Source: Acidobacteriota bacterium | GTDB lineage: Bacteria; Acidobacteriota; Polarisedimenticolia; J045 | Assembly (NCBI GenBank): GCA_024763475.1 | Contig: JANTFM010000001.1 | Coordinates: forward strand, 7,879-71,878 | Direction of reading: 5' to 3' | DNA length: 64,000 nt | Part shown: positions 1 to 64,000 of the stretch, piece after piece | Numbering within the stretch: position 1 is the first letter of the stretch | Layout of the letters: the number at the start of each line of letters is the position of its first letter | Notes under the pieces: generated by a model | What the model was told of the DNA's origin: nothing | The model's input: the letters and a program-made list of their open reading frames with translations, nothing else | Database searches by the model: none | Position numbers and translations under genes: made by a program

Positions 1-417
1 GGCCTGCAACCGCACAATCTCGTCGGGCAAGTCCTGGGGGAGACAGGTCTCCTGGGAGTTCTCTCGTTCGGCATAATGGTTTTCGCGACCTTCCTCGCTC
101 TCGTCAGGATTCGTCGCCGGGGCAAAGACAACGAGGACCCGGCCCTCCTGGCGATGGGCCAGGGCGGGCTCCTCGTCCTCTTCTTCCTGTTCATCGCGGG
201 GACCTTCGGGCACAACCTCTACCGCTACAACTGGATCTGGTTGACAGCTCTGACCGCCGCGGCATGGAACGCTGCGGACCTTGTGTATCCGCCGAAGCAG
301 CGGGGAGTCCTCAAGGTGAACACGATCAAGCTGGGCGGCGACAGAGGAGTTCCCCAGTGCCCCCCGTCAGAACTCAGCGGCGGCGAGGGTTGTCGAGAGC
401 TCCCGTCCAGAACTTGA
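1..417 (+). CDS. O-antigen ligase / Wzy_C family membrane protein, C-terminal part (5' end outside window; 3' end reads into the tandem repeat)
   Basis: Frame 1 is open from base 1. The translation GLQPHNLVGQVLGETGLLGVLSFGIMVFATFLAL matches the conserved HN-YLQvlaE-Gi-Gl loop and helix of Wzy_C. A hydrophobic segment follows. The exact stop is uncertain because the last ~55 nt lie inside the 40-bp repeat array. Confidence 0.45.
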   Translation, partial: GLQPHNLVGQVLGETGLLGVLSFGIMVFATFLALVRIRRRGKDNEDPALLAMGQGGLLVLFFLFIAGTFGHNLYRYNWIWLTALTAAAWNAADLVYPPKQRGVLKVNTIKLGGDRGVPQCPPSELSGGEGCRELPSRT

Positions 418-600
418 AGGCGGCGAGAGTCATCCAGAGCTCCCGTCCAGAACTTGAAGGCGGCGAGAGTCATCCAGAGCTCCCGTCCAGGACTTGACGG
501 CGGCGAGAGTCATCCAGAACTCCCGTCCGGAACATTGCGGCGGTGAGAGTCATCCAGGGCTTTCGGTCAGAACTCAGCGGGTGATGAGGGTCGTCCAGTG
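362..600. repeat. Tandem direct repeat, 40-bp unit x ~6 (consensus CCGTCCAGAACTTGAAGGCGGCGAGAGTCATCCAGAGCTC). Copies 2 and 3 are identical and the outer copies are degenerate. The array lies in a convergent intergenic region.
   Basis: Read directly from the sequence: units begin at ~364, 403, 443, 483, 523 and 563. Confidence 0.85.
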
Positions 601-1125
601 ACCCGCGCCATCTTCCTGGCTGTGGATCCGGAAGTCTGAGCTCTTCAGTTCATCGATCAGCGGGATCGGCTGGAACTCGCTCTCGAGACGAACGGCCTGG
701 CCCGGAGCCGCATCGTTCAGCAGGCCCCTGACCTTCGCCAAGGGGTGCTGACCCTCCGCGAGCAGCGCCTCGACGGCAAGGGTCTCGAGGATCTCTGCCG
801 TGGTGACCCACGCCGGGGTTTCATCGGCGCGTTTCCTCCCGTTCGCTTCTTTGCCCTCACCCTCGCCGAGGCCCTCAGGTTCGTTGTCATGGCCCTCGAG
901 CAGGTCCTGCCCCACGTCCTTCCGGAGGCGCATGACGAGGTCCTTGGTCTCGATCCCTGCAATCCCGGCGGCCTTCTCGAGAGTGGCGAGCTTCGCGACC
1001 GTCTTGCGGAGCATCGGGACGCGCAGCTTCTCGAAGATCGGTGCGATCTCGATCAGGGTTTCTTCCAGCTGCGGATAGGCATCGAGCAGTTCGCCGACGC
1101 GGGTGAGCGGGGTGATTGGCAGCAT
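574..1125 (-). CDS. DUF1858 domain protein (DUF438-associated) with an acidic C-terminal extension
   Basis: The internal ATG at 1125 is preceded by GGAGGAAGG and lies 2 nt after the upstream gene's stop. The N-terminus MLPITPLTRVGELLDAYPQLEETLIEIAPIFEKLRVPMLRKTVAKLATLEKAAGIAG is typical of DUF1858. The longer ORF beginning at 1632 overlaps the upstream gene and is rejected. Confidence 0.6.
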   Translation of the reverse strand: MLPITPLTRVGELLDAYPQLEETLIEIAPIFEKLRVPMLRKTVAKLATLEKAAGIAGIETKDLVMRLRKDVGQDLLEGHDNEPEGLGEGEGKEANGRKRADETPAWVTTAEILETLAVEALLAEGQHPLAKVRGLLNDAAPGQAVRLESEFQPIPLIDELKSSDFRIHSQEDGAGHWTTLITR

Positions 1126-1127
1126 GC

Positions 1128-2378
1128 CTAGCCTTCCTCCCCTGTGTCGACCCAAGCCAGCAGGCGCCGCTCGCCCTCGAGCGCGCGCAGCCGGGTCAAG
1201 TCCTGGGTCACTTCGAGGCAGCCGAGATAGTCCTTCTGCGGATTGCGTACCGCGAAGTAGCGAATGTGCACGAAGCGAGGACCCATCTGGATCCAGAACT
1301 CCGCCACGTCTTCCTTCTGGCTCCTGAAGTCGGCGAGGATGCGCTCGACGATGTGCACGCTGTGCGGGGGATGGCAGTTGTGCACTTTCCGCCCGATGAT
1401 CGAGTTGGTGCGCGGGAAGACCCGGTCCGGACCTTCCGAAAAGAAGCCCACGCGATCGTCGGCGTCGACGAAGGTCATATCGAAGGGCAGGATGCCGAGG
1501 ATGCTCTTCAGCTGCTCTGGAGTGACCTGTCCCGTGCCCAGCGCCACGGCCGCTGCAGCCGCCGACTCTGCGCTCGGGTCCGGCGTGGCGGGCTCGGCTG
1601 GCGAGTAGCCAAGATTCGGCTTCACCAGGCAATAGCCGTAGCGCTTACCCTCCCGGTAGATAGCCCCCCACTCGTCAGGCTCGAGCAGATCGAGGGCCGC
1701 CGGGAGGAGAATCTTCTCCTCCTTGAAGATCATCTCCAGCATCGCCGCGAGGAGGGGGGTGGCGACGTGCTCTCCGACGAGCTGCCATTCCCCGAGCCCC
1801 GCGCTCTCCTCCGCGAGGGCCTGTCGCAGCGCTCGGAGCATCTCGCGGACGTCATCGTCCTTGGCCCACATCACCTGGGACGGCCCGGCCACGCCGTGCT
1901 GCTCGAGGTGGGGGAAGACGAGGTTCTCCTTGCGGGCGTAGTGCTTCTCGATCTCCAGCAGCTTCTCGGTGCTCTGCCGCCAGCGATCGATCAGGCTCTC
2001 GAGTCCGTCCGTCGATTCCCGTCCGCTGAGCTCATCGAGGAGCTCCTGCATCTCGTCGATCGCGTGAGTGATCGCGGTGTTCTCCCGTCGGAAGGTGTCC
2101 ACCGGGTGTCCCAGAGGGATCGGCGGATCGACGGGTGCGCTGAGCACCTCCCTCACGACCTCGGAGTGCAGGTCGCACATGGCCTTGATCTCGGAGGGAT
2201 CCATGCCCTCCTCAATCAGCTGATGTTCCATGGCGACGATCTCGTCACTTGTCGTCTCGCTCACCAGCGCGCTGAGGCGCGCCTTGACAAATTCCGGGGT
2301 TTCTCCCGTGTGGAGGCCGGTGATGACCTGCTTGAGCTGTTCGATGCGTTTCTGACGGTTGTTGATCAGTTCGGACAT
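1128..2378 (-). CDS. DUF438 family protein (hemerythrin-like cation-binding + PAS-like sensor domains)
   Basis: 416-aa ORF. The N-terminal region (EIVAMEHQLIEEGMDPSEIKAMCDLH), the hemerythrin-like H/E-rich core and the C-terminal PAS-like region match DUF438 architecture. It sits immediately upstream of a DUF1858 gene, a known pairing. Confidence 0.65.
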   Translation of the reverse strand: MSELINNRQKRIEQLKQVITGLHTGETPEFVKARLSALVSETTSDEIVAMEHQLIEEGMDPSEIKAMCDLHSEVVREVLSAPVDPPIPLGHPVDTFRRENTAITHAIDEMQELLDELSGRESTDGLESLIDRWRQSTEKLLEIEKHYARKENLVFPHLEQHGVAGPSQVMWAKDDDVREMLRALRQALAEESAGLGEWQLVGEHVATPLLAAMLEMIFKEEKILLPAALDLLEPDEWGAIYREGKRYGYCLVKPNLGYSPAEPATPDPSAESAAAAAVALGTGQVTPEQLKSILGILPFDMTFVDADDRVGFFSEGPDRVFPRTNSIIGRKVHNCHPPHSVHIVERILADFRSQKEDVAEFWIQMGPRFVHIRYFAVRNPQKDYLGCLEVTQDLTRLRALEGERRLLAWVDTGEEG

Positions 2379-2538
2379 ATTGGCTCTCCATCGTGGGAGG
2401 GATTCGAGTGCGGATGGTCGTGAGCTTCATGCGATGTTGTCGCGCTTTGTCGGGAAGATGCACCCGATCACTATCCGTACCGGCCAAATATTGTGGATTG
2501 CCATGCGTGCCGGGAGCGCGCGCGGTACCTTCCGCAGC

Positions 2539-4758
2539 ATGACGCCTTACAGAAAAACGGCCTGCCGCGCCGCTATTGTGCTCTTCCTGCTATCAACCTG
2601 GGTGGTTTCGACCCAGGCCCAGATCCGCGTGCTCTTCGATGCCTCACACCGCGAGAATGCCGCGAACGCGGACTGGGTGATCGATGCGGACTCCTGGGAT
2701 CTCAACCAGGAGCACTATCCTTGCGGCCAGTGGGCGAACGAGGCCCACGCACAGCGTCACCCGACGCCGAGCCAGTACCTGGTGGAGCCCGACGACGCCG
2801 AGACGATCTGGACGGGCGCCTTCTCGGCCTTCGGTATCGACCTGGTCAAGCTGGGATACGAGCTCGAGTCCCTGCCGGTCGAGGGCCGCGTGAGCTACGA
2901 AGATCCCACGAACGAACAGGATCTCTCGCTCTACGACATCCTCGTTCTCCCGGAGCCCAACCTACCGTTTAGCGGGGAGGAGATCCTGGCGATCCGGGAC
3001 TTCGTCCAGGACGGGGGCGGGCTCTTCTTTATCGCCGACCACCAGAGCTCCGACCGGGACTGCGACGGCCATGATTCGCCGCACATCGGAAACGATCTGA
3101 TGGGGGTCGTCATCAGCGGCGGCGTGATCACCGACGCCGGGCTTTTTGGAATCGTTTTCAACGTCGAGGAGATCGCCGGGCTCGGGGATGCTGACTACTG
3201 GTTCACGGATGGCGTGGACGACAACGTGTCGCCGGACCTCGACGATCCGATCATCCACGGGCCCCACGGGGATGGAAGCGGGGGACTCGGCCTCTTCGGC
3301 TCGACGGCAATGACCCTCGACAGCGGTGCTAACGCCACCGTACACGCGCACATTTGGAAGAGCGATGCACCCGAGCAGGGCGATCAGAGAGTGACCTTTG
3401 CCACGGCATGGTACGGACTCGGACGCATCGCCTGCATCGGGGACTCGTCTCCCGCCGACGACGGTACCGGCGACACCGGCGACAGCCTCTACGACGGTTG
3501 GGACAAGGCCTCCGGCGGCGTCGCCAACCGTGAGATCCACCTGAACGCGATCGCGTTTCTCGCCGACGCGCCCGCGGACGAGACGCCCCCCGCCAAGGTC
3601 CAGGACCTCCTCGCAACACCCCTGAGTGGAAGCAGCGTCCGGCTGGAGTGGACGGCGCCGGGTGACGACGGCAACAGCGGCCGCTCCCAGAGCTACGACA
3701 TCCGCCGCTCATCCTGGCCGATCCTCACGGACGCCGAGTTCGAGGTGGCCACAGCCCTCGACGGCGAGCCGTCTCCCTCGGTTGCCGGTACCCCAGAGAG
3801 CTGGACGGTCACCGGTCTCGACCCGGAGACGAGCTACTGGTTCGCCCTCGTGGCCCTCGATGATTTCTCGAACGTTTCGGAACTCTCGAACTCCAGCGCA
3901 GCCACCACCGGAGACGCGGGAAGCGGCGGAGCTCCCGGGGCGGATCACCTCGTGATCAGCGAGGTGCAGACGCGGGGCGTCTCCGACCACAACGACGAGT
4001 TCATCGAGCTGTTCAACCCCACGGACCATGCGGTGGATCTCTCCACCTGGAGCGTGCAATACAAGAGTTCGAGCGGCACGACCTACTTGAAGTTCGATCT
4101 TCCTGTGGCGGCATCGATCGCAGCCTACGGCTACTACTTGGTCGCGCGCCCCGAGTACACCGGCAGCGTGACGCCCGATGCCGAGCAGAGCGTCTTCTTG
4201 ATGGGGGCCTCCGGCGGCCACGTCTTCCTCGTGGATGAGCAGCAGGGCCTCGGCAGCTGTACCGACTCGTCGATCATCGACAAGGTCGCTTGGGGATCGG
4301 GCAACTGCCCGGAGGGCCGTACGGCCATCGCGCATGGAGCAGGGGAGTCCATCGAGCGCGCCCCGGGTGCCACGGATCCGGAGTGTGGCAACGGAGAGGA
4401 CAGCGATGATAACGAGGCGGACTTCGACGTGCGGCAGCCGGCCGACCCGCAGAACAGCAGCCAGAGCGAGGGACCCTGCGGGCCAGGCGGACTTGGCCCC
4501 GTGGGCGACTCGCTCGTTCTCGGGAGCTCCGGAGAGGACTCCCTCGACTGGGCCTCCTCTGTCGGCGCGGCGACCTACAAGCTTCGCCGCTCACCACAGG
4601 CCGACTTCATGCAAACCCACCCCGTCCCCGACGACACCTGGCTCCTCGAGCAGCTCCCGGGCACGCACACCGTAGATCTCGCCCAGCCAGATCCCGACGG
4701 CGCGTTCTACTACTTCGTCAACGCGGTGGGCACCGAAGGCGCCGAGTCTGCGAACTAG
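2539..4758 (+). CDS. Secreted multidomain protein: N-terminal domain of unknown function, fibronectin type III domain, lamin-tail domain (LTD)
   Basis: Start is placed at MTPYRKTACRAAIVLFLLSTWVVSTQAQ (signal peptide); the 5' extension back to 2359 is rejected. The FN3-like segment is SSVRLEWTAPGDDGNSGRSQSYDIRRS...TSYWFALVALDD. The LTD-like segment is LVISEVQTRGVSDHNDEFIELFNPTDHAVDLSTWSV...YYLVARPEY. Confidence 0.65.
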   Translation: MTPYRKTACRAAIVLFLLSTWVVSTQAQIRVLFDASHRENAANADWVIDADSWDLNQEHYPCGQWANEAHAQRHPTPSQYLVEPDDAETIWTGAFSAFGIDLVKLGYELESLPVEGRVSYEDPTNEQDLSLYDILVLPEPNLPFSGEEILAIRDFVQDGGGLFFIADHQSSDRDCDGHDSPHIGNDLMGVVISGGVITDAGLFGIVFNVEEIAGLGDADYWFTDGVDDNVSPDLDDPIIHGPHGDGSGGLGLFGSTAMTLDSGANATVHAHIWKSDAPEQGDQRVTFATAWYGLGRIACIGDSSPADDGTGDTGDSLYDGWDKASGGVANREIHLNAIAFLADAPADETPPAKVQDLLATPLSGSSVRLEWTAPGDDGNSGRSQSYDIRRSSWPILTDAEFEVATALDGEPSPSVAGTPESWTVTGLDPETSYWFALVALDDFSNVSELSNSSAATTGDAGSGGAPGADHLVISEVQTRGVSDHNDEFIELFNPTDHAVDLSTWSVQYKSSSGTTYLKFDLPVAASIAAYGYYLVARPEYTGSVTPDAEQSVFLMGASGGHVFLVDEQQGLGSCTDSSIIDKVAWGSGNCPEGRTAIAHGAGESIERAPGATDPECGNGEDSDDNEADFDVRQPADPQNSSQSEGPCGPGGLGPVGDSLVLGSSGEDSLDWASSVGAATYKLRRSPQADFMQTHPVPDDTWLLEQLPGTHTVDLAQPDPDGAFYYFVNAVGTEGAESAN

Positions 4759-4813
4759 CCGGATCAGCCCGGGATCCCCTGGAATTCATTGACCCACGGC
4801 CCAGTTGTTTTGG

Positions 4814-5009
4814 GAATATGCTCGAATTATCGGTGGCGCGAGACGGGTTCTCCGTTCGCGAGCTTCGTGTGTCCATGGGCTCCGGGACCATCACCCAGGT
4901 TGATTAACGTTCCCGAGAATATGCTCGAATTATCGGTGGCGCGAGACTGGTTTCTCCGTTCGCGAGCTTCGTGTGTTCATGGGCTCCGGGACCATCACCC
5001 AGGTTGATT
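4814..5009. repeat. Two direct copies (~93 bp each; 4814-4905 and 4917-5009; ~97% identical with one 1-nt indel) of an intergenic element
   Basis: Read directly: GAATATGCTCGAATTATCGGTGGCGCGAGAC(G/T)GG(T)TTCTCCGTTCGCGAGCTTCGTGTGT(C/T)CATGGGCTCCGGGACCATCACCCAGGTTGATT. Located between the LTD gene and the XRE regulator. Confidence 0.85.
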
Positions 5010-5095
5010 GACCTTCCCGGCGCACCCATGTGGGCAAAGTGGCAAATAACCACTCCACAGGCTCCCCGACGCATAATTTTTGCGCTACACTGACG

Positions 5096-5113
5096 TGTCC
5101 ATATCTGTGGACA
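5096..5113. promoter_or_regulatory. Inverted repeat TGTCCA-N6-TGGACA in the promoter region of the HTH_XRE regulator (candidate operator)
   Basis: Sequence gtgTGTCCAtatctgTGGACAtatg lies ~30 nt upstream of the GTG start at 5140 in a locally AT-richer stretch. Confidence 0.25.
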
Positions 5114-5139
5114 TATGATGCGAACCCTGTGAGCTACCT

Positions 5140-6336
5140 GTGGACCGATCTCCTACCAGCCAATCCTTGAGCGAGTGCCCCCGTGATCGGGCGGGCTCTT
5201 ATCTGCGGGGTCTTCGCAACGACCGCGGGCTTAGTGTGCGCAGGCTGGCAGGATCTTCGAGGGACACGTCGTCCGGATTCGAGAAGAGTTATGTAGCCAA
5301 GCTCGAGGCGGGGAACATTCCTGTCCAGGTGCAGAAGTTCCTTACCTACATGCGCTTGGTGGGCGCCAGTGTCGATTACCTCAGCGAGTGCCTTGAAACG
5401 GCTGTCCCTGTCTCGCCTCAGGTCGTGGAACTCGGAGTAGACGAGCTTCTCTCTCATGTGAAGGAATGTGTCAGGACAGGGGATCACGAGCAGGCGATGA
5501 GGTGGGTTTTCTCGGCTCTTGAGCGCTTCGAGCCGGATGATGTTTCTTCGGAGAAGGTGACCCTCCTCAGGGCCGGCGGAATCGTGGCCAAGCACATGAG
5601 TCTCTGGGAACTCGCGAAACGATTTGCGGAGGATTCCCTTAACGTACCGGGGATCACGCGTCTCGAGCGCGCGAAGACACTCCTTCTCTTGGCCGAGGTC
5701 TACTCGGCGATGGGCCAGCCGGAAAGCGCGAAGATTCATCTCCAGCAGATTGGAGAGGCAGAACTCCGAGCCAACCAGAAGCTCCGCCGAGGCTTTCATC
5801 ATAATTATGGCCTCGTCCTGCTGGACTCGGCGCGACCGGAAGACAGGCAGGAGGCGGAGCTTTCGCTGCGCCTGGCTCTGGAGGAGTACGAGAAGAGTCA
5901 GGAGAACTTGCCCGATCACGTCTGTGTGCTGGTGGTGCTGAGCCGGGCCAGTCTCGAAGCGGGTCAGCTCGACCAGGCTAAGAGCTACATCGAAGACGCT
6001 CTTGAGCGTGCAGATGCTGCAAATGATGAACGAGGCTGGCAGCGTGTGCTGATTGCGCAGGGACGGGTTTGTGCGGCGCGCTTGCGGATGGACGAGGCCT
6101 ACGCTCATCTGAGCGAGGCAGTGAAGCGCTCGCGTCGGGCGAACAACACGACCAACTGCTTCGAGGCGCAGCTCGAATTGCTTGCGGTCTGTATCTCGCT
6201 CGGACGCCAGAGCGAGGCGGAGCGCCTGCGTGCAACGCTTCGTCGGCAACAGCATCGCGTTCGACTGGATGCGGCATCCATGCAGAAGTCCCGTCGTCTC
6301 TTGGGCGATGGCGGCGCAACAGGAGGGAGCGTATGA
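5140..6336 (+). CDS. Transcriptional regulator: N-terminal HTH_XRE (Cro/C1-type) + C-terminal TPR-like domain (RRNPP-like architecture)
   Basis: GTG start. The HTH is YLRGLRNDRGLSVRRLAGSS...SGFEKSYVAKLEAGNIPVQVQKFLTYMRLVGASVDYL. The remaining ~300 aa are alpha-helical TPR-like repeats (AELRANQKLRRGFHHNYGLVLL, LEAGQLDQAKSYIEDALERA, etc.). Confidence 0.65.
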   Translation: MDRSPTSQSLSECPRDRAGSYLRGLRNDRGLSVRRLAGSSRDTSSGFEKSYVAKLEAGNIPVQVQKFLTYMRLVGASVDYLSECLETAVPVSPQVVELGVDELLSHVKECVRTGDHEQAMRWVFSALERFEPDDVSSEKVTLLRAGGIVAKHMSLWELAKRFAEDSLNVPGITRLERAKTLLLLAEVYSAMGQPESAKIHLQQIGEAELRANQKLRRGFHHNYGLVLLDSARPEDRQEAELSLRLALEEYEKSQENLPDHVCVLVVLSRASLEAGQLDQAKSYIEDALERADAANDERGWQRVLIAQGRVCAARLRMDEAYAHLSEAVKRSRRANNTTNCFEAQLELLAVCISLGRQSEAERLRATLRRQQHRVRLDAASMQKSRRLLGDGGATGGSV

Positions 6337-7091
6337 GGGGCACTCCTCTGCTGTCGCGCGTTTCCCTTCTCCTCCTGCTCGTCAGCCTGTTTTCTTTGCT
6401 GTCCCCGGTGCAGGCTGACACTCAGGCGGCCATCGCGACGAATCCCGAAACCGGGAGGGTCGAGAAGGTCTGGCCCGAGTGGGACGGCAACGACTACGAG
6501 ATTCACTGGGCCGAACACATCAACGGTGAGTGGGCCCATGAGGCGGTTCTCACCGACAACGACGTCGACGACGTCGCTCCGCACCTTAGTCACAACGCGG
6601 GCGGTGCGACGGCCGTCGTCTGGAAGCAGGGCGGTACGGTATCGCGCATCTACTACCGCGCGAGAAAGCAGGTCTCAGGGACGTGGACGTGGCAGAGTGC
6701 CGCGACCCCGATCAGCGGCACAACCTACAACGCGTCCGCGCCCTGGATCTGCTTCGATTCCTCAGGCGATCCTTTCGTCGCCTATCGCGAGACAGGATCT
6801 GGCAGCAGCACACGGGTGATGAGTGGCGGTGGGGATGGGACGGACCCCTGGGATCCGGGATTTGCGCCGGTCTTGGTCTCAACGACGAGCTACACCGACA
6901 ATCTCCACCTCTCGGTACGTGCAGAGACTACTCATGTCTGGGTCGATTGGGTCGATTCGAGTACGCAACTCGCCTACTCGGAATGGGACACAACCAACGG
7001 CTCTTGGGGAACTCTCGCGTCCGAGAACTACTCCGGTGCGTCCGACATTCAGCCAGGAAAGGAACGCATCAGGAGCGCTATCACAGAGTGA
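6333..7091 (+). CDS. Secreted protein of unknown function (signal peptide; W/Y/T-rich, probably beta-rich), translationally coupled to the regulator
   Basis: The ATG at 6333 overlaps the regulator's TGA (ATGA), with AGGAGGGAG 6 nt upstream. The N-terminus MRGTPLLSRVSLLLLLVSLFSLLSPVQA is a signal peptide. The long 5' extension (from 6069) is antisense-free but overlaps the regulator and is rejected. Confidence 0.5.
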   Translation: MRGTPLLSRVSLLLLLVSLFSLLSPVQADTQAAIATNPETGRVEKVWPEWDGNDYEIHWAEHINGEWAHEAVLTDNDVDDVAPHLSHNAGGATAVVWKQGGTVSRIYYRARKQVSGTWTWQSAATPISGTTYNASAPWICFDSSGDPFVAYRETGSGSSTRVMSGGGDGTDPWDPGFAPVLVSTTSYTDNLHLSVRAETTHVWVDWVDSSTQLAYSEWDTTNGSWGTLASENYSGASDIQPGKERIRSAITE

Positions 7092-7298
7092 AGACGCTGC
7101 GGGCGCGCCCAAAGGGGGGGCGCAGTGGCTCGGAGAAACGGACCGTGGCCCCGAGTCACGTCTTCGGTTGCGGTCCATTCATTCGACGTCCGGGCTCCCC
7201 TGGGAGGGATGGTTCCCTCCCGACAGGTCTTGAGAGCCCTTCGGCCGACATCCCTTGACGACGAGGGACATGAGTCTCTCGGCGCGTCTCGAACGCGG

Positions 7299-7950
7299 TC
7301 ACTTCGTCTCGCGCCGTCGAGCCGTCACGAGTGGCGCCGGCAGAGTCGTCGCGAGGCGTCGGATGGGTGGGGGACTGGTCTCACTCTTCCGGGGTAGAGA
7401 CAGCGCTATGACCCCGAAGAGCGGGAGGACTGCGACGCCCGGTTTCTTGGAGAAGAGGATGCCCGCAAGGAAGAGTGCGGATCCTGCCAGAGCGATCCAG
7501 GATCCCGATCGGAGCTGACGAGCGAAGGCGATCAGGCTGGCCAGCAGAAAGGCGGGCATCATCAGATCGGAACGCCCCGAGGCCCAGGTGACGGACTCAA
7601 CACGAACCGGGTGCAAGGCGAAGAGCAGGCCGCTGGCGCCGCCCATGGCAAGTGCGCGGGCCGGGTCGAAGGAAGCGAATCCACTCAGGAGGACGGTGAG
7701 TCCTGCAAAGAAGGCGCTGACGAGGGCGTGCAGCCCCACGCTTGTCCGGAAAGAACGCGGGAGTTCCGACTCCAGCTCGAGGCCACCCGCCTCGAGCGCT
7801 CCGCCGTGGCCGCCCCCCCACGAGCAGGCCGACGAGGATCGCAGCGACGAGCATCACAGGTGGCGAGTGAACAGAGAGCTTCAACGCGGACCTCCGAGGA
7901 CCTTGCACAGGGATTCCAAGCTCGACAATGGACTCCGTGAGTTTCCCTTG
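7299..7950 (-). pseudogene. Fragment of a TMTC/DUF1736-type (PMT-like, GT39-related) membrane glycosyltransferase gene; N-terminal ~150-200 aa only, frameshifted and truncated
   Basis: ORF 7299-7739 encodes ...FALHPVRVESVTWASGRSDLMMPAFLLASL..., matching the HP-H-ESVAW-s-R-D motif of DUF1736/TMTC N-terminal domains. An upstream TM helix (VMLVAAILVGLLVGG) is in a different frame (ORF 7597-7908), with a C7 run at ~7812-7819. The remaining ~400 aa expected downstream are absent. Confidence 0.35.
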
Positions 7951-8259
7951 CCACCAACGCTGCCGCTCCCCCGGACGCTCGGGGCTGGTAGCAGAGGCTC
8001 GTCAAGAATAACGACAAACTAGGGTCTGAGCAGAGTAATAGTTCGCAATAGCCTGGGACTATCCGGAGTGATTCAGATGTGACTCAAGGACTGGCTTCTT
8101 GTCAATGTACACGTATGATCCCGACTTGCCGTTCCGTCTGTAGGGAACAGATTCCACCACAGGGAAGCAATGGAACACACCGGGAGCTGCTGCGGGGGCG
8201 CTTCGGGCGTGAGATGTCCCGTTCTGTCGTGTTGGACGAGAGAGCGGCCCACGAGGGGT

Positions 8260-11200
8260 ATGCAAGCCATGATGAAGATCGCAAACGCCGTTCTGCTGTC
8301 CGCAATCCTGCTCACAAGCGTGGGCTTCGCTACGCCCGCCCTGGCCCAGGTCGGAATCACGATCACGAGCCCCGCGGATTACGTCGAAGGAACGCTCGAG
8401 CTGTCCCCGGCGACCATGCCCTACATCGACCGCTCCTATCCCTATACAGCCGCGCCCGAGTTCTACCTTTCGTTGCAGACGGTCCGCACGGCCAATCGGG
8501 ACCGCTGGGACGAGAGCGAAGATTACCTGGTCTTCGAGGTTGACCGTCCGGTGACGGTTTACCTGCTCTACAGTTCCGAGGCGGCGAGTGCGCCAAACTG
8601 GGTGGCGAGCACCTTCACCCAGAACGGTGATCAGATTTCCCGGAACTACCACACCTGGAACGTCTGGCAGCGGGACTACCCCGCGGGCCAGGTCATCCTC
8701 GGCGGGAACATGGCCCCCGGCGCGGTGGCCATCGAGGGCGGCAGCATCGCAATGTTCAGTGTCGTGGTGGCCGAAGCCGACGAAGCGCCTGGGAATCGCC
8801 CGCCCGCCATCACCTCCGTCCCGGTGACCACGGCGACCGAGGGCGTGCTCTACACCTATGACGTGGAGGCCAGTGATCCCGACGCGGGTGATGTCCTCAC
8901 CTACTCCCTCGACACGGCACCCAGCGGCATGATCATCGATGGCGCGAGCGGCCTGATCGAATGGACACCGGACGCCAGCCAGGTTGGAGATCACGCGGTA
9001 ACCGTCCGCGTCGAGGATGGCGAGCCCCTCGCGGACACCCAGTCCTACAACGTGACGGTCTCTCCCGATACACCCGTGGATGACCTGGTGATCACGATCA
9101 CCGCCCCCGCCGACTACACGGAGGGCACGCTGGAGATTTCTCCTGCGACACGCCCCTATATCGACCGTTCCTACGTCTACATCGCGGCGCCCGGCCACTA
9201 CCTGGGACTACCGACCGTCCAGACCGCGAACCGCGACCGTGCGGAGACGACGACCGACTACCTGCACTTCGAGATCAACAAGGCCTGCATCGTCTACGTC
9301 CTCTACAGCTCGGAGGCTGCCAGCGTACCCGCCTGGCTCTCAGGCAGCTTCACGCAGAACGGCGACCAGGTCTCCCGCAACTACCACACCTGGAATGTCT
9401 GGCAGCGCCGTTACCCGGTGGGCGAGGTCGTCCTCGGTGGCAACCGGGCACCCGGCGCCGAAGCCATCGCCGGTGGTGCGCTCGGCATGTTCAGCGTGGT
9501 CGTCGAGGAGGCGCTTGGCCCGGCAGCAGAGTTCAGCGCCACACCCCGGAGCGGAGATTTGCCTCTCGAAGTGAGCTTCACCGACGAGTCCGATGGGAAC
9601 GTGACGACCTGGTCCTGGACCTTCGGCGATGGCGAGATGAGTACCGAACAGAACCCGGTGCACAGCTACGCCGAGGCTGGCAGCTATACCGTGACGCTCG
9701 AGGTCAGCGATGCCGACGGGAGCGACACCGTCACGAAGACGGATTACATCAGCGTCGTGGATCCCGCGCTCAACCAGCCGCCGGTCATCAGCTCGACTCC
9801 GGTCACGACCGCCGAGGTGGATAGCGCCTACAGCTATGACGTGGAGGCGGACGATCCAAACGCGGGGGATACGCTGACCTACTCTCTCGACATCTCACCG
9901 AGCGGCATGGTGATTGATTCGGTGAGTGGCCTGATCAGCTGGACTCCCACCGCGAGCCAGGTGGGAGACCACGCCGTCACGGTACGCGTCGAGGACCAGG
10001 AGGCCGCGGCCGACACGCAGAGTTACACGGTCACCGTCACCGACGATTCAACCCCCGTCGCTCTGGAGATCACGATCCTCAGCCCCGCCGACTACGTCGA
10101 AGGGACGCTCGATCTGCATCCCGCGAGTCGACCCTACGTGGATCGCTCCTACGTCTTCACCGCGGCTCCGGAACGCTATATCGGCCTGCCGACCGTGCGG
10201 ACGGCAAACGCGGATCGTGGCGAGACCAGCTTGGATTACCTGCGCTTCGAGGTGAACAAGACTGTCAACGTTCTCGTCTGCTACAGCACCCAGGCGGCGA
10301 GCGTGCCGGACTGGCTCAGCAGCCGCTTCACGCAGAACGGCGACCAGATCTCTCGCAACTACCACGACTGGAATGTCTGGGAGGCGCGCTTCGCGCCGGG
10401 TGAGATTGTTCTCGGTGGAAACAGCGCCCCTGGAGCGAGCGCGGTGGCGGGCGGTACGATCGCGATGTTCGCTGTCGTCGTGGAAGAGAGCAGCGGCCCG
10501 GCCGCGGCCTTCTCGGGAACGCCGCGAAGTGGAAACCTGCCCCTCGAGGTGAGCTTCACGGATAGTTCTACCGGCCCGGTGGACAGCTGGTCCTGGACCT
10601 TCGGCGACGGCGGGATGAGCACCGAGCAGAACCCGGTCCACAGCTACGCCGCCGCGGGCCTCTACACGGTGACGCTTGACGTCACAGGAGCCGAAGGATC
10701 TAACACCAAGACCGAGACCGACTACATCGAGGTGATCGATCCGAACGTGAACCAGGCGCCCGAGATCACCTCGGCTCCGATTCTCTCGGCCGTCGTCGAC
10801 ACGCTCTACAGCTACGACGTGGACGCCGAGGATCCGGACGCCGGTGATGTGCTGACCTACTCGCTGGATACGGCGCCGGTGGGCATGGTCATCGATCCGG
10901 CGAGCGGCTTGATCGAGTGGACTCCCGATCTCTCCCAGGTCGGTGACAACGATGTCGTGGTTCGCGTCGAGGACCAGGATCTCGCGGCGGATACCCAGAG
11001 CTTCACGATCAGCGTGAGCGATGGCTCTGAGCCGCTACCTCTCGAGATCACCATCCTCACCCCGGCAGACTACGCCGAGTCGGAGCTCAGGCTCGCGCCG
11101 GGCGCGTCGAAGACCTACATCGACCGCTCCTATGTCTTCACCGCAGCCCCCGAGCGTTTCGTCGGCATGGCGGTGATCCAGACGGCGAATCGCGACCGGC

Positions 11201-14200
11201 ATGAGAGCTCCGAGAACTACCTGAGCTTCGAGGTCAACCAGGCCGTCAACGTCTACGTGGCCTACAGCACCCAGGCCGCGAGCGCCCCGGACTGGCTGAG
11301 CGCGAGCTTCACCCAAATCGGCGAGCAGGTCTCGCGGACCTACCACAGCTGGAACCTCTGGCAGGCGCGCTACGGCGCGGGCACCATTGTCCTTGGTGGC
11401 AACGAGGCCCCCGGATACGAGGCCGTCTCCGGCGGATCCATCGGGATGTTCGTGGTGCTCGTCGAGCCGGCGGGCGGCCCGGCTGCGGACTTCTCGGCGA
11501 CGCCGCTGAGCGGATCGACCCCGCTCGAGGTGAGCTTCACCGATCTTTCCGATGGCAACATCTCGAGTTGGGCCTGGGACTTCGGGGATGGTGGAAGCAG
11601 TGACCTGCAAAACCCGACCCATACCTACTCCAGCGAGGGAAGCTACACCGTCACGCTGAGCGTGGACGGGGCTGACGGAGCGGATTCGCTCGTGCGGACG
11701 GACTATATCCACGCAACCGACCCCGCGAACAACGAAGCACCGACGATCACCTCGACACCGGTCACCTCGGCGATCGTCGGCGAGCTCTATACCTACGATG
11801 CCGAGGCGACGGATCCGAACGGTGACACCCTGACCTGGTCGCTGGATACGGCGCCGGTTGGGATGAACATCGATTCGGTGACGGGAGTCATCGACTGGCG
11901 TCCCGACGCAGGACAGGTCGGCGACCATCAGGTCGTCGTGCGGGTGGAGGATCCGCTGGCTGCCGCAGACACCCAGAGCTACACCGTCACGGTCAGTGAG
12001 GCGTCCTCCAGCCAGGAGCTGACGATCACGATCCTCACACCGGCGGACTACCTCGAGTCGACCCTCGAGATCGACCCCGCGACCAACCCCTACATGGATC
12101 GCGCCTATCCCTTCACCGCCGCGGGGGAGCACTACATCGGCCTGCCCGTGGTGCAGACGGCGAATCGCGATCGCTACGAGGATTCCGAAGACTACTGTAC
12201 CTTTGAGGTCAACAAGCCGGTGTGGGTCTATGTCCTCTACAGCACCGAGGCGGAGACGGCTCCCGACTGGCTGGAGCTCAACTTCACCAAGACCAACGAC
12301 CAGATCAGCCGCCGTTATCACACCTGGAATGTCTGGAAGCGCCAGTATCCTGCCGGGGTGGTAACCCTCGGGGGCAACGAAGCTCCGGGCCTGGTCATCC
12401 AGGAGGGCGGCTCGATCGGCATGTTCAGTGTGGTCCTCGAGGAGCTCGAGGTCCCGTTCGCTGACTTCAATGCGGTCCCCGTGGCGGGAGCCCCACCGCT
12501 TGCCGTGGCCTTCGAGGACAGGTCGACCGGTGGGATCAACAGCTGGCTTTGGACCTTCGGTGATGGAGAAACCAGCAGCGAGCAGAACCCCGTACACACC
12601 TACAACGAGCTCGGGCTCTACACCGTGACCCTCGACGTGAGTGGCTACGCCGGTTCGGACAGCCGCACGCGCACGGAATACATCAACGTCACCAACGATG
12701 AGATCAACGAGTCACCGCAGATCACGTCATCGCCGATCACCCAGGCCATCGCAGACGAGCTCTACAGCTACGACGTGGAGGCCACGGATCCGAACGCCGG
12801 GGATCTTCTCGAGTACTCTCTCGACAGCTCGCCTTCGGGCATGACGATCGACAGTGCGTCCGGCCTGATCCAATGGACGCCGAATTCCGGGCAGGTCGGC
12901 TCCCACGAAATCGTCGTGCGGGTCCAGGATGGTGGAGGGCTCTACGACACCCAGGCCTACTCGATTCTCGTCGATGTGGCGCGCGTGCCTTGGATGCACG
13001 CCTTCTGGGACCATCGCCAGATGCTCACGATCGACAATCCCTGCGGGGAGGTTCAGAGCGGGAAGCCTGTCCGTATCGATCTGGACTCGACTTTCGATTT
13101 CTCACGTGTCGCCGCGGACGGTCATGACCTGCGCGCGACCCTCGATGACGAAATCACCGAGATTCCCCTGTGGATCGAACACTGGAACGCCGACGCGCAG
13201 AGTGCGACGGTCTGGGTGCGCCTGCCGACGCTGCCTGCGGACGGCACCTCGATCTACTTCTACTCCGGATACGAGGAGGCCCAGGCGCGCGTCCGGGCTG
13301 CGAGCGTCTTCGATCTCTACGATGGCTTCGAGACCGATCCTCTCGGCCGCGTGGCGGCCGGCGAGCGAGACAATCCCGGCCAGTGGTCCCGGGTGGGCGA
13401 GGCCTCGCTCATTGAGTCCGGCGCTCCGGGTAGCTGGGATGCCTCCGGCGTGCGGGTCACCAGCGTCATCTGGGACGAGGATGAACTCGAGTATCGTGCC
13501 TACTACGAAGGTGTCTCGGACAGTGGCGATCAGCGCATCGGCGTCGCCTTCTCGCCGGACGGCGAGCGCTGGACCACCTGGCGCGATGGCTACCTGCTCG
13601 CTCCCGATGCGGGCAGCTGGGACGAGAGCGGCCTCTACGCACCGGTGGTCTGGCGGGAAGGTCCCGCGGACTACCGCATGCTCTACACCGGTGCTGGAAG
13701 CTCCGGGCGCCAGATCGGCCTGGCCACATCGCCGGACGGCCTGGTCTGGACGAAGAGCGTGGACAACCCGGTCTTCAACGATCCTGACTGGGCGCACGGC
13801 GACACGAACGGTGGCGGTGTCATCCGCGTCGACGGCGAGTACCTGATGTGGTACGCAACCGGCGGCTCTGGTGAGTCGGGAATCGCCGTGTCGACGGATC
13901 TCGTCAGCTGGAGCCCGTACCAGCCGGCGCCGATCTTCCCCAGCGGCGGCCTGCCGCAGGAGCGGAGCTGGTCCCGGGTGGCGTCGCAGACGTTCCGCCA
14001 TGGCAGCGACTACTACGTCTTCGTGAACGCCAGCGACGAGAGTGGCGCCCACGGCGAAGTCGATCTCTACCGCTCCTCGAGTCCCTACTTCCCGGATGCG
14101 GATCGCCACTTCGTGCGCACCGTGCACGTTCCGGGCCCGGAAGGCGAGTGGGACTCGTCTCACAGCGGCCCCTTGATGGTCGTCACTACGGGTATCGAGG

Positions 14201-15339
14201 CGCTCGCACTCCACGACGGACAACTTCGCGCGTACTACGCGGGCCGGAGTCCTGCCGGCATCTGGAGCTCAGGCCAGCTGAGCGAGGGCGATCTCGATGT
14301 GGCGCTTTCCGACGCTGCCGCCGCGACGACCTCCCTGGGCTGGGTGTTCAGCGCGAACGCCGCGACAACTCAGCTCGAAGCGCGGGGCGGGACGAAGTCC
14401 GTACGCCTCGCCGACGCGGATCCAGCCCTGAGCGAGGACGCTGTGGCCACCTTTGCCGGCCAAGGCGAGGGCCGGGTCGCTGCGTGGATGAGGCGTTCGG
14501 GTGCGAGCAACGGAGCGTTCGACCTGCGTCTCTTCGACGGCAACGACTTTGCCGCGTCTGCAGGTTTCGGAGCGGACGGCTACTTCCAGTTCTGGAACGG
14601 GTCGAACTTCTCCACCACCATTCCCTGGTCCAGTGATGAGTGGTACCTGGTGGAGATCTTCTTCGACACGCTGATGAGCACCTACGACGTCACGATCTTC
14701 GATGCCAACATGGTGGAGCTGGGGAGCTACACCGATATCGGCTTCGAACTGCCGGTCACCAGCATCAACAAGGCGTCGCTCTGGACCAGCGAGGGTCTCG
14801 TCGAGGATGTCTTCTTCGATGACTTCCGCGTGGAGGCCTTCTGCGGAGCCGACCCGGCGGGGACCCTGGGTATCGAGGAGGATCAGCCGCCGCTCGAGTT
14901 CGCGCTCACGCTGCTCGACTTCCCCGAGGGGTACTACACGAGCACGGTCTCACTCTCCCCGGACAACAAGTACACCTACTTCGATCGATCCTACATCTTC
15001 GAGGCTGCGCCGCCCGAGTATCTCGGTCTGCCATATATCGCGACCGCGGTGCGCGATGACCTTGCGGACGACGAGGAATGGATCACCTTCCACGTCAACC
15101 GTCCGGTGACGGTCTATGTCGGCTACTCCAACACCCAGGTGGCGAAGGCCCCGAACTGGATCAACCATCACTATCAGGAAAACGGCAAGGAGGTCAGCCG
15201 CACCTTCTGGACCTGGCAGGTCTGGGAGCGGGAGTTCCCCGCGGGTCGCATCGTCCTCGGCAGCAACGCTGCGGCAGGAACCGTGGAAGGGCACATCACC
15301 AACTACACGGTGATCATCGAGGAGCGCACGAAGCCATGA
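8260..15339 (+). CDS. Giant secreted multidomain surface/adhesin-like protein (2359 aa): 6 copies of an uncharacterised ~150-aa module, 4 PKD domains, 5 cadherin-like (dystroglycan-type) Ig domains, DUF2341, GH43/GH32-like five-bladed beta-propeller, LamG/ConA-like region
   Basis: Start is at MQAMMKIANAVLLSAILLTSVGFATPALAQ (signal peptide); the upstream extension from 8170 is rejected. The PKD domains have the form PLEVSFTD-S-G-V-SWSWTFGDGE-S-EQNPVHSY. The cadherin-like domains have the form Y-YDVEA-DPDAGD-LTYSLD-AP-GM-ID-SGLI-WTP. The DUF2341-like segment is IPLWIEHWNADAQSATVWVRLPTLPADGTSIYFYSG. The propeller-like blades have the form IGVAFSPDGERWT...YAPVVW...GLATSPDGLVWT...YLMWYATGGSG. A long open frame with no internal stops over 7 kb at ~68% GC supports a real gene. 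Confidence 0.8.
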   Translation: MQAMMKIANAVLLSAILLTSVGFATPALAQVGITITSPADYVEGTLELSPATMPYIDRSYPYTAAPEFYLSLQTVRTANRDRWDESEDYLVFEVDRPVTVYLLYSSEAASAPNWVASTFTQNGDQISRNYHTWNVWQRDYPAGQVILGGNMAPGAVAIEGGSIAMFSVVVAEADEAPGNRPPAITSVPVTTATEGVLYTYDVEASDPDAGDVLTYSLDTAPSGMIIDGASGLIEWTPDASQVGDHAVTVRVEDGEPLADTQSYNVTVSPDTPVDDLVITITAPADYTEGTLEISPATRPYIDRSYVYIAAPGHYLGLPTVQTANRDRAETTTDYLHFEINKACIVYVLYSSEAASVPAWLSGSFTQNGDQVSRNYHTWNVWQRRYPVGEVVLGGNRAPGAEAIAGGALGMFSVVVEEALGPAAEFSATPRSGDLPLEVSFTDESDGNVTTWSWTFGDGEMSTEQNPVHSYAEAGSYTVTLEVSDADGSDTVTKTDYISVVDPALNQPPVISSTPVTTAEVDSAYSYDVEADDPNAGDTLTYSLDISPSGMVIDSVSGLISWTPTASQVGDHAVTVRVEDQEAAADTQSYTVTVTDDSTPVALEITILSPADYVEGTLDLHPASRPYVDRSYVFTAAPERYIGLPTVRTANADRGETSLDYLRFEVNKTVNVLVCYSTQAASVPDWLSSRFTQNGDQISRNYHDWNVWEARFAPGEIVLGGNSAPGASAVAGGTIAMFAVVVEESSGPAAAFSGTPRSGNLPLEVSFTDSSTGPVDSWSWTFGDGGMSTEQNPVHSYAAAGLYTVTLDVTGAEGSNTKTETDYIEVIDPNVNQAPEITSAPILSAVVDTLYSYDVDAEDPDAGDVLTYSLDTAPVGMVIDPASGLIEWTPDLSQVGDNDVVVRVEDQDLAADTQSFTISVSDGSEPLPLEITILTPADYAESELRLAPGASKTYIDRSYVFTAAPERFVGMAVIQTANRDRHESSENYLSFEVNQAVNVYVAYSTQAASAPDWLSASFTQIGEQVSRTYHSWNLWQARYGAGTIVLGGNEAPGYEAVSGGSIGMFVVLVEPAGGPAADFSATPLSGSTPLEVSFTDLSDGNISSWAWDFGDGGSSDLQNPTHTYSSEGSYTVTLSVDGADGADSLVRTDYIHATDPANNEAPTITSTPVTSAIVGELYTYDAEATDPNGDTLTWSLDTAPVGMNIDSVTGVIDWRPDAGQVGDHQVVVRVEDPLAAADTQSYTVTVSEASSSQELTITILTPADYLESTLEIDPATNPYMDRAYPFTAAGEHYIGLPVVQTANRDRYEDSEDYCTFEVNKPVWVYVLYSTEAETAPDWLELNFTKTNDQISRRYHTWNVWKRQYPAGVVTLGGNEAPGLVIQEGGSIGMFSVVLEELEVPFADFNAVPVAGAPPLAVAFEDRSTGGINSWLWTFGDGETSSEQNPVHTYNELGLYTVTLDVSGYAGSDSRTRTEYINVTNDEINESPQITSSPITQAIADELYSYDVEATDPNAGDLLEYSLDSSPSGMTIDSASGLIQWTPNSGQVGSHEIVVRVQDGGGLYDTQAYSILVDVARVPWMHAFWDHRQMLTIDNPCGEVQSGKPVRIDLDSTFDFSRVAADGHDLRATLDDEITEIPLWIEHWNADAQSATVWVRLPTLPADGTSIYFYSGYEEAQARVRAASVFDLYDGFETDPLGRVAAGERDNPGQWSRVGEASLIESGAPGSWDASGVRVTSVIWDEDELEYRAYYEGVSDSGDQRIGVAFSPDGERWTTWRDGYLLAPDAGSWDESGLYAPVVWREGPADYRMLYTGAGSSGRQIGLATSPDGLVWTKSVDNPVFNDPDWAHGDTNGGGVIRVDGEYLMWYATGGSGESGIAVSTDLVSWSPYQPAPIFPSGGLPQERSWSRVASQTFRHGSDYYVFVNASDESGAHGEVDLYRSSSPYFPDADRHFVRTVHVPGPEGEWDSSHSGPLMVVTTGIEALALHDGQLRAYYAGRSPAGIWSSGQLSEGDLDVALSDAAAATTSLGWVFSANAATTQLEARGGTKSVRLADADPALSEDAVATFAGQGEGRVAAWMRRSGASNGAFDLRLFDGNDFAASAGFGADGYFQFWNGSNFSTTIPWSSDEWYLVEIFFDTLMSTYDVTIFDANMVELGSYTDIGFELPVTSINKASLWTSEGLVEDVFFDDFRVEAFCGADPAGTLGIEEDQPPLEFALTLLDFPEGYYTSTVSLSPDNKYTYFDRSYIFEAAPPEYLGLPYIATAVRDDLADDEEWITFHVNRPVTVYVGYSNTQVAKAPNWINHHYQENGKEVSRTFWTWQVWEREFPAGRIVLGSNAAAGTVEGHITNYTVIIEERTKP
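8356..13002 (+). repeat. In-frame tandem coding repeats inside the giant gene: unit 1 of 735 bp (8356-9090) then four units of exactly 978 bp (9091, 10069, 11047, 12025), each encoding [unknown module + PKD + cadherin-like]
   Basis: Each unit begins with a recurring (V/E)ITI(T/L)(S/A/T)PADY codon block. The starts were located by hand at 8356, 9091, 10069, 11047 and 12025, giving a period of 978 bp = 326 codons. Units are ~60-75% identical at protein level, i.e. diverged rather than recently duplicated. Confidence 0.8.
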
Positions 15340-15370
15340 TCCCCGATTCTAGCCGCGGATCCCGCTAGAC

Positions 15371-16861
15371 GTGAGTTCCGGCATCAAGGGGGAGGTGAAG
15401 CTCCTCGCGAAGCACTCTGCGATCTACGGGGTCGCGCGGATCCTCGATCGCGCGATCGGTTTCTTCATGATCCCGGTCTACACGCGCTTCCTCGCGCCCG
15501 CCGACTACGGCGTGCTCGAGTTGATCTACATGACGGTCAGCCTGATCGGGATGGTCGTCGGCGTCGGCATCACCTCGGCCGTCACACGCTTCTACTTCGA
15601 CCACAAGGACGAAGAGAAGCGGAACGTCGTGATCTCGACGGCGATCATCGCCTACGGCGGCATGGTCGGTTTGATCGTGCTCCTGCTCCTGCCGTTCGGG
15701 GGCTTCGTCGGGCGCGTCGTCTTGCAGTCCGACGATGGATCCCGCTTGATCCTCGTCGCGCTGATCACGATGGCGGCGGACATCGTGTTCTCGATCGTCC
15801 TCGCCTACCTGCGCGCGCAGCATGCGTCACTCAAGGTTACCGGGATCACCCTGACCAAGACTGTTCTCACGCTGAGCCTGAACATCTACTTCCTCGTCTT
15901 CCTCGAGATGGGCGTGTTTGGGATCCTGCTGGCCTCTCTGGTGGCCAACCTGCTCTTCGCCACGGGGATGGTCATCGATACGCTGCGCCGCACAGGAATG
16001 CGCATCGATTTTCCGCTGATGGTGGAAATGCTGCGTTTCGGTGGGCCCCTGATCCCGTCCAACGTCGCGGCGTACCTGGTGCACAGTTCGGACCGCTACT
16101 TCATCGGGCACTACGTTGCGGTCTCCCAGGTCGGGATCTACTCGCTGGGTTACAAGTTCGGCTCGCTGATCAACCAGCTCGTCAATGCGCCGTTCACCCA
16201 AATCTGGAATCCGCGGCGCATCGAGAAGTTCGATCAGGGTGATGTCGAGAAACACTTCGCGAAGATTTTCACCTACTTCTGCACGCTGAACGTTTTTGCG
16301 GCGCTGATGCTCTCGCTGCTCTCGAGAGAGCTGATCCAGGTCATGGCGGCGCCAGAGTACTGGGATGCCTACAAGGTCGTGCCGATCATCGCGCTGTCCT
16401 ACGTCATCTTCTCGTTCCACTACCACTTCAACATCGGCATCCTCGCCAAGAAGAAGACGAAGTTTATCGCCTATACCAACGTCCTCAACGGCGGCTTGAA
16501 TCTCGTCTTGAATATCGCACTGATCCCGAGATTCGGTGTCTGGGGTGCCGCCTGGGCGACGCTCTTCTGTTTCACTTTCAAGATCACGCTGACCTACATC
16601 TTCTCGAACCGCCTCCACCCGATCCTGGTGGAGTGGCGTCGCGTGATCACGGTCTTCCTCGTCGGAGGCGTGGTCTACGGGGCTGGCGTCCAGATCGACT
16701 TGGGCTCGATTTGGCTCAACGCTCCCGCCCACGCGGCTGCAGGACTTGGTATGCCGTTGCTGCTGGTCGTGGCGCGTTTCTTCTCCCAGGAAGAGCTGGC
16801 GTTGGGCCGACGTCTCCTGTTCTCCAAGCTGGGCCGTGGTGCGGCGGGGCAGGGTGCGTAA
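15371..16861 (+). CDS. wzx: Polysaccharide/oligosaccharide flippase, Wzx-like (MOP/MATE superfamily, Polysacc_synt family)
   Basis: 496 aa with ~12-14 predicted TM helices. It has the Polysacc_synt hallmarks: N-terminal LLAKHSAIYGVARILDRAIGFFMIPVYTRFLAPADYGV and C-terminal GVWGAAWATL. The GTG start at 15371 lies 32 nt after the giant gene's stop. Confidence 0.7.
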   Translation: MSSGIKGEVKLLAKHSAIYGVARILDRAIGFFMIPVYTRFLAPADYGVLELIYMTVSLIGMVVGVGITSAVTRFYFDHKDEEKRNVVISTAIIAYGGMVGLIVLLLLPFGGFVGRVVLQSDDGSRLILVALITMAADIVFSIVLAYLRAQHASLKVTGITLTKTVLTLSLNIYFLVFLEMGVFGILLASLVANLLFATGMVIDTLRRTGMRIDFPLMVEMLRFGGPLIPSNVAAYLVHSSDRYFIGHYVAVSQVGIYSLGYKFGSLINQLVNAPFTQIWNPRRIEKFDQGDVEKHFAKIFTYFCTLNVFAALMLSLLSRELIQVMAAPEYWDAYKVVPIIALSYVIFSFHYHFNIGILAKKKTKFIAYTNVLNGGLNLVLNIALIPRFGVWGAAWATLFCFTFKITLTYIFSNRLHPILVEWRRVITVFLVGGVVYGAGVQIDLGSIWLNAPAHAAAGLGMPLLLVVARFFSQEELALGRRLLFSKLGRGAAGQGA

Positions 16862-16906
16862 CGCGGGGAGGCGATGGGCCGCTCGAAAGCGGCGAAGGAG
16901 CGAGCC

Positions 16907-17686
16907 ATGACACCCGATGGCGACAAGATGCTGGGAATTTTTGGCGGAATGGGAGCGGAGGCGGGTGCCATGACCTACCAGCGCCTCGTCCGCAGCACGG
17001 CAGCCGCGACCGATCAGGAGCACATCCCCACGGTGGTCTACGGGGCGACGACGGTGCCGGACCGCACCCAGGCCATCCTGGGGAGCGGCAAGCCCTGTGT
17101 TGACGCTCTCGTCGACGGTGTCCGCTTTCTCGAGCGCTGTGGCGCAGACGTTGTCATCGTCGGTTGCATCACCGCCCACCACTACATCGAAGAGATGCGC
17201 GGCGCGGTGTCCTGCGAGATCCTCTCCGCCGTCGAGGAGACGGTGCAGGTCATCCGTGAGCGAGCACCGGACGCGCAACGCATCGGTCTTCTGGCGACCA
17301 CGGGCACGATCGCCAGCCGGATCTTCCAGTCCGCCCTGGAGCGCGAGGGACTCACGCCGGAGATTCTCGACCCGCGCGATCAGGCGCGCTGGGTCATGGA
17401 AGCGATCTACGGCGAGCACGGCATCAAGAGCGGGGAGGAGGGGCCCGGCCGTCAGCTGATGCTCAAGGCGGCAGCGGAGCTGATGGATCGTGATGTCGAC
17501 GGTCTGATCGCCGGCTGCACCGAGATCCCTCTCGCGCTATTCCCCGAGGACTGTAGCGTCCCGCTCTTCGATCCTCTGGACGCCCTGATCGCCGCGGCGG
17601 TCAGGGCCTGTGGCCGCAAGCTGCGGGATTCGGCCGGGGGAGGCCCCGCGTTAAACTGCTGTCAACACTCCTCGGTAAAAAATTAA
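16907..17686 (+). CDS. Aspartate/glutamate racemase family protein (Asp_Glu_race)
   Basis: The ATG at 16907 is preceded by AAGGAG (spacer 6). Conserved motifs are the GIFGGMG N-terminal loop and the two catalytic-Cys motifs VIVGCITAHHY and LIAGCTEIPL. Confidence 0.75.
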   Translation: MTPDGDKMLGIFGGMGAEAGAMTYQRLVRSTAAATDQEHIPTVVYGATTVPDRTQAILGSGKPCVDALVDGVRFLERCGADVVIVGCITAHHYIEEMRGAVSCEILSAVEETVQVIRERAPDAQRIGLLATTGTIASRIFQSALEREGLTPEILDPRDQARWVMEAIYGEHGIKSGEEGPGRQLMLKAAAELMDRDVDGLIAGCTEIPLALFPEDCSVPLFDPLDALIAAAVRACGRKLRDSAGGGPALNCCQHSSVKN

Positions 17687-17757
17687 CTAGAAGTGCCGTG
17701 GAGTTATTGGTCCTTGCGCGATCCTAAGTTCCAGCGTATCTATAGATTGCTACAGGA

Positions 17758-17771
17758 ACTGACATGTCAGT
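17758..17771. promoter_or_regulatory. Perfect 14-bp palindrome ACTGACATGTCAGT upstream of the TetR gene (candidate TetR operator)
   Basis: Read directly; it lies in an AT-richer 140-bp intergenic region 55 nt upstream of the TetR start. Confidence 0.35.
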
Positions 17772-17825
17772 CTAGAGGGGCGCGGCATCTCGGTTTCCGG
17801 CTCATGCGTGGGGAGGGCGCCGAGG

Positions 17826-18500
17826 ATGAGGAGGGGTCATCGTCGTCAGGCTGTGCTGGATGCTGCCCGGGTTGTGTTCGCCGAGCGCGGCTATCACGCG
17901 GCCTCCGTTGCGAACATCATTGAGGAAGCACGGATCGCCAGGGGTACCTTCTACCTCTACTTTGAAAGCAAGAGGGCCGTCTTCAGCGAACTGGTGGACC
18001 AGTTCCTGGCGGCTCTGCGGAACTCCGTCAAGGGCCTGAAGATCGGTCGCGAGGAGAATCCGCCCCATGAGCAGCTCCGCGCCAACTTCTCCCGCGTGCT
18101 TGCCCTGCTGGGGGAGGAACCGGAGATGGCGGTCATCCTCCTCGACCATGCCCATGGGTTAGATGAGGAAAGCGACCGGAAGCTGCTCGAGTTCTACGAC
18201 CAGATGGCTCACGGTCTCGAGCGGGCCCTCGAGGCGGGACGCGCTCTCGGCCTGGTCAGCATCGAAGACACCGAAATCGCCGCTCGCGCCGTCCTTGGTG
18301 GGCTCAAGGAGGTTGTTCGTTTCCTGACGATCCATGGGGGAGAGCCCCGTGATCACGAGCGCCTGGTTGACGATCTACTCCGGGTGACTTTGCGCGGCGT
18401 GCTCGATGGCCCGATGAAGCAACTGCTCGAGCCGGTTCTCTCGCCCCTGCCATCGTTGGACGTGGAAGACGAGGAGACGGGCGCCGGAGACGAACGATGA
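17826..18500 (+). CDS. TetR/AcrR family transcriptional regulator
   Basis: The N-terminal TetR_N HTH is RRQAVLDAARVVFAERGYHAASVANIIEEARIARGTFYLYFESKRAVF. Start is chosen at MRRGHRRQ (17826). Confidence 0.75.
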   Translation: MRRGHRRQAVLDAARVVFAERGYHAASVANIIEEARIARGTFYLYFESKRAVFSELVDQFLAALRNSVKGLKIGREENPPHEQLRANFSRVLALLGEEPEMAVILLDHAHGLDEESDRKLLEFYDQMAHGLERALEAGRALGLVSIEDTEIAARAVLGGLKEVVRFLTIHGGEPRDHERLVDDLLRVTLRGVLDGPMKQLLEPVLSPLPSLDVEDEETGAGDER

Positions 18501-20293
18501 GCGTTCGGCCCGAGCCTCCGCCCCGAGCTCACGGGGGAATGCCGCCTCCTCCGGATAGCGTGATCGATGCCCATCTCGAGCGAGAGCGGCAGCGTCTGCT
18601 GCGGGAGGCGGGTCTCGCCTCGTCGCCTCCCCAGCACTTGCGTAAGCTCGCCGAACACCCCTTTCTCGAGGAGGAACGCGATTCGGTCACGATCCTGACC
18701 GGGGGGTTCTCGCGGCATCATGACCTCTTTCTGCGCGCCGGTTTCCAGGGCCTCGGCTACACCAGGACCGAGCTCGTTCCAACGCCGACCAAGGCCGACT
18801 TTCAAGCAGGCAAGGAGTACGGCAACAACGGCCAGTGCAGCCCGACCTACTTCACCGTGGGTGCCCTGGTGAACTACCTGAAGCGGCTCAGGGACGAGGA
18901 AGGCCTGTCCACCGAGACGATCGTGAGGGACTACGTCTTCGTCACGATGGGGGCCTGCGGCCCCTGCCGCTTCGGCATGTACGAGTCGGAGTATCGCCTC
19001 GCCCTGCGCAATGCGGGCTTCGAGGGATTCCGCATCGTGCTGTTCCAGATCAAGGGCGGTGTGCACCAGGTCAACGGCCAGAAGCCGGGGATCGCGTTCG
19101 ACCTCGACTTCTTCCTCACCTTCGGCAACCTGGTCATGCTTGCCGACCTCGTCAACGAGGTGGCGCGCCAGATTCGCCCCTACGAAGTGGTCCCGGGCCG
19201 GACGGATCGCGTCTTCGAAAAGGTGCAGGAGAAGATCCAGGCCGGGCTCCGTGAGCTCAGCCTTCATGTCGAGCGCCCGAGTGCCCCCGCGCGACTCCTC
19301 GCCCCGCTTCTCCCGCTCAAGGACTCCGCTGAGGTCGATAAGTTCCTGGCGCAGCTGCGCTCACAACACTTCGTTTCGATCCTCGAAGAGTGTGCACGCC
19401 TGATCGACGAAGAGATCGAGGTCGACTACACGAGGCCGCGTCCCAAGGTAAAAGTCACTGGTGAATTCTGGGCCACGCTGACAGAGGGTGACGGGAACTA
19501 CAACATGTACCGCTACCTCGAGAGCCAGGGTGCGGAGGTGGCAGCCGAGCCGATCACGACCTGGATCACCTTCCTGGTTTCCCAAGCCCGGGTCTACGCA
19601 AAGGACGCCAAGGGTCTCGCCAGTGCCGAGGTCGAAGGGGGTTTCGCTCGTCTTCGCGCACGGGCGGGGGAAGAGCTCCAGCACCACAAGCGCATGCTCG
19701 TTCTTGGAGTCACAGAGAGGATCCTCAAGCGTGAGTACGATCGCCTGCGCGCCGCCCTTGGCGGCACCGCGAACCAAAGCGCGGATCACGACGAACTCCG
19801 GCGTCTCGCCCACTCCTTCTACAACTCGCGCTCGCAGGGCGGGGAGGGGCACATGGAGGTCGCCAAGACCATCTACTACTCGAGTCGCGGCCTGGCGCAC
19901 ATGGTGCTCAGTCTCAAACCCTTCGGTTGCCTGCCATCCACGCAGTCGGACGGCGCACAGGTCGCCGTGCTGGCCCAGTATCCACAGGCGACCTTCCTGC
20001 CGGTCGAAACCTCCGGCGAAGGGGATATCAACGCCTACAGCCGGGTCCAGATGGTGCTCGCGGAGGCCAAGACGAAGAGCCGGGACGAGTTCCAGGAGTC
20101 CATCGCGAAGACCGGTTTCTCCCTCGAGGAGATCCGGGACTATGCAGCGGGGAGGCGGGAGCTCAGACGCCCCCTGCAGCAGGTCCCGAAGATCGAGGGT
20201 GTCGCGGGCCGGGCGGCACGTTTCGTCCAGTACGTTGCCGGCTTGATGCGCGAGGACGGCCTGCGCCCGGATCCCGCGCCATGCCCGAGATAG
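18497..20293 (+). CDS. CoA-enzyme-activase-associated protein (DUF2229 / 2-hydroxyacyl-CoA dehydratase-related; conserved Cys motif ACGPCRFG)
   Basis: 598 aa. The ATGA start overlaps the TetR stop. The segment MGACGPCRFGMYESEYRLALRNAGFEGFRIVLF and the overall composition resemble the DUF2229 component that partners with BadF/BadG/BcrA/BcrD-type activases. Assignment is by motif recollection, not by search. Confidence 0.5.
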   Translation: MSVRPEPPPRAHGGMPPPPDSVIDAHLERERQRLLREAGLASSPPQHLRKLAEHPFLEEERDSVTILTGGFSRHHDLFLRAGFQGLGYTRTELVPTPTKADFQAGKEYGNNGQCSPTYFTVGALVNYLKRLRDEEGLSTETIVRDYVFVTMGACGPCRFGMYESEYRLALRNAGFEGFRIVLFQIKGGVHQVNGQKPGIAFDLDFFLTFGNLVMLADLVNEVARQIRPYEVVPGRTDRVFEKVQEKIQAGLRELSLHVERPSAPARLLAPLLPLKDSAEVDKFLAQLRSQHFVSILEECARLIDEEIEVDYTRPRPKVKVTGEFWATLTEGDGNYNMYRYLESQGAEVAAEPITTWITFLVSQARVYAKDAKGLASAEVEGGFARLRARAGEELQHHKRMLVLGVTERILKREYDRLRAALGGTANQSADHDELRRLAHSFYNSRSQGGEGHMEVAKTIYYSSRGLAHMVLSLKPFGCLPSTQSDGAQVAVLAQYPQATFLPVETSGEGDINAYSRVQMVLAEAKTKSRDEFQESIAKTGFSLEEIRDYAAGRRELRRPLQQVPKIEGVAGRAARFVQYVAGLMREDGLRPDPAPCPR

Positions 20294-23200
20294 CCTCGGG
20301 ACACAGGCGCCCGTACAGCGAGGTCCTGGTCATCGGGCTCGATGTCGGGAGCACGACGGTCAAGGCCGTCGTCGTCGAACCCGGCCAACAGGTCGTGATC
20401 TATCGGAACTACCGTCGGCACGAGGCGCGTCAGACCGAGCTATGTCTCGAGTTTCTCGAGCAGATAGAAAAGGAACTCTCGCCCCACGCTGAAGCAGGAT
20501 TCCGGATCGCCGTCACGGGCTCGGGTGGCAACGAGATCGCGGAGCGTCTCGGCGCCCCCTTCGTCCAGGAGGTCAGCGCCATCAGCCTGGCCGTGACGAG
20601 GCTTTATCCCGAGGTTCGGAGTGTCGTCGAACTCGGCGGCCAGGATGCGAAGATCATCATCTTCAAGGAGGACCCGGCGACCGGTCGTAAGAAGACCTAT
20701 CCCTCGATGAATGACAAGTGTGCCGGCGGCACGGGATCGGTGATCGACAGGATCAGTGCCCGGCTGAACGTCCCTCCCGGGGACGTCGCCACCATGCGCT
20801 ACGAGGGCGTGCGTCTGCATCCCGTGGCGGGCAAGTGTGGTGTCTTCGCCGAGACCGACATCAATAGCCTGGTCAAGCAGGGCATCCCCACGGACCAGCT
20901 CGTTGCCTCTCTCTTCGAGAGCATCGTTCAGCAGAATCTTTCGGTTCTGACCCGGGGGCATACGCTGATGCCCCAGGTGCTCCTGCTCGGCGGCCCCAAC
21001 CACTACATTCGCGGGCTCGTCGAGTGTTGGAGGCACAACATCCCCCTGCTCTGGAAGGAGCGAAAGGTCACGCTGCCCGCGGGCCAGAGCATCCGTGAGC
21101 TGATCGTCGTCCCGGAAAACGCCCACTACTTTGCTGCATTGGGCGCCGCAGAGACGGCCGAGGAGGAAGCGAACGATGATCCATCGTTCGGGATCTACCA
21201 CGGGTGTAAGGTGCTGCGCAGCAGCTTGGCGCGGGACGAGGGGGCCGCTCGGCTCAGAACGGGACTGAGCCCTCTCTGCCAGAGTGAGGAAGAGCAGGCC
21301 CGCTTCGAAGAGCAGTATCGCCCGCCGCCATGGGAGCCGGTGCGCTTCGAGGCGGGCACCCGAGTCGAGGCCTACCTCGGCCTCGACGGCGGATCAACGA
21401 GCACCAAGGCCGTACTCCTCGACCCCCGGATGCGGGTTCTCGCCAAGGCCTACCAGCTGAGCCGTGGGAATCCGATTCAGGACGCCAAGGAGATGTTCGC
21501 GTCGCTCGAGTCGCAGATCCTCGAGCAGGACTGCACGCTCGAGATCCTGGGGCTGGGAACGACCGGGTACGCCAAGGACATCCTCAAGGATGTCTTCCGA
21601 GCCGACGTGGCTCTCGTGGAGACCGTGGCCCACACCCAGGCGGGACTGCACTACTTCTCAGGATCGGATGTGATCATCGACGTGGGTGGTCAGGACATTA
21701 AGCTGATCTTCCTCAAGAACGACGCGGTCCACGATTTCAAGTTGAATACCCAGTGCTCGGCGGGAAATGGCTACTTCCTGCAGGGAACCGCCGAGGCCCT
21801 CGGCTTCCGCGTCGAGGACTACGCGGACATCGCCTTCTCAGCCCGTGCGATGCCCGAATTCGGCTACGGGTGTGCGGTGTTCATGCAGACCGACATCGTG
21901 GATTTCCAGCGCCAGGGATGGAGTGCCGAGGAGATCATGGCGGGGCTCGCCGCCGTGCTGCCGAAGAACATCTGGCTCTATGTCGCCAAGATTTCCAACC
22001 TGCCCAAGCTCGGCCGGAAGTTCATCCTGCAGGGTGGGACCCAGCACAATCTCGCTGCGGTCAAGGCTCAGGTCGACTTCATTTCCTCGCGTTTCGTCGG
22101 TTCCGGCGTAGAGCCCGAGGTGATCGTCCATCCGCACTGCGGGGTGTCGGGGGCGATTGGTTGTGCGCTCGAGGTGCACCGTCTTCACGAGGAGCAGGGG
22201 CAGGAGACTCGTTTCATCGGCCTCGCGGCGGCCCAGGACATCGGCTATCACGCGATACGGGGAGAAGAAACCCGCTGCGGCTTCTGCAAGAACAAGTGTC
22301 TGAGGACCTTCATCGATCTCTCGGGCGGGGAACGCATCATCATCGCGACCTGTGAGAAGGGCTCGGTGGAAGAGCTTGCTGACATGAAGCGGATCAAGAA
22401 GGGACTCGATGCCGCGAAGCGGGCCAACCCCAATCTGGCGGAGATCTCGGCCCGTGAGGTGTTTCGTCCCGTAGAGGTTCTCCAGAGTCGTTCTGGCCCC
22501 GTGGAACGACGTCGTGCAGCCCTGCCCTTCGTGAAAGGGAGAGCAGCTCGGCGGGCGGAACGTGTCGAGAGACGTGAGCGTGTGCGGATCGGCATGCCTC
22601 GCGTCATGAATCTTTACTCGATGGCGCCGGTGTTCATGGGCTACTTCCAGAGTCTGGGCGTAGCGGCGGAGAACCTCGTCTGGTCCGACTACAGCTCCGA
22701 GGAGCTCTACCGCGGCGGGGCGAAACGTGGAAGCATCGACCCCTGTTTCCCGAGCAAACTGGGCATTCCCCATCTTCACAACCTGATGGAGAAGAAGCAC
22801 ACGGCGGACAGGCCGCTTTCCCACATCTTCTTCCCGATGATCGACACGCTCCCCACGGTGCTCGTCGGGACGATTGCCAACCGTGCCTGTCCCACCGTCT
22901 GCAACACGCCCGAAGCCGTGGGTGCGGCCTTCATCAAGGAGGGCGATCTCTTCGCGGAACAGGGCATCGTCTTCAAGAAGACCTTCTGCAACATCGACAA
23001 CCCGCTCCTCCTCGCGCGACAGCTCTTTCTCGACTGGAAGGACGAGATCGGCGTCACCGAAGAAGAGTCCCGTTTCGCGGTTCGCCAGGGTCTTGCCGCC
23101 CTCGAGGCCTTCGAGGCGGCGCGGCGCGCTGAGTCCCGCAAGATCATCGATCGTCTTGAGCGGGAGGGCGGCATTGGGCTCGTGCTGCTCGCGAGGCCCT

Positions 23201-23757
23201 ACCACAACGACCCGGGGATCAACCACGAGATCTGCGCCGAATTCCCCAAGCTCGGCTACCCGGTACTGACCCAGTCCAGCCTGCCGCTGGACGAGGACCT
23301 GCTCCTACGCCTTTTTGGCGATGAGATCGACAGGGGCGAGGTGGCGCACCCGATGGATATCGGCGAGGTGTGGAAGAACTCCTACTCGGAGAACTCCTCC
23401 CGCAAGATCTGGGCGGCCCGCTTCGTGGCCCGCCATCCCAACCTCGTCGCCCTTGAGCTGTCCAACTTCAAGTGTGGCCACGATGCGCCGATCTACAGCC
23501 TGGTGGAAGAGATCATCGGCCGCTCAGGAACCCCTTACTTCTCTTTCAAGGACATCGACGAGAACCGTCCCGCCGGATCGATCAAGATCCGCGTCGAGAC
23601 CATCGCCTACTTCCTCGAGCGCTACCACCAGAAACTCAAGCAGGAGCTTGCCACCCGGAGGGCGATCGCCCTTCACCTGGAGAAACTCCAGCGGGAGCTG
23701 CGTGGCGGGGGGCACGGGACGAACGCCAACAGCTCGGGGTTTCCTTCGCGGGGATAG
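20281..23757 (+). CDS. Acyl-CoA dehydratase activase-related protein: two tandem BadF/BadG/BcrA/BcrD-type ATPase (ASKHA) domains + C-terminal HgdB/2-hydroxyglutaryl-CoA dehydratase D-component-like domain
   Basis: Start is at MPEIASGHRRPYSEVLVIGLDVGSTTVKAVVVEP (20281, 13-nt overlap with the upstream gene); the extension from 19927 is rejected. A second activase domain begins at AYLGLDGGSTSTKAVLLDP. The C-terminal part contains the Cys-rich segment IANRACPTVCNTPEA typical of the dehydratase D-component. Confidence 0.65.
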   Translation: MPEIASGHRRPYSEVLVIGLDVGSTTVKAVVVEPGQQVVIYRNYRRHEARQTELCLEFLEQIEKELSPHAEAGFRIAVTGSGGNEIAERLGAPFVQEVSAISLAVTRLYPEVRSVVELGGQDAKIIIFKEDPATGRKKTYPSMNDKCAGGTGSVIDRISARLNVPPGDVATMRYEGVRLHPVAGKCGVFAETDINSLVKQGIPTDQLVASLFESIVQQNLSVLTRGHTLMPQVLLLGGPNHYIRGLVECWRHNIPLLWKERKVTLPAGQSIRELIVVPENAHYFAALGAAETAEEEANDDPSFGIYHGCKVLRSSLARDEGAARLRTGLSPLCQSEEEQARFEEQYRPPPWEPVRFEAGTRVEAYLGLDGGSTSTKAVLLDPRMRVLAKAYQLSRGNPIQDAKEMFASLESQILEQDCTLEILGLGTTGYAKDILKDVFRADVALVETVAHTQAGLHYFSGSDVIIDVGGQDIKLIFLKNDAVHDFKLNTQCSAGNGYFLQGTAEALGFRVEDYADIAFSARAMPEFGYGCAVFMQTDIVDFQRQGWSAEEIMAGLAAVLPKNIWLYVAKISNLPKLGRKFILQGGTQHNLAAVKAQVDFISSRFVGSGVEPEVIVHPHCGVSGAIGCALEVHRLHEEQGQETRFIGLAAAQDIGYHAIRGEETRCGFCKNKCLRTFIDLSGGERIIIATCEKGSVEELADMKRIKKGLDAAKRANPNLAEISAREVFRPVEVLQSRSGPVERRRAALPFVKGRAARRAERVERRERVRIGMPRVMNLYSMAPVFMGYFQSLGVAAENLVWSDYSSEELYRGGAKRGSIDPCFPSKLGIPHLHNLMEKKHTADRPLSHIFFPMIDTLPTVLVGTIANRACPTVCNTPEAVGAAFIKEGDLFAEQGIVFKKTFCNIDNPLLLARQLFLDWKDEIGVTEEESRFAVRQGLAALEAFEAARRAESRKIIDRLEREGGIGLVLLARPYHNDPGINHEICAEFPKLGYPVLTQSSLPLDEDLLLRLFGDEIDRGEVAHPMDIGEVWKNSYSENSSRKIWAARFVARHPNLVALELSNFKCGHDAPIYSLVEEIIGRSGTPYFSFKDIDENRPAGSIKIRVETIAYFLERYHQKLKQELATRRAIALHLEKLQRELRGGGHGTNANSSGFPSRG

Positions 23758-23871
23758 AGCGGGTTGTGCCCGCATGCCGGTGGGTCAAGGGCAGGAAAGC
23801 GGAGTCGGACCTTCGTGCCTGCACGCGCGGGCACGGCCAGCTGTGCCCTTGAGATCCGGTGGAAGGAGGGC

Positions 23872-25887
23872 CTATCCATACTCCTTCCAGATTGGTCTGA
23901 CCTTGCCAGTAGGCGCCTCGATCGTACAGAAAAGCCCGCGCACCAGGAAGTAGCACGCCAGGGCCAGGGGCAGGTTGCCCAACCAGAGCAGGGGGACGGC
24001 AAGGGGGATCGCGCGGGCGAGCCGCCTCAAGAGGATCATCGGCAGCACCAGGAGGGCCTCCGAGAAGCCGGAGATGTCTTCGATAATGGTTGCCAGGTAG
24101 TAGGCGGCAACAAGGCCGAAAAGGCCGAGGTAGCAGGTCGTGGCGATCCAGCGGGCGACCCGGGGGTGCTGCCGGAGAAGATTGAGAGACCAGAGGAGTG
24201 TGACAAGCAGGATGGCGACGCCACAGCCAACGGCGTAGAGGCCCGTCCTGGAGGTGGCCGCGTCTCCCTCGAAGCCGGGGACAAGGAAGGTCGAACCCTG
24301 GGCGGGTTCTTGGCGGAGGCCTTTCCATATCGGATTGTCATCGTCGGGGTCCGTGAATGCCTCGTCTGCGAACAAGGCTCTCCCGTGAACGGCCCGGACC
24401 GCACGATTGGCCTGCAGGGCACGAAAACGGTCGGAGCTGTCCGCCCCGGATTCATACGGATTGTAGACGGCGCTTGAGCTTCCCGGGTAGAGCCGGTGCT
24501 CCCGCGGAGTGTAGGCCTCGCCCCAGGGAGCGGTCACCGTCGGCACGGGCGCATCGGTCAGAATCTCCCAGGTTTCGGGAGGGACATGCAGGCGCCGCTG
24601 TGAGGACCGGACGTGGGATGCGGGATCAGAATCCAGCAGGCCGAGCCCGCCAAGACTCCCCCCAACCACCATCGGGATCAGCAGGGTGAGGGCCACGTAA
24701 GCGAAGATCCGTCCGCGCGGAATCGGCAGATGGTCGATCCTGTGAAGGCGGATCACCGCCTGCTCAAGGATGCTTACGGGCCAAAGCAGGCTGATAAACA
24801 GATGGGGCATCGGGTTCCCGCCCGAGCCATAGCTCAAGACCGTCGCAAGTCCGATGAAGGTGCAACCCCCTGCAATCATCCAGTTTAGCCAGTGATTGAT
24901 CAGGGTCGAGAAGATCGTTCGGTGCAGAATCCAGCGGTCGTCGACACCAACCTGGGTGAGTGCGGCTGAATCAACCTGGGAGAGTTGGTCCGGATCGAGA
25001 AGGGGAGCCGGATCAACCTGGGTCGGGTGTTGGGGGACACCGTTTTGGGTGAGTGCGGCTGGGCTGTCGACACCAACCTGGGTGAGTGCTGCTGAATCAA
25101 CCTGGGAGAGTTTGTCCGGATCGAGGAGTGGAGCCGAATCAACCTGGGTCGGGCGTTGGGGGACACCGTCTTGGGTGAGTGCTGCTGAATCAACCTGGGA
25201 GAGTTGGTCCGGATCGAGAGGGGGAGCTGAATCAACCTGGGTGAGGGGGGGAAGCTGTGTGGGGGCGAGCAGGTAGGCCAGGGGCGTGTGGGCGTGGATG
25301 AAGGCGCCGGCGGCGAGGGCGGCGAGCGCCGGGAGCAGGACGCTGATCCAGGAGAGAGGGACCAGGCCGACGTAGAGCACCGCTGCACAGGAGAGGCTCG
25401 CGACGTAGATCAGGTAGTGCGGTCCGGTCTGCACCATGTGGAGATCGGAATCGAGGCATTGGAAGAGGAACGCGACCAGCATCAGCACTGTGCAGCCACG
25501 CAAGCCGGCGATAAGCAGCAGCTCCCCAACCTCTCCACGGGCTCCACTAGCTGCGATGAGGGTCGCGAGGGAGAGCGGAAGCACGCTGGCGAGAAGAATG
25601 GACAGGATTCTCACCCGCCAGAGGGTAGGTGCCGCGATGGGAAGGGCCAGGGCCATTCGGCTCGCACGGGTCATGAAGTTCTGCTGGAACAAGATCGTGA
25701 GCGAGCTAAACACCACGAGGGTCGTGGCGAAGAAGATCCAGCCCCTCGTGCTTCCCGAGAGCGCTTCTGTCGACGCGGGAAGAGTGCTCGCGAGGGAGCG
25801 AAAGAGAAGGCCGACCAGGCCTCCGCCCAGCAGGAGCAGGCCAAGTCCGCGACATGCCGGATCCTGCCTGAAGAGCGTGACGATCAT
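23872..25887 (-). CDS. ABC transporter permease-like polytopic membrane protein (partner of the upstream ATPase) with an internal repetitive insertion
   Basis: Start is at MIVTLFRQ (25887); the extension to 26190 overlaps the ATPase gene and is rejected. There are multiple hydrophobic helices. A cytoplasmic or periplasmic low-complexity repeat LTQVDSAPLLDPDQLSQVDSAA x3 interrupts the protein. Confidence 0.5.
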   Translation of the reverse strand: MIVTLFRQDPACRGLGLLLLGGGLVGLLFRSLASTLPASTEALSGSTRGWIFFATTLVVFSSLTILFQQNFMTRASRMALALPIAAPTLWRVRILSILLASVLPLSLATLIAASGARGEVGELLLIAGLRGCTVLMLVAFLFQCLDSDLHMVQTGPHYLIYVASLSCAAVLYVGLVPLSWISVLLPALAALAAGAFIHAHTPLAYLLAPTQLPPLTQVDSAPPLDPDQLSQVDSAALTQDGVPQRPTQVDSAPLLDPDKLSQVDSAALTQVGVDSPAALTQNGVPQHPTQVDPAPLLDPDQLSQVDSAALTQVGVDDRWILHRTIFSTLINHWLNWMIAGGCTFIGLATVLSYGSGGNPMPHLFISLLWPVSILEQAVIRLHRIDHLPIPRGRIFAYVALTLLIPMVVGGSLGGLGLLDSDPASHVRSSQRRLHVPPETWEILTDAPVPTVTAPWGEAYTPREHRLYPGSSSAVYNPYESGADSSDRFRALQANRAVRAVHGRALFADEAFTDPDDDNPIWKGLRQEPAQGSTFLVPGFEGDAATSRTGLYAVGCGVAILLVTLLWSLNLLRQHPRVARWIATTCYLGLFGLVAAYYLATIIEDISGFSEALLVLPMILLRRLARAIPLAVPLLWLGNLPLALACYFLVRGLFCTIEAPTGKVRPIWKEYG
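24930..25260. repeat. Imperfect tandem repeats (~93-123 bp period, ~3.3 copies) inside the permease CDS
   Basis: Read directly: recurring GGGTGAGTGC(G/T)GCTGAATCAACCTGGGAGAGTT(G/T)GTCCGGATCGAG...GAATCAACCTGGGTCGGG(T/C)GTTGGGGGACACCGT. Confidence 0.8.
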
Positions 25888-25972
25888 CGCTGGCCTCCCA
25901 TGACCTCGATGAAGATCTCCTCGAGCGTGACGATCATCGCTGACCTCCCATGACCTCGATGAAGATCTCCTC
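25873..25972. repeat. Near-perfect 50-bp tandem duplication (2 copies, 1 mismatch) spanning the ABC-ATPase stop / permease start junction
   Basis: Read directly: AGCGTGACGATCATCGCTG(G/A)CCTCCCATGACCTCGATGAAGATCTCCTCG x2. On the coding (minus) strand this yields ...LEEIFIEVMGGQR* (ATPase end, ATGA), a 17-codon mini-ORF MIVTLEEIFIEVMGGQR* (ATGA), then the permease MIVTLFRQ... Confidence 0.85.
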
Positions 25973-26830
25973 GAGCGGGATCGGCTGGCAGCGGGCGGCG
26001 CTGACTCCCAGGGAGTCTCGGAGGAGCTTGATGCTGGAGTCGGGTTCGAGCTGGAGGATGGCGTGGAGTGAGTCGACTCGATCGCGGACAGCAAGGCAGC
26101 CATCGAGTGCGAGAAGCCGCTCGGGAGTTGCTCCCGAGTCGTGGGGTATGAGCGCGAGCGAGTACTGCTCGTGCAGCTGGTCGAGATCACTGTCGATCAG
26201 GACACGGCCGTCCTCCAGCATCACGACTCGGTTGGCCATGCGCTCCACATCTCCCATGTAGTGGGAAGAGAAGAGGATCGACGAGCCGGAGTCCGCCAGG
26301 TAGCGAATAGAGGTCTCGAGAAACTCCCGCCGGACGGCTGGGTCGAGTCCACCGCCGGGTTCGTCGAGGAGCAGCAGCGGAGGGCGGTGGGACATTGCGC
26401 AAACCAGCGCGACTTGGCGTGCTTGTCCCTTGCTGAGGGTCTTGATCTTCGCGTTGTGAGAGATCCGGAACTGATCCAGCAGCTGCTCCTCGAACGCTCG
26501 GTCCCAGGTTGGGAAGAGCTTCCGGTGCAACTGGATCACCTCCTTTACGCGCAGGAAGTCGGGGAGGACCTGCTCCTCGGCGACGTAGCCCACCTGTCGC
26601 TTGACCTCTAGCGGCTTCCTGCGGGGGTCCAGCCCCAGGACCCTCACCTGGCCGGCTTGAGGGGCGAGCAGGCCCATCGCGATGCGAACCAGGGTCGTTT
26701 TTCCCGCACCGTTTCTGCCCAGAAGGCCGAGGACTTCCCCCTGCTCCACGGAAAAGGAGACCGAGTCCAAGACCGTGACCCCACGCTGGAACGAACGCTG
26801 GATGTTGTTGAATTCTATGATCTTGCTCAT
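25934..26830 (-). CDS. ABC transporter ATP-binding protein
   Basis: Walker A is GRNGAGKTT, the ABC signature is LSKGQARQ, and Walker B is LLLLDEPGGGLD. The start overlaps the GntR stop (ATGA). Confidence 0.85.
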   Translation of the reverse strand: MSKIIEFNNIQRSFQRGVTVLDSVSFSVEQGEVLGLLGRNGAGKTTLVRIAMGLLAPQAGQVRVLGLDPRRKPLEVKRQVGYVAEEQVLPDFLRVKEVIQLHRKLFPTWDRAFEEQLLDQFRISHNAKIKTLSKGQARQVALVCAMSHRPPLLLLDEPGGGLDPAVRREFLETSIRYLADSGSSILFSSHYMGDVERMANRVVMLEDGRVLIDSDLDQLHEQYSLALIPHDSGATPERLLALDGCLAVRDRVDSLHAILQLEPDSSIKLLRDSLGVSAARCQPIPLEEIFIEVMGGQR

Positions 26831-27228
26831 GGTGTCTCACTTTTCGAGAGCAGGTCCTCGAAGAGGGCCACGGCTTGGCGGGGCTCGACTCCGAGTTGCC
26901 GGACGAGATGAACGGCCTTGTTGAGCTCTTCACTCAAGCGCTCGAGCCGCTGCGTTTCGAGAGGCTTGGAGTCGAAGGGCCGCACCACCAGGGGCAGGCC
27001 GGGCCGGCGTTGGACGATCCCTTCTTGTTCCAGGAGCCCGTACGCCTTGCTGATCGTCATCGGATTGATTCCGAGCTGAGCAGACAGGCTGCGGGTCGAT
27101 GGCAGCGCATCCCCGGGATGAATCGCTCCGCCGGCGACCAGCAGCCGGACCTGTTCGATCAGCTGCCGGTAGACCGGGATCCCGGACGAGGGGTCGATCA
27201 GGATCAGGAGCTTGGCGGGTTCGGACAT
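26827..27228 (-). CDS. GntR family transcriptional regulator, YtrA-like subfamily (short C-terminal domain)
   Basis: 133 aa. The GntR wHTH is IYRQLIEQVRLLVAGGAIHPGDALPSTRSLSAQLGINPMTISKAYGLLEQEGIV. It is first in a GntR-ABC ATPase-permease operon, typical of ytrA-type modules. Confidence 0.75.
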   Translation of the reverse strand: MSEPAKLLILIDPSSGIPVYRQLIEQVRLLVAGGAIHPGDALPSTRSLSAQLGINPMTISKAYGLLEQEGIVQRRPGLPLVVRPFDSKPLETQRLERLSEELNKAVHLVRQLGVEPRQAVALFEDLLSKSETP

Positions 27229-27244
27229 GGGGTGCTGACTCCAG

Positions 27245-27310
27245 AGTGTATTAGTTGTCTAATGCACTATGACGTTAAGCCCTTGAGGTGTATCTGTCAA
27301 CTAATACACC
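27245..27310. promoter_or_regulatory. Operator-like inverted repeats in the divergent promoter region upstream of the GntR operon: AGTGTATTAG-TTGT-CTAATGCACT (27245-27268) and GTGTATTAGTTGTC / GTCAACTAATACAC (27246-27259 vs 27296-27309)
   Basis: Read directly. The motif GTGTATTAGTTGAC and its reverse complement GTCAACTAATACAC occur 36 bp apart with 1 mismatch, starting 18 nt upstream of the GntR start codon. Confidence 0.4.
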
Positions 27311-27427
27311 TGCCACGCTGGACTCACGGAGCTTCTTTCCCCGGGGGGCAGCACCCTGTCCCGCCGCAAGAGGAACGGTAGACGCAGGTCCTCTTGCGCG
27401 GAATAATCGGGCGGAAGGGGGACTTCG

Positions 27428-28768
27428 GTGCGTCGCAGAATCATCCTCGAGAGCGTCTTGTTGTGTGTTGCTCTCGCAGCTCCGGTCGTTGCCGTGATCC
27501 CTTCCGACGAGTGCGTGTTGCTGGAACGTCGCTCGCGCATCGCGAAGCGCCGGGGTGACGAAACCGGCAGTCTTGCCTTGCTCGAGGAGGCGTCCGGCGT
27601 GTGCCGCGAGAACATCGCGCTGCTTCTCGAACTCGAACACGTCTACCGCTGGAAGGATGGTTTCGCGGAGCAACTTGCCGCGGTGCACAAGCGCCTGGTC
27701 CGGAGCGTCGAGCAGAAAGACTCGCCGGTCTCGATGGCCCTGGTCGATCGCTTCGTCGGTAATTCGCGCACGACGGACGAGGATCTGGAGTTCCTGCTCC
27801 ACGTGACCCAGACCTGGCTGGAACGCGACCCGGAGTCACCGCGCCTACTCGAGGCGCTGGCAACGATCCATGCCCGTAGGAGTGAGACGGAGTCCGCACG
27901 GGAGGTCTTGGATCGCCTGATCGCCATCGAGGACAAGCCCATCTACCGGCGTAACGCCTACTACCTCGATCTCGCTCTCGAGCACTGGGATCCCGCGTTG
28001 GACTACCTGCTCAAGCGGGTCGCTGCGGGCCACGACGATATCCTCACGCGTATCGGTCTGATCCGCCTGCTCGCCAAGACCGGCCGCTATGCAGAGCTGC
28101 TCGAGTTGACCCAGCCCCTCCTTGGCACCTCTGTCGGGGGTGCCAGCCTGCCCGGGGGCTACCACGAACTCGCTGCCACGGTACTGATTCCGGCGGCGTG
28201 GTCGCTCTATGACGCTGGGAAGGTCGAGGAGGCCGAGGCTTACTTCCGACTCCTTCTCGAGAAGTCACCCGACAACGCCGAACTGCAGCAGACCGTCCTC
28301 CAGCTCTTTGCGGGCGAAGCGGAACAGGCGGAGGGGCGCGAGCGGATAGAGCGTCGCTGGGCCAGCGAGCAGAACCCTCTCAAGCTGCTGAAGGAGGGCT
28401 CTGCGAGGCTCGGTGCGGGAGATGCTGCCGGCGCGTACGAGCTCATCCGGCGGGCGACGACAATCGATCCCCGCTCCGAGGTCGGCTGGTTCAACCTGGG
28501 CCTGGCCGCCAGTAAGCTCGAACACTGGCAGGAGGCCGACGATGCGTTCTCGCGCCTGATAGAACTCGCTCCCTCCATGACCGACGCCTACTACAACCGC
28601 GGTATCGCCCGGATCCAGCTCGCTCGTCATGTCGAGGCACTCGCCGACCTCAAGCACTACGTCGCCGAGCGACCGGATCAGAAGGGCGCCTGGTACTACA
28701 TCTATTCCTGCTACAAGGCACTGGGGAAGATGAAACTCGCGGGTGAGGCGCTCCAGCACTACAAGTGA
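27428..28768 (+). CDS. TPR repeat-containing protein with N-terminal signal peptide/anchor
   Basis: GTG start. The N-terminal hydrophobic segment is ILESVLLCVALAAPVVAV. Multiple TPR-like helices follow (AYYNRGIARIQLARHVEALADLKHYVAERPDQKGAWYYIYSCYKALGK). Confidence 0.6.
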   Translation: MRRRIILESVLLCVALAAPVVAVIPSDECVLLERRSRIAKRRGDETGSLALLEEASGVCRENIALLLELEHVYRWKDGFAEQLAAVHKRLVRSVEQKDSPVSMALVDRFVGNSRTTDEDLEFLLHVTQTWLERDPESPRLLEALATIHARRSETESAREVLDRLIAIEDKPIYRRNAYYLDLALEHWDPALDYLLKRVAAGHDDILTRIGLIRLLAKTGRYAELLELTQPLLGTSVGGASLPGGYHELAATVLIPAAWSLYDAGKVEEAEAYFRLLLEKSPDNAELQQTVLQLFAGEAEQAEGRERIERRWASEQNPLKLLKEGSARLGAGDAAGAYELIRRATTIDPRSEVGWFNLGLAASKLEHWQEADDAFSRLIELAPSMTDAYYNRGIARIQLARHVEALADLKHYVAERPDQKGAWYYIYSCYKALGKMKLAGEALQHYK

Positions 28769-28792
28769 GCGAACGGGATCTGCAGGCAGGAC

Positions 28793-30133
28793 TCAGAAGG
28801 ACATGATGTAGTTGCGGTAGGCGTCTTCGAGCGCTTCCGGCGGCGCGCCGTAGACATGTTGGAAGACGTCGCGTACCGGGTAGCCCTCGGCGACGAGGAG
28901 CATGAAGCGGGGGAAGAGTTCTTCGGCCCAGTCGCTTTCCCCATGGCGGAGGAAGTGCACGAGCATCCAGGACTGTGGATAGAAGAGGGCGATCTTCTCG
29001 CCGTAGAAGTCCCGGGGAGAGGCATCGACCAACTCGACGATGCTGAGCGCCCGCTTCTCCTTAACGGCTTGCTTGACCGCCTTCGTATTGGCACGGGAGC
29101 TGGTGTCCGTCTTGTAGGCCAGGGGGTAGTTGCCTGCGAGGCGCCAGCCCGTAATGCGCTGCTTGTGACCACCCGGGATCAGCTTTCCCTTCCTGATATC
29201 CGAGCAGCCCATGTACTCGGCGAAACCCTCGCCGAGCCACCGCGGCTGTTGTGCCCGGATAGCAAAGAGATGACGGTCCATCAGGGCGTGGGTTGCCTCG
29301 TGGATCAGGGTGGAGAGCAGCGCCTCCGGAGTAATCCGCTCGACATGGAAGGCGATGATGCCGGAGCTATCATAGAACCCTACCGAGGCCTCGAGGCCGC
29401 CCACGATTTGTACGAGCGTCCGGTACTGATCCGCCGACCTGTAGATAAAGACAAGCACCTTGCCTCGGGCCGGCAGACTGGGGATCTGTTGGTTGAAGAC
29501 CTTGTAGCTTGCCGCCCAGGCCGCCGCGAGATTGTTGGCGATGCCTCGGGCCGCCTCCTCTGTGCCGACGTCCATGTAGACGCCGAAGTACTCGTTTTCG
29601 CCGAAGACCGTCTTCTCGGTATCGAGCAGTCCCTTCGCCTTGGTCGCATTGCGGGCCTGCAACTGCCGTAGCTGCTTGTAGGGAAGCTCCAGTATCTCCC
29701 GCCGCTGGCGGAAGTAGGGATCCTGTGCACGCTCGAAGTCCAGTTGGATCTTTCGCCGTCGCAACGGCGAAGCGACACGCTCGGGAAAGCGCACCTTCCA
29801 GGAGACGGTGGTGGCCACGGCCTTGTCGGCCTGCCTGGCGGGGGCGAATCGCCAGCCGCGCATCTCCTCGATAGCGGCCTGCTTGAACAGGTCGTCGAAC
29901 TCGCTCTTCGGCTCGATCGACAAGACGCGCGCTTCGTGCACGATGCCTCGTTCATCGAGCACCAGTTCGACCTCGACCAGCGGAGTCAACCCCGTGCCAA
30001 CGGTCGCCACCGGCGTCTCGGGAAGAGGCGTGTGCAGGGGGACCGGATCCGTTGCGACCGGGTCCTCGCCGAGGCTGGGGGGATGGGGGGCGAGGATCAG
30101 GATCCCCACCAACAGGAATTCAAGGAGTCGCAT
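28793..30133 (-). CDS. Fusion protein: signal peptide + TonB C-terminal-like domain + DUF1570-like putative metallopeptidase domain (HExxH: LIHEATHAL)
   Basis: The N-terminal region (proline-rich, then VEVELVLDERGIVHEARVLSIEPKSEFDDLFKQAAIEEMRGWRFAPA) resembles TonB_C. The C-terminal 300 aa contain HEATH and a profile resembling DUF1570. Assignment is from motif recollection. Confidence 0.45.
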   Translation of the reverse strand: MRLLEFLLVGILILAPHPPSLGEDPVATDPVPLHTPLPETPVATVGTGLTPLVEVELVLDERGIVHEARVLSIEPKSEFDDLFKQAAIEEMRGWRFAPARQADKAVATTVSWKVRFPERVASPLRRRKIQLDFERAQDPYFRQRREILELPYKQLRQLQARNATKAKGLLDTEKTVFGENEYFGVYMDVGTEEAARGIANNLAAAWAASYKVFNQQIPSLPARGKVLVFIYRSADQYRTLVQIVGGLEASVGFYDSSGIIAFHVERITPEALLSTLIHEATHALMDRHLFAIRAQQPRWLGEGFAEYMGCSDIRKGKLIPGGHKQRITGWRLAGNYPLAYKTDTSSRANTKAVKQAVKEKRALSIVELVDASPRDFYGEKIALFYPQSWMLVHFLRHGESDWAEELFPRFMLLVAEGYPVRDVFQHVYGAPPEALEDAYRNYIMSF

Positions 30134-30299
30134 GGGGCTATCTTATCCCGGAGATTCTCGAGAGGGGCCTACCCATCTTGATGAGCGGGGACGGGATCCA
30201 GATGCTCCCGGACCGCCGCGAGCCCTCGCCCTCCTCCCCGACACGACCCGCAGAATTCTACTGAAGCCCTCGGTCAATTCGGGATAAGCACTTGTCTAA

Positions 30300-30314
30300 A
30301 CACAGAATCTGTGT
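30300..30314. promoter_or_regulatory. Perfect 15-bp palindrome ACACAGAATCTGTGT ~150 nt upstream of actA (candidate regulator site for the ACIII operon)
   Basis: Read directly; it lies in a relatively AT-rich 330-bp intergenic region. Confidence 0.3.
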
Positions 30315-30462
30315 AAGACATATGCCGCAACTGGACGAAGTGACGACCCATTACGCAGTTTCTCGGCCCCGCAGGCACCGGTGTGGTGTTGTGCGAAGTG
30401 TGGGAGCTGTCCGATTACGCGGCGGTTCCCGTGCTCATTAGTTAGGGACGGATCCACGGATA

Positions 30463-31122
30463 ATGGAACCCGAAAAGCGATTTTTCTTTCCCCGTTGGTT
30501 TAACCTCCTGCTGCCTGCTCTGGGCGTCGTGCTTGTGGGTGGACCGCTCTACCTCATCGTCGTGGTCTGGCTCGGATTCTCTCCGATGGCGGTTAGCGTC
30601 GGGTATGCTCCCGAGCAGCCCGTTCCCTATTCCCACGCCCTCCACGCGGGAGAACTGGGGATCGACTGCCTCTACTGTCACAACACGGTCGAGGAAAGCG
30701 GAAGAGCTGCGATACCTCCGTCTGCGACCTGCATGAACTGTCACGAGCGGATCAAGGCGAAGAGTGAGGCGCTTGCGCCGATCAGGGAGAGCATGGAGAC
30801 TGGCGAGCCAGTCAAGTGGGTGAGGGTGCACGACTTGCCGGACTTCGTCTACTTCAACCACAGCGCTCATGTCTCGCGAGGTGTGGGCTGCGTCGAGTGT
30901 CATGGCCGGGTGGATCGCATGGAGGTCGTCACCCAAGTCAAGCCCCTGAGCATGGGATGGTGCCTTGCTTGCCATCGCGATCCCGACGCCCGGCTTCGGC
31001 CCTTGGATCGGATCACCGATCTCGGCTGGGAGCCGGATGGAGATCGACTCGAGATCGGTCGTAAGGTACGAGAAGAAAACAACATCCAACCCTCCACGGA
31101 CTGTTCCACATGTCATCGATGA
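30463..31122 (+). CDS. actA: Alternative complex III subunit ActA, membrane-anchored pentaheme cytochrome c
   Basis: There are five CxxCH motifs (CLYCH, CMNCH, CVECH, CLACH, CSTCH). An N-terminal TM helix is present. It is first in an act operon. Confidence 0.8.
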   Translation: MEPEKRFFFPRWFNLLLPALGVVLVGGPLYLIVVVWLGFSPMAVSVGYAPEQPVPYSHALHAGELGIDCLYCHNTVEESGRAAIPPSATCMNCHERIKAKSEALAPIRESMETGEPVKWVRVHDLPDFVYFNHSAHVSRGVGCVECHGRVDRMEVVTQVKPLSMGWCLACHRDPDARLRPLDRITDLGWEPDGDRLEIGRKVREENNIQPSTDCSTCHR

Positions 31123-34100
31123 AAAAGCCTGTATCGGGAAAGGCGTTCTGGCGTTCCCTCGAGGACTACGCCGAGGCCCCGGAGTTCATGCGCTGGGCCA
31201 AGGCGGAGTTTCCTGCTCTGCTTGAGCCGATGAGTCCCCCGTCGCGCCGGTCCTTCCTGCGCCTGATGGGAGCCTCGGCGGCTCTCGCGGGGCTGGCGGC
31301 TTGCCGTTGGCCCAAGGAGACCATTCTCCCGTTCTCCCAGCGGCCGGAAGACCTCGTCCCCGGGGTTCCCCAGCGCTTCGCCACGGCCTTCGATTACGGT
31401 GGCCACGCCCAGGGACTGCTCGTCACGAGCTACGACGGCCGCCCGATCAAGATCGAGGGCAACCCGGAGCATCCCCTGTCGCGGGGGGCCAGCAACTCCT
31501 TCGCCCAGGCGTCGGTGCTGAGCCTCTACGACCCGGATCGCTCACGGGTCCCCTATTCCGGGGGCAAGAAGAGTTCTTGGGCGGACTTCGATGCCGCGTT
31601 CGGCGCGCAGACAACGGCTCTTGCCGCGTCCGGTGGAGCGGGTTTCGCCGTGCTGGCCGAGGCGAGTTCGTCGCCCAGCCGCGCGCGCTTGCAGGCTGAG
31701 ATAGAGTCCGCCTGGCCCAACGCCCGCTGGTTCGAGTACGAAGCGATCTCCCGGGACAACGAGCGGGAGGGTACGCGGCTCGCCTTCGGGAAGCCCCTGC
31801 GGCCCCAGTACGACTTCTCCAAAGCCGAGCTTGCCGTCTGCCTCGATGCCGACCTCCTGGGAGAGCATCCGGCGTCCCTCGCCCATGCCCGGGGCTTCGC
31901 GGTGTCCCGGCGCCGGATCGACGAGGGCCGACTCGGTCGCCTCTACGCGATCGAGAGCTGCTATTCGATCACCGGAGCCGCAGCCGACGAGCGTTTCCCG
32001 ATGCCCAGCGGCCGGATTCCCGCACTCCTCGTTGCCATCGCTCAAGGCCTCGAGGCGGCTGGAGTTGCCCTGCCCTCGGGTGTGCTCCGCGCCGCCGTGT
32101 CCGCATTTCCGCCTGGCGAGAGCCTGCCCCTCGTGGCCACGATCATCGAGGATCTGCTGCGCCATCGCGGCCACGGCTTCGTGGCCGTTGGTGCCCAGCA
32201 CCTGGCGGAAGCCCACGCTCTGGCGTTCGCCATCAACGATGCCCTCGCGAACACGGGCCATACGGTCTCTTACCTTCCCTGTCCTGATCCGGAACGGGTG
32301 TCTCACTCGACCGCGATTGCCAGCCTGGCAAGGAAGATCGAGGCGGGAGAGCTCACCACGCTCCTCGTTCTCGGTGCGAACCCGGTCTACAACGCCCCTG
32401 CGGACTTCGATTTCGGTGCTTTGCTGGCCAAGGTCGGCCAGACGATTCATCTCGGGCAGTACCGCGATGAGACCGCCGAGAAGTGCCTCTGGCACCTCCC
32501 CGAAGCGCACTATCTCGAATCCTGGGGTGATGCCCGCTCCTGGGATGGAAGCGTCAGCGTCGTCCAGCCGCTGATCGAGCCCTTGCACGGATCGCGCAGC
32601 GCCCTCGAGATCCTCGCCGGTGTTCTCGGTCGCCAGCCGGCGGACGGACATGGGATCGTCCGAGAGACGATCACCGGACTCGCTGGCGACAAGGGAGACA
32701 AGGCGTGGCGCCGCACCTTGCATGACGGTCTGCTTGCCGGCAGTGCGCCTGCGCCCGTCCATCCCCGGATCGATGGCTCATCGGTCGCCGCGTCCCTGGC
32801 TTCGGCGAAGCCCAAGGCTGCTGGTGATCTGGAACTCGTCTTCACCACGGCTCCGGACGTCTACGACGGACGCTTCGCGAACAACGCCTGGTTACAGGAG
32901 ACGCCCGATCCGCTGACGAAACTCACCTGGGACAACGCACTGCTCGTGGGACCCGCCACGGCGGACAAGCTGGGTGTGCGCCATGGCGAGCTGGCGAAGG
33001 TGGAGGCTGGCGGCCGCTCGATCGAGGCCCCGGTGTTCATCGCTCCGGGCCAGGCCCTCGGGTCGATTGCCCTCGGCCTCGGTTACGGCCGGACCGCGGC
33101 CGGCAGGGTCGGCAGCGGCGTGGGTATCAGCGCCTACCCCCTGAGAACTCTCGCGGACGCCGGTTGGTCCAGCGGCATCACGGTGACAGGCACCGGACAG
33201 GTCTTCAAGTTGGCGACGACCCAGGATCATTTCGCGATCGATGTGGGGGGCCGCGAGGAGACGGAGCGCCGCCGACCCGAGCTCGTGCGCGAGGCGAATC
33301 TCGAGGAGTTCAAGCGGGTCCCCGACTTCGTTCGCCACCGCAGCCACGACATAGAGCTCTTTTCCCTCTGGGAGGAGTTCACCTACGAAGGTCACAGCTG
33401 GGGCATGTCGATCGACCTGAACACCTGCATCGGCTGCAACTACTGCGCGGTGGCCTGTCAAGCCGAGAACAATGTCCCGGTCGTCGGCAAGGAGCAGGTG
33501 TACAACGGCCGCGAGATGGCCTGGCTGCGCGTGGATCGCTACTACGGGGGGGATCCTGAGGATGCAAGCATCGCGTTCCAGCCCCTCGCCTGTCAGCAGT
33601 GCGAGATGGCGCCCTGCGAAGAGGTCTGCCCGGCATCAGCGACCGTTCATGACGACGAAGGCCTCAATACGATGGTCTACAACCGCTGTATCGGGACGCG
33701 CTACTGTTCCAACAACTGCCCTTACAAGGTGCGTCGTTTCAACTTCTTCAACTACCACAAGAATCTGACGGAACTCGAGTCGCTGGGGATGAATCCCGGT
33801 GTCTCCGTTCGATCGCGTGGTGTGATGGAAAAGTGTACCTACTGCACGCAGCGCATCGCCCAGGTAAAGATCCTGGCCAAGAACGAGGGGCGTCCCATCG
33901 AGGACGGCGAGATCACGCCCGCCTGCGCCCAGGCCTGTCCGACGCAGGCCATCACCTTCGGCGACCTCAACGATGAGAAGAGTCGCGTCCGCGAGCTGCA
34001 CCAGGACAAGCGGGCCTACTCGCTCCTGGGCGAACTGAACATCAAGCCGCGCACGAAATATCTGGGGCGGATAAAGAACCCATCCTCCATGGGACACACG

Positions 34101-34127
34101 GAGCACAGCTCCGAGGAGCATCACTGA
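31110..34127 (+). CDS. actB: Alternative complex III subunit ActB (fused B1 molybdopterin-oxidoreductase-like + B2 4Fe-4S ferredoxin-like), Tat signal
   Basis: The twin-arginine signal is SRRSFLRLMGASAALAGLAA. There are four Cys clusters: CIGCNYCAVACQAEN, CQQCEMAPCEEVCP, CIGTRYCSNNCPY and CTYCTQRI...CAQACP. 1005 aa, the expected ActB size. Confidence 0.85.
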   Translation: MSSMKKPVSGKAFWRSLEDYAEAPEFMRWAKAEFPALLEPMSPPSRRSFLRLMGASAALAGLAACRWPKETILPFSQRPEDLVPGVPQRFATAFDYGGHAQGLLVTSYDGRPIKIEGNPEHPLSRGASNSFAQASVLSLYDPDRSRVPYSGGKKSSWADFDAAFGAQTTALAASGGAGFAVLAEASSSPSRARLQAEIESAWPNARWFEYEAISRDNEREGTRLAFGKPLRPQYDFSKAELAVCLDADLLGEHPASLAHARGFAVSRRRIDEGRLGRLYAIESCYSITGAAADERFPMPSGRIPALLVAIAQGLEAAGVALPSGVLRAAVSAFPPGESLPLVATIIEDLLRHRGHGFVAVGAQHLAEAHALAFAINDALANTGHTVSYLPCPDPERVSHSTAIASLARKIEAGELTTLLVLGANPVYNAPADFDFGALLAKVGQTIHLGQYRDETAEKCLWHLPEAHYLESWGDARSWDGSVSVVQPLIEPLHGSRSALEILAGVLGRQPADGHGIVRETITGLAGDKGDKAWRRTLHDGLLAGSAPAPVHPRIDGSSVAASLASAKPKAAGDLELVFTTAPDVYDGRFANNAWLQETPDPLTKLTWDNALLVGPATADKLGVRHGELAKVEAGGRSIEAPVFIAPGQALGSIALGLGYGRTAAGRVGSGVGISAYPLRTLADAGWSSGITVTGTGQVFKLATTQDHFAIDVGGREETERRRPELVREANLEEFKRVPDFVRHRSHDIELFSLWEEFTYEGHSWGMSIDLNTCIGCNYCAVACQAENNVPVVGKEQVYNGREMAWLRVDRYYGGDPEDASIAFQPLACQQCEMAPCEEVCPASATVHDDEGLNTMVYNRCIGTRYCSNNCPYKVRRFNFFNYHKNLTELESLGMNPGVSVRSRGVMEKCTYCTQRIAQVKILAKNEGRPIEDGEITPACAQACPTQAITFGDLNDEKSRVRELHQDKRAYSLLGELNIKPRTKYLGRIKNPSSMGHTEHSSEEHH

Positions 34128-34130
34128 TCC

Positions 34131-35597
34131 ATGAGCACAGGACTATCTGAAAACCTGAGCCAGGATCCACGGCAGCGGCCCACGCTGGTGCTGGGGGGCA
34201 AGGGCTTCACCGAGGTGACGGACACGGTCTGTGCCGTGTCCGAGCGGCGCAAGTGGCCGGCGATCTGGTATATCGCTTTCGCCTGTTCCCTGGTTCTCCT
34301 GGGCGTGCTTGGCGCCTGCCTGACCTACCTGATCAGCACGGGTATCGGGGTGTGGGGCAACAACATGCCCGCTGCCTGGGGATTCCCGATCGTCAACTTC
34401 GTGTTCTGGGTCGGCATCGGACACGCAGGTACGCTGATCTCGGCGGTGCTCTTCCTCTTTCGCCAGAAATGGCGGACGAGTATCAACCGCTCCGCGGAGG
34501 CGATGACGATCTTCGCAGTGGCCTGTGCCGGCATCTTCCCGGCGGTGCATGTCGGGAGGGTCTGGCTGGCCTACTGGCTCTTTCCCATTCCCAACCAAAT
34601 GTCCATGTGGCCGAATTTCCGTTCGCCGCTGCTCTGGGACGTATTCGCCGTGAGCACCTACGCCACCGTGTCCAGCATGTTCTGGTACATGGGTATGATC
34701 CCGGATCTGGCGACCCTTCGAGACAGGGCGACTGGCAAGGCGAAGCAGTTCTTCTACGGCCTCTTTTCCCTGGGTTGGTCCGGGTCCAATCGCCACTGGC
34801 TTCGTTTCGAGCGGGCCTACTTGCTGCTTGCGGCGCTCGCGACCCCGCTGGTGCTCAGCGTGCACTCGATCGTGTCCTTCGACTTCGCGGTCTCGATCCT
34901 GCCGGGCTGGCACACGACGATCTTTCCGCCCTACTTCGTCGCTGGGGCGATCTTCAGCGGGTTCGGGATGGTGATGACGATTCTCATTCCCTGCCGTTCG
35001 GCCTTCGGGCTGCAAGATCTGATCACGACGCGCCACGTAGAGAACATGGCCAAGGTGATCCTCGTGACCGGCTCGATGGTGGGCTACTCCTATACGATGG
35101 AGTTCTTCATCGCCTGGTACAGCGGCAACCTGGTTGAGCAGTTCGCCTTCGTCAACCGCTCCTTCGGACCCTACGCTTGGGCCTACTGGACCATGTTCAG
35201 CTGCAACGCCTTCATTCCTCAGCTCTTCTGGTTCAAGAAGGTCCGCCAGACGATGCTTCTCGCCTGGATTGTCAGCATTCTCGTCAACGTGGGGATGTGG
35301 TTCGAGCGATTCGTGATCGTCGTCACCTCGCTGACGCGGGACTACCTCCCCTCGAGTTGGGGCATGTTTCGGCCGACCTCTATCGACTTTCTGACCTTCC
35401 TCGGCAGCTTCGGTTTGTTCTTCACGCTCTTCCTGCTCTTCGTTCGTTTCCTGCCGATGGTCGCGATGGCCGAGGTGCGGAGCGTGATGCCGCAGGCCCA
35501 TGGCATCGTCGGTGAAGGACACCGTCCCTTCGGTGACTACTGGCCCGACTCTGTTCATCCGGAGCGGCAGCGAAAGCCGTCGCCGGAGGAAGAGTGA
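34131..35597 (+). CDS. actC: Alternative complex III subunit ActC (NrfD/PsrC-like polytopic quinol-interacting membrane subunit)
   Basis: 488 aa with ~10 TM helices. NrfD-family motifs include [25 protein letters not shown]. Position in operon also fits. Confidence 0.8.
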
Positions 35598-36142
35598 TGA
35601 ACCACGACACGGCGCCCCTGTGGGGCATGATGGCCGAATTCGACAACGTCAGCGATACCCTCGCCGCCGCGGAGAAGACCCGCGACGCCGGCTTCAAGCA
35701 CTGGGACACGCACACTCCCTTCCCAGTGCACGGGCTGTGTGATGCGATGGGCATGCGGGATACGCGTCTGCCATGGGTCGTGCTCACGGCAGGAATCACC
35801 GGGGCCCTCTTCGGCCTGGCGCTGCAATACTTCACCAATGCCGTGGACTATCCGTTCGTGATCAGCGGCAAGCCGTTGTTCAGCCTGCCTGCGAATATTC
35901 CGGTGGTCTTCGAGTGCACGATCCTCTTCGCCGCGCTGACGGCCTTCAAGGCCATGCTCGTGGCGAATCGTCTGCCGCAGCATCATCGGCCACTCTTCAA
36001 GAAGGAGCGCTTCCGGCGGGCCACGCAGGACCGCTTCTTCATCGTGATCGAGGCGGCGGATCCCAAGTTTGATGCGGACAGGACGCGCGCCTTTCTCGAG
36101 TCGCTTGGCGGGCTCTCCGTTGAGGAGGTAGAGGATCGATGA
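35594..36142 (+). CDS. actD: Alternative complex III subunit ActD (DUF3341 membrane protein)
   Basis: 182 aa with a single TM segment; ATGA-coupled to actC. Size and position fit ActD. Confidence 0.65.
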
Positions 36143-36792
36143 GGGTACCGAGGGGAGTCATCTACCTGCTCATTGTGGCGGTTGCGCTGACGCTGCTACC
36201 GCTGGCAGTGATCGCACTGGCGCGCACCTCGACGTCGTCCAAGCCGCGGATTCACATCGTTCCCGACATGGATAGCCAGGAGTCCTTCAAGGCGCAACAG
36301 GGTTCCACGCTCTTCAGCGACGGCCGTGCGGCGCGCCTGGCGCCGGCCGGAACGGTCGCCCGAGGCCAGCTCAAAGAGGACGACCACTACTATCGGGGCA
36401 AGATCGCAGACGCGTATGCGACCGAGTTCCCCAAGCAGGTTCAGGTCACGGAAGAACTCCTCCTGCGGGGCAAGAACCGATTCCAGGTATTCTGCGCCCC
36501 TTGCCACGGTCGTGCCGGCTACGGAGACGGTATGGTGGCCCGGCATGCGGACGCACTGGCCGAGGGCACCTGGACCCAGCCAGCGGACTTCCACACGGAC
36601 GCCATCCGGCAGCGGCCGGTCGGCGAGATCTTTGATATCTTGACCAACGGGGTACGCAACATGCCGGCCCATGGTCGCCAGATCAAAGTACATGATCGCT
36701 GGGCGATCGTGGCTTACGCCAAGGCGCTGCAACTCAGCCAGGAGGTCGACGTTGAATCCCTCCCGGCCGAGTTCCGCCAAGGCCTGCGCTAA
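36139..36792 (+). CDS. actE: Alternative complex III subunit ActE, monoheme cytochrome c
   Basis: There is a single CAPCH heme-binding motif and an N-terminal signal/lipobox-like segment. ATGA-coupled to actD. Confidence 0.75.
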   Translation: MRVPRGVIYLLIVAVALTLLPLAVIALARTSTSSKPRIHIVPDMDSQESFKAQQGSTLFSDGRAARLAPAGTVARGQLKEDDHYYRGKIADAYATEFPKQVQVTEELLLRGKNRFQVFCAPCHGRAGYGDGMVARHADALAEGTWTQPADFHTDAIRQRPVGEIFDILTNGVRNMPAHGRQIKVHDRWAIVAYAKALQLSQEVDVESLPAEFRQGLR

Positions 36793-36798
36793 GCGAGG

Positions 36799-38022
36799 TT
36801 GGGGATGCATACCCATCTGATCGATATCACGAAGGAAAAACGCTTTCTGGGTTCTCTTGGGCAGCGGTTGACTCTCGGGGGTGGTGTGGCCGGTATCGTG
36901 GGCCTGGCCGTGTCCTTCGGCCTGGCATCGACCTCTGAAGACGGTATTCATCGTCTGTGGTGGTCCTACCTCCACAACTGGACCTTCTTCCTGACGATTG
37001 CTCTCGGCGCACTCTTCTTCGTGCTGGTCGAGCACCTGGCCAAGGCGGGTTGGAGCGTTGTTCTAAGGAGGCTCTCCGAGGGCGTCTCGATGACGCTCGT
37101 CTTGCTGGCGATCCTCTTCGTGCCGCTGATTTTCGGCCTGCATGACCTGTATCACTGGCTGCACGCGGATCTCGTGGCCCAGGACCATGTGCTACAGCAC
37201 AAGGCGTCCTACCTGAACCAGACCTTCTTCCTGGTCCGCGTCGCGGTCTACTTCCTCTTCTGGATCGGGGCGGCGTTCCTGATGCACCGCAACTCGGTCA
37301 AGCAGGACCAGAGCGGCGATCACTTGCTGACGGGGAAGATGGAAGCCCTCAGCGCGCCTTTCATGATGATCTTTGCACTGACGACGACCTTCGCATCCTT
37401 CGACCTGCTGATGTCCCTCGATCCGCACTGGTTCTCGACGATCTTTGGCGTCTATTTCTTTGCCGGGTCCTTCATGTCTTTCCTGGCCTTCCTGTCCGTG
37501 ATCATCGTCGGCTTGCAGCGAAGTGGCCGGTTGACGGGTGCCATCACCGACCAGCACCTGCATGATGTCGGAAAGTTCCTGTTCGCGATGCTCGTCTTCT
37601 GGGCTTACATCGCGTTCTCACAGTACCTGCTGATCTGGTATGGCAACCTTCCAGAAGAGACCGGATGGTACCTGCGGCGGCAGACGGGGACTTGGTCCAG
37701 CCTCGGGATCGTGATGATCTTCGGGCACTTCCTGATCCCCTTTCTGTTCTTGCTCTCGCGGCACATCAAGCGGCGGCCTCTGCTGCTCTCCCTGGGCGCG
37801 TTGTGGCTGCTGGTGATGCACTGGCTCGATCTTTATTGGTTGATCATGCCCGAGTATGACCACGCTCTCACCGCGATCCCGTTCAGCCTGCTAGACCTGA
37901 GTTGCCTGGTGGGTATCGGGGGCTTCTTCATCGCCGCCTGGGCGTGGTTCCTCAGGCGTTGCTCGTTGATCGCCGAGAAAGACCCGCGTCTCGCGGAATC
38001 GCTCACCTTTGAGAACGCGTGA
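36799..38022 (+). CDS. actF: Alternative complex III subunit ActF (second NrfD-like membrane subunit)
   Basis: 407 aa polytopic membrane protein paralogous to ActC (WYGNLPEETGWY). Operon position fits. Confidence 0.75.
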   Translation: MGMHTHLIDITKEKRFLGSLGQRLTLGGGVAGIVGLAVSFGLASTSEDGIHRLWWSYLHNWTFFLTIALGALFFVLVEHLAKAGWSVVLRRLSEGVSMTLVLLAILFVPLIFGLHDLYHWLHADLVAQDHVLQHKASYLNQTFFLVRVAVYFLFWIGAAFLMHRNSVKQDQSGDHLLTGKMEALSAPFMMIFALTTTFASFDLLMSLDPHWFSTIFGVYFFAGSFMSFLAFLSVIIVGLQRSGRLTGAITDQHLHDVGKFLFAMLVFWAYIAFSQYLLIWYGNLPEETGWYLRRQTGTWSSLGIVMIFGHFLIPFLFLLSRHIKRRPLLLSLGALWLLVMHWLDLYWLIMPEYDHALTAIPFSLLDLSCLVGIGGFFIAAWAWFLRRCSLIAEKDPRLAESLTFENA

Positions 38023-38044
38023 CAAGCGGAGAGGACACACGCAG

Positions 38045-38365
38045 ATGGAACAGGAATCTGGCAAGGGCAAGCCCGATACAGGCTACAGGGGCATGACCGT
38101 GGTTCTCGTGGTCGTACTGACACTCGTGCTGGCGACTGCGCTATCGCTCTCCGGCATCGCCTACCTGAACCACCTCTCCTCCCTGCAGCTCAAGGAGCAG
38201 CTCGTCGAGGTCAAGAACCAGGCGTTGGAGGAGATGGTGACCGCTCAGGAGCGGGCTCTTTCTCGCCGGGAGTGGGTTGATCAGGAGAAGGGTAAGGCGC
38301 GCATACCCATCGAGGATGCCATGAAGGTCATGGCGCGCGGCTTCGCTGAGAAGGACGGACGCTAA
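38045..38365 (+). CDS. Small single-TM membrane protein, probable ActG-like accessory subunit
   Basis: The ATG at 38045 is preceded by GGAGAGG. It has a TM helix (TVVLVVVLTLVLATALSLSGIAYL) followed by a charged coiled region. It is located between actF and the cox-like genes. Start is uncertain; the alternative is 38093. Confidence 0.45.
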   Translation: MEQESGKGKPDTGYRGMTVVLVVVLTLVLATALSLSGIAYLNHLSSLQLKEQLVEVKNQALEEMVTAQERALSRREWVDQEKGKARIPIEDAMKVMARGFAEKDGR

Positions 38366-38367
38366 TC

Positions 38368-39363
38368 ATGAATCCTGCACCCTCGTGGATGCCCCCCCAG
38401 GCCGCGGATATCGCGAAGAGCGTGGATTGGAGCTTCGAGGTCACGCTGTTTATCGCACTCTTCCTTGCGGTGACGGTGGTCGGTCTGCTTGCGCTCTTTG
38501 TCTCGACCAGCCGTCCCCAGGACAAGCAGTCGGCTGGGCGTGACGGTGCGGGCTGGGTGGTCCAGGCTTTCTGGGTCCTGGCCCCGCTGTTGATTTGCGG
38601 CTATCTGTTCACGCTGGGTCTTCCGGGCTATGTGTCCAATACGCGCCAGAGAAGCGAATCGTACACGGTGGTCGCTGCGGTCCAGCCCTGGACGGCGGAC
38701 GAGTCCAAGGAGCGGTCCGAGGGTGAGCTTCCGATCGCCGATTGGTCGTTTACCTACCCCAACGGTTTCGTCGCTCGGGACCTGCGCTTGCCAGCGCATA
38801 AGAAGATTCATCTCGTGGTTCAGGGCAGCCAAGGCGCTCAGACACTCTACGCGCCGGCCCTGCGCATCGAGGGCAAGGCCGCCTTCGGAGAAAAAGAGGA
38901 TTTTTGGTTCGAGACCTCGGATCCGGGAAGCTACCCGCTTTTCAACACGGTCTATAGCGGGGGCGAGTTCCTGGGCATGGGTGCCGAACTCATGATCAGC
39001 GACGCGGCGGAGTTCGACACCTGGCTCCAGGAAGTCTCGAACGATCTCTCGGGGCTTCCGCCCGCCGAGGCCGGCCAGGTCGTCTTCCAGCGCAACGGAT
39101 GTGTGGCTTGCCATTCGATCAACGGAACGCCGCTGGTCGGGCCGAGCTTCCAGGGATTGTGGGGCCGGTCCGAGACGCTTGCCGATGGAAGCAGCGTCGT
39201 CGTGGATGCGGACTATGTCGCGGAGTCGATCTTCAATCCGACAGCTAAAGTGGTCAAGGGCTTCCAGCCCGTGATGCCCCCGTTCGCCGGGCGCATTTCC
39301 GACGAGCACGTCGGCTTCCTCATCGAGTACATGAAGTCCCTGAACGGGGAGGGTGCCAAATGA
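38368..39363 (+). CDS. Heme-copper oxidase subunit II-like protein lacking the CuA ligands, with a C-terminal monoheme cytochrome c domain (caa3-type architecture, degenerate)
   Basis: Two N-terminal TM helices plus a cupredoxin-like periplasmic domain are typical of CoxB. The CuA motif H-x34-CxExCGxxHxxM is absent: the corresponding region reads LYAPALRIEGKAAFGEKEDFWFETSDPGSYPLFNTVYSGGEFLGMGAELM with no Cys or His. The C-terminal heme c site is CVACH, with a downstream Met. Confidence 0.6.
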   Translation: MNPAPSWMPPQAADIAKSVDWSFEVTLFIALFLAVTVVGLLALFVSTSRPQDKQSAGRDGAGWVVQAFWVLAPLLICGYLFTLGLPGYVSNTRQRSESYTVVAAVQPWTADESKERSEGELPIADWSFTYPNGFVARDLRLPAHKKIHLVVQGSQGAQTLYAPALRIEGKAAFGEKEDFWFETSDPGSYPLFNTVYSGGEFLGMGAELMISDAAEFDTWLQEVSNDLSGLPPAEAGQVVFQRNGCVACHSINGTPLVGPSFQGLWGRSETLADGSSVVVDADYVAESIFNPTAKVVKGFQPVMPPFAGRISDEHVGFLIEYMKSLNGEGAK

Positions 39364-40928
39364 GCGCCACGCATGCAGCTGCTGCCCCATCCGGCACCCA
39401 GGGGAGCTGGCTCTTCAGCCTGGATCACCGCCGCATCGGCGTCCTCTACCTGTGGGTCTCCTGTTTCGCAATCCTCGTGGCCGCCTTCCTCGGCTGGTTG
39501 ACGGCCGTGGAGACGGCCTATCCAGGGCAGACCTTCGTTGGTGAGCAGGACCTCCACCTGCTCGGTGCCGGCCGGGGCCTCTTCCTTGTGTTTTTCTTCC
39601 TGCTGCCGGCCATCCCGGCTGGTCTCGGCAATTTCATTCTGCCGCTGCAGGTCGGCGCAGAGAATGTCTTCCATCCGTCGATGAATCGCCTGGCGCTTCA
39701 TACCTTCCTGCTGGGCCTTCTCGCCGCCGTGGTGGCGGCGTTACTCGGTGGAGCGGATGCGTGGTGGGCCCCGCTGACGCCCTATGACTTGGGGCCCGGT
39801 GCGGTCGTGACCTGGTCGATGGCCGCCGCCGCACTCGTCGTATTCTCGATGATGATGACCAGTCTCAATTTCATCGGGACGGTTCATCTGCGCCGGGCTC
39901 CCGGTATGAGCCTGTCCCGGCTCCCGGTGAGTGTCTGGGCGATCTACATCTACTCCTGGGTTCACATCGTGGCTGCGCCGGCGGCGACTCTCGCCTATGG
40001 CGCGATGTTGATGAGTCGCGGCAAGGAGATGCCCTTCACCAATCCCGAGACGGGTTTCGCCTTCTCGCAGATCGAGATGCTCTTCTGGTTCTTCGCGGCT
40101 CCCGTGCTCCTGGCCACGATCCTGCCCGTGATCGGCGTCGTGACGGAGGTCCTTTCGGCGCAGACCCGCCGACGGCCTGCGGCGCCAGGACTCCTGGTCT
40201 ACGCGATGGCCGCAATCGGCGTCATGTCCTTCATGGTGTGGGGACGGGAACTTTTCTCGATCGGCGCGCATGAACGACTGGCGATCGTCGGCAGTGTTGC
40301 GTCCTTCCTGGTCTACGCCCTCGTCTTGACGATCATCTTCGCCTGGATCGGCACCCTGTCCCAGCGTGGCAGTGGTTTCCAAGTGGATGCTGCCTTGCTC
40401 TACGCGGTCTTCGCGATCGCTTTCCTCGCGATCGGCGCTCTTGCCGGTTGTTTTACGGCCTCCATGGCCCTCGGCCCTTACCTCGGCCCGTCGCTCTTTG
40501 CCTCCGGCCGCTTCGAACTCCTCGTGGTGAGCCCGGTGGTCATGGGGCTTCTGGCGGGGCTGCACTACTGGTGGCCCAAGCTCAGGGGGTGCAGCTGCCG
40601 GGGCACGGCCGCGAGCCTGGGAGCTTGGGCGGTCTTCCTGGGATTGCTTCTCTCCGGACTGGGCAAGCTGGCGCTGGGCATCATGGGTGTTCCTGCGCGA
40701 GCGTATTCCGCAGGTGGGCCTCACCTGGCCGCTTACCTTGCGGAGCTGGGGGCGACCCTCGTGCTCTGCGGTCTCTTCGTAGTGGTGACGGTGCTTGCGC
40801 GCGCCGAGAAGGGAAGCGACGAGGGGATCGAGGGCGCGGGCCTCGAATGGCAGGCCGGCTCCTTCAACGACGCCGAGAACTTCTCGACAGTTCCGGATGG
40901 CCACATCGACCCCTACGACTTCCGCTGA
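39360..40928 (+). CDS. Heme-copper oxidase subunit I-like protein with all canonical CuB/heme a3/heme a His ligands substituted (pseudo-oxidase subunit I)
   Basis: The N-terminus WLFSLDHRRIGVLYL matches COX1 (WLFSTNHKDIGTLY), and HYWWPK matches HYWFPK. However FWFFGHPEVY is replaced by FWFFAAPVLL, WAHHMF by WGRELF, and the HDTYYVVAHFHY region by ASGRFELLVVSP. 522 aa with ~12 TM helices. Confidence 0.6.
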   Translation: MSATHAAAAPSGTQGSWLFSLDHRRIGVLYLWVSCFAILVAAFLGWLTAVETAYPGQTFVGEQDLHLLGAGRGLFLVFFFLLPAIPAGLGNFILPLQVGAENVFHPSMNRLALHTFLLGLLAAVVAALLGGADAWWAPLTPYDLGPGAVVTWSMAAAALVVFSMMMTSLNFIGTVHLRRAPGMSLSRLPVSVWAIYIYSWVHIVAAPAATLAYGAMLMSRGKEMPFTNPETGFAFSQIEMLFWFFAAPVLLATILPVIGVVTEVLSAQTRRRPAAPGLLVYAMAAIGVMSFMVWGRELFSIGAHERLAIVGSVASFLVYALVLTIIFAWIGTLSQRGSGFQVDAALLYAVFAIAFLAIGALAGCFTASMALGPYLGPSLFASGRFELLVVSPVVMGLLAGLHYWWPKLRGCSCRGTAASLGAWAVFLGLLLSGLGKLALGIMGVPARAYSAGGPHLAAYLAELGATLVLCGLFVVVTVLARAEKGSDEGIEGAGLEWQAGSFNDAENFSTVPDGHIDPYDFR

Positions 40929-40934
40929 GCCCGA

Positions 40935-41482
40935 TGGTTGACCGGGAGACATCGAATCCCGTTCGGGCGGCCATCTCCCACTGGACGGAGCCTGTCTTCG
41001 GGCTCGCGGGTCTCGCGCTTGTCGCGGTGGTGCTGCTATTCATCGTCAGAGGTTGGGTCCCCAGGGAGCGGCCTCATCCGGGGTCCCCAGAGATCGGAAG
41101 ACTCGCCGTCCTGCCCTTCGATGAGATCGGTGACGAAGCTGCCGCCGCCCCAGACAGCGGGTCAATCCTGGAGGCGCTGACCAGCGAGTTCTCCCACTAC
41201 CTGGCCGTGATCCCGTCCGAGCAGAGCCAGCTCCAGGGGCGGAGCAAAAAGACCCTGCGGGAGATTGCGGAAGACCTCGGCGCCGACTCGCTCCTGGTGG
41301 GTAGCATCATCGCCGGAGACAGCGGCACCCGCGTGCGCGCACGCCTCGTGCGAGCCGAGCAGAGCCGCGAGCTGTTTGCCGTCCGTGTGCTCGGAGAGGA
41401 TCCTGCGCGCCTCGCGGCGCAAATGCGGACGACGATTCTTGGGGAAGATGCGCCGCGAAGGACGGCTGAAGAGACGCGGTGA
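40935..41482 (+). CDS. Hypothetical membrane-anchored protein (N-terminal TM helix; periplasmic/cytoplasmic alpha/beta domain)
   Basis: ATG at 40935. A TM segment (FGLAGLALVAVVLLFIV) is followed by a ~140-aa soluble region. No family recognised. Confidence 0.4.
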
Positions 41483-41567
41483 TGCGACGGACACAAGGAG
41501 CCAAGGGCAAACCAAGAGCGTTCGAGCAGAGATGTCAGGCCCGCACGAACCGGAGGCTAGAGGGTCA

Positions 41568-42227
41568 ATGCAGTCGCCGCAAGAGGTCCTGAAGCGCCTC
41601 CAGGCAGGAAATCGTCGCTTCGTTTCGGAGCGTCCTACTTGCGCCATCCTCAGCACTGAGGCGCGCCGCCGCGAGCTACTGGAGGGCCAGGAGCCCTGCG
41701 CCATCATCCTCGGTTGTTCCGATTCGCGGGTTCCGCCGGAGATCGTCTTCGATCAGGGCCTGGGCGACCTCTTCGTCATTCGTGTCGCGGGGAACACCGC
41801 CGGCCCATCTCAAGTCAGTAGCATCGAGTTCGCCGTGAAGAAGCTCGGTGCGCGGCTCGTCGTGGTTCTGGGTCACTCGAGCTGTGGTGCCGTGCTCGCG
41901 GCCCTGGAGGATCTCGAACTCCCGCCTCGGCACCGGTCTCCGAGCCTCGCGCCGATCGTTGCTTCGTTCGAAGACTCGGTGAAATCCTTGCCAGAGACGG
42001 AGCGTCTGCAGGACTCGGCCACGCTGGTGCGCTACGCCGTTCGGGAGAATATCCGGAGGGTAGTGGATCAGCTGCGAAGCGACTTTGGGGTTTTCGGGCG
42101 ACAGGTCCGGCGAGACGAACTCCTCATCGTCGGAGCGGAGTATTCGCTCGAGACCGGATGCGTAGATTTCTTCGATGATCCGGTGCAGCCGACCGGAACC
42201 GAAGTCGCTCGTCCCCAGGATCCATGA
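41568..42227 (+). CDS. Beta-class carbonic anhydrase
   Basis: Zn-ligand motifs are CSDSRV and HSSCGAV, with the N-terminal LKRLQAGNRRF motif. Start is at MQSPQEV (41568); the alternative ATG is at 41532. Confidence 0.85.
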   Translation: MQSPQEVLKRLQAGNRRFVSERPTCAILSTEARRRELLEGQEPCAIILGCSDSRVPPEIVFDQGLGDLFVIRVAGNTAGPSQVSSIEFAVKKLGARLVVVLGHSSCGAVLAALEDLELPPRHRSPSLAPIVASFEDSVKSLPETERLQDSATLVRYAVRENIRRVVDQLRSDFGVFGRQVRRDELLIVGAEYSLETGCVDFFDDPVQPTGTEVARPQDP

Positions 42228-42540
42228 GTCTTTCGGGTCCGTGTCGAGTACCCCTGAGTGCTGCTCTTCGAGGTGTCTCGTATCCTTCTTGGCCAGTGCA
42301 GGTGAGATGGAGTCTCGCAGCTCGACGGATCTCGAGAGAGAGTCGTCGTCCGTCTCGATTCGTCGAGATGACGGGGTTCTGTCTGAACGCGCTCTGGTGC
42401 TGAACTCGGTGTTGAGTGGCGTGCCGGGCTAGACATCATCGATGGACCGGTCCATCCGCAGAGTCGTGGGTTACGCTCGGTTCTTCTCAAACCAACTGTG
42501 GTGCAGAGCTACATACGGAGGACCGGTCAATCCACGATGT

Positions 42541-43413
42541 CTAGTGCCGGTGCCTCGATTTCTTCTTTTTGTGAGATGTTGCGGGCCTCGTCGTCTTCGT
42601 CGCCGCGGGCTTGGCTGCTTGCCAGTCCGGCTCGCCGGTGTTCCGGTGTTGCCGAGCGAGGAGGAAGAGCGCCGTGGCGGCCACGGCAAAAATGATAATG
42701 CCGAGGAACTGGGAGGTACTGAGGATGTCTTCGATGACATAGCCGCGGCCTCGGTCGCCGCGGACGTACTCGATGAAGAATCGGGCAAAGGTGTAGAGCA
42801 TCAGGTACAGCATCAGGATCTGGCCGTGGAAGCGTTTCTTCCTGTAGAGCAGCATGAGCAGGCCAAAGATGATCAGCGAGTTGATGGAGAGGTAGATCTG
42901 CGTGGGATGAACGGGCACGGCCGGCAATCCGGCGTGCATGTGGCGTGCGAGCGGAGGGAAGGTCACACCCCAGGGAAGATCCGTTGGCTTGCCGAAGCAG
43001 CAGCCGGAGAAGAAGCAGCCCCAGCGGGCGATGCCCATCGAGAGGGCGCCGACCAGAGCGAGAATGTCCAGGCCCTGGAGAAGCGGAATCTTCTGACGGT
43101 GGAACCAGTAGATGCCGAAAGGAACGGCCGTGATCACCGCTCCGAGGTAGGGACCAGCCGAGAACACCAGGTTTCCCGCTTGTGAGGGATCGGCCAGAAT
43201 GTCGTCGGCAATCACGATGAACTGCGCGGCGCGGGCTCCGAGGAATCCGACAAAACAGGTGAACACGATCGCGTCGGTGACGGTCCGCGGATCGAGACCC
43301 TCCCTCTTTGCGAAGCGCGGCAGCATCAGGATGCAGGTGACGGTCGCAAGGACGCCCATGACTCCATACATGCCGATCTGGAGTGATCCAATCTGGAACA
43401 GAATGGGATACAT
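42541..43413 (-). CDS. lgt: Prolipoprotein diacylglyceryl transferase
   Basis: Seven TM helices. It carries the Lgt signature VHPTQIYLSINS (HPTQLYE) and a basic C-terminal tail. Confidence 0.75.
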   Translation of the reverse strand: MYPILFQIGSLQIGMYGVMGVLATVTCILMLPRFAKREGLDPRTVTDAIVFTCFVGFLGARAAQFIVIADDILADPSQAGNLVFSAGPYLGAVITAVPFGIYWFHRQKIPLLQGLDILALVGALSMGIARWGCFFSGCCFGKPTDLPWGVTFPPLARHMHAGLPAVPVHPTQIYLSINSLIIFGLLMLLYRKKRFHGQILMLYLMLYTFARFFIEYVRGDRGRGYVIEDILSTSQFLGIIIFAVAATALFLLARQHRNTGEPDWQAAKPAATKTTRPATSHKKKKSRHRH

Positions 43414-43549
43414 CGGTCCTCCCCCGAGGAAGCCACAATCGTACGCTCGTCCCCTTACGGCGTCTTTTGCAGCTCATTTGTTTCCTATATGATACGACCT
43501 TCCCGGAAACAAGTGGGGGGAATTCTCGCCGGACCCGCAAGACCCGGTG

Positions 43550-45403
43550 TTACGAATCGATATGGACGCGGTGGAAGAGCTCGAAGGATGCGAGCCAGGA
43601 AAGCAGGTAAAAGCCCTTGCCTCCGCGGCGCTGCCAGCGCAGCATCTTCTCGATTCCCGCTCGATCGTAGTAGCCGCGATCGAGAGCTTTCCGGCTGAGC
43701 AGCAGATCCTCGAAGTAGGATCTCACGCGGGTGTTGGTCCGGAACCACTGGTCGAAATGGTGATAGTTTCTCGAGTCGTAGAAGTTGTAGCGCCCGTGGC
43801 TCATCCGTTCGAGCTTGTAGCCGAAGGCCTTCATGGACCGCCGGATCCTGGTCATCAGCGCAGAGGGTTTGCGGTAGAGGCTCGCACCGGTGTACTGGTA
43901 CGCAATGGCCGCGAGTTCGGGGAACCTCTCCTTGAAGTACTCGTAGAAGAAGGTGCGCCCCAGCTTCAGCCTGGCGGGCAGGCGGAGGTAGAAGTCGATC
44001 AGGCGGTCATCGTAGAGCACGAAGTGATCGTGCCAGAGATAGCGGTTGCTGTCGGCCTGGTTCATGAAGCGCACGAGGCGGTTGCGGATGAAGAACGCGT
44101 CCTTCTGGTGGGCGAAATCATCGGAGACCGTCAGAAAGCGCCGGAACTCCTCGTCGAGGACGGGCTCATAACTGTTTTTCATCCGCTGGCGGAACTCTCC
44201 GGAGAACATCCCGAGGAAGCCTTCGTCGACCACATCGCCGAAGAGGGCGCGCCTGAGGTTCCGCAGCTTCTCCTCGTGAGTGAACTTACGACTGAGGTCT
44301 CCCGCGCGGAAGTAGCCTGAGCCGAAATTGCCCGGTCCACCGAAGATGCCGTTGAGCAACGAGGTCGACTGTGGGGGCAGTCCGTAGTGCTCCCCGATCG
44401 CGAGCAGCAGGCCATGGTGGACTCCCCCCATGCCGTCCGCGAGGTGGTTGAACTCCTCCGCCTTGTCGATCAGCCAATCCGGCTGCGTCTCGATCAGGTG
44501 GTAGTTCTTGATTCCGAGCGTTGTCGCCACCTGCTGGCCGATCCGGTGGTCATCGCAACCACGACGTCCATGACTGAAGCAGTGGGGCTCGACGCCCGCG
44601 CGCACCAGCTGCCCGACGATGAAGCGGCTGTCTAGACCACCGGAGAGCGGCACCAGGGTCTGTCCGCCGTAGCTCAAGATGCGATCGAGCACGCCGCGGT
44701 AGATCTCGTCCGCCTCTTCGATCAGCTCGGATGTCGTGGCCTGGGATTCCTCGCCGAAACAGAACTCCCAGTACTGGTGCGTCGTGATCTCGGGACGGCG
44801 GAGGCGAATCGTCTGCGCTCCTCGCAGCAGGCGGACACCCCTGATGAAGGTCTTGTCGCCGAGGACGTAGCCGAAGTTGAAGTAGCGCGCGGCTCCATCC
44901 AGATCGACCTCGCGCCGCAGGCCGGGATAGGCCAGCAGGGCTTTCACCTCGCAGGAGAAGAGAAAGCGCTCATCGTCCTCGTACACGTAGAGTTGACGGT
45001 GACCAAGGCGATCGTTGAAGACCACGCCTTCGCCTTCCCTGCGGGAAAAGACGACGGCGTCGAAACAGCCATCGATCTTCTTCGGCGTTTCGAGCCGGAA
45101 CTGTTTCTGCAATTCGACCAGGCGCGTCGTCTTCTGCGTTGTCTTTGTGGCGAGTTCACCGGGAAGATCCTTGAACCCGTAGATGTATCCGGAGAAGGCT
45201 GCGGCCGTGTCGCCGGTCACGGCAAAACGCTCCTCACCCGCTACCGGCAGGCCAATGTTGCCGAGGGCGAAGTACTCGTCCGCATGGGTCTCGCAGACAT
45301 AGAGCGGGTTGTGGGAGAGACGCTGGGCCATCGCATCAATCAGTCGACGGTTTTCTTCGAGCTGCGGCCCCTTCTTGGAGAAGACTCCAAAGATCCCTGG
45401 CAT
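43550..45403 (-). CDS. Asparagine synthetase B family amidotransferase-like protein, EPS-locus type, lacking the N-terminal catalytic Cys (MPGIFG instead of MCGI)
   Basis: Start is at MPGIFGVFSKKG (45403, preceded by AGGAGC); the extension to 45661 is rejected. The Asn_synthase domain includes the PP-loop LSGGLDSRFIV. Codon 2 is CCA (Pro), verified on the reverse strand. Confidence 0.7.
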   Translation of the reverse strand: MPGIFGVFSKKGPQLEENRRLIDAMAQRLSHNPLYVCETHADEYFALGNIGLPVAGEERFAVTGDTAAAFSGYIYGFKDLPGELATKTTQKTTRLVELQKQFRLETPKKIDGCFDAVVFSRREGEGVVFNDRLGHRQLYVYEDDERFLFSCEVKALLAYPGLRREVDLDGAARYFNFGYVLGDKTFIRGVRLLRGAQTIRLRRPEITTHQYWEFCFGEESQATTSELIEEADEIYRGVLDRILSYGGQTLVPLSGGLDSRFIVGQLVRAGVEPHCFSHGRRGCDDHRIGQQVATTLGIKNYHLIETQPDWLIDKAEEFNHLADGMGGVHHGLLLAIGEHYGLPPQSTSLLNGIFGGPGNFGSGYFRAGDLSRKFTHEEKLRNLRRALFGDVVDEGFLGMFSGEFRQRMKNSYEPVLDEEFRRFLTVSDDFAHQKDAFFIRNRLVRFMNQADSNRYLWHDHFVLYDDRLIDFYLRLPARLKLGRTFFYEYFKERFPELAAIAYQYTGASLYRKPSALMTRIRRSMKAFGYKLERMSHGRYNFYDSRNYHHFDQWFRTNTRVRSYFEDLLLSRKALDRGYYDRAGIEKMLRWQRRGGKGFYLLSWLASFELFHRVHIDS

Positions 45404-45413
45404 CTCGCAGCTC

Positions 45414-46397
45414 CTAGCTTCGCGCGGGAACGAGCGAGCGGGCGGCACCCTTGGCGCGCGCTTCGAGTTCGTGAATGAAGAGGGAGAGCTTCTCGCGGGA
45501 GGTGGCGTGGCCGTTCTCCTCGAGTTGCTCGCGAAGCCACTGCACATCGTCCCATTGCCGCTGATCGAGCGCTTCGAGGAGGCGCCGGTACATGCCGAGA
45601 GCCTTGCGCCGGGCGACGGGCAGGGGCAACGAGATGCCCTCCTTCTCGGCCGCCTGGGCACAGAAGTCGTAGGAGAGCCAGTCGTACTTCATCGTTCGCC
45701 GGATGTCTGCTCTCGAGGTGAGGGATCCCGCGTGAATCCGGCGAATGGCCAGGGGTTCTGCGATACAGGAAACGGCGTAGAGCATCGTCATCCGCAGCCA
45801 GAGTTCGAAGTCCTGCGCCTTGCGCATCTCGACGTTAAACAGGCCGACATGCCGCAGCGCCTTCCTTCGTGCGACGACCGTCGAGGGCGGCATCGTGAAG
45901 GACTCCATGTAGAGTTCCTCGAACACCCGCTGGTTCGAGCGCGTGGGGACAACTCGCGGCGGGCCGATCGCCTGCCACTCGAAGTCGGTGTCCTGGGATC
46001 CGCTGTAGCAGAGGCCGAGTTCGGGGTACTTCTCGAACTCCGGGACCTGCCGCTCGAGCTTTTCGGGAAGCCACTTGTCGTCCGCATCGAGGAAAGCGAC
46101 CAGCGGTGAGCCAGCGGCCTCGATTCCCGTGTTGCGGGCAATGTTTCCTCCCCGGTTTTCGGGGAAGAGGATCGGCTGGATCGAATCGCCCATCGAGAGG
46201 AGGAGATCCGCCGTACCATCGCTCGAGCCGTCATCAACCACGAAGATCGTTGTCGGGGGCAGCGTCTGCGCCAGAACAGATTCCACCGCGTCTCCGACAC
46301 AGTCAGCGGCGTTGTAGGCAGGTATAACTACGTCGTAACACAAGCGCTGGGACACAGACCACCTCGCGAGTTCCGTACAAACTCCAAGGCCCAACAT
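45414..46397 (-). CDS. Glycosyltransferase family 2
   Basis: Motifs YDVVIPAYNAADCVGDAVESVLAQT, FVVDDGSSDGT, and the DXD FLDADDKW. Confidence 0.75.
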   Translation of the reverse strand: MLGLGVCTELARWSVSQRLCYDVVIPAYNAADCVGDAVESVLAQTLPPTTIFVVDDGSSDGTADLLLSMGDSIQPILFPENRGGNIARNTGIEAAGSPLVAFLDADDKWLPEKLERQVPEFEKYPELGLCYSGSQDTDFEWQAIGPPRVVPTRSNQRVFEELYMESFTMPPSTVVARRKALRHVGLFNVEMRKAQDFELWLRMTMLYAVSCIAEPLAIRRIHAGSLTSRADIRRTMKYDWLSYDFCAQAAEKEGISLPLPVARRKALGMYRRLLEALDQRQWDDVQWLREQLEENGHATSREKLSLFIHELEARAKGAARSLVPARS

Positions 46398-46454
46398 AGC
46401 CGTCTCTTCCGAAAGAATCGAGTCCCTATCGATCGCGGCCGGAGGACCTGCGGG

Positions 46455-47378
46455 CTACTTGGGTTGGAGGCGCAGATCATCGAGAAAGAGCACGCGCTCC
46501 TGGGTCAATTCCTTGAGAAGGAAGACCACCGTCTTGATTCGTGATGTGTCGATCTTCCGATGTTGTCCCCCGACAACGAGATTCTCGAGTTCGATATGGA
46601 GGGTGTTGGGCCCGGGTGCAAGATCTACGCGCTTCAGGAATCGCTCCTTGGGGTCCCGGTAGGCGAGTTCGTCCGTGATCTTCACGAAGAAGGGTAGTGG
46701 ATCCTCTCCGGCGACGAAGACCTGCAGGTCGAGCCGGTGATAGGCGCTCCAGTCGTGGGGGGGATCGCTGAAGACGACTGCCGGCCGGGTGCCCGGCGAG
46801 AACCTGCACTTGAGCGAGTAACTTCCGGAATGCGGGTGTTCCGTTGCCAGGCGAAGGGCACAGCCGCCGCTGCCCTGCCAGGGCAGCAGGTCTCCCGCGC
46901 CCTCGAAGTCGGCGAGGACGGGAAGGCGCAGGGCTCGCGCGTGTTCTTCACCAAAAACCCAGAGCGTTCGGGCCACGGGCCAGGCGCTCAGAAGCACGAG
47001 TGCGAGAACGACGAGAACGATTCGCCTCGGTGTGGGGTCGTCCAGGGCAGCCATGAGCGCGAGGGCCGCAGCGATGCCAGCCAAGTCGACAGCGAGGTCT
47101 CCAAGGGAAGCTTCTCCCGTTCCCAGGAGCGCCTGCAGGCCCTCGATGGCGACACAGATCGCGAGGGTCAAAGCGGCTGCGGGCACGAGATGGCGCAGGA
47201 GGCGGGTGAGAAGCCAGCAAAGGAGTGCGGCCAGGGGCAAGTGTGCGAGGTCCATCAACGCGGAGGCCCGAGGGACGCCGTCCAGCTGCGGCGTCGGGAG
47301 CAGGGGGATCGCGGCCAGCCCAAGGAGGGCCGCCGAGAGCAGCAACCGGCTACTTCGCGTGGACGGCGCCTGGTCCAT
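46455..47378 (-). CDS. VanZ-like membrane protein with a C-terminal extracytoplasmic beta-rich domain
   Basis: VanZ-like core AIEGLQALLGTGEASLGDLAVDLAGIAAALAL, ~4 TM helices, and a C-terminal 170-aa soluble domain. Confidence 0.45.
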   Translation of the reverse strand: MDQAPSTRSSRLLLSAALLGLAAIPLLPTPQLDGVPRASALMDLAHLPLAALLCWLLTRLLRHLVPAAALTLAICVAIEGLQALLGTGEASLGDLAVDLAGIAAALALMAALDDPTPRRIVLVVLALVLLSAWPVARTLWVFGEEHARALRLPVLADFEGAGDLLPWQGSGGCALRLATEHPHSGSYSLKCRFSPGTRPAVVFSDPPHDWSAYHRLDLQVFVAGEDPLPFFVKITDELAYRDPKERFLKRVDLAPGPNTLHIELENLVVGGQHRKIDTSRIKTVVFLLKELTQERVLFLDDLRLQPK

Positions 47379-48411
47379 AGGTCCTGACCTTGCCTCGCTT
47401 CAGAAACGACGAGAGGAAGCCAACCCCAAGCCCGGCGTGAATCGTGGGGAAAATCGCCAGGTAGCGCAGGAGATGCGCGAAGGATGTGCCCCGTGCCAAC
47501 GCGAAGGAGGCGATGACAACGAGCAGGGCGTAAAAGGAGACGCATCCCGCTGCGAAGAGGAACAGCGGCCAGGACAGGAACGGCAGGAAAGGCAGCGCGA
47601 CGAGCCCCAGGACGAAGAGCGGAGGGATCAGCTGCCCAACGCTGATCTCCGAGGGGTGCTGACGCAGGTACTTGTAACGGCCGTAGCCGTAGCGGTGCAT
47701 TTGCCTGAAGAGGCCGCGCAAGCTGTCCCGCGCGTAGTAGAGCACGGTCAGCGAGGGGCTGGTGAAGCAGGTCATTCCGGCTTCGTCGACGCGCGTGTTG
47801 AACTCGAGATCTTCACCGGCGTCGAACTCCTCGTTGACGTAACCAATCTCCTCGAAGACCTCTTTGCGGTACGCCGCCCCCATGCTTGCCGCGGGAGCGA
47901 AACCCTCGAAGTCGCTGTGAATGAACGAGCTCGGCGAATGACCCAGGCGAGAAGCGCGGGCGTTGGAGATCGCCTCGGACATCGATCCGGGATGCGTGGC
48001 AAGCAGCGGCTGTGGCCGGCCGAGGCAGGCCGCCTTCGACACGAAGAAGCAGCGCGCGATACTCGCGAGAAGCTGATCATCCGGCAGGCGAACATGTCCG
48101 TCGATGACAACGGATACCTCTCCCCGGGCCGCCTTGAAGCCCACGTTGCGTCCGACGGAAGATCGGCGCCCCGGGTTGTCGATCAGGCGTACGCGCGGAT
48201 CTTCCTCCGAGAGGCGTCGGACGATCTCACGCGTGGAATCATCACTCATCCCGTCACAGACCAGGATCTCGAGGAGACTCCCGGGGTAGTCCTGGTCGAG
48301 GATCTGGCGAATCGTCCCCTCGAGGAAGCGCTCCTCGTTGCGTACGGGCATCACGACCGTGATGAACGGCTGCGCGTCAAGTGGTGGCCAGCGATCCTCT
48401 CGAGCGGTCAT
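47350..48411 (-). CDS. Glycosyltransferase family 2 with a C-terminal membrane domain
   Basis: Motifs ITVVMPVRNEERFLEGTIRQILDQDYP, the DXD CDGMSDDST, and a C-terminal ~4 TM helices. Confidence 0.75.
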   Translation of the reverse strand: MTAREDRWPPLDAQPFITVVMPVRNEERFLEGTIRQILDQDYPGSLLEILVCDGMSDDSTREIVRRLSEEDPRVRLIDNPGRRSSVGRNVGFKAARGEVSVVIDGHVRLPDDQLLASIARCFFVSKAACLGRPQPLLATHPGSMSEAISNARASRLGHSPSSFIHSDFEGFAPAASMGAAYRKEVFEEIGYVNEEFDAGEDLEFNTRVDEAGMTCFTSPSLTVLYYARDSLRGLFRQMHRYGYGRYKYLRQHPSEISVGQLIPPLFVLGLVALPFLPFLSWPLFLFAAGCVSFYALLVVIASFALARGTSFAHLLRYLAIFPTIHAGLGVGFLSSFLKRGKVRTYGPGAVHAK

Positions 48412-49529
48412 CGTGGCCCGGCTCCGTCATAAAGAGACATCAGCCGGTCGGCCTGGGCCTCGAAGGTGAACTCACCTTCGACATGTTGCCGGGCGGCGTC
48501 GGCCATGGCGTGGACCGCTGCAGGATCCCCGAGGGCACGCTCGATGGCTCCTGCGAGAGCCGCCGCATCACCGGAGGGCACCAGCAGCCCGGTGCGCGAG
48601 TCTTCGATCAGCTCCGGAACGCCGCCGACCGCCGTCGCGATGACCGGCGTCTCGGCCACGAAGGCTTCGAGCACGACGTTGGGGAGGCCTTCGGTATACG
48701 AGGGATTCACGACGAGGGTACTCGCCGCGAGGCAGCCGAGAACGTCTCGCCGAAAGCCCGCCAGGTGAATGCGCTCGCGCCCTGCCTGGTGTGCGGCCTG
48801 GTGCTCAAGAGCCGCGGCGAGTGGTCCGTCGCCGAGAATGAGTAGGTGGAGATCCCCGTGTTTCGACGCGAGCCTGCCGAAGGCGTCGATCAGGATCGCG
48901 TGGCCCTTCTCCGGGCTGAGCCTTCCCGCAGCCACGAGAATTCTGGCGTCAGCCGGGATAGCGAAAGCCTCGTGGAGATCAACGGCGGAGAGTTCCTTCG
49001 TCACATGGACGGCGTTATGTACGGTGTGTGCACGGCGCGCATCGATCCCGCGATCGATCAGGAATTGGCGTGTCCCCTCCGAGACGCAGATCACGCCTGG
49101 CACGCGGCGCAGCACCGCAAGATCAAGACGCTCGTAGAGCTTGACCTTCCAGTCCTCGCCGGTGAAGCCCCGCATGTGCACGAAGTGTGGAATCGTCCGT
49201 CCCCATCCCGCAAGGAGGCCGACCAGGTCTGACTTGTATCCGTGGGTGACGAGAACATCGATGCTGCGGGTCGCGAGCTCGGAGCGAAGCAGGGAGATGG
49301 CCCCGGGACTGAAGGAGGAACGGGTTTCGATCTGGAAGGTCTCGAGTCCCGCGTCCCTCGCACGGGTGTCGAGTTCCACCGCGCTGCGTCCCTCGCGAAA
49401 GGTCGCGACGACACCGGCCCAGCGGCTCGTGTCGAGGCAGCGGCAGTGCTCGAGGATCTGTTTTTCCGGGCCGCCGAAGAAGTTCGTGGCCCGAAGGTGG
49501 CAGACCTTACGCGGACCTGCCGAATTCAC
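48408..49529 (-). CDS. Glycosyltransferase family 4 (Glycos_transf_1)
   Basis: The GTG start at 49529 (VNSAGPRKVCHL) overlaps the upstream acetyltransferase stop (GTGA). The GT4 C-terminal motif is EGLPNVVLEAFVAETPVIATAVGGVPELIED. The long 5' extension to 49994 is rejected. Confidence 0.7.
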   Translation of the reverse strand: MNSAGPRKVCHLRATNFFGGPEKQILEHCRCLDTSRWAGVVATFREGRSAVELDTRARDAGLETFQIETRSSFSPGAISLLRSELATRSIDVLVTHGYKSDLVGLLAGWGRTIPHFVHMRGFTGEDWKVKLYERLDLAVLRRVPGVICVSEGTRQFLIDRGIDARRAHTVHNAVHVTKELSAVDLHEAFAIPADARILVAAGRLSPEKGHAILIDAFGRLASKHGDLHLLILGDGPLAAALEHQAAHQAGRERIHLAGFRRDVLGCLAASTLVVNPSYTEGLPNVVLEAFVAETPVIATAVGGVPELIEDSRTGLLVPSGDAAALAGAIERALGDPAAVHAMADAARQHVEGEFTFEAQADRLMSLYDGAGPR

Positions 49530-50116
49530 GCGGGCGTCTCCTGGCCACGGTCCTTGATCTTCTTTGCGGGGTTTCCCGCCGCGATGGCCATCTCGCCAAT
49601 GGGCTTGACGACAACGGAGCCAGCGCCGATGACCGAGGCTCGCCCGACGTCCGCCATGATGACACTGCCTTCTCCGATCCAGGACTGCGCGCCGATCGAG
49701 ACGCACTCGAAGACGCCTTCTTGCTGGTTGATGGCCTCGTCGGTACCGGTTCCGTGCTGCCGGCGGCCCGAGAGGATGCTCACCCGCGAAGCGAGAAGCG
49801 TGTCGTCGCCTAGAATGCAGGTGCCAAGAATGCAGTAGAGCCCGACCCAAACCCGCGCGCCGATCCGCGCCGTCGGCTGCGTGATTACCGAGCCGAAGTG
49901 CATATCGAAGTCCCAGGGGCACTCGGGGAGGACGAGGCAGTAGAAGGCCCGCCGGATGTAGCGCCCGAAGTATCCCGGAATCAACGCCATACATTGTGCA
50001 GCGGTCCCGTAGGGAATCTCCGTGCCGAGAGCCAGGCCGAGGCGGGCGTAGATCACCAGTGGGGCCGCGAGGATGGCTGCGAGACCGTTGAGCAAGCCCT
50101 TGATCAGCGTCTTCAT
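49526..50116 (-). CDS. Hexapeptide-repeat (left-handed beta-helix) sugar O-acetyltransferase, WcaF/WcaB-like
   Basis: The C-terminal half has imperfect hexapeptide repeats (IGAQSWIGEGSVIMADVGRASVIGAGSVVV). It also has an N-terminal TM helix. Confidence 0.65.
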   Translation of the reverse strand: MKTLIKGLLNGLAAILAAPLVIYARLGLALGTEIPYGTAAQCMALIPGYFGRYIRRAFYCLVLPECPWDFDMHFGSVITQPTARIGARVWVGLYCILGTCILGDDTLLASRVSILSGRRQHGTGTDEAINQQEGVFECVSIGAQSWIGEGSVIMADVGRASVIGAGSVVVKPIGEMAIAAGNPAKKIKDRGQETPA

Positions 50117-51312
50117 GACCAGTTCAACTCCGGGCCAACACGGGTCTGTTGAGTGAAGTATTCGTACCAGGTTTCGAGTACGGCAGCCATCGAGAAACGC
50201 TGTTCGACCTGCTCTCGAGCCATCCGGCCCATGCGGGTCCGGCTGAGCTCACTGGCGCAGAGCGAGCGCATGGCTTCGGCCAGAGCCTCGGGGTCGTCCG
50301 CTGCGACGAGATGCCCGTTCGCTCCCTCCGTCACAAGTTCCCCATTGCCTCCGACATCGGTGGCTATCGAGGGAAGGCCACTGGCCAGGTACTCGAGGAG
50401 CGAATTGCTCAGGCTCTCGGCCTTCGATGGCAGAACGCCGATGTCGAAGCTGCGCAGGAGCTCTGGGCCGTCCGTGCGGGAGCCGAGGAAGCTGATTTGT
50501 CCTTCTATCTCGAGCGCGCGCGCCTGGGCAACAAGGGCGTCGTGCTCGGACCCTCCGCCGACCAGAACGAGCCGGGCTTGCGGCAGGTCGCGGGTCATGA
50601 GGGCAAAAGCGTCGAGTAGCCCCGGGTGGCCCTTGATCGGCCGCAGGTTGGCAACACAGCCGATGAGCAGCTCGTTCCGTGAGAATCCCAGCTGTGTCCG
50701 CAGAGCCTGCTTCTCGCCTTCTCGGGGTGGCCGAAAAAGATCGGTGTCAATGGCGTTGGGAATGACCTTGATCCGGGAGGGATCGACCTTTTCCGCTCGA
50801 GCCGTATACTCGGCGACCGCGGAAGAATTCGCGACGAAAGCCCGCGTCATTCGATTGAGCCAGCGCAGCTTCCTGAGTTCCCAGGGTGTGTGCCAGTAGC
50901 CCAGGCCCAGGTTGCGGCGGCTGGAGATCACCGGCGTGCCAGTGGACCAAGCCGCGAGGGTCCCGGCGAAGTTGGCGTCCCGGAAGAAGGTCACGACAAG
51001 ATCGAGCATTTCGCGGCGAATCCAGTGCCGCATCCGCTGCAGGCCCCGCAGCCCTTCCGGGGAATAGAGCCGATGGAAACCGAGCAGCTCGCTGCGACAG
51101 CCGCAATCCAGGCTGCTGAGCGCGGGATTGTCCCAGAGACAGCAGAGGGCAGGGATGACACTCTTTCGGTCGAAATGACGCAACAGCAGAAGGAGTTGAT
51201 TCTCTGTCCCGCTGCCTGGCTGGAGGGTGTCGATGACGAAGCCGACCCGCACGGGACGTCCGGGATGCACGAGCTGATGTGGCGCGCTGCTCATGAACTG
51301 GCTTCGTGCCAC
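50113..51312 (-). CDS. Glycosyltransferase family 4
   Basis: Motif ESLSNSLLEYLASGLPSIATDVGGNGELV. 399 aa; the start may instead be at 51294. Confidence 0.7.
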   Translation of the reverse strand: MARSQFMSSAPHQLVHPGRPVRVGFVIDTLQPGSGTENQLLLLLRHFDRKSVIPALCCLWDNPALSSLDCGCRSELLGFHRLYSPEGLRGLQRMRHWIRREMLDLVVTFFRDANFAGTLAAWSTGTPVISSRRNLGLGYWHTPWELRKLRWLNRMTRAFVANSSAVAEYTARAEKVDPSRIKVIPNAIDTDLFRPPREGEKQALRTQLGFSRNELLIGCVANLRPIKGHPGLLDAFALMTRDLPQARLVLVGGGSEHDALVAQARALEIEGQISFLGSRTDGPELLRSFDIGVLPSKAESLSNSLLEYLASGLPSIATDVGGNGELVTEGANGHLVAADDPEALAEAMRSLCASELSRTRMGRMAREQVEQRFSMAAVLETWYEYFTQQTRVGPELNWS

Positions 51313-52538
51313 AGCGCGGCCTGCAGGCGCGCGATCTGCGGCCAGCTATAGCTGTCGTGGACGAGCTTGCGGCCGGCCTCACCGAGAAGGCGGCGCCGCT
51401 CCGCGTTTGCACGCAGTGCGAGGATCGCCTGGACGAAGTCATCCGCCTGGTCGGCGAGTAGCAGGTGCTCGCCGTCACGCACGTTGAGGCCTTCCGCACC
51501 CACGCGGGTCGAGACGACGGCCCGCCGCATGGAGAAGGCCTCGAGAATTTTCAGCCGGCTGCCGCCCCCGATGCGCAGGGGGACGACGAATACCGCGCCG
51601 CGGGCCATGAAAGGCCGTACGTCATCGACGGTTCCCGTCAACTCGATCTGGGGCTTGTCGCGGCAGCTCTCTTCGAGCCATGCCGGAGGATTGCGCCCTA
51701 CGACCAAGAGCTTGAAGTTGCCGTGCTGTTCGAGGCGGGGCAGGATCTCCTCCAGGAAGAAGACGACGGCATCCTGGTTCGGGCGCCAGTCCATCGAGCC
51801 GGTAAAGACCAGCGTATGGGGCTCCTCCGGTGTCCTATCTTGTCCGCCGGGATCCTGGAAGAAGTCGATATCGACGCCGTTGGGAACCACCTCGATCCGT
51901 CGGCAACCGAAGCCCCTCAAGGTCGTCGCATCCTCTTCGCTGACTGCGGTGGACCAGCGGGCACGGGCGAAGGTCTGCTTCTCGAAGCGGAGCATGCGCC
52001 GCGCCTGCATGGCGATGAAGGCACGCTTTGGCGCGAAGCTCTCTTGTTCGGCCATTCGGGTCCAGATCTGGGATTCCACGTTGTGCGCGGAGACGATCCA
52101 TGGCATGGAGACTCCGCGAAGGTAGTGGGCGTAGGGGGACCACTCCACATGAGCGAGATCGTAGGGGCGTTCCGCGACGAGTTCCCCGAGGCGGGTTCGG
52201 TACCCTGCACGGTAGTGGCTGTCTACGGAATAGGGGAGACTCGAGAAGAGGTTCATCGCGACCCTCAGGGGAAAGCCGAGGCCCGACTTGTCGGGCACCG
52301 AGCTCTCGGCGACGAGGACGCGAATCCCTCGTTTCTCGATCTCGGCGATGCCCCTGGATGTTGCGCCGTTCGAGTGAACCAGGAGGTCGATCTCGAACTC
52401 TTCGCTCAGGTTGGCCAGGAGGTTCAGCGTGCGGATTCGCTTGCCCGTGTTGACCGGAAACGGAATCTCCTCGTCGAGGACGAGGACACGTTTCCTCGGC
52501 CGACTTGCTTTGCCATCCATGGCCACTGTGCTTCCCAT
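51291..52538 (-). CDS. Glycosyltransferase family 4
   Basis: Motif GGSRLKILEAFSMRRAVVSTRVGAEGL. There is an alternative start at 52520. Confidence 0.65.
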   Translation of the reverse strand: MGSTVAMDGKASRPRKRVLVLDEEIPFPVNTGKRIRTLNLLANLSEEFEIDLLVHSNGATSRGIAEIEKRGIRVLVAESSVPDKSGLGFPLRVAMNLFSSLPYSVDSHYRAGYRTRLGELVAERPYDLAHVEWSPYAHYLRGVSMPWIVSAHNVESQIWTRMAEQESFAPKRAFIAMQARRMLRFEKQTFARARWSTAVSEEDATTLRGFGCRRIEVVPNGVDIDFFQDPGGQDRTPEEPHTLVFTGSMDWRPNQDAVVFFLEEILPRLEQHGNFKLLVVGRNPPAWLEESCRDKPQIELTGTVDDVRPFMARGAVFVVPLRIGGGSRLKILEAFSMRRAVVSTRVGAEGLNVRDGEHLLLADQADDFVQAILALRANAERRRLLGEAGRKLVHDSYSWPQIARLQAALWHEASS

Positions 52539-52561
52539 TCAGGACTCCGGGCGAGAGCGGA

Positions 52562-53398
52562 TCACTGCTTCTTGCGGTAATAGTCGTAGTAGTAGCTGCC
52601 CTCGTGATGCCCCTTGTCCAGGAAGTTCTTCGAGGCGCCGTTGAGCACGGTTCCGAGGATCGGAGCCGACTGCATCGACTCGAGGGCTCGGATATACAGG
52701 TGCTTCGGCGTCTTGCGCGAACGAAGCACCAGGATCGATCCATCCACCAGCGATCCGAGGGCGTCAGCGTCCGGGAAGGGAACGATCGGAGGCGTATCGA
52801 TCAACACGCGAGAATAGCTTTGCTTGATGACCGAGAGGAGCTGTGAGAAGCGTGAGGATGTGAGCGTCCTCACCGGGTCTGAAATTCCGTGGGTTGTCGG
52901 CAGAATGTGCAGGCTCGAGCCGGCCACCCTGTGCAATGCCGACGTGAGCGGATACTCGCCGTCCAGCACGCCCAAGAGGCCGCGCTTGGGGTAAGGGCGC
53001 ATCCACTGCCTCAGGGAAGGTCGTCTCAGATCGCAGTCGATCAGAATCGTCGGCGCTTCGGCATTTGTCGCGAACGCCAGCGCGAGATTCATCGAGACCG
53101 TGGATTTTCCGTCTCCCGGGATGGGACTGGTCACGATGAGCGTCTTGAAGGATGCCAGTTGCCCATGCGAGAGTTTGGTCTTGAGCCGAAGAAAGTTCTC
53201 GACGACCGGATCGTCAGCGCCATCGAGCAGAACGAGCTCGCCGGCATGCTCCAGCTTGACCGAATTCTCTGTATGCGCCGAATTTTCTGTGTGCGCCGAA
53301 TTCTCTGTGTTCGCCGACTCGTTGCTGAGCGCGGTTCTCGAAGAGGCACTCGTCGGCTTCTGATTCCTGGTCGAGGTCTTTCCATGGGAGCGGCTCAT
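52562..53398 (-). CDS. Cytoplasmic BY-kinase (tyrosine autokinase) catalytic subunit, CpsD/EpsB-type, with a C-terminal Tyr cluster
   Basis: Walker A is IPGDGKST and the C-terminal tail is YYYDYY. A low-complexity N-terminus (NTENSAHTENSAHTENS) is encoded by a 3 x 21-bp tandem repeat (53261-53314). Confidence 0.75.
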   Translation of the reverse strand: MSRSHGKTSTRNQKPTSASSRTALSNESANTENSAHTENSAHTENSVKLEHAGELVLLDGADDPVVENFLRLKTKLSHGQLASFKTLIVTSPIPGDGKSTVSMNLALAFATNAEAPTILIDCDLRRPSLRQWMRPYPKRGLLGVLDGEYPLTSALHRVAGSSLHILPTTHGISDPVRTLTSSRFSQLLSVIKQSYSRVLIDTPPIVPFPDADALGSLVDGSILVLRSRKTPKHLYIRALESMQSAPILGTVLNGASKNFLDKGHHEGSYYYDYYRKKQ

Positions 53399-54915
53399 CC
53401 GAGAATCCCCCCGTAGATGATGAGCACAGCCGCCAGGGCGGCCCCCGCGATGAGCGATGCGGCGAGGTTGGCCAAGGTCTTTGTTCGGCGTTCCTTGCGT
53501 GCGGCCGGTGTTCCGAGAAGGTCGATGTTGGCCAGGACCGTGACCTCGGAGAGGGCCTCGACGCCCACGGCGGAATGGATTCGCGGCGAGAAGAGACTGC
53601 GCAGCAGGAGAGGAGCAACGAAGAGGAGGAGTCCCGCGAGGGCAGACCCGCCATAGATCATGTTCTTCTGGGGGCTGATCGGGTTCTTCGCCGGGACCGC
53701 CTTTTCCACGACATCGAACTGGGATCCCTTGCGGGATTCCTCGACGCGCAACGAACCCTTCGCTTCCTGGTAGTTCCCTTCGAGCTTGTCGTAGCGCTGC
53801 TGGAGGACCTCGTAGCCCTTGGTCAACTCCGCGAGCTGCTGCTGAACCCTTGGAGAGGCTTCAACGCGGGACCGGTACAGGTCGACGTCCGCCCGCCACT
53901 TGCGCTCGAGATTCTCGAGCCGTGCGATCTCCTGCTCAACACTCTCGATCTCGACGTCAATCTCGCTGGATTGATTCGTCCTCTCTGGCGTGCTCCCAAC
54001 GCTTCGAGAGGCGATCTGCTCCTTGAGATCGATGATCTGGTGTGTGAGCGCCTTGACCGCGGGGTGCTCTGTCGTGTAGCGCAACTGCGTTGCGTGGAGT
54101 TCGTCCTCCAGCGTATGGAGGCGCTGGACGAGCGGATCCTCGATGATCGTTGGTGTGCCCTGGTCGAGCTCGGTGGCCCCGCGAGCCTTTTCCTCGCGAA
54201 GGATGCGGAGCCGGTCGCGGGCTTGCCCGAGTCTCTGCTCGTTCGCCTCGAGATCCGCCTGCCTGCCGGAGAGCAGCCTGAGATTTGCGTCGGAGTTTTC
54301 TGCAAGCTCATAGAGATGGGCGGAACGGAACTCTGCGATCCGCCTCTCTTTCGTCTCGAGCTGATCTCGCATTTCTCCGGCCAGACTTTCCAGGGTTCCG
54401 GCCGTGGACTCGGCCTGCCGCGTGCGGAGCTTGAAGTTCTCCGAGATGTAGATTTCGGCCAGGCTGTTGACGACATCGGCCGCTCGCTGAGGATCCGTAT
54501 CGCGATAGGTTAGAACGAAGAGTCCTGCTCCGCGCCGTGAGTCGAACTCAGCCAGGCGGACCGTGACCCGTTGTTGCAGTCGGGAAACCACCTTGCTGTG
54601 TTCCGCCGTGCCCCTGGGGAGCTGGAACACTTGCTCCACGAGCTGCGTGAGGTATTCGCGGCTGAGAACGGCCTCCTCGAGGGATCGAAGGCGTACGGAC
54701 ATGTCTTCGGTCACGGTGCTGCGCACGAAGTCCTTGGGGATCTGGCCAGGCGAGACAAAGATCTTCGTCTCGGATTCGTAGAGCTTGTCCGCGAACTCGT
54801 AGATCACGATACCGCAGGCAAGACCCAGGCAGAGGCCCGCGACGAGGGTCCACCACCAACGCAACGGGATGTGCAGGGCCTCGACGATCTGGATCATCTG
54901 TGGGTTGTTGTTCAA
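53395..54915 (-). CDS. Polysaccharide co-polymerase (PCP/Wzz-GumC family) transmembrane modulator of the BY-kinase
   Basis: Two TM helices flank a ~400-aa periplasmic coiled-coil domain. The N-terminal Wzz-like motif is LYESETKIFVSPGQ. ATGA-coupled to the kinase gene. Confidence 0.7.
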   Translation of the reverse strand: MNNNPQMIQIVEALHIPLRWWWTLVAGLCLGLACGIVIYEFADKLYESETKIFVSPGQIPKDFVRSTVTEDMSVRLRSLEEAVLSREYLTQLVEQVFQLPRGTAEHSKVVSRLQQRVTVRLAEFDSRRGAGLFVLTYRDTDPQRAADVVNSLAEIYISENFKLRTRQAESTAGTLESLAGEMRDQLETKERRIAEFRSAHLYELAENSDANLRLLSGRQADLEANEQRLGQARDRLRILREEKARGATELDQGTPTIIEDPLVQRLHTLEDELHATQLRYTTEHPAVKALTHQIIDLKEQIASRSVGSTPERTNQSSEIDVEIESVEQEIARLENLERKWRADVDLYRSRVEASPRVQQQLAELTKGYEVLQQRYDKLEGNYQEAKGSLRVEESRKGSQFDVVEKAVPAKNPISPQKNMIYGGSALAGLLLFVAPLLLRSLFSPRIHSAVGVEALSEVTVLANIDLLGTPAARKERRTKTLANLAASLIAGAALAAVLIIYGGILG

Positions 54916-54939
54916 GGTGTTCGTCTCCCTCGACCAGAC

Positions 54940-55554
54940 TCAGTTCACCAGGACCACATCGCCCGGTTCGAGATAGATGTTCTTCGCGCCCGTGCGGGCG
55001 TTGAATATCTTCTTGAGATCAACGCGGAAGCGCTCCTCGTTCGACCCTTTCTTACGGATCACGGTCACATCCTCGGAGGAAAACTCCGTCAGTCCTCCCG
55101 CCGCAGCGAGAACCTGCAGGAGTCCTGGAGCCTCGGAGAAGGTGAAGACTCCCTGGTTGGTGACCCGGCCCAGGACATAGATCTTGAAGGAGTTGATCTC
55201 CTCGACCATGACGGTGACATCTGGGTCGCGCATGTAGGTCGAAAGAAGCGTGGAGATGTGCGAACTGAGCTCCCCGGGCGTACGCCCAGCCGCTTCGACA
55301 TCCTTGACCAGAGGAAGGCTGATGAAGCCATCGGGACGGACACGGAGCGTCAGGTCTAATCCATTCTCACCCCAGACAACGAGATGGAGGACATCGTCGA
55401 TGCCGATGTGGTAAGGGGTGGGCTTCGACTCTGCGCCGTGTGCGGCATCCTGGGCCATGGGCAGTCCCAGCATGGTGCCGAGGATCGCGAGCGCGATGAA
55501 CACTCTCATGAAATACAGTCTCCCTCCGGGAGGACGGGGGTCCGTCCGGTTCAT
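54940..55554 (-). CDS. Polysaccharide export protein, Wza-like (Poly_export + SLBB), short form
   Basis: The Poly_export core is YHIGIDDVLHLVVWGENGLDLTLRVRPDGFISLPLVKDVEAAGRTPGEL. It has a signal peptide. There is an alternative start at 55509. Confidence 0.7.
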   Translation of the reverse strand: MNRTDPRPPGGRLYFMRVFIALAILGTMLGLPMAQDAAHGAESKPTPYHIGIDDVLHLVVWGENGLDLTLRVRPDGFISLPLVKDVEAAGRTPGELSSHISTLLSTYMRDPDVTVMVEEINSFKIYVLGRVTNQGVFTFSEAPGLLQVLAAAGGLTEFSSEDVTVIRKKGSNEERFRVDLKKIFNARTGAKNIYLEPGDVVLVN

Positions 55555-55823
55555 TCCTCGAATCCCTCGGGAAACATCAGTTCCCGGCGGGGTGAATTCA
55601 ACTCGCAGCGAGCGAAAGGCTCTCTCTTCTCATGCATGAAGGAGCTTTTTCGGGAATACTCACTGCCGATCTCGGGCCACACGGTCGCCGAGGGGCTTGC
55701 GAAGGCGGGGTTTGCTTCGGCAAGTATCATAATAACAATGTGTTACGAATCAAGCCAAACAATCGGTTGGCGTGAAGGCTGGGGCGCGACCATGTTGTCC
55801 CTGTAAATAAGGAGGTTACATAG

Positions 55824-56081
55824 ATGTCGGAAGAAGCGAAGATCAGGGAGTTCCTCACAGATAGCTACCTCATCTCCGAAGAAGACAAGCTGCAGGATGG
55901 TGACTCGTTCATCGAGAAGGCGGTCCTCGACTCCACTGGCGTGCTCGAACTCGTCGCGTTTCTCGAGGAGTCCTTCTCGGTCAGCGTTGATGATACGGAA
56001 CTGACGCCCGAGAATCTCGATTCGATCAGCCTCGTCGCGGGTTTCGTGCGGCGCAAGATGGCCTCCGCGCCGGCCAGCTAA
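55824..56081 (+). CDS. Acyl carrier protein-like (phosphopantetheine attachment site LDSTG)
   Basis: 85 aa. The ATG at 55824 is preceded by AAGGAGG. Acidic four-helix composition with Ser in DSTGVLEL. Confidence 0.55.
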   Translation: MSEEAKIREFLTDSYLISEEDKLQDGDSFIEKAVLDSTGVLELVAFLEESFSVSVDDTELTPENLDSISLVAGFVRRKMASAPAS

Positions 56082-56101
56082 GCACCGGCAGCGGGACCGT
56101 C

Positions 56102-57043
56102 ATGGACTCCAGTCCCATCAATGCCTTCACGGTGGACGTGGAAGACTACTTCCAGGTCTCCGCGTTCGAGGAGCTCTTCCCGCGTACCCGCTGGGATGAG
56201 ATCCCTCTGCGCGTTGAGCTCGGTCTCGATCGGGTGCTGGAACTCCTCGAGGACGCCGGGGTCCATGGGACCTTCTACATCCTCGGATGGCTTGCCCGCC
56301 GCCGCCCTGATCTCGTACGAAAGATCAGAGAGGGAGGTCACGAACTCGGGTGCCATAGCTTGGAGCATCGCCTGGTCTACAGCATGGATCGGGGGGCCTT
56401 TCGAGCAGACCTGCGGGAGGCCCTGGACTCCCTTGAGCAGGCGGCCGGAGTGCGCGTGATCCACTACCGGGCTCCCAGCTTCTCGATCACCGCCAAGAGC
56501 CTTTGGGCGCTGGAGATCCTGGCCGAGGAAGGCATTCGGGTCGACAGCAGCATTTACCCGGTCTATCACGATCGCTACGGCATTGCGGGGGCGCCCCGTG
56601 GACCCTTCCGGCCGCTGGCCGGATTTCCGGAGTTCGTGGAAGTTCCCCCCTCGACCGTCAAGGTCTTTTCCGCCGTGTTGCCTTGCGCTGGCGGAGGTTA
56701 CCTGCGTCTGTATCCCCTCAGCCTGACACGGGCCGCGATTCGCCGGATCCAGCGCCAGGATGGACGGGGGGCCGTGGTCTACGTCCATCCTTGGGAGTTC
56801 GATCCCGGGCAGCCCGTCGTCCCCTCCTCGAGGATGAAGACCTTTCGCCACAGGGTCGGACTTTCGCGCAACCAGGCGAGGGCGCGTTCGCTGCTCAAGA
56901 CCTTCCGCTTCGGCACGATGAGTCACTTCGTTCAGGCGCGGGGCGGCGCGAAGGCTCTTCCCTTGGTTGAACTGGGCCCTGGCGAGGTACCGAAGGATCG
57001 GAACGAGTCTGAGCGAAGCGGGGTCCCTTCGGATCGGACATGA
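56102..57043 (+). CDS. Polysaccharide deacetylase family protein of the XrtA/PEP-CTERM-locus type (TIGR03006-like)
   Basis: The N-terminus FTVDVEDYFQVSAFEELFPRTRWDEIP and HGTFYILGWLARRRPDLVRKI are characteristic of the exosortase-locus deacetylase subfamily. Assigned from motif memory. Confidence 0.65.
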   Translation: MDSSPINAFTVDVEDYFQVSAFEELFPRTRWDEIPLRVELGLDRVLELLEDAGVHGTFYILGWLARRRPDLVRKIREGGHELGCHSLEHRLVYSMDRGAFRADLREALDSLEQAAGVRVIHYRAPSFSITAKSLWALEILAEEGIRVDSSIYPVYHDRYGIAGAPRGPFRPLAGFPEFVEVPPSTVKVFSAVLPCAGGGYLRLYPLSLTRAAIRRIQRQDGRGAVVYVHPWEFDPGQPVVPSSRMKTFRHRVGLSRNQARARSLLKTFRFGTMSHFVQARGGAKALPLVELGPGEVPKDRNESERSGVPSDRT

Positions 57044-57127
57044 CCTGGCGTGACGGAAGTCACGCGAATGTTCGCAAGGCGGGCGACGCGGCCCTGGGCG
57101 AGGGGTCTGTCGCGTCAGGGAAGCCCC

Positions 57128-58312
57128 TCAGCGACTTTCCGAAACGCCAAACAGTCGCTTGAGAAAGCGGGCGCTGCTGCGCACCGCGTCACCGCCCGTG
57201 GCCTCAACGATGGCCCCGAAGCGGCGCGCGATGTCGGGAGCGACCTTCTTGCTGACCATGCGAGCGAGGCGTCGTGAGGCTTCCCGCCAGGTGGCGGCGT
57301 CCCAGGGCTTGATGCCGACCCGCCGCGTGCGCAGTGCGCGGCAGCGATGAACTGCGGCGTCTCCCAGGCGAACGGTGATCAGGCCGTTGGCGACCCCCTG
57401 GCCAACGGGCCCGGCGAGCTTCGAAGTCCAGTTCCCCATGACATCCGCCGCCATTTCGCTTGCGGAGTCGGTGACGCGCTCGATCACCCCTGCGGCCGCT
57501 GCCACTGCCATCACGTCCCGCACGATGCGCGTCGTGCCGAGCAGGCCAGGCCGGCTGTAATAGAGGGTCGCGATGCGGACCATCAGCTCGATGTTCCTCA
57601 GCAGGGTGATCAGCACATCGAAGAGCGCCGAGGGCGTCATCGCCGTGAGCACGGCGACTTCGGTCGCCGCCCTCCAGACCACGTTGCGCGCGAGGCGGTC
57701 GAGCGGCTCGAGGGCTTCATCGATAGCTTTCTTGGTCTGTGCAACGACCTCGACGGGGTTCTTCAGCCGTGTCGCATCATCGATGGCAGCGAGGAGGGCG
57801 GGGAGGCGCTCTCGGGCTTCCTCGGGCAGCGACGGATTCCTTTCCTGCCGGGCAACATAGCGCCGGCAGAAGGCGAGATACGAGTTGAGCTGCCGCTGGT
57901 TCCACTCCTCGAGATCGGTCGGCAGGTCAGGAGGGAGGATGACTCGCGGGATCTTCGCCCAGCGCCAGGCTGCCCACGAGAGGAATCCCGCGACAGTCAT
58001 CAATAGCAATCCGGATACGGTCCACGCCAGGATGGGGTGGATCCCCGCCAGCAGGCTGTGAAGGTGGATTGCTTCGAGAAGAATCACTCCCCCGGCAACG
58101 AGGAGTCCCGCGATGAAGACTCGGCGCAGGAGGGTCCAGGCGCGGCCCAGGGTAGCGCTCAGGTGAGGAAAGCTGGAACTGCCTTCGCCCTGTTCGATTT
58201 CCGGATCCGTAGATCTACTCACGAGCACTCCTCCCGCGGCGGCGAAGATGGTGAACGAGCCAGGCGATGGACAGGCCGCAGGTCGCACCCGTCGAGTCGA
58301 TAAACGCATCAA
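57128..58312 (-). CDS. Hypothetical membrane protein (2-3 TM helices near the N-terminus, ~270-aa alpha-helical C-terminal domain)
   Basis: Long ORF with no recognised family. The start is uncertain (98-nt overlap with the upstream gene if 58312 is used). Confidence 0.35.
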   Translation of the reverse strand: MMRLSTRRVRPAACPSPGSFTIFAAAGGVLVSRSTDPEIEQGEGSSSFPHLSATLGRAWTLLRRVFIAGLLVAGGVILLEAIHLHSLLAGIHPILAWTVSGLLLMTVAGFLSWAAWRWAKIPRVILPPDLPTDLEEWNQRQLNSYLAFCRRYVARQERNPSLPEEARERLPALLAAIDDATRLKNPVEVVAQTKKAIDEALEPLDRLARNVVWRAATEVAVLTAMTPSALFDVLITLLRNIELMVRIATLYYSRPGLLGTTRIVRDVMAVAAAAGVIERVTDSASEMAADVMGNWTSKLAGPVGQGVANGLITVRLGDAAVHRCRALRTRRVGIKPWDAATWREASRRLARMVSKKVAPDIARRFGAIVEATGGDAVRSSARFLKRLFGVSESR

Positions 58313-59534
58313 AGAGGCGTGGTTCCCGGTTCACGACAGTGATCTGAAGCAGCTCGGTCGCGGCGGCGAAGAGCAGCAGGCCGCTGAGCAGCAAGACAAT
58401 ACTGCCGAAGGAGAGAGCCTCCGCGCGCGCGAGGGAGAGAAGGCCAAAGAGGCCGAGCACCGCAAAGAGGAGTCCGTGTCCGCTCTTCTTGAGTTGGTGG
58501 GAGATTGCATTGCGCGTCACCAACTGATCGGTCGTGAGCTTCTTTTTCTCCGGTTTTCTGGCTCTTTTTACGGTCTTCTGTGCGGCTCCCCGCTCCTCCG
58601 TCTTCGCCTCAGCCGTGACGGATTTTTTCTCCGCGACCTGAGGGGGTGTGGTCGTCAGCTTGGGTGGGGCGGCGAGTTCCTGCACGCTCGCCACGAGTTC
58701 CACCGGACCTTCGAGGGCGGCGCCCACCGTCGTCGCGGGCAATGCAACCCCTGCGACGATGATCAAGGTCGTCAGCACCAGAACCGTTCCCCAGGGTCGT
58801 TGCCAGAGGCGCAAGCGAAAGATGCAGTAGAGCAGCATGACGCCCCAAGCGGTGGCGAACAGCGTCTTCCAGGTGCCGACGGTCGACTTGGCGCGGACGG
58901 GTGTCAGGTGCAGGTCGTCCGCCCAGGCGGTGCCCGAACGAGCGGGGTTCTGCACGACGATCTGACCATGCTTGGCGTAGGATGGCACGACGAACGATGC
59001 TTCGTAGCGCTGCCACCCCTGGGTTCCGGTCAAGGAGCAGAGCGTATGCGGAAGGTCCCAGTGGGCCTTGCCCAGGTGGTCGGTGAAGAAGAGTAGGATG
59101 CGTGCGCTTCGCCAGGGATGACGGCCCATGACCACCCGCTCGACGCGCATGCGTCCACTGAGCCGCAGGGCCTCGTATTGCCGGGGATTCTCGATCACGA
59201 AGTCGACGCGGCCGCCCTTCTCGTCCCTGGTCTCGAGCCGCAGGCCTGCGCTGCCGCCGAAGCCCTCGCCTTCGGTCCAGTACAGGCGCGGGCTCAGTGT
59301 CTTCCAGCCGCTTCCCGGCTTGAGCGGGTTGGTCGTGAAGTCGCCACCAATCTCGATCTCAGGGCCCGCCACGAGATAGGGATCATAAGTCGAGTAAAAC
59401 AGGCCCATCAGTCCCAGGAAGAGCAGGGCAGGAATCAGGCAGGAGAGCAGCAGGGCTCCCGGAGAATCTCTCTGCTTTGGACTGCTCTGGCCCAAGGTCA
59501 CGCCATCCCTTTCGCGGAGAAACTCTACCCGCAA
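58215..59534 (-). CDS. Membrane protein with an N-terminal extracytoplasmic domain and a C-terminal VanZ-like domain
   Basis: C-terminal VanZ-like motifs are GHGLLFAVLGLF...ATELLQ...R...D...DSTGA. There is an N-terminal TM anchor plus a ~200-aa W/Y-rich domain. Confidence 0.45.
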   Translation of the reverse strand: MRVEFLRERDGVTLGQSSPKQRDSPGALLLSCLIPALLFLGLMGLFYSTYDPYLVAGPEIEIGGDFTTNPLKPGSGWKTLSPRLYWTEGEGFGGSAGLRLETRDEKGGRVDFVIENPRQYEALRLSGRMRVERVVMGRHPWRSARILLFFTDHLGKAHWDLPHTLCSLTGTQGWQRYEASFVVPSYAKHGQIVVQNPARSGTAWADDLHLTPVRAKSTVGTWKTLFATAWGVMLLYCIFRLRLWQRPWGTVLVLTTLIIVAGVALPATTVGAALEGPVELVASVQELAAPPKLTTTPPQVAEKKSVTAEAKTEERGAAQKTVKRARKPEKKKLTTDQLVTRNAISHQLKKSGHGLLFAVLGLFGLLSLARAEALSFGSIVLLLSGLLLFAAATELLQITVVNREPRLFDAFIDSTGATCGLSIAWLVHHLRRRGRSARE

Positions 59535-59546
59535 AGTGGGAGGGAA

Positions 59547-61091
59547 TCACGGGCAGCCGCTGAACTCCTGGGACCTGCAGGGACTACTGGAAGGTGGGCG
59601 CTCACCCCCATCGCTGGCTTGCCCGTAGGAGCCTTCTCTGCTGCCTCCCTGGGGGACGACGAGGAAGTAGAGGCTTCCACTCCCGGGAGTGATCCTGTCG
59701 TGGGTCAGGCCAAAGGTCGTGCAGGTCTTGGGCTGGTGGGAGTAGATTCCGGAGAGACTCCCCTGGTAGATGCTGTAGTCCGAGTCTCCCGCAAGACAGG
59801 ACGCATCCCAGACGAGATCCAGGTCGCTTCCTGTGGCCTTGCTCACGCTGAGTCCCTGTTCGCCAACCCCTTCACCATTCGGCACCTTGCCAGCGCCACC
59901 GAGGGCTATACGTTCCGTGTAGACGGAGTTTGCCCCCTTCCAGTACATGAACGGGATCGAGTTGGCACCTGCGGGTACTTTCCAGACGGGGTTGGGTTGC
60001 CGATTGTTGTTGTGGTCGAAGGTCAGCTGAACAGCGGGTCCCCAAGTGCTGTTCGCACCACTCCATTTGCGATACCAGATATCCGACTGAGTCGCCGAGT
60101 TGTTGCGGTCCAAAGCGGCAAAAACCCAGAGGTCGGTGCCCCGGTGGGTTGTCGCTGCACGGAAACCATAGCTGTTCTGCTCCGGGTGGTCGAAGACCGG
60201 GATGTAGGTCCAGGCCCCGGCCTCGCCCATCCGTTTGTGGGCATGCTGGACGCGCTCTCCCGTGCAGGACCAGATGACATGCAGCGTGTTGTCTTCGGTG
60301 ACGGAGAATGCGAATTCCCGGGTCAGAGCACTGGAATCACAGTTGTTCCCGTCGTCCGAATCCCAGACGAGGCTGTCCTCCGGTTGTGTGAAGGAGGAGC
60401 CGTTCCACCGGTAATACTCGATACGGGCGCCATCACACCAGGCGACGACGACAGGCCGACCGCTGGCATCGAGGGTCGAGCCAATCCGGATATTGGTATC
60501 TGACAAGTTCGCGACGAATCCGCTACCTTTTGGCGAACCGTCATGCCCGTAGCGGAAATAGCGGAGGTTTCCTCCCGCGTAATTCGAGGTCCGGGTGAAC
60601 ACGAAGATCTCGTCATCCGTTGCGACCACGTTGGAACGCTTGCTGCGGCCGCCATCCGTCGCGATCTCGACCTCGGGGCCGATCCGTGCCGTCGACGCCG
60701 CCGGGCTGCTGATCTTCTGCCAGTAGATCCGTGTTCCGTCGGGATAGCTGATCCACAGGTCTCGTCCGTTTCCTGTCAGCGACGCGTGATAGTCGACCCA
60801 GCCGTGGACCTGCCCACCGTGCTCGGTATCGTAAGTATTGGCTGCTGTATCGCTGAATGCGGTCCAGGTGGCACCACCATCCAAAGACTTGAAGATTTGG
60901 TCATGATTGTCTGCAATGACGAGCCAAAGCTCGTTGGGATCGGACGCGTTGGCGAACATTTTCCAGCGCGGAATATTCAGCGTGGGGTTCGAGGACGTGG
61001 TGTTCAGGATGTGCGTTTCCGCCCCTGCGCCGGAAAAGAGCGAAAGTACAAGAATAACCAAGAACAACTTCGTCAAGGATTCGGGGATCAC
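59547..61091 (-). CDS. Secreted protein of unknown function (signal peptide; W/Y/D/G-rich, probable beta-propeller-like repeats)
   Basis: The N-terminus MIPESLTKLFLVILVLSLFSGAGA is a signal peptide. There are recurring W-x-S/T-x-D/G blade-like segments. No confident family assignment. Confidence 0.45.
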   Translation of the reverse strand: MIPESLTKLFLVILVLSLFSGAGAETHILNTTSSNPTLNIPRWKMFANASDPNELWLVIADNHDQIFKSLDGGATWTAFSDTAANTYDTEHGGQVHGWVDYHASLTGNGRDLWISYPDGTRIYWQKISSPAASTARIGPEVEIATDGGRSKRSNVVATDDEIFVFTRTSNYAGGNLRYFRYGHDGSPKGSGFVANLSDTNIRIGSTLDASGRPVVVAWCDGARIEYYRWNGSSFTQPEDSLVWDSDDGNNCDSSALTREFAFSVTEDNTLHVIWSCTGERVQHAHKRMGEAGAWTYIPVFDHPEQNSYGFRAATTHRGTDLWVFAALDRNNSATQSDIWYRKWSGANSTWGPAVQLTFDHNNNRQPNPVWKVPAGANSIPFMYWKGANSVYTERIALGGAGKVPNGEGVGEQGLSVSKATGSDLDLVWDASCLAGDSDYSIYQGSLSGIYSHQPKTCTTFGLTHDRITPGSGSLYFLVVPQGGSREGSYGQASDGGERPPSSSPCRSQEFSGCP

Positions 61092-61270
61092 TGCGGCCTA
61101 CTCCTGTTGCGAACCTTCCAAGGTGAACGTGGGCCCAGCCTTCCGCGCCCGCAAGCGAGTGTACGGCAAAGACCTGAAAAAGCAGCCCCTTTCTTGGCGG
61201 GTCGCCGCAGGTCGGCGGCCTCCAGCGGCTGAACGCGCCGGGCCCAGGCTAAACGCGATCGAAACTCGGA

Positions 61271-62242
61271 TCAGCCGCGAAGGACGATAAACACGACATA
61301 GGCCAGGTAGGCGGCGAGCCCCAGGGCCCCCTCAAATCGCCCGATCCGCCGCCGATGCCCGACGAAGGTCACTACGAAGAGCGCGACCGTCACGCCGCAG
61401 AGGAGCAGGAGATCCGTATTGAGCATCGGATGGAAGCCGATGGGTGAGATCACCGAGGCAAGCCCCAGGATCCAGAAGATGTTGACGATGTTCGACCCGA
61501 CGACGTTGCCAATGGCGATGTCCGAATTTCCCTTGCGGGCGGCCATGATGGCGGCAGCCAGTTCGGGAAGCGAGGAGCCGACCGCGAGGATGGTCAGGCC
61601 GATCATCGCTTCGCTCAAGCCCGCCTGGCGTGCGAGGAGCACCGCGCCATCTACGATCCAGTCGCCGCCGAAGGTGAGTGAGACCACTCCACCGAAGATC
61701 ATGAGCAGGGACAGTGTCCACGAGAGGCTCCGGTCCGGGGGGGTGTCCAGCGAGACATCATTGTTGCCCTGGCGGGCAATAGAGAAGACGTAATACGAAA
61801 ACAGAACGAAAAAACCAAGGAGGACCAGGCCATCGCCCCGCCCCAGCCCGGCGTGATCGCTGCCCGTGCCCCCGAAGAAGCGGTCGTTGACCAGGACGCC
61901 CAGGATGAGCGTCGCGACCAGCATGAACGGGATCTCCTTGTAGAGCGTGTTCCGTTTGATCAGCAAGGGCCGGATCACCGCTGCTGTTCCGATGATGAGG
62001 AGTGTGTTGGAGATGTTGGAGCCGATGATGTTACCCATCGCAAGATCGTTCGAGCCGGAGAAGCTCGCGAGGATCGAGATCACGAGTTCTGGGGCTGAGG
62101 TTCCCAGGGACACGATCGTCAGGCCGACGACGATGTCCGAAATCTTCATCTTGCGGGCGATGGCGGCGGAACCTTCGACGAGGTAGTGCGCGCCTCCGAT
62201 GAGAAGCGGAAAACCCAGGGCAAATAGCAAATAAGTAAGCAT
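61271..62242 (-). CDS. Ca2+/cation antiporter, CaCA family (YrbG-like)
   Basis: Two alpha-repeat signatures: GNIIGSNISNTLLIIG and GNVVGSNIVNIFWILG. Start is at MLTYLLF (62242); the extension to 62539 is rejected. Confidence 0.8.
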   Translation of the reverse strand: MLTYLLFALGFPLLIGGAHYLVEGSAAIARKMKISDIVVGLTIVSLGTSAPELVISILASFSGSNDLAMGNIIGSNISNTLLIIGTAAVIRPLLIKRNTLYKEIPFMLVATLILGVLVNDRFFGGTGSDHAGLGRGDGLVLLGFFVLFSYYVFSIARQGNNDVSLDTPPDRSLSWTLSLLMIFGGVVSLTFGGDWIVDGAVLLARQAGLSEAMIGLTILAVGSSLPELAAAIMAARKGNSDIAIGNVVGSNIVNIFWILGLASVISPIGFHPMLNTDLLLLCGVTVALFVVTFVGHRRRIGRFEGALGLAAYLAYVVFIVLRG

Positions 62243-62609
62243 AGTCTCGTTTCGTACGCCTTCCGCGGGATGCCGTGGTAGAGGATAGCTGGGATCGACG
62301 GAGGAGGATACGCCACTTCTGTCCGCATGGTCCCGGAAACAGAGGGTTGCCGTTCGCCGAGCGCGTCCCATCTCGAACGAAACAAACAGTGTTTGTGGTT
62401 TCTTCAGCTTGACGCCCATGGGGGGCGTTGATACCATCCGCCATTCCCGTGCCGAAGATGGCGCGCAGGGTGCTTGTGTGCGGGTCAAGCGCAACGCGCC
62501 TGCGTTCTGTTCAACGGACGAGGCGAAACTCGTAGGCAAGACCGGTTCAAACCCTACTCCCAGGAGGCTCGGGAGGCCTCGGGATCGAGGGCAGGAGATC
62601 GTAGCTAAG

Positions 62610-63179
62610 ATGAGTGACGCCCACTTGGTGGCCAGCCGTTACGCTCAGGCCCTGTCCGATGCCGTGACCGAGATCGGAGAATTCGACCGGGTGAAACGGG
62701 AGCTTCGCGTGCTCTCAGATCTCGTGACGGCGGACGATGAGTTGCGCCACGCGTTGGCCAACCCGGTGATCGGGGTCGTTTCTAAGGGTCGCGTGCTTGC
62801 CGAGATCGTCAAGCGCTCGGAGTTTTCTCCCCGCACGGCGCGCTTCGTCGCCGTACTTGCCGAGCGCGAGCGCCTCGCCCTGCTTGGTGAGATCGCGAGC
62901 GCGGTCGAGGAAGTGTATGACCACCGCACCGATGTTCACGAGGTCGAGATCACCTCGGCCGCACCGCTCGCGGACGATCTTCGCGAGCGACTGACCAGCG
63001 CCTTGGGCAAGGTTGCCGGTGGGCGGATTCGTATCAGCGAGAGTGTGGATCCCGAATTGCTGGGCGGTGTGGTCGCCCGCGTCGGAAGTACGGTCTTTGA
63101 CGGCAGTCTCAAGACGAGACTTCAAGCTTTGCATTCGAAGATGACTGGCCGAGGCGCACGCGGCAACGCTGCAGGATGA
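62610..63179 (+). CDS. atpH: F0F1 ATP synthase subunit delta
   Basis: 189 aa. The OSCP/delta-like N-terminus is [13 protein letters not shown] and it carries the [19 protein letters not shown]-terminal motif. It lies directly upstream of atpA. Confidence 0.7.
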
Positions 63180-63219
63180 GGAGACGGGCCGCAGGACGGC
63201 CCGCTCAGGAGCAAATCGC

Positions 63220-64000
63220 ATGGAATTCAAGGTCGGCGAGATCAGCGAGATCCTCAAGAGGCAGATCGAAGGCTACGAGGAGACGATCGACGTAGCCGAG
63301 GTCGGCACGGTCACCAGCGTTGGTGATGGTGTAGCCCGGGTCTACGGGCTGGAGAACGCGGCATACATGGAAATGCTCGCGTTGCCCCATGATGTCTACG
63401 GCATCGCGCTCAACCTGGAGGAGGACAGCGTTGGCGTCGTCCTCTTTGGTGAAGTGCATAAAGTCAAGGAAGGCGACCAGGTCCGCCGCACGGGCAGGAT
63501 CATGTCTGTGCCGGTTGGGGAGGCGATGCTTGGCCGTGTCGTGGATGCCTTGGGTCGTCCGATTGATGGGCGCGGTCCGATCGAGACCAGCCAGGTCGCC
63601 CCGGTCGAGCGGATCGCACCTGGCGTGGTGTACCGCCAGCCGGTGAACGAGCCGCTGCAGACGGGCATCAAGGCCATCGACGCCATGATCCCGATCGGTC
63701 GCGGTCAGCGCGAGTTGATCATCGGCGACCGCCAGACCGGAAAGACCGCGGTGGCGATTGATACGATCATCAACCAGAAGAGTACGGATGTCATCTGCAT
63801 CTACGTCGCGATCGGCCAGAAGCAGTCGACCGTTGCCAACGTGGTGAAGACCCTGGAGGAAGCCGGCGCGATGGAGTACACCGTCGTCGTCGTGGCGGGC
63901 GCTTCCGACCCTGCGGCGATGCAATACATCTCGCCTTACTCCGGTGTCGCGATCGGTGAGTTCTTCCGCGATCGCGGCGGCCATGTCCTGACGATCTACG
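63220..64000 (+). CDS. atpA: F0F1 ATP synthase subunit alpha (N-terminal 260 aa; continues beyond window)
   Basis: The N-terminus [14 protein letters not shown]...[11 protein letters not shown] is typical of AtpA. Walker A is GDRQTGKT. Frame 1 stays open to the window end. Confidence 0.9.

Follow-up and report, generated by a model that had tools for sequence, protein, structure and literature searches.

A regulator gene (5140..6336) and a gene for an exported partner protein (6333..7091, 252 aa) lie end to end on the forward strand of the window, the 64-kb stretch of DNA analysed here, which holds one copy of each. The GC3 of the pair (0.69 and 0.75) is lower than that of the flanking genes (0.82-0.86), and no tRNA or rRNA gene was found within the window.

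The regulator and its exported partner

The regulator gene was delimited from the open reading frame (ORF) list, Pfam matches, a full-length alignment and a family HMM, which matches the protein at E=1e-113. Its stop codon is at 6334-6336 in the ORF list, and its start is ambiguous: GTG at 5140 gives a protein of 398 aa, and TTG at 5167, the start called in Logan, one of 389 aa. The start called by NCBI, GTG at 5236 (366 aa), was rejected; it would remove helices 1 and 2 of the helix-turn-helix (HTH) and conflicts with the family alignment. The regulator aligns over its full length with 16 syntenic homologues, whose longest ORFs encode 384-464 aa, and no transmembrane or hydrophobic segment was found in it by Kyte-Doolittle hydropathy. 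The protein is a cytoplasmic one-component regulator in which an XRE-type HTH is joined to ~300 aa of TPR repeats, an architecture that an earlier note on this DNA had assigned to it and that Pfam bears out (HTH_31, TPR_12, TPR_19 and TPR_14).

The HTH DNA-binding domain (residues 19-79, 5194..5376, + strand) was located with HTH_31 and by PDB profile, in which it matches BldD, DdrOC and ClgR, and is of the Cro/C1 type that defines XRE-family transcription factors. In the window regulator the HTH_31 match (E=3.3e-5, 24.5 bits) falls slightly below the 27-bit Pfam cut-off; because HTH_31 or HTH_3 is found in 14 of the 17 regulator homologues, with a best E of 3e-10, we take the domain to be real. 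The TPR-like helical repeat domain (approximately residues 100-390, 5437..6309, + strand), a putative sensor of a ligand or partner, was recognized from Pfam, a structural model and the PDB profile, which matches many TPR proteins. TPR_12 (2.5e-11), TPR_19 (5.5e-9) and TPR_14 exceed their Pfam cut-offs, TPR models are found in 13-14 of the 17 homologues, and a single-sequence AF2 model of low confidence (pLDDT 49.7) predicts about 13 helices in this region.

The partner begins with a predicted Sec-type signal peptide (residues 1-28, 6333..6416, + strand), recognized from sequence and hydropathy, with cleavage predicted between VQA and D. The N-terminus, MRGTPLLSRVSLLLLLVSLFSLLSPVQA followed by D, shows n-, h- and c-regions with a maximum 10-residue Kyte-Doolittle score of 2.96, and no second hydrophobic segment was detected in the protein by hydropathy. 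A hydrophobic N-terminus is present in 67 of 74 small members of the partner family. Two close relatives of the window partner, P0002 and P0003, carry a cysteine directly after the h-region and, judging by this feature, may be lipoproteins. The mature exported protein (~225 aa; 6417..7091 including the stop codon, + strand) is modelled by AF2 as a four-bladed beta-propeller of 16 strands (pLDDT 77.7, pTM 0.76), a fold also indicated by Foldseek, and ends in a conserved amphipathic C-terminal helix (residues 236-251, 7038..7085, + strand), defined by DSSP on the model and by the family alignment. This helix has the family motif D-I-x-x-A-R/K-x-R-I-R-x-x-V-L and a block pLDDT of ~78. The model portrays the partner as folded, with a propeller and a helix, which sets it apart from a pro-peptide. 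Family members are 240-310 aa long and conserved throughout their length; the only invariant positions in the family alignment are E44, W203, W206 and W225, and no conserved catalytic-type residues were found in it. Word-indexed homologue searches were nearly empty (the partner gave three hits, the regulator matched nothing but itself, and the family profile gave seven), and an exhaustive profile search was used, which returned 4814 cluster representatives of the partner family at E<=1e-3 and 935 clusters of 50% identity at E<=1e-10. No Pfam or NCBIfam model was found for this family.

Junction, candidate operator and conservation of the pair

The two genes meet at a predicted translational coupling junction (6322..6336, + strand), consisting of a Shine-Dalgarno sequence, GGAGGGAG at 6322-6329, followed by an ATGA overlap at 6333-6336 in which the partner ATG (6333-6335) and the regulator TGA (6334-6336) are interlocked. 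The translational coupling that the earlier note had described, between the regulator gene and that of an exported protein, is borne out. The same 4-nt overlap is found in 17 loci (the window and 16 others), most of the remaining junctions fall between -65 and +36 nt, and one locus, L001, has a gap of 414 nt. Coupling this tight is seldom expected between a regulator and a simple target and would fit interacting partners better. Set against an interaction are the locations of the two proteins, the regulator being cytoplasmic and the partner exported.

Upstream of the regulator gene, a consensus scan identified a sigma-70-like promoter candidate (5090..5119, + strand; CTGACG, an 18-nt spacer, TATGAT) with 9 of 12 matches to the sigma-70 consensus, which may not be that of the host. 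A palindrome search showed that the spacer is filled by a perfect palindrome, TGTCCA-N6-TGGACA (5096..5113), a candidate operator for a dimeric HTH protein. It is the only site in the 64 kb with one mismatch or fewer (0.10 expected), and a regulon search of the window with the same motif gave four more sites with two mismatches, near the chance level. Other clades have palindromes of their own at the corresponding place, GTTGC-N6-GCAAC in loci L015/18/21/25/33 and TTCACAATTGCGAA in L014/16/28/32, making three clades in all with a palindrome 5' of the regulator gene; we infer that the palindrome at 5096-5113 serves as the regulator's operator. A 104-bp tandem repeat upstream was considered as an RNA gene and as a peptide gene and discarded on both counts: it has no Rfam match and lacks a folding signal, and an indel changes the reading frame between its two copies. 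Directly after the partner stop codon, RNA folding predicts a GC-rich hairpin (7093..7131, + strand; -22.4 kcal/mol, z = -1.85) that has no U-tract and was not called by a terminator scan; it could possibly mark the end of the operon.

Related loci were gathered with an alignment of a 10-sequence subset of this diverse family. In 29 of the 33 informative metagenome or MAG loci the partner gene comes right after an HTH-TPR gene homologous to the regulator's and shares its strand; 31 of the 33 have the two genes adjacent in some orientation. The conservation of the pair in relatives, proposed as a check in the earlier note, is accordingly strong, and the pairing is not due to chance. The regulators of the other loci are merely 16-22% identical to that of the window, yet align end to end with it. 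Regulator and partner diverge together (Mantel r=0.90, with none of 5000 permutations equally high), a correlation expected for any linked genes, which hence demonstrates co-inheritance and not interaction. We sought a conserved third gene beside the pair and found none; the neighbours differ among loci and include SpoU/QueG/PilZ, hemerythrin, ComM, peptidases M2 and M14, a TonB receptor and a sigma-54 activator. A gene for a secreted aspartyl protease-PDZ protein adjoins the pair only in the L014/16/28/32 clade and in L007. The carriers are uncultured high-GC bacteria of soils and sediments with diderm features. No published description of such a gene pair was found in the literature searched, and the pair is apparently an undescribed but widely conserved two-gene unit of uncultured bacteria.

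Relation to RRNPP cassettes and other TPR regulators

HTH-TPR peptide receptors with an exported partner gene have been described only in the Bacillota and in mobile elements of that phylum, and both the root and the outgroup of the family have yet to be settled (PMC12700828). Like the RRNPP(A) cassettes (Rap-Phr, NprR-NprX, PlcR-PapR, AimR-AimP), the pair joins a cytoplasmic TPR protein of 250-500 aa to an adjacent, often overlapping, gene for a Sec-exported partner in a self-contained two-gene unit (PMC10075063), and the window regulator, like NprR, PlcR and AimR, also has an N-terminal HTH. The RRNPP signature comprises five criteria, including direct adjacency (-50 to +191 bp between validated receptors and partners) and a pro-peptide of 10-100 aa, the validated ones being 21-50 aa long (PMC10075063). 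Four of the five features are present at this locus: a receptor within the length range of 250-500 aa (389-398 aa), TPR repeats (TPR_12 and TPR_19 above their Pfam cut-offs), a partner with a predicted classical Sec signal peptide, and direct adjacency, with the 4-nt overlap in the window (+414 in L001). The small pro-peptide is missing; the partner has 252 aa (240-310 aa in the family), and no convincing short secreted ORF was found flanking the regulator, up- or downstream, or in the 414-nt gap of L001.

Homology specific to RRNPP receptors was likewise not found. In the PDB profile of the regulator, LGN/KLC-type TPRs rank at the top (LGN 2.5e-23), ahead of RapJ (3.8e-13), NprR (1e-9) and RapH (2e-9), and the 60 best matches listed include none of PlcR, PrgX, Rgg or AimR. 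With hhalign, AimR reached a probability of 0.2%, against 90% for an unrelated TPR protein from the same window, and among Pfam models only generic TPR ones, none of them RRNPP-specific, matched the regulator or its homologues. By these sequence comparisons, the TPR region appears to resemble generic TPRs more than it does RRNPP receptors. Other differences from the cassettes lie in the partner, modelled here as a folded beta-propeller of 240-310 aa, in the hosts, which are high-GC, uncultured and diderm in features rather than Bacillota, and in peptide processing and import, of which the present pair shows no sign. As the partner is modelled as folded and no gene for a short pro-peptide was found beside the regulator, the pair appears not to belong to RRNPP; the earlier note's reading of an RRNPP-like module is borne out in layout but not in membership. 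The C-terminus of the partner, which that note had proposed to examine for conservation as a short peptide, is indeed conserved, but as a confidently modelled helix within the fold and not as an isolated peptide. As to whether the exported protein is a signal precursor or a secreted protein under direct control, both of which had been offered, the data favor the secreted protein over the precursor.

The regulator also resembles generic XRE-HTH/TPR regulators, its HTH matching BldD and DdrOC and its TPR region weakly matching those of MalT, AfsR and NsdA. Clustering with MalT- or SARP-type regulators, which together with a loss of synteny would have refuted the earlier note's reading, was not observed: these matches are at the TPR level and far below the cut-offs (AfsR 21.9 bits versus 1430; TPR_MalT in 3 of the 17 homologues), and Pfam and NCBIfam scans of the window regulator revealed neither a STAND NTPase nor a SARP winged-helix domain, nor does it have one of LuxR type. 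We know of no BldD-type, MalT, AfsR or NsdA regulator with an obligate exported propeller partner.

A model for the operon and its alternatives

The reading we favor, with moderate confidence, is that of a self-contained, conserved two-gene operon in which a cytoplasmic HTH-TPR regulator is coupled to a Sec-exported propeller, and which is autoregulated and switched by a ligand of the TPR domain. Judging from the position of the palindrome, the operon is probably autoregulated: a regulator dimer would bind TGTCCA-N6-TGGACA in its own promoter spacer and so control the bicistronic mRNA. The TPR domain probably acts as a ligand sensor, and a peptide or protein bound to it would switch DNA binding. 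Through the ATGA coupling, the exported propeller would be kept in a low and constant proportion to the regulator. Such a ratio, together with the lack of conserved catalytic-type residues, would suit a partner that binds or senses something in the periplasm or on the cell surface better than it would a bulk enzyme. The partner could be either the regulated output alone or a source of the cue to the TPR domain as well.

The latter possibility can be extended to cell-cell signalling on RRNPP logic outside the Bacillota, which we consider unlikely. The full-size exported protein would then be a precursor or co-sensor. Its signal peptide or the helix conserved at its C-terminus would yield the cue, cut out in some clades by the aspartyl protease-PDZ protein; once released outside, this fragment would be taken up again and bind in the TPR groove. 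The shared signature features, the conserved helix motif, the profile matches to the TPRs of RapJ, RapH and NprR (1e-13 to 1e-9) and the protease neighbours in one clade and L007 all lend themselves to this account, and the retention of the pairing while other neighbours vary speaks for a partner more than for a simple target. A precedent also exists: PrgX/TraA (cCF10-type pheromones from lipoprotein signal peptides) and RopB (the Vfr leader) answer peptides derived from the signal sequences of full-size exported proteins (PMC4173765). The cysteines after the h-regions of P0002 and P0003 are reminiscent of the PrgX/TraA pheromone precursors. The enterococcal precursor lipoprotein genes (e.g., ccfA), however, are, as far as is known, chromosomal and unlinked to the plasmid-borne receptor gene, unlike the genes of the window, which lie in one operon, and no equivalents of Eep or PptAB were identified. 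Against the signalling account stand a partner that is of full protein length, conserved throughout and predicted to fold, the absence of a small pro-peptide ORF, TPRs nearer to generic TPR proteins with no similarity to AimR and no RRNPP-specific Pfam match, the lack of a conserved peptide importer or exporter with the pair, a protease neighbour that is missing in the window, in L001 and in most clades, and the restriction of described RRNPPA systems to the Bacillota (PMC12700828).

Three further accounts depart more widely from the favored operon model. In one, which strikes us as quite improbable, the TPR domain would hold the pre-protein in the cytoplasm, and export would free or inactivate the regulator. 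TPR chaperones of type III secretion become co-activators once their substrates have left (IpgC-MxiE, SicA-InvF), and there, as here, the output of a TPR protein is tied to an adjacently encoded secreted partner; TPR domains bind extended peptides, and translational coupling gives the fixed stoichiometry typical of interacting partners. Those chaperones nonetheless have no DNA-binding domain and serve T3SS substrates, whereas the present pair has an HTH-TPR fusion and a Sec signal peptide; Sec export is fast, chaperone-type regulation of this kind is not known for its substrates, and the NCBIfam match of the regulator to the T3SS chaperone SctY (E=0.019) is far below its cut-off. Still harder to credit is a repressor/effector unit of a mobile element, phage or anti-phage defence island. 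The differing genomic contexts, the low GC3 relative to the flanks and faint matches of the HTH to defence-associated models would agree with such an origin, but searches of 72,556 plasmids and of IMG/VR viral contigs gave no match to the pair, PADLOC recognized no system (generic TPR/HTH matches were faint, at E values of at least 1e-4, and the propeller had none), integrase, transposase and tRNA genes are absent nearby, and the flanks are ordinary chromosomal genes. That two unrelated genes overlap by accident in this genome can practically be dismissed: compact genomes of high GC content do often contain ATGA overlaps, but synteny in 29 of 33 informative loci, drawn from many samples, with regulators ~16-22% identical to that of the window, refutes it.

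Under the favored operon model, even read conservatively, two families of hypothetical proteins gain a name and a testable model comprising a candidate operator, translational coupling and a four-bladed propeller that is exported, and a large unannotated family pair with an RRNPP-like gene layout is defined in uncultured high-GC bacteria of soils and sediments. If the partner does feed back on the regulator, cytoplasmic-receptor signalling would reach into new phyla and include a novel type of precursor, and, were the reading on RRNPP logic true, the regulator family could be a long-sought relative or outgroup of RRNPPA receptors.

The top PDB matches of the partner model in Foldseek are sialidase and lectin propellers, and the blade geometry is like that of sialidase/BNR_4-type and lectin propellers (PDB 7qy9, 8t1y, 5c9o; E ~1e-5, TMq 0.50-0.55, on the model). 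Unlike the six-bladed sialidases, the partner is modelled with four blades, shares ~10-14% identity with them and has no conserved catalytic-type residues, and no BNR or sialidase Pfam match was found on the small proteins of its family; the similarity to sialidases would be at the level of the fold only. Sialidases of the GH33 type combine six blades with BNR/Asp-box repeats and a catalytic Arg triad and Tyr-Glu pair. The same blade repeat also builds giant proteins that match the BNR_4 and Neuraminidase models.

The regulator and its exported partner

The regulator gene (+ strand, ending at 6336) overlaps the gene of its partner in an ATGA (6333-6336), and the partner ORF extends on the same strand from the ATG at 6333 to 7091 (252 aa), preceded by GGAGGGAG at 6322-6329. 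In sequence and hydropathy the N-terminus of the partner, MRGTPLLSRVSLLLLLVSLFSLLSPVQA with cleavage predicted before D, is a textbook Sec signal peptide; hydropathy over both proteins revealed no transmembrane-like segment in the regulator or in the mature partner. The earlier note described this junction accurately, as a regulator gene overlapping that of a signal-peptide-bearing protein, and the helix-turn-helix (HTH) plus TPR architecture that it ascribed to the regulator was confirmed: HTH_31 matches residues 19-79 (24.5 bits, against a Pfam cut-off of 27), and several generic TPR models score above cut-off, among them TPR_12 (2.5e-11) and TPR_19 (5.5e-9).

Possible starts of the regulator ORF are GTG 5140 (398 aa), TTG 5167 (389 aa) and GTG 5236, and public calls conflict, NCBI giving 366 aa (GTG 5236) versus 389 aa (TTG 5167) in Logan. 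The 366-aa call cuts away part of the HTH in the family alignment, which, judged by sequence, requires the true start to lie at or before 5167. A single-sequence structure model of the regulator reached a pLDDT of 49.7. An antisense ORF of 373 aa (5134-6255, minus strand) mirrors the regulator gene; we rejected it as a gene, as the family homology lies on the + strand and such ORFs are typical of high-GC DNA.

Pfam gave no match for the partner. A word-indexed search with it returned just two relatives, which share 43-44% identity with it along its entire length, and in alignment with these, conservation spans the first residues after the signal peptide through the C-terminus. The AlphaFold2 model, built on a 3-sequence alignment, is reasonably confident (pLDDT 77.7, pTM 0.76) and contains 16 strands arranged as four sets of four, with a helix at the C-terminus (residues 236-251). 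Foldseek comparison to the PDB retrieved sialidase and lectin beta-propellers (E ~1e-5, TMq 0.50-0.55, 10-17% identity). Sialidases have six blades, whereas the modelled partner has four; it is thus predicted to be a propeller-like protein with four blades.

When 1.84 billion cluster representatives were searched exhaustively with a profile, 4814 partner relatives scored at E<=1e-3, of which 935 reached E<=1e-10. Among the 150 best of the 4814, about half are full-length proteins of 205-305 aa; the others are large and made up of numerous copies of the same blade. The N-terminus is hydrophobic in 67 of 74 small members. The small members matched no Pfam or NCBIfam family; BNR_4 and Neuraminidase models match some of the large relatives. 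In a 36-member alignment E44, W203, W206 and W225 are invariant, and both an N-terminal NPxTGxxE motif and the C-terminal helix D-I-x-x-A-R-x-R-I-R-x-x-V-L are widely conserved. An NCBIfam scan of the window's regulator and partner gave no meaningful match for either, both families are without a curated model, and we found no description of the pair in the searchable literature. The blade repeat also builds giants, such as P0005 (2391 aa, 16 matched stretches), P0010 (7019 aa, 14) and P0019 (3700 aa, 25), and large-type propeller genes occur with no adjoining regulator in a cyanobacterial MAG (L004) and a Rhodopirellula MAG (L005).

Conservation and surroundings of the gene pair

Conservation of the pair in relatives, which the earlier note had proposed to check, proved strong. 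A metagenome scan with a 10-member partner alignment yielded 41 loci, which were examined by ORF analysis and HMMs from both families; eleven loci, cut at the 5' end of the propeller gene, were left out as uninformative. Of 33 loci that extend far enough upstream, 29 carry a regulator-family gene directly upstream on the same strand; since the 41 loci include several close relatives, independent lineages are fewer than loci, though the compared clades are deeply diverged. The regulator is divergent in L023 (3-1142), the order is propeller then regulator with a 6-nt gap in L039 (685-2754), and no regulator was found in L030 or in L042, where the propeller gene looks truncated. The junction is the identical 4-nt overlap in 17 loci and otherwise mostly falls between -65 and +36 nt, with a gap of 414 nt in L001. 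As for the two close relatives of the window's partner, the P0003 contig (a MAG, GCA_015657895.1) carries an HTH-TPR ORF upstream, and the 1-kb P0002 contig has an upstream ORF tail of 35 aa, too short to identify, whose end lies 36 nt upstream of the partner gene.

Measured as longest ORFs, the 17 full-length regulators span 384-464 aa, and each homologue is 16-22% identical to the window's regulator; all 17 align from the HTH to the C-terminus, with HTH_31/HTH_3 matched in 14 of them and TPR_2/TPR_12 in 13-14. There is a strong correlation between the pairwise identities of the regulators and those of the partners (Mantel r=0.90, a value reached in 0 of 5000 permutations), which at the sequence level shows co-inheritance and by itself is no proof of interaction. 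By these comparisons the pairing is conserved, and each family is represented once in the window. L008 carries a second regulator-family gene (3277-4467), 2 kb downstream of a complete pair.

Neighbouring genes form no conserved set: a TonB-type receptor and sigma-54 activator (L001), SpoU methylase, QueG and PilZ (L015 and L033), a hemerythrin protein (L035), ComM and DinB (L006), and peptidases M2 and M14 (L031 and L016). The sole recurring neighbour, a secreted Asp_protease_2 plus PDZ protein, is encoded in L007 (763-2034, minus), L028 (3-2411, plus) and L032 (729-2645, plus); phmmer also found it in L014 and L016, and it is absent from the window and L001. Lying beside the pair in one clade and L007, it could be a clade-specific processing enzyme.

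The window is ordinary chromosomal DNA, and the bacterium that it comes from has diderm-type features, among them a TonB_C domain, a BcrAD-type activase and an NrfD/4Fe-4S complex. Large secreted-type proteins flank the pair: an LTD plus fn3 protein of 799 aa upstream (2359-4758), and downstream a 2389-aa protein (8170-15339) with five PKD/He_PIG repeat units, DUF2341 and a GH130-like stretch, whose gene is followed by one for a Polysacc_synt flippase. Broken ORFs of 146 and 110 aa (7299-8017, minus strand), multi-pass-membrane-like and matching no Pfam family, separate the module from the giant adhesin-like gene and are probably what is left of a gene. GC3 of the two module genes (5140-7091) is 0.69 and 0.75, below the 0.82-0.86 of flanking genes, which could reflect horizontal acquisition or low expression.

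Comparison with RRNPP receptors

The computational signature of RRNPP systems comprises a pro-peptide of 10-100 aa, its Sec export, a receptor of 250-500 aa, receptor TPRs and directly adjacent genes (PMC10075063). Four of these five traits, namely Sec export, receptor length, TPRs and adjacency, are present here. The fifth is lacking: at 2.5 to 3 times the maximum length, the partner is too large, and it is conserved throughout and predicted to fold; no alternative short secreted ORF occurs beside the window's regulator or in the 414-nt gap of L001. The partner's C-terminus, singled out in the earlier note as a possible conserved short peptide, is indeed conserved in the family, but so is the remainder of the protein, and it is modelled as a helix.

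Neither Pfam nor a PDB profile search nor alignment to AimR revealed homology specific to RRNPP receptors. Pfam matched only generic TPR families in the regulators, with no RRNPP-specific model. In the PDB profile search the top ranks went to consensus TPRs and LGN/Pins/KLC (to 1e-23); RapJ, MalT, NprR and RapH rank lower (1e-13 to 1e-9), and none of PlcR, PrgX, Rgg and AimR appears in the best 60 matches listed. In hhalign the regulator profile matched phi3T AimR with a probability of 0.2%; for an unrelated TPR protein encoded elsewhere in the window the value was 90%. The outcome that the earlier note named as refuting, MalT- or SARP-like clustering with loss of synteny, did not materialize: the regulator lacks a STAND or SARP domain, its MalT/SARP-type matches fall far below cut-offs, and synteny is strong. 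Of the proposed RRNPP-like module the layout therefore stands, a TPR receptor gene adjoining an exported-partner gene; unlike in RRNPP cassettes, the partner is no small pro-peptide, and the pair, judged from sequence, is RRNPP-like in layout and not a member by definition.

Operator-like DNA and possible mechanisms

GTG 5140 is preceded, 21 nt upstream, by a sigma-70-like candidate site (CTGACG, 18-nt spacer, TATGAT; 5090-5119). A perfect palindrome, TGTCCATATCTGTGGACA (5096-5113), takes up the whole of its spacer. With at most one mismatch allowed, the window contains this palindrome just once (expected 0.10); four further two-mismatch sites are near chance level. In other clades, different conserved palindromes precede the regulator gene: TTCACAATTGCGAA in L014, L016, L028 and L032, and GTTGC-N6-GCAAC in L015, L018, L021, L025 and L033. 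The latter lies inside a block of invariant columns (L015 2305-2375), AGCGTGTTGC-N6-GCAACCCA ... TTGC ... CGTGTATC, which looks like a conserved operator plus promoter. Such palindromes would match the expectation for autoregulating dimeric HTH proteins. A GC-rich hairpin without a U-tract directly follows the partner stop codon.

The two genes form a conserved, translationally coupled pair encoding a cytoplasmic HTH-TPR protein and an exported propeller. We consider the most likely reading, with modest confidence, to be an autoregulated bicistronic operon in which the regulator would bind the palindrome within its own promoter, its TPR domain would sense a peptide or protein ligand, and the propeller, made at a low, fixed ratio, would serve in binding, either in the periplasm or on the cell surface. 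Because the coupling is unusually strict and the partner is the only conserved companion, we keep two feedback models open. In the first, the cue sensed by the regulator might be a fragment cut from the partner, which we judge unlikely: full-size exported proteins are known RRNPP ligand sources via their signal peptides (PMC4173765), and possible hints come from the conserved C-terminal helix and, in one clade, from the PDZ-protease genes next door.

In type III secretion (T3SS), TPR chaperones undergo a secretion-coupled partner switch; by analogy, in the second feedback model, the regulator might respond in this way to its partner, an idea we regard as improbable. We disfavour still more strongly a role in mobile elements or defence, as neither protein was matched in 72,556 plasmids or IMG/VR contigs and a PADLOC search found no defence system. 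Chance adjacency of the two genes is barely credible given the upstream position of the regulator in 29 of the 33 informative loci.

The intergenic region upstream of the regulator also contains two tandem direct repeats of ~104 bp (4814-5019), 94-97% identical and unique in the window, with no Rfam match and no folding signal. They were rejected as a peptide gene, since the reading frame of the 29-aa ORF in copy 1 is shifted by a 1-nt indel. The left half of the operator-like palindrome, GTGTCCAT, recurs in copy 1.

Follow-up and report, generated by a model that had tools for sequence, protein, structure and literature searches.

An unnamed CBM-like domain repeated in a giant secreted protein of an uncultured Acidobacteriota bacterium

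What is the module that recurs six times in a giant secreted protein of an uncultured Acidobacteriota bacterium, and does the protein that carries it act on glycans or bind them? The open reading frame at 8260-15339, on the forward strand of the 64,000-nt stretch of DNA analysed here (the window), encodes 2,359 residues in several domains. A preliminary description had proposed a surface protein that either binds or remodels glycans, with the presence of catalytic residues in its propeller as the point that would separate the two.

Domain order of the protein

The frame is open from 8170; the start codon at 8260 opens a typical Sec signal peptide and the stop codon ends at 15339, so that the secreted protein of 2,359 aa stands as first described. 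A public gene call (P0021) starts at 8269 and gives a product of 2356 aa that is otherwise identical. The signal peptide (aa 1-29, 8260-8346) was read directly from the sequence as MQAMMKIANAVLLSAILLTSVGFATPALA, with predicted cleavage between ALA and QV. From the signal peptide alone an extracellular or cell-surface location is assumed; no anchor was detected in the protein in the form of a PEP-CTERM-type, LPXTG or T9SS tail. A search for related loci returned one locus, an Acidobacteriota ortholog (L002).

The N-terminal part is a 326-aa super-repeat with the order module-PKD-He_PIG, which holds five of the six modules together with four PKD and five He_PIG domains, the first unit being without PKD. 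This unit consists of module copy 1 (aa 30-175, 8347-8784; the match itself spans aa 27-175) and a He_PIG or cadherin-like Ig domain (8800-9072), seen both in Pfam and in the repeat analysis. There follow copy 2 (aa 272-420, 9073-9519) with its PKD and He_PIG domains at 9520-10050, copy 3 (aa 598-746, 10051-10497) with the pair at 10498-11028, copy 4 (aa 924-1073, 11029-11478) with the pair at 11479-12006, and copy 5 (aa 1250-1398, 12007-12453) with the pair at 12454-12981. A cassette of three other domains separates these units from copy 6, which forms the extreme C-terminus (aa 2211-2359, 14890-15336); all features lie on the forward strand. The PKD, cadherin-like and DUF2341 domains that had been read from the sequence are all confirmed by Pfam (He_PIG/Big_9/Cadherin_5, PKD, DUF2341), PKD (PF18911/PF00801) and He_PIG (PF05345) scoring above the gathering threshold with 247.9, 171.6 and 226.6 bits. 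The units are just 56-69% identical at the protein level, which indicates old duplications; Tandem Repeats Finder gave no match, the 978-nt repeat period being above the limit of the program.

The repeated module

Alignment gives six copies of ~145 aa that are 42-66% identical to copy 1 and share 31 invariant columns, copy 6 being the most divergent (42%). A six-frame scan of the whole window found exactly six modules and no others, confirming the proposed arrangement of five N-terminal copies and one at the extreme C-terminus. No known family accounts for them, as had been suspected: at E<=10 the six copies met no relevant Pfam family (the weak chance matches were TNT, E 0.16, and GldD_lipo, E 0.056), none of the six matched a curated Pfam CBM model, the whole protein gave no NCBIfam match on any module at E<=1, and 50 module relatives that were scanned had no common Pfam family that could be the module. 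Proteins that carry the module take their names from the other domains alone (Ig-like, fn3 or InlB-repeat proteins). A profile made from the module and 20 outside homologs matched 5,041 proteins at E<=1e-3 and 3,508 at E<=1e-10 in a search space of 1.84 billion cluster representatives; with thousands of matches the module is real, far beyond chance. The family is spread over Acidobacteriota, Chloroflexota, Desulfobacterota, Bacteroidota and others. Tandem copies, two to six per protein, occur among the top matches, and in 78 of 149 top matches (52%) a module copy ends the protein. Judged from these sequence comparisons, the module is a widespread domain family with neither a Pfam or NCBIfam model nor a name.

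The signature of the family (Y-x-D-R-x-Y, T-A-N-x-D-[KR], V-Y-V-A-Y-D-x-R, P-x-W-L, L-G-G-N and Y-x-V) is mostly kept in all six copies. Family-wide conservation is highest at D31 (100%), W88 (99%), Y140 (98%), R32 (97%) and K/R56 (96%), followed by N124 (94%), N53 (92%) and D55 (91%). Asp79 (91% of the family) and Arg81 (85%) are replaced, by Ser and by Glu or Gln, in six of six copies; this may mean another ligand here, or weaker binding. In copy 6, N53 and K/R56 are missing as well, and G-G-N reads G-S-N.

The AF2 model of the module, made for copy 1, is confident (pLDDT 92, pTM 0.88), and the invariant positions, mostly polar or aromatic, are placed in predicted loops, a pattern typical of a ligand or Ca2+ site. 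In Foldseek the top matches of the module had E 1.6e-8 (TM 0.75) and ~1e-4 (TM 0.65), and all the rest E > 0.06. The module profile matched residues 869-988 of 6hpd with E 4.5e-5; profile and structural similarity are both significant, which places the module among the relatives of this domain. In the GH2 beta-glucuronidase of Formosa agariphila (PDB 6HPD) it is a C-terminal domain (~869-988), present as a single copy on a catalytic GH2 protein, whereas the modules of the window are repeated, and it lacks the family-invariant Arg32, Lys/Arg56 and Trp88. The beta-sandwich of the GH138 enzyme BPa0997, a rhamnogalacturonan-II alpha-galacturonidase (PDB 6HZE/6HZF), is just 14-16% identical to the module and was not recovered by its sequence profile. 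Solved relatives of the module are limited to these two accessory domains. The one in 6HPD has, to our knowledge, been given no function, and we know of no functional annotation of the module-like domain in either of the two crystal structures; a literature search found no paper describing the 6HPD C-terminal domain.

In other proteins the module is fused to, or neighbours, SGNH/GDSL, AXE1 and BD-FAE esterases, beta-helix, LamG-like and GH32N-like domains and Ig-like spacers. Four unrelated representatives have the same scaffold with another payload ([module-PKD]n - LamG-like - SGNH esterase - module), and on three contigs a secreted module standing alone has esterase genes of the AXE1 and BD-FAE types as neighbours. 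The preliminary description had judged the module compatible with a carbohydrate-binding module; by analogy with the solved relatives on GH2 and GH138 enzymes, and with the esterase, beta-helix and LamG-like partners, such a role is indeed plausible. Classical CBMs (CBM27, CBM35, CBM77, CBM6) are of the same general kind, beta-sandwiches of ~120-170 aa on secreted carbohydrate-active proteins, and like the module they are often tandem and often C-terminal. Identity with the 'ulvan binding domain' of PL28 ulvan lyases was considered and dropped; that domain has been likened to ricin/lectin-like domains, and no sign of kinship was seen.

The cassette and its propeller

The cassette (aa 1575-2215) begins with a DUF2341 beta-sandwich (13009-13359), whose Pfam match (PF10102, aa 1620-1695) scores 57.1 bits against a gathering threshold of 23.4; a literature search on DUF2341 found nothing functional. 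The cassette is 37-44% identical to free-standing 'DUF2341 domain-containing proteins' over 96-100% of the 641-aa query, with E down to 1e-165. These proteins, of 750-870 aa, come from Krumholzibacteria, Saprospiraceae and other metagenome-assembled genomes and have the same three-domain order; many end in T9SS (Por_Secre_tail) or FlgD_ig tails, without modules. In comparison, the window protein has module 6 in place of the tail and ~1,570 aa of module repeats added N-terminally. A cassette HMM found the full cassette in none of the 149 top module-family proteins, so the fusion of modules and cassette appears to be lineage-specific. The last cassette domain (aa 2025-2208, 14332-14883), which had been taken for a ConA/LamG-like domain, is confidently predicted to be all-beta and has no assigned family; profile searches of PDB and Pfam gave no significant match, the best being Sialidase-like_CBM at E 1e-3, below cutoff.

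Between these two domains lies a five-bladed beta-propeller (13372-14319), identified by model, fold search and alignments. Its fold belongs to the GH130/GH43/GH32 superfamily, and to this extent the preliminary description of a catalytic-looking propeller is borne out; the catalytic part is not. The Pfam GH130 model (PF04041) scores 20.9 bits (E 1.9e-4), below its gathering cutoff of 26. GH130 enzymes have an invariant catalytic Asp in an (E/Y)-D-P-R motif, Asp142 in BT3780, whose D142N mutant is inactive (PMC4599007). In profile alignments at 15-25% identity, where blade register is ambiguous and coverage of blades 4-5 unreliable, this Asp falls on Ala1794 (13639-13641) in the blade1-to-blade1 register (7fip alignment), with Val in the cassette family, and on Asn in the alternative blade register (4onz alignment); E-D-P-R is aligned to Y-A-P-V. 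The window propeller thus has Ala or Asn where the solved GH130 enzymes Teth514_1788 (9FJ8), UhgbMP (4UDG) and BT3780 (5A7V) have the catalytic Asp. The solved GH130 chains that were matched are of 298-388 residues, and none has the DUF2341 - propeller - beta-sandwich arrangement seen here. At the column of the blade-1 catalytic Asp of GH43 and GH32 ('DP', WMNDPNG) the window protein has R-V-T and the cassette family T-F-A, against G/S-D-P in relatives with GH32N, GH43 or GH130 Pfam matches; these are distant relatives, not characterised GH43 or GH32 sequences.

In the free-standing family itself each blade has strongly conserved polar motifs before its inner strand (WDDH, VRVP, TENW, DDRY and WD..D.DTP). 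Of 150 propeller positions conserved in the family, the window protein has another residue at 49, among them H1750E, H1758Q, R1793Y, N1851G, W1852G, R1871G, D1902R and D1968H, with the motif replacements DH to AS, R to Y, ENW to NGG, DDRY to ERSW and D.DTP to HSGPL. The invariant blade-start W-D motifs are kept (D1727, D1788). The replaced motifs also differ between the window protein and L002: the changed positions are just 50% identical between the two, a level equal to that of unconstrained positions, against 93% at the retained positions. Module 5 is the region best conserved against L002 (79% identity, dN 0.15) and the propeller is 65% identical (dN 0.28); dS is above 1 and saturated, so that only the ranking of the dN values is informative, and the propeller omega of ~0.12, which points to purifying selection overall, is subject to the same saturation. 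From its sequence the window protein may not be an enzyme, and where a GH130-like fold lacks the catalytic Asp of the family, annotation as a glycoside hydrolase is not warranted.

Possible roles of the protein

A Wzx-like MOP-family gene (15371-16861, forward strand) begins 31 nt downstream of the giant gene. It matches Polysacc_synt (PF01943, 78.5 bits, E 7e-22) and PF13440 (78.6 bits); among NCBIfam models that of the holdfast flippase HfsF comes closest, and both it and the O-glycosylation Wzx models score far below their cutoffs. The two genes are on the same strand, and co-transcription is possible. The flippase neighbour of the preliminary description is therefore present, and the glycan link that had been drawn from it is weak: the window genes that were scanned include no identified glycosyltransferase, those adjoining the flippase encode a racemase, a TetR regulator and a CoA-enzyme activase, and neither Wzx nor a glycan cluster recurs in the neighbourhoods of three cassette homologs.

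The reading that we favour, to which we would give an about even chance as a whole, is a surface multivalent glycan tether with a propeller payload that is probably non-catalytic. The protein would be exported by Sec and remain outside the cell or on its surface, where the six beta-sandwich modules would most likely bind a polymeric glycan without catalysis of their own, be it a polysaccharide from the environment or exopolysaccharide made by the cell itself. The PKD and He_PIG Ig-like domains would serve as spacers between the modules, the repetition of which would provide avidity; the module probably tethers the protein to a polysaccharide. The modules flank the cassette, elsewhere a free-standing secreted protein, as payload. 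In this lineage the canonical catalytic Asp of its propeller would be gone, together with a large part of the pocket that the cassette family conserves. This loss makes the role of a standard glycoside hydrolase or phosphorylase less likely than that of a lectin-like or structural domain, or of an altered, non-canonical enzyme. On the point that the preliminary description had made decisive, the catalytic residues of the propeller, the protein thus leans towards binding and away from glycan remodelling.

Alternatively, the protein could be a true glycan-remodelling enzyme, the propeller being an active glycoside hydrolase or phosphorylase whose family is yet to be described and whose catalytic residues are arranged otherwise than in GH130, and the modules targeting it to a substrate, possibly a polymer exported by the Wzx-like flippase. 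The conserved polar motifs of the free-standing cassette family do resemble an active site, but precisely these are replaced here and differ again from L002. BT3780 sets a precedent for GH130 enzymes that work without a canonical acid (PMC4599007); in the window protein, however, the invariant Asp is absent in both alignment registers and the Pfam score for GH130 is under threshold. The overall omega would fit an active enzyme, as would the flippase-like gene so close on the same strand, a neighbourhood that is absent in the three cassette homologs and came without a glycosyltransferase among the genes scanned. We consider this reading unlikely.

In another reading the protein is a biofilm-matrix or adhesin scaffold whose ligand is exopolysaccharide of the cell itself, or other cells; all its units would be structural or lectin-like and serve adhesion or matrix cross-linking. 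This overlaps with the tether that we favour and differs from it solely in the origin of the ligand. Size and repetitive Ig-like architecture (five He_PIG and four PKD domains) are typical of bacterial adhesins, annotations of the relatives go no further than Ig-like, fn3 or InlB-repeat protein, and multivalent modules, a degenerate propeller pocket and an adjoining polysaccharide flippase-like gene with HfsF as its best, far sub-cutoff, NCBIfam match would all be in keeping. The lack of a detected PEP-CTERM, LPXTG or T9SS tail speaks against it, however, and the occurrence of module relatives on degradative enzymes (GH2, GH138, SGNH esterases) points instead to substrate targeting; an adhesin of this kind is in our view improbable. 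Still further from our preferred reading, the module might not bind glycans at all, and act in protein-protein contacts or oligomerisation, in secretion or sorting, or as a small catalytic domain. Its position at the extreme C-terminus in 52% of the top matches recalls sorting domains, and the 6HPD homolog is without R32, K56 and W88. Internal tandem copies, up to six per protein, would be unexpected for a sorting signal, though; stand-alone secreted single-module proteins exist, multiple tandem repeats speak against a catalytic role, and the partner domains are carbohydrate-related, all of which makes this explanation highly improbable.

The tether that we favour is of a familiar kind, giant and secreted, with binding modules, Ig-like spacers and an enzyme-like payload, and within this ordinary kind of giant surface protein the module is a new, unnamed CBM-like domain family. 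We suggest, tentatively, that it founds a large, taxonomically broad and unclassified CBM family of at least 5,000 cluster representatives, whose fold variant is represented in the PDB solely by domains without annotation attached to a GH2 and a GH138 enzyme, and in which acidic or acetylated polysaccharides may be the ligands of the conserved D-R / N-D-K / D-x-R / W / N cluster; the idea of such a ligand comes from the recurring partners, namely beta-glucuronidase, alpha-galacturonidase and SGNH, AXE1 and BD-FAE esterases. The useful part of the protein is its repeated module, whose family has members in the thousands, spread over phyla, and is without a model in Pfam or NCBIfam. With the family defined and its ligand found, many large surface proteins from soil and marine metagenomes would be better annotated and, if the suggestion is true, a CBM family for acidic or acetylated polysaccharides could be added.

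The repeated module and its family

The open frame at 8170-15339 on the + strand spans the gene for the giant protein. A Sec signal peptide of canonical type (MQAMMKIANAVLLSAILLTSVGFATPALA, followed by QV), read from the sequence, starts at the ATG at 8260; the public gene call for the identical protein (P0021, 2356 aa) starts at 8269. Up to residue 1,574 the protein is a 326-aa super-repeat made of a module, a PKD domain and a He_PIG/cadherin-like Ig domain, the units of which are 56-69% identical to each other; unit 1 lacks the PKD domain and the protein therefore has four PKD and five He_PIG domains. In the alignment the module copies occupy aa 27-175, 272-420, 598-746, 924-1073, 1250-1398 and 2211-2359 of the + strand product, with 42-66% identity to copy 1 and 31 invariant columns. 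The preliminary description of six copies interleaved with PKD and cadherin-like domains is borne out by this alignment, by Pfam matches (PKD_4/PKD, He_PIG/Big_9/Cadherin_5 and, at aa 1620-1695, DUF2341) and by an HMM scan of the full 64-kb window in all six frames, which returned the same six copies and no further ones. It was also right to assign the module to no named family, in that neither Pfam nor NCBIfam has a model that covers it in this protein, although solved relatives do exist.

A word-indexed search with the six copies as query yielded 20 short proteins with the same motifs. These were combined with the module copies in one alignment, and the resulting family profile was used in a full HMMER scan of 1.84 billion cluster representatives, giving 5,041 proteins at E<=1e-3 and 3,508 at E<=1e-10; the module is not exclusive to this gene. 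The best 149 of the 5,041 proteins carry 2-6 copies each, and in 78 of these 149 the last copy forms the end of the protein. Over 282 instances, in module-1 numbering, the family signature comprises Y29 (93%), D31 (100%), R32 (97%), Y34, P40, T51, A52, N53 (92%), D55 (91%), K/R56 (96%), F66, V74, Y75, V76, A77, Y78, D79 (91%), R81 (85%), P86, W88 (99%), L89, G117, L121, G122, G123, N124 (94%), Y140 (98%) and V142. The six copies studied here retain most of it, but in every one of them Ser takes the place of D79, and Glu or Gln that of R81.

A Pfam scan of 50 family members found no common family that could be the module. Its partners there are fn3, Big_7, PKD, cadherin-like, GDSL/SGNH lipase, beta-helix, 3-keto-disaccharide-hydrolase (LamG-like) and Glucodextran_B domains, among others, and it is from partner domains that the named members (assigned to Dehalococcoidia, Desulfohalobiaceae and Pontibacter) take names such as "Ig-like domain-containing", "fibronectin type III domain-containing", "InlB B-repeat-containing" and "chitodextrinase". 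The closest module relative apart from the ortholog is P0001 (49% identical; 3332-6088 of contig L009), whose locus resembles one module/PKD/He_PIG gene broken into three gene calls, probably by frameshifts from long-read assembly.

Structure and likely role of the module

The AlphaFold2 model of the module, built from a 26-sequence alignment, is a confident beta-sandwich (pLDDT 92, pTM 0.88). In Foldseek it matches the GH2 beta-glucuronidase 6hpd (E 1.6e-8, TM 0.75) and the GH138 enzyme structures 6hze/6hzf (E about 1e-4, TM 0.65), all other matches having E > 0.06 and TM < 0.33; residues 869-988 of 6hpd are also matched by the module profile on sequence alone (E 4.5e-5). These relatives are accessory domains of enzymes acting on uronic-acid-containing polysaccharides. 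The 6hpd domain lacks R32, K56 and W88, which are invariant in the module family. To our knowledge, the PDB holds the module family as unannotated appendages in two entries and nothing else. Residues invariant across the family have polar or aromatic side chains and fall mainly within loops of the predicted structure, a pattern like that of ligand or Ca2+ sites in carbohydrate-binding modules; the module may bind glycans.

Three findings speak for a role in targeting or tethering. In four unrelated representatives (P0026, P0028, P0044 and P0067) the scaffold of the giant protein recurs with another payload, in the order [module-PKD]n, LamG-like (3keto-disac_hyd), SGNH/GDSL esterase, C-terminal module. 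P0017 is a stand-alone single module of 191 aa with a signal peptide, and on three contigs the gene calls of this type (8001-8576 on L006 and L007, 4496-5071 on L008) are followed by genes for an AXE1/Peptidase_S9-type esterase, an 851-aa unknown protein and a BD-FAE esterase. Furthermore, in the comparison with the sole ortholog found (L002, from an uncultured Acidobacteriota MAG, on a contig of 2.2 kb; 69% identity over 733 aa), module 5 is best conserved, at 79% identity and a dN of 0.15; the propeller has 65% and 0.28.

The C-terminal cassette and its propeller

Over about 98% of the cassette, residues 1575-2215 align at 37-44% identity with free-standing proteins of 750-870 aa, which are annotated as "DUF2341 domain-containing protein" in Krumholzibacteria, Saprospiraceae and other MAGs. 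The C-terminus of many of these is a T9SS Por_Secre_tail or FlgD_ig domain. In the AF2 model of the cassette (pLDDT 88), a DUF2341 beta-sandwich is followed by a propeller of five blades and then by another all-beta domain; for the last, neither Pfam nor PDB sequences gave a significant match, so that its earlier label, LamG-like, is tentative. Two tandem cassette paralogs (784 and 777 aa) lie at 7650-12334 of contig L003, downstream of GDSL lipase and TPR protein genes.

The propeller matches GH130 in Pfam at aa 1747-1885 with 20.9 bits, below the cutoff of 26. The invariant Asp of GH130 is Asp142 of BT3780, within an E/Y-D-P-R motif; changing it to Asn (D142N) abolishes activity (PMC4599007). 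In the alignment with 7fip, which begins at the N-terminus of both propellers, E-D-P-R falls on V-R-V-P-M in the cassette family and L-Y-A-P-V in the giant protein, which puts Val in the place of the Asp in the former and Ala1794 in the latter. The blade-1 G/S-D-P of distant GH43/32/130-like relatives in this alignment is T-F-A in the family and R-V-T here. The free-standing proteins strongly conserve polar motifs before each inner strand (WDDH, VRVP, TENW, DDRY, WD..D.DTP) and could form a family of enzymes or lectins yet to be characterised; most of these motifs are replaced in the giant protein, in which 49 of 150 family-conserved propeller positions differ. On these grounds the preliminary view of the propeller as catalytic-looking is not upheld. 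Between the giant protein and L002, the 49 changed positions are 50% identical, the same as unconstrained positions, and the retained ones 93%, a pattern that marks a relaxation of constraint on the ancestral pocket in this lineage. Omega for the propeller is about 0.12, with dS saturated, and purifying selection still acts on the propeller as a whole; it is maintained, but probably not for the ancestral chemistry.

Gene neighbourhood and possible functions

A Wzx-like MOP-family gene with a Polysacc_synt match begins 31 nt downstream; its NCBIfam HfsF and O-glycosylation Wzx matches are far under their cutoffs. A search for terminators gave none in the 31-nt gap and, around the junction, terminator-like stems only within the flippase gene; no convincing promoter was found upstream of the giant gene. 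Directly 3' of the Wzx-like gene is an amino-acid racemase (16874-17686, +) that scores 199.6 bits for cysteate racemase CuyB in NCBIfam against a cutoff of 190, which sets it apart from MurI-type glutamate racemases. Next come a TetR regulator, an unknown protein and a CoA-enzyme activase, the last a 1,276-aa BcrAD_BadFG ATPase + DUF2229 protein (19927-23757, +) that overlaps the end of an unknown 598-aa ORF (18497-20293). Further on, 31110-35597 (+) encodes a 1,005-aa 4Fe-4S dicluster protein and then an NrfD-like membrane subunit, and looks like a polysulfide-reductase or alternative-complex-III type module. Upstream of the giant gene are an HTH-TPR protein and hypothetical proteins, and, at 2359-4758 (+), what is probably another surface protein, of 799 aa, which carries fn3 and a lamin-tail domain and matches ABC_transp_aux weakly. 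Cumulative GC skew is flat over the first 24 kb and then rises steadily to the window end (0.01 to 0.81, 24000-64000).

We favour, at about an even probability, a giant protein exported by Sec, in which six modules would act as multivalent glycan-binding tethers, held apart by the Ig-like domains and placed on both sides of a payload cassette with a GH130-like propeller that would be non-canonical and probably non-catalytic. Alternatively, the propeller could be an active enzyme with novel catalytic residues, working on a polymer exported by the neighbouring flippase. The adjacency on which a glycan link was earlier proposed is real, but it lends little support to a functional connection: no glycosyltransferase, Wzy or Wzz homologs were identified among the window ORFs scanned, and on the long contigs that carry three cassette homologs the neighbourhoods are unrelated and contain no Wzx. 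Such an active enzyme is considered unlikely. An adhesin or matrix scaffold binding the cell's own EPS, which differs from the favoured tethering reading mainly in the origin of the ligand, is judged about as unlikely as the active enzyme. That the module has no part in glycan binding at all seems very improbable.

The architecture of the protein is of a familiar kind, and the module family could already carry a name in CAZy/dbCAN, InterPro member databases or the AlphaFold database. What is new is the repeated unit itself, which comes from a large cross-phylum domain family without a Pfam or NCBIfam model.

Follow-up and report, generated by a model that had tools for sequence, protein, structure and literature searches.

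The locus at positions 30463–40928 of the 64,000-nucleotide (64-kb) stretch of DNA analysed here (the window) raises the question of what an alternative complex III (ACIII) gains from an oxidase core that has lost the residues for binding haem and copper. An intact actABCDEF(G) operon is followed by two genes in the oxidase position, designated COX2-like and COX1-like, and by a further small gene:

30463..31122, + strand: ActA, pentahaem cytochrome c with an N-terminal transmembrane (TM) helix (five CxxCH motifs; Pfam Cytochrome_C7/c3 match)
31110..34127, + strand: ActB, Tat-exported, molybdopterin-like protein with 4Fe-4S domains (TIGR04519 Tat signal, Fer4 and QrcC/QrcB-like matches)
34131..35597, + strand: ActC, NrfD-like quinol-binding membrane subunit (PF03916, Pfam NrfD, 1e-20)
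35594..36142, + strand: ActD (PF11821 ActD, 5.8e-67)
36139..36792, + strand: ActE, monohaem cytochrome c (single CxxCH at residue 119; PF13442 match)
36799..38022, + strand: ActF, second NrfD-like membrane subunit (match to Rhodothermus marinus ActF, 6f0k_F, 5.4e-99)
38045..38365, + strand: ActG-like small single-TM protein (assigned by its position after ActF)
38368..39363, + strand: COX2-like, two TM helices, a cupredoxin-like domain without CuA and an intact C-terminal cytochrome c domain (TIGR02866, motifs, 1w2l match)
39360..40928, + strand: COX1-like, 12-TM haem-copper oxidase (HCO) fold without haem or copper ligands (PF00115, 2.7e-59)
40934..41482, + strand: P182, single-TM protein, an uncertain member of the system, 5 nt downstream of COX1-like

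The ACIII genes are as reported in the preliminary description of this locus. The gene coordinates given there were right, and motif counts together with the Pfam, TIGR and 6f0k_F matches bear out an intact operon with a pentahaem ActA, a monohaem ActE, a Tat-exported FeS protein ActB and two NrfD-like subunits. The features that define ACIII are all present: the haem motifs of ActA and ActE, the Tat signal (TIGR04519, residues 11–50) and domains of ActB (Fer4, residues 764–878), and ActC, ActF and ActD. ActB has at least 120 homologues of 50–66% identity among the matches listed. A Pfam profile search with ActF returned no match; ActF is 23% identical to ActC (E=9e-11), and the two are homologous members of the NrfD-like class. 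The ACIII proteins find their best matches, at 58%, in MAGs labelled as Acidobacteria. In the nearest ACIII operon (locus L086), which carries a canonical A2-type oxidase, ActA and ActC are 69% and 80% identical to their counterparts in the window. The slot after ActF holds a gene of 95–120 aa in all related loci; the ActG-like protein is 32% identical to its L086 counterpart and has a dN/dS of 0.19 between the two strains compared below.

The homology of the COX1-like protein to oxidase subunit I, claimed from the outset, is unambiguous. In addition to the PF00115 match, HMMER aligns it to yeast COX1 at 1e-51, and its 522-codon frame is intact. The AF2 model (pLDDT 89.4, pTM 0.92) predicts the full 12-helix fold and matches A-family subunit I in Foldseek with a TM score of ~0.9. 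On TIGR02891 the protein scores 263.8 bits, below the cutoff of 670.75, and so does not pass the threshold of the curated CtaD/CoxA model.

Ligand positions, given in bovine numbering, agree between HMMER alignments to yeast and Thermus subunit I and MAFFT alignments. H61 is replaced by R72, H240 by A247, H290 by R296, H291 by E297, H376 by R384 and H378 by E386, and the cross-link Tyr, Y244, by L251. None of the six invariant His residues is kept; in the superfamily these supply two ligands to the low-spin haem, one to the high-spin haem and three to CuB/FeB. The loss of the CuB, haem a3 and second haem a ligands had been proposed; this stands, except that the loss of a single haem a ligand was an understatement, as the H61 and H378 positions are both substituted and both haem a ligands are therefore absent. 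The equivalents of R38, D91, K319, D364, Y371 and R438 are also replaced (D91 by N102, K319 by I325, R438 by A446), with R439, the other member of the haem-propionate Arg pair, kept; the D- and K-channel residues are lost, their places taken by N102, I325 and V249, and most haem-propionate contacts are gone. Judged from these residues, the COX1-like protein is unable to reduce O2. Canonical ACIII-linked COX1 proteins have 172 alignment columns with conservation of 95% or more; the COX1-like protein retains only 81 of these.

Misplaced motifs were a concern, and all remaining His residues were inspected as candidate shifted ligands. H66, six residues before R72 and kept in both strains, was rejected because it lacks a partner ligand and its bovine counterpart is N55, located where helix II ends on the P side. 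The substitutions hold.

Subunit II tells a different story. The 331-codon COX2-like frame is intact and scores 48.9 bits on TIGR02866, below the cutoff of 147.7. At the CuA positions H161, C196, E198, C200 and H204 it has T159, N193, V195, S197 and F201 (Q158 for T159 in one of the two alignments), such that five of the six CuA ligands are replaced and only the Met (M204) is kept. This confirms the proposed CoxB homology and CuA loss. The C-terminal haem c site is intact, comprising the CVACH motif at 245–249 (C245, C248, H249) and M303, and the domain matches the cytochrome c domain of R. marinus caa3 oxidase (1w2l) at 3e-23. For the N-terminal domain, CyoA is the next-best PDB match (~3e-5). 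The preliminary claim that every metal-centre ligand had been lost is correct for the subunit I sites; it does not extend to the haem c of the COX2-like protein, nor to the CuA Met.

The COX1-like start overlaps the COX2-like stop by 4 nt, and both frames overlap or abut the act genes; the pair is translationally coupled to the ACIII genes within one operon. A scan of the operon for promoters and terminators gave results no better than chance. SCO1, COX3 and COX4 accompany the oxidase genes at nearly every one of the 80 closest ACIII-linked loci, and the sister locus L086 has them too; tblastn found none of the three in the window.

The origin of the pair was traced by comparison with related loci. 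The COX1-like protein is most similar to A2-type enzymes, which follow ACIII in 80 of the 80 closest genome loci. It is 30–34% identical to every other ACIII-linked COX1, the most diverged one found; canonical COX1 proteins are 61–68% identical among themselves, versus 33% between the COX1-like protein and its canonical counterparts. Against L086, identities are 59–80% for the Act subunits, 33% for COX1, 31% for the N-terminal part of COX2 and 48% for the COX2 cytochrome c domain, which is thus the most conserved region of the pair. A survey of GTDB species genomes with an 8-sequence alignment returned canonical oxidases only, and the window's own genome was not among them. Neither the 120 best matches of a search of 5.8 billion proteins nor the 150 best 50%-identity representatives from a set of 1.84 billion include another sequence that, like the COX1-like protein, has none of the six His residues. 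Among the nearest 50%-identity cluster representatives, 131 are full-length, and 61 of these are missing one ligand or more.

A neighbor-joining tree of COX1 lumps all decayed sequences on long branches; the monophyly that it implies was rejected and Act-subunit trees were used instead. In these, the window is sister to the canonical L086 (100% bootstrap for ActB+C+F, 92% for ActD+E+F), the decayed Fibrobacteria locus L093 is sister to the canonical L018 (100%), and the decayed loci L091 and L094 are placed elsewhere. Taken with the COX1 identity matrix, the trees indicate that oxidase decay is recurrent and has occurred independently in several lineages, to a partial or near-total extent. Which of the CuA, CuB and haem a/a3 ligands are missing differs from one decayed lineage to the next, while the haem c ligands are kept in each one examined. 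All seven decayed COX2-like proteins of known context keep CxxCH and Met and have incomplete CuA sites, and the approximately 25 homologues without CuA Cys among the 120 nearest likewise keep CxxCH and Met. One Planctomycetes family has its decayed pair flanked by ACIII on one side and on the other by the cbb3 genes ccoI-ccoS-ccoNO-ccoP-ccoG, conserved at ~50–80% identity. On these comparisons the window is not unique in kind; it stands at the far end of a recurring series in which oxidases linked to ACIII decay.

In its present form the pair is known from two metagenomic strains only, represented by independent assemblies from two sequencing runs; they share 95% amino acid identity, with dS ~0.33. 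The dN/dS values between them are 0.079 for COX1-like, the lowest on the contig, and 0.105 for COX2-like, compared with 0.135 for the neighboring lgt. Both genes are under strong purifying selection, which is as strong on the COX1-like protein and the CuA-less N-terminal part of the COX2-like protein as on the cytochrome c domain. A pseudogene or an assembly artefact was rejected on the basis of dN/dS and recovery from the second sequencing run.

On balance, we lean towards reading the pair as the remnant of an A2-type caa3 oxidase, exapted to hold a tethered cytochrome c in place where electrons leave ACIII. The two genes would descend from the oxidase normally encoded after actABCDEFG, subunit I having become a cofactor-free 12-helix membrane protein and subunit II having shed CuA and retained its haem c domain. 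It is most likely that the pair still assembles beside ACIII, as the oxidase does. Electrons from quinol would enter at ActC and the first ActB Fe-S cluster, pass along the ActA haems to the ActE haem and then to the COX2-like haem c, and leave for a diffusible or separate terminal acceptor, perhaps another oxidase or an anaerobic reductase encoded elsewhere. Precedent for the central step comes from R. marinus: its ActE passes electrons straight to the cytochrome c domain on subunit II of caa3, and the two complexes associate as a supercomplex (PMC5928083). The role of the COX1-like protein would be that of anchor and docking body, and it may do more than anchor, because selection on it matches that on the cytochrome c domain in strength. 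Its residues R72 and E386, and R296, E297 and R384, sit where His-Fe-His and His-Cu links tied helices II, VII and X, and may have replaced these links with salt bridges; an R72–E386 pair is not strictly required, as R72 is Gln in the second strain. The idea of an oxidase-like but non-reducing II/I pair retained as a partner of an intact ACIII is accordingly supported by homology, cofactor loss and selection, its physical association with ACIII being probable. Of the roles suggested for it beforehand, that of a scaffold combined with a receptor for electrons that ActE and ActA pass on towards another acceptor is favored by haem c retention and the cbb3 context in Planctomycetes; proton or ion conduction is unsupported, the residues of the D and K channels having been lost, and seems improbable.

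Contact within the Flavobacterium johnsoniae ACIII-aa3 supercomplex is mediated by oxidase subunit III (PMC8361435). This contact-maker is missing at the window locus, which counts against the tethered-cytochrome reading, as does the lack of a candidate acceptor gene (cbb3, bd, nir, nos) within the 64-kb window.

Other explanations have to account for the same pattern of loss and retention. The pair could be a purely structural or assembly subunit, ACIII depending on the oxidase body for folding or stability while haem c carries no obligatory flux and ActE reduces soluble carriers directly. Selection over the whole of both proteins, and not over the cytochrome c domain alone, would fit such a role, and R. 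marinus ACIII alone can reduce soluble cytochrome c and HiPIP (PMC5928083). We nonetheless consider it unlikely: the haem c ligands persist in every decayed lineage examined while those of CuA, CuB and haem a/a3 vary, and within the pair conservation is highest in the cytochrome c domain. Alternatively, the old haem/copper cavity (R296, E297, R384, E386 and R/Q72) could have taken on a new function, either as a polar path, such as a conduit for ions or protons coupled to ACIII, or as a binding site, perhaps for some new ligand. The COX1-like dN/dS agrees with this, as does the occupation of four of the six His positions by charged residues instead of hydrophobic fillers; in addition, H61 to Arg and H378 to Glu, Asp or Gln recur in other near-cofactor-less lineages. 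Structural salt bridges explain the recurrent Arg/Glu pattern equally well, however, and with the canonical D- and K-channel residues lost and no sequence signature of a known transporter, neofunctionalization of the cavity seems to us quite improbable.

Two readings have little to recommend them. That the pair is a decaying relic, a pseudogene in progress, or an artefact of assembly would suit its high divergence and its restriction to two strains, but is scarcely credible given intact frames despite ~67% divergence, the same genes in independent assemblies, dN/dS values of 0.08–0.10, preserved translational coupling to the act genes and a confidently predicted fold. It is also very improbable that the COX1-like protein remains catalytic, as a non-canonical oxidase or NO reductase with non-His or shifted-His ligands. 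Conservation of H66 in both strains might suggest as much, and HCO variants with altered active sites, such as eNOR, gNOR and sNOR, can be real enzymes (PMC11214002). Yet all described HCO variants keep their haem ligands (PMC11214002), and here both low-spin haem His, the a3 His, three CuB His, R438, D364, CuA and the SCO1 gene are all gone, while H66 occupies the unpartnered position described above. The HCO superfamily includes cNOR, qNOR, eNOR, bNOR, sNOR, gNOR and nNOR, none of which has the cross-linked Tyr or reduces O2; both haems are retained in these NOR-type variants, together with a non-haem metal site of the His3(+Glu/Asp/Asn) type (PMC11214002). The COX1-like protein, with no His at any of the six positions, falls outside this group.

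Comparison with characterized systems helps to place the tethered-cytochrome arrangement. The gene order actABCDEF(G)-coxB-coxA is common to the window and the ACIII-caa3 cluster ("COX operon type a-I") exemplified by R. marinus, and in both the window and R. marinus subunit II has a C-terminal cytochrome c domain. Relative to type a-I (Act + SCO + COX2-COX1-COX3-COX4), the window is without the haem a, a3, CuB and CuA sites, SCO1, COX3 and COX4. In the F. johnsoniae ACIII-aa3 structure (PDB entry 6btm), ACIII is joined to an A-family oxidase body and bridged to it by a tethered cytochrome c domain, much as is proposed for the window proteins. The F. johnsoniae bridging domain belongs to ActA, contact is via subunit III and the oxidase is active; the window has the domain on subunit II, no subunit III, and a subunit I devoid of redox-cofactor ligands. 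Cupredoxin-fold subunits II without CuA ligands are also found in Escherichia coli CyoA (cytochrome bo3) and in gNOR. However, their partner is a fully metallated subunit I and their electrons come from quinol, in contrast to the haem c domain and cofactor-free subunit I of the window.

A functional analogy exists with cytochrome cy and CcoP in the Rhodobacter capsulatus bc1-cbb3 supercomplexes (PDB entries 6xkw–6xkz), in which electrons travel from a quinol:cytochrome c oxidoreductase through an anchored c-type haem domain to the terminal oxidase. Clusters of ACIII, pseudo-oxidase and cbb3 in Planctomycetes fit this analogy, although near the window itself there are no cbb3 genes. The R. capsulatus anchor is a single helix, that of the window is a 14-helix oxidase remnant, and they share no ancestry. 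In cytochrome bc1, the peptidase-like core proteins are inactive enzyme homologues kept as structural subunits. Like the window pair, they represent a catalytic ancestor kept under selection after loss of its catalytic residues; the protein family and complex differ, and in the window an entire redox enzyme core has been emptied. Cofactor-less HCO subunits have no description that we could find in the open-access literature, to which the search was confined, in line with the initial impression that the arrangement was not a described one.

It is tempting to speculate more broadly, although we would put this at somewhat below an even chance, that cofactor-stripped HCO cores form a recurrent, selected type of ACIII subunit. 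They would then be a hitherto unrecognized respiratory "pseudo-oxidase" class that arose independently in several phyla and re-routes electrons via a tethered cytochrome c to other terminal enzymes, with the window as an end-point in which buried salt bridges replace the redox core of subunit I. If so, the targets could include cbb3 oxidases, anaerobic reductases and possibly photosynthetic reaction centres, which would give a testable path by which ACIII could feed terminal enzymes of the cbb3 type or anaerobic ones. The decay series (loss of CuB, then of haem a3, then of all cofactors) amounts to a natural experiment on the non-catalytic role of the oxidase body for ACIII, and suggests that the physical ACIII–oxidase association is valuable enough to outlast oxidase chemistry. 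It also provides a case of a 12-helix haem protein fold stabilized without haem. In practical terms, ACIII-COX1-COX2 clusters are routinely read as aerobic respiration in metabolic reconstructions, a reading that appears wrong here and in a substantial set of metagenomic relatives.

The membership of P182 in this system is uncertain. It has no Pfam or NCBIfam match and no homologue in any other ACIII locus; it is called as a gene in both strains, with a dN/dS of 0.22.

Nine tightly packed genes occupy positions 30463-40928 on the + strand, with intergenic gaps of -13 to +22 nt and several start/stop codon overlaps. The first seven encode a complete alternative complex III (ACIII). The intact actABCDEF(G) of the preliminary description was confirmed, actA to actF being recognized by motifs, profile matches and, for ActF, a match to R. 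marinus ActF. The last two genes are COX2-like and COX1-like.

Gene run and its 3' flank
Gene 1, + strand: ActA, five CxxCH motifs
Gene 2, + strand: ActB, Tat signal and 4Fe-4S domains
Gene 3, + strand: ActC, NrfD-like
Gene 4, + strand: ActD, PF11821 at 6e-67
Gene 5, + strand: ActE, one CxxCH
Gene 6, + strand: ActF, distant ActC paralogue, R. marinus ActF (6f0k_F) match at 5e-99
Gene 7, + strand: ActG-like, 106 aa, single-TM
38368-39363, + strand: COX2-like, 331 aa
39360-40928, + strand: COX1-like, 522 aa, 4-nt overlap with COX2-like
40934-41482, + strand: 182-aa protein with a single TM segment, belonging to no known family, starting 5 nt past the COX1-like stop
41568-42227: beta-carbonic anhydrase, after the 182-aa protein in both strains

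The 182-aa protein is present in the second strain of this lineage, L002 (dN/dS 0.22); it matches nothing in Pfam or NCBIfam, and no other ACIII locus examined carries a homologue. A convergent lgt gene lies downstream of the carbonic anhydrase gene. No other oxidase genes were found within the 64-kb window.

Ligand positions in the COX1-like protein were assigned by aligning it with HMMER to subunit I proteins of known structure and from three independent MAFFT alignments, all of which agree. In bovine numbering, all six ligand His residues are replaced (H61 by R72, H240 by A247, H290 by R296, H291 by E297, H376 by R384, H378 by E386), as are Y244 (L251), E242 (V249), D91 (N102), K319 (I325) and R438 (A446). 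Conservation reaches 95% or more at 172 columns across 40 canonical ACIII-linked COX1 sequences, and the protein keeps only 81 of these; haem-contact residues R38, D364, Y371 and Y440 are among those lost. It scores 263.8 bits against the NCBI CtaD model (cutoff 670.75). Judged from the concurring alignments, the ligand losses are real. In the COX2-like protein, CuA positions H161/C196/E198/C200/H204 read T(Q)/N/V/S/F, while the C-terminal cytochrome c domain survives intact (C245, C248, H249, M303) and, as the part closest to characterized enzymes, matches its counterpart in R. marinus caa3 subunit II at 3e-23. The earlier claim that every metal-centre ligand had gone was thus overstated by one haem. 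A 17-residue acidic insertion (TADESKERSEGELPIAD; 38692-38742, residues 109-125) opens the cupredoxin-like domain in both strains and is missing from every other COX2 sequence aligned.

In GTDB species genomes, each of the 80 closest COX1 loci encodes a canonical A2-type enzyme (HHYHHHH at the ligand/Tyr positions), and 77 have Ala at E242 with D91 and K319 present. Nearly all lie directly 3' of actABCDEF, with SCO1 ahead of COX2 and with COX3 and COX4 past COX1, a layout published as 'COX operon type a-I' (PMC6431628, PMC4013037). The nearest ACIII operon, L086, has exactly this layout; it comes from an Acidobacteria-labelled MAG of hydrothermal-vent origin. Its Act subunits are 59-80% identical to those of the window, compared with 33% for COX1, 31% for the N-terminal part of COX2 and 48% for the COX2 cytochrome c domain. 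Canonical COX1 proteins share 61-68% identity among themselves. Once function had gone, the oxidase genes therefore changed much more quickly than ACIII did. That divergence was followed by purifying selection in the new state, and SCO1, COX3 and COX4 were lost during the pair's descent.

The pair is maintained and is not gene debris. Nei-Gojobori dN/dS between the window and L002 (another sequencing run, 95% amino acid identity, dS ~0.33; the lineage is represented so far by just two metagenomic strains) is 0.079 for COX1-like, the lowest among six contig genes, and 0.105 for COX2-like (0.10 across its TM and cupredoxin-like region and 0.12 over its cytochrome c domain), compared with 0.135 for lgt and 0.32 for carbonic anhydrase. 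AlphaFold2 predicts a full 12-helix COX1-like fold (pLDDT 89.4, pTM 0.92), which Foldseek matches to A-family subunit I at TM ~0.9; as the input alignment held mostly canonical homologs, the model indicates fold compatibility rather than proof of fold.

When 1.84 billion cluster representatives were scanned in full with HMMER, no relative exceeded 36% identity. The best 150 matches comprise 70 canonical proteins, 27 keeping both haem ligand sets with CuB incomplete, 23 keeping the low-spin haem pair with the a3 His lost, 8 with two or fewer of six His, 3 others and 19 fragments. One or more of the six invariant His are missing in 61/131 full-length nearest 50%-identity cluster representatives (P0124-P0272), most commonly leaving the low-spin haem pair only. 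This set looks like a large, uncharacterized radiation in which A2-type subunit I has decayed. All near-cofactor-less members with readable context are ACIII-linked (L004/L005, RYFQEHQ; L091/L092, RQFQHYE; L094, QNLHHWD), and partly decayed ACIII-linked forms occur at L093 (Fibrobacteria MTB MAG, HRFGHSH), L003 (HHYTHHH) and L098 (HHGVHQH). In trees of the undecayed Act subunits, the window is sister to canonical L086 (bootstrap 100% and 92%), L093 to the canonical Fibrobacteria locus L018 (100%), and L091 is placed elsewhere. The decayed COX1 proteins are 29-40% identical to each other, no closer than to canonical COX1. Together, these placements and identities indicate that ACIII-linked COX1 decayed independently several times; the window pair is the extreme end of this recurrent process. 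H61 became Arg in three lineages and H378 recurrently Glu, Asp or Gln, which hints at a shared structural means of linking helices II and X in the absence of haem.

Other loci vary in context. At L089 (475-6374), COX1 paralogues of 551 aa and, partly decayed, 528 aa (HHMSHQH) flank an 804-aa FG-GAP protein and precede a gene for a sigma-54 activator. The 4.7 kb upstream is free of ACIII genes, which shows that some decayed homologs are not ACIII-linked. L094 retains SCO1 (8235-9071) between ActG and a COX2-like protein devoid of CuA Cys, so copper chaperone loss is not always tied to loss of the copper site. On L004 (71-15504, Logan SRR31272973 contig), COX1-like follows fused ActDE-ActF-ActG and precedes a weak COX3, crtI/crtB/crtD/crtC, pucC and a Mg-chelatase-like gene, apparently a photosynthesis gene cluster.

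The clustering of ACIII with caa3 and their supercomplex are well known. Haem c ligands are kept in 7/7 decayed COX2-like proteins with known context, whatever else is lost, and in all ~25 proteins lacking CuA Cys among the 120 nearest COX2 homologs. In R. marinus, ACIII joins caa3 in a supercomplex, and ActE donates electrons directly to the subunit II cytochrome c domain (PMC5928083). On the simplest reading, the oxidase remnant would keep a cytochrome c where electrons leave ACIII and hand them on to a different terminal enzyme. This proposed mechanism is plausible; no candidate acceptor was found within 64 kb, and we infer the pair's association with ACIII from operon structure only. The sole high-resolution ACIII-oxidase interface runs through subunit III (PMC8361435), which the window locus lacks. 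Selection on COX1-like seems stronger than a passive anchor would need, and its charged former cofactor cavity may have a further role.

One coherent Planctomycetes-type family, whose COX2-like proteins share 60-87% identity with each other, has DsbD_2 and cco genes after the decayed pair, in an order conserved between one MAG and independent metagenome contigs. The supercluster (L098 2132-20799, MAG GCA_016714045.1; also L103, L100, L101) reads ActA-B-C-DE-F-G, COX2-like, COX1-like, DsbD_2, ccoI, ccoS, fused ccoNO, ccoP, ccoG. Its COX2-like protein, named just 'c-type cytochrome' by NCBI, lacks CuA and has the cytochrome c domain; its COX1-like protein has lost the a3 His, one CuB His and the Tyr.

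Haem-copper oxidases whose active sites have changed, such as the NOR families, are known and keep their haems (PMC11214002). CuA-less subunit II proteins (CyoA, gNOR) are known as well, again with haems kept, in contrast to the window COX1-like protein, which has no haem ligands. No description of a haem-copper oxidase core without any cofactor ligands, or of its recurrent ACIII linkage, was found in full-text searches of open-access literature, and curated Pfam and NCBIfam contain no dedicated family. An emptied ACIII-linked oxidase is clearly interesting for bioenergetics and matters in practice when genomes are annotated.

Elsewhere in the window, a 2389-aa secreted-type PKD/Ig surface protein (8170-15339; PKD, He_PIG, Big_9 and DUF2341 domains) and an exopolysaccharide cluster (45414-55554, - strand; GT2, GT4, GNVR chain-length and Poly_export genes) seem unremarkable and to have no bearing on the oxidase finding. 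A BcrAD/BadFG-type ATPase fused to DUF2229 (20290-23757) is a CoA-enzyme activase, a type typical of oxygen-sensitive radical enzymes. Together with a DUF438-hemerythrin-PAS protein (1128-2378, - strand), a possible O2/NO/iron sensor, it gives weak hints of a low-oxygen lifestyle.
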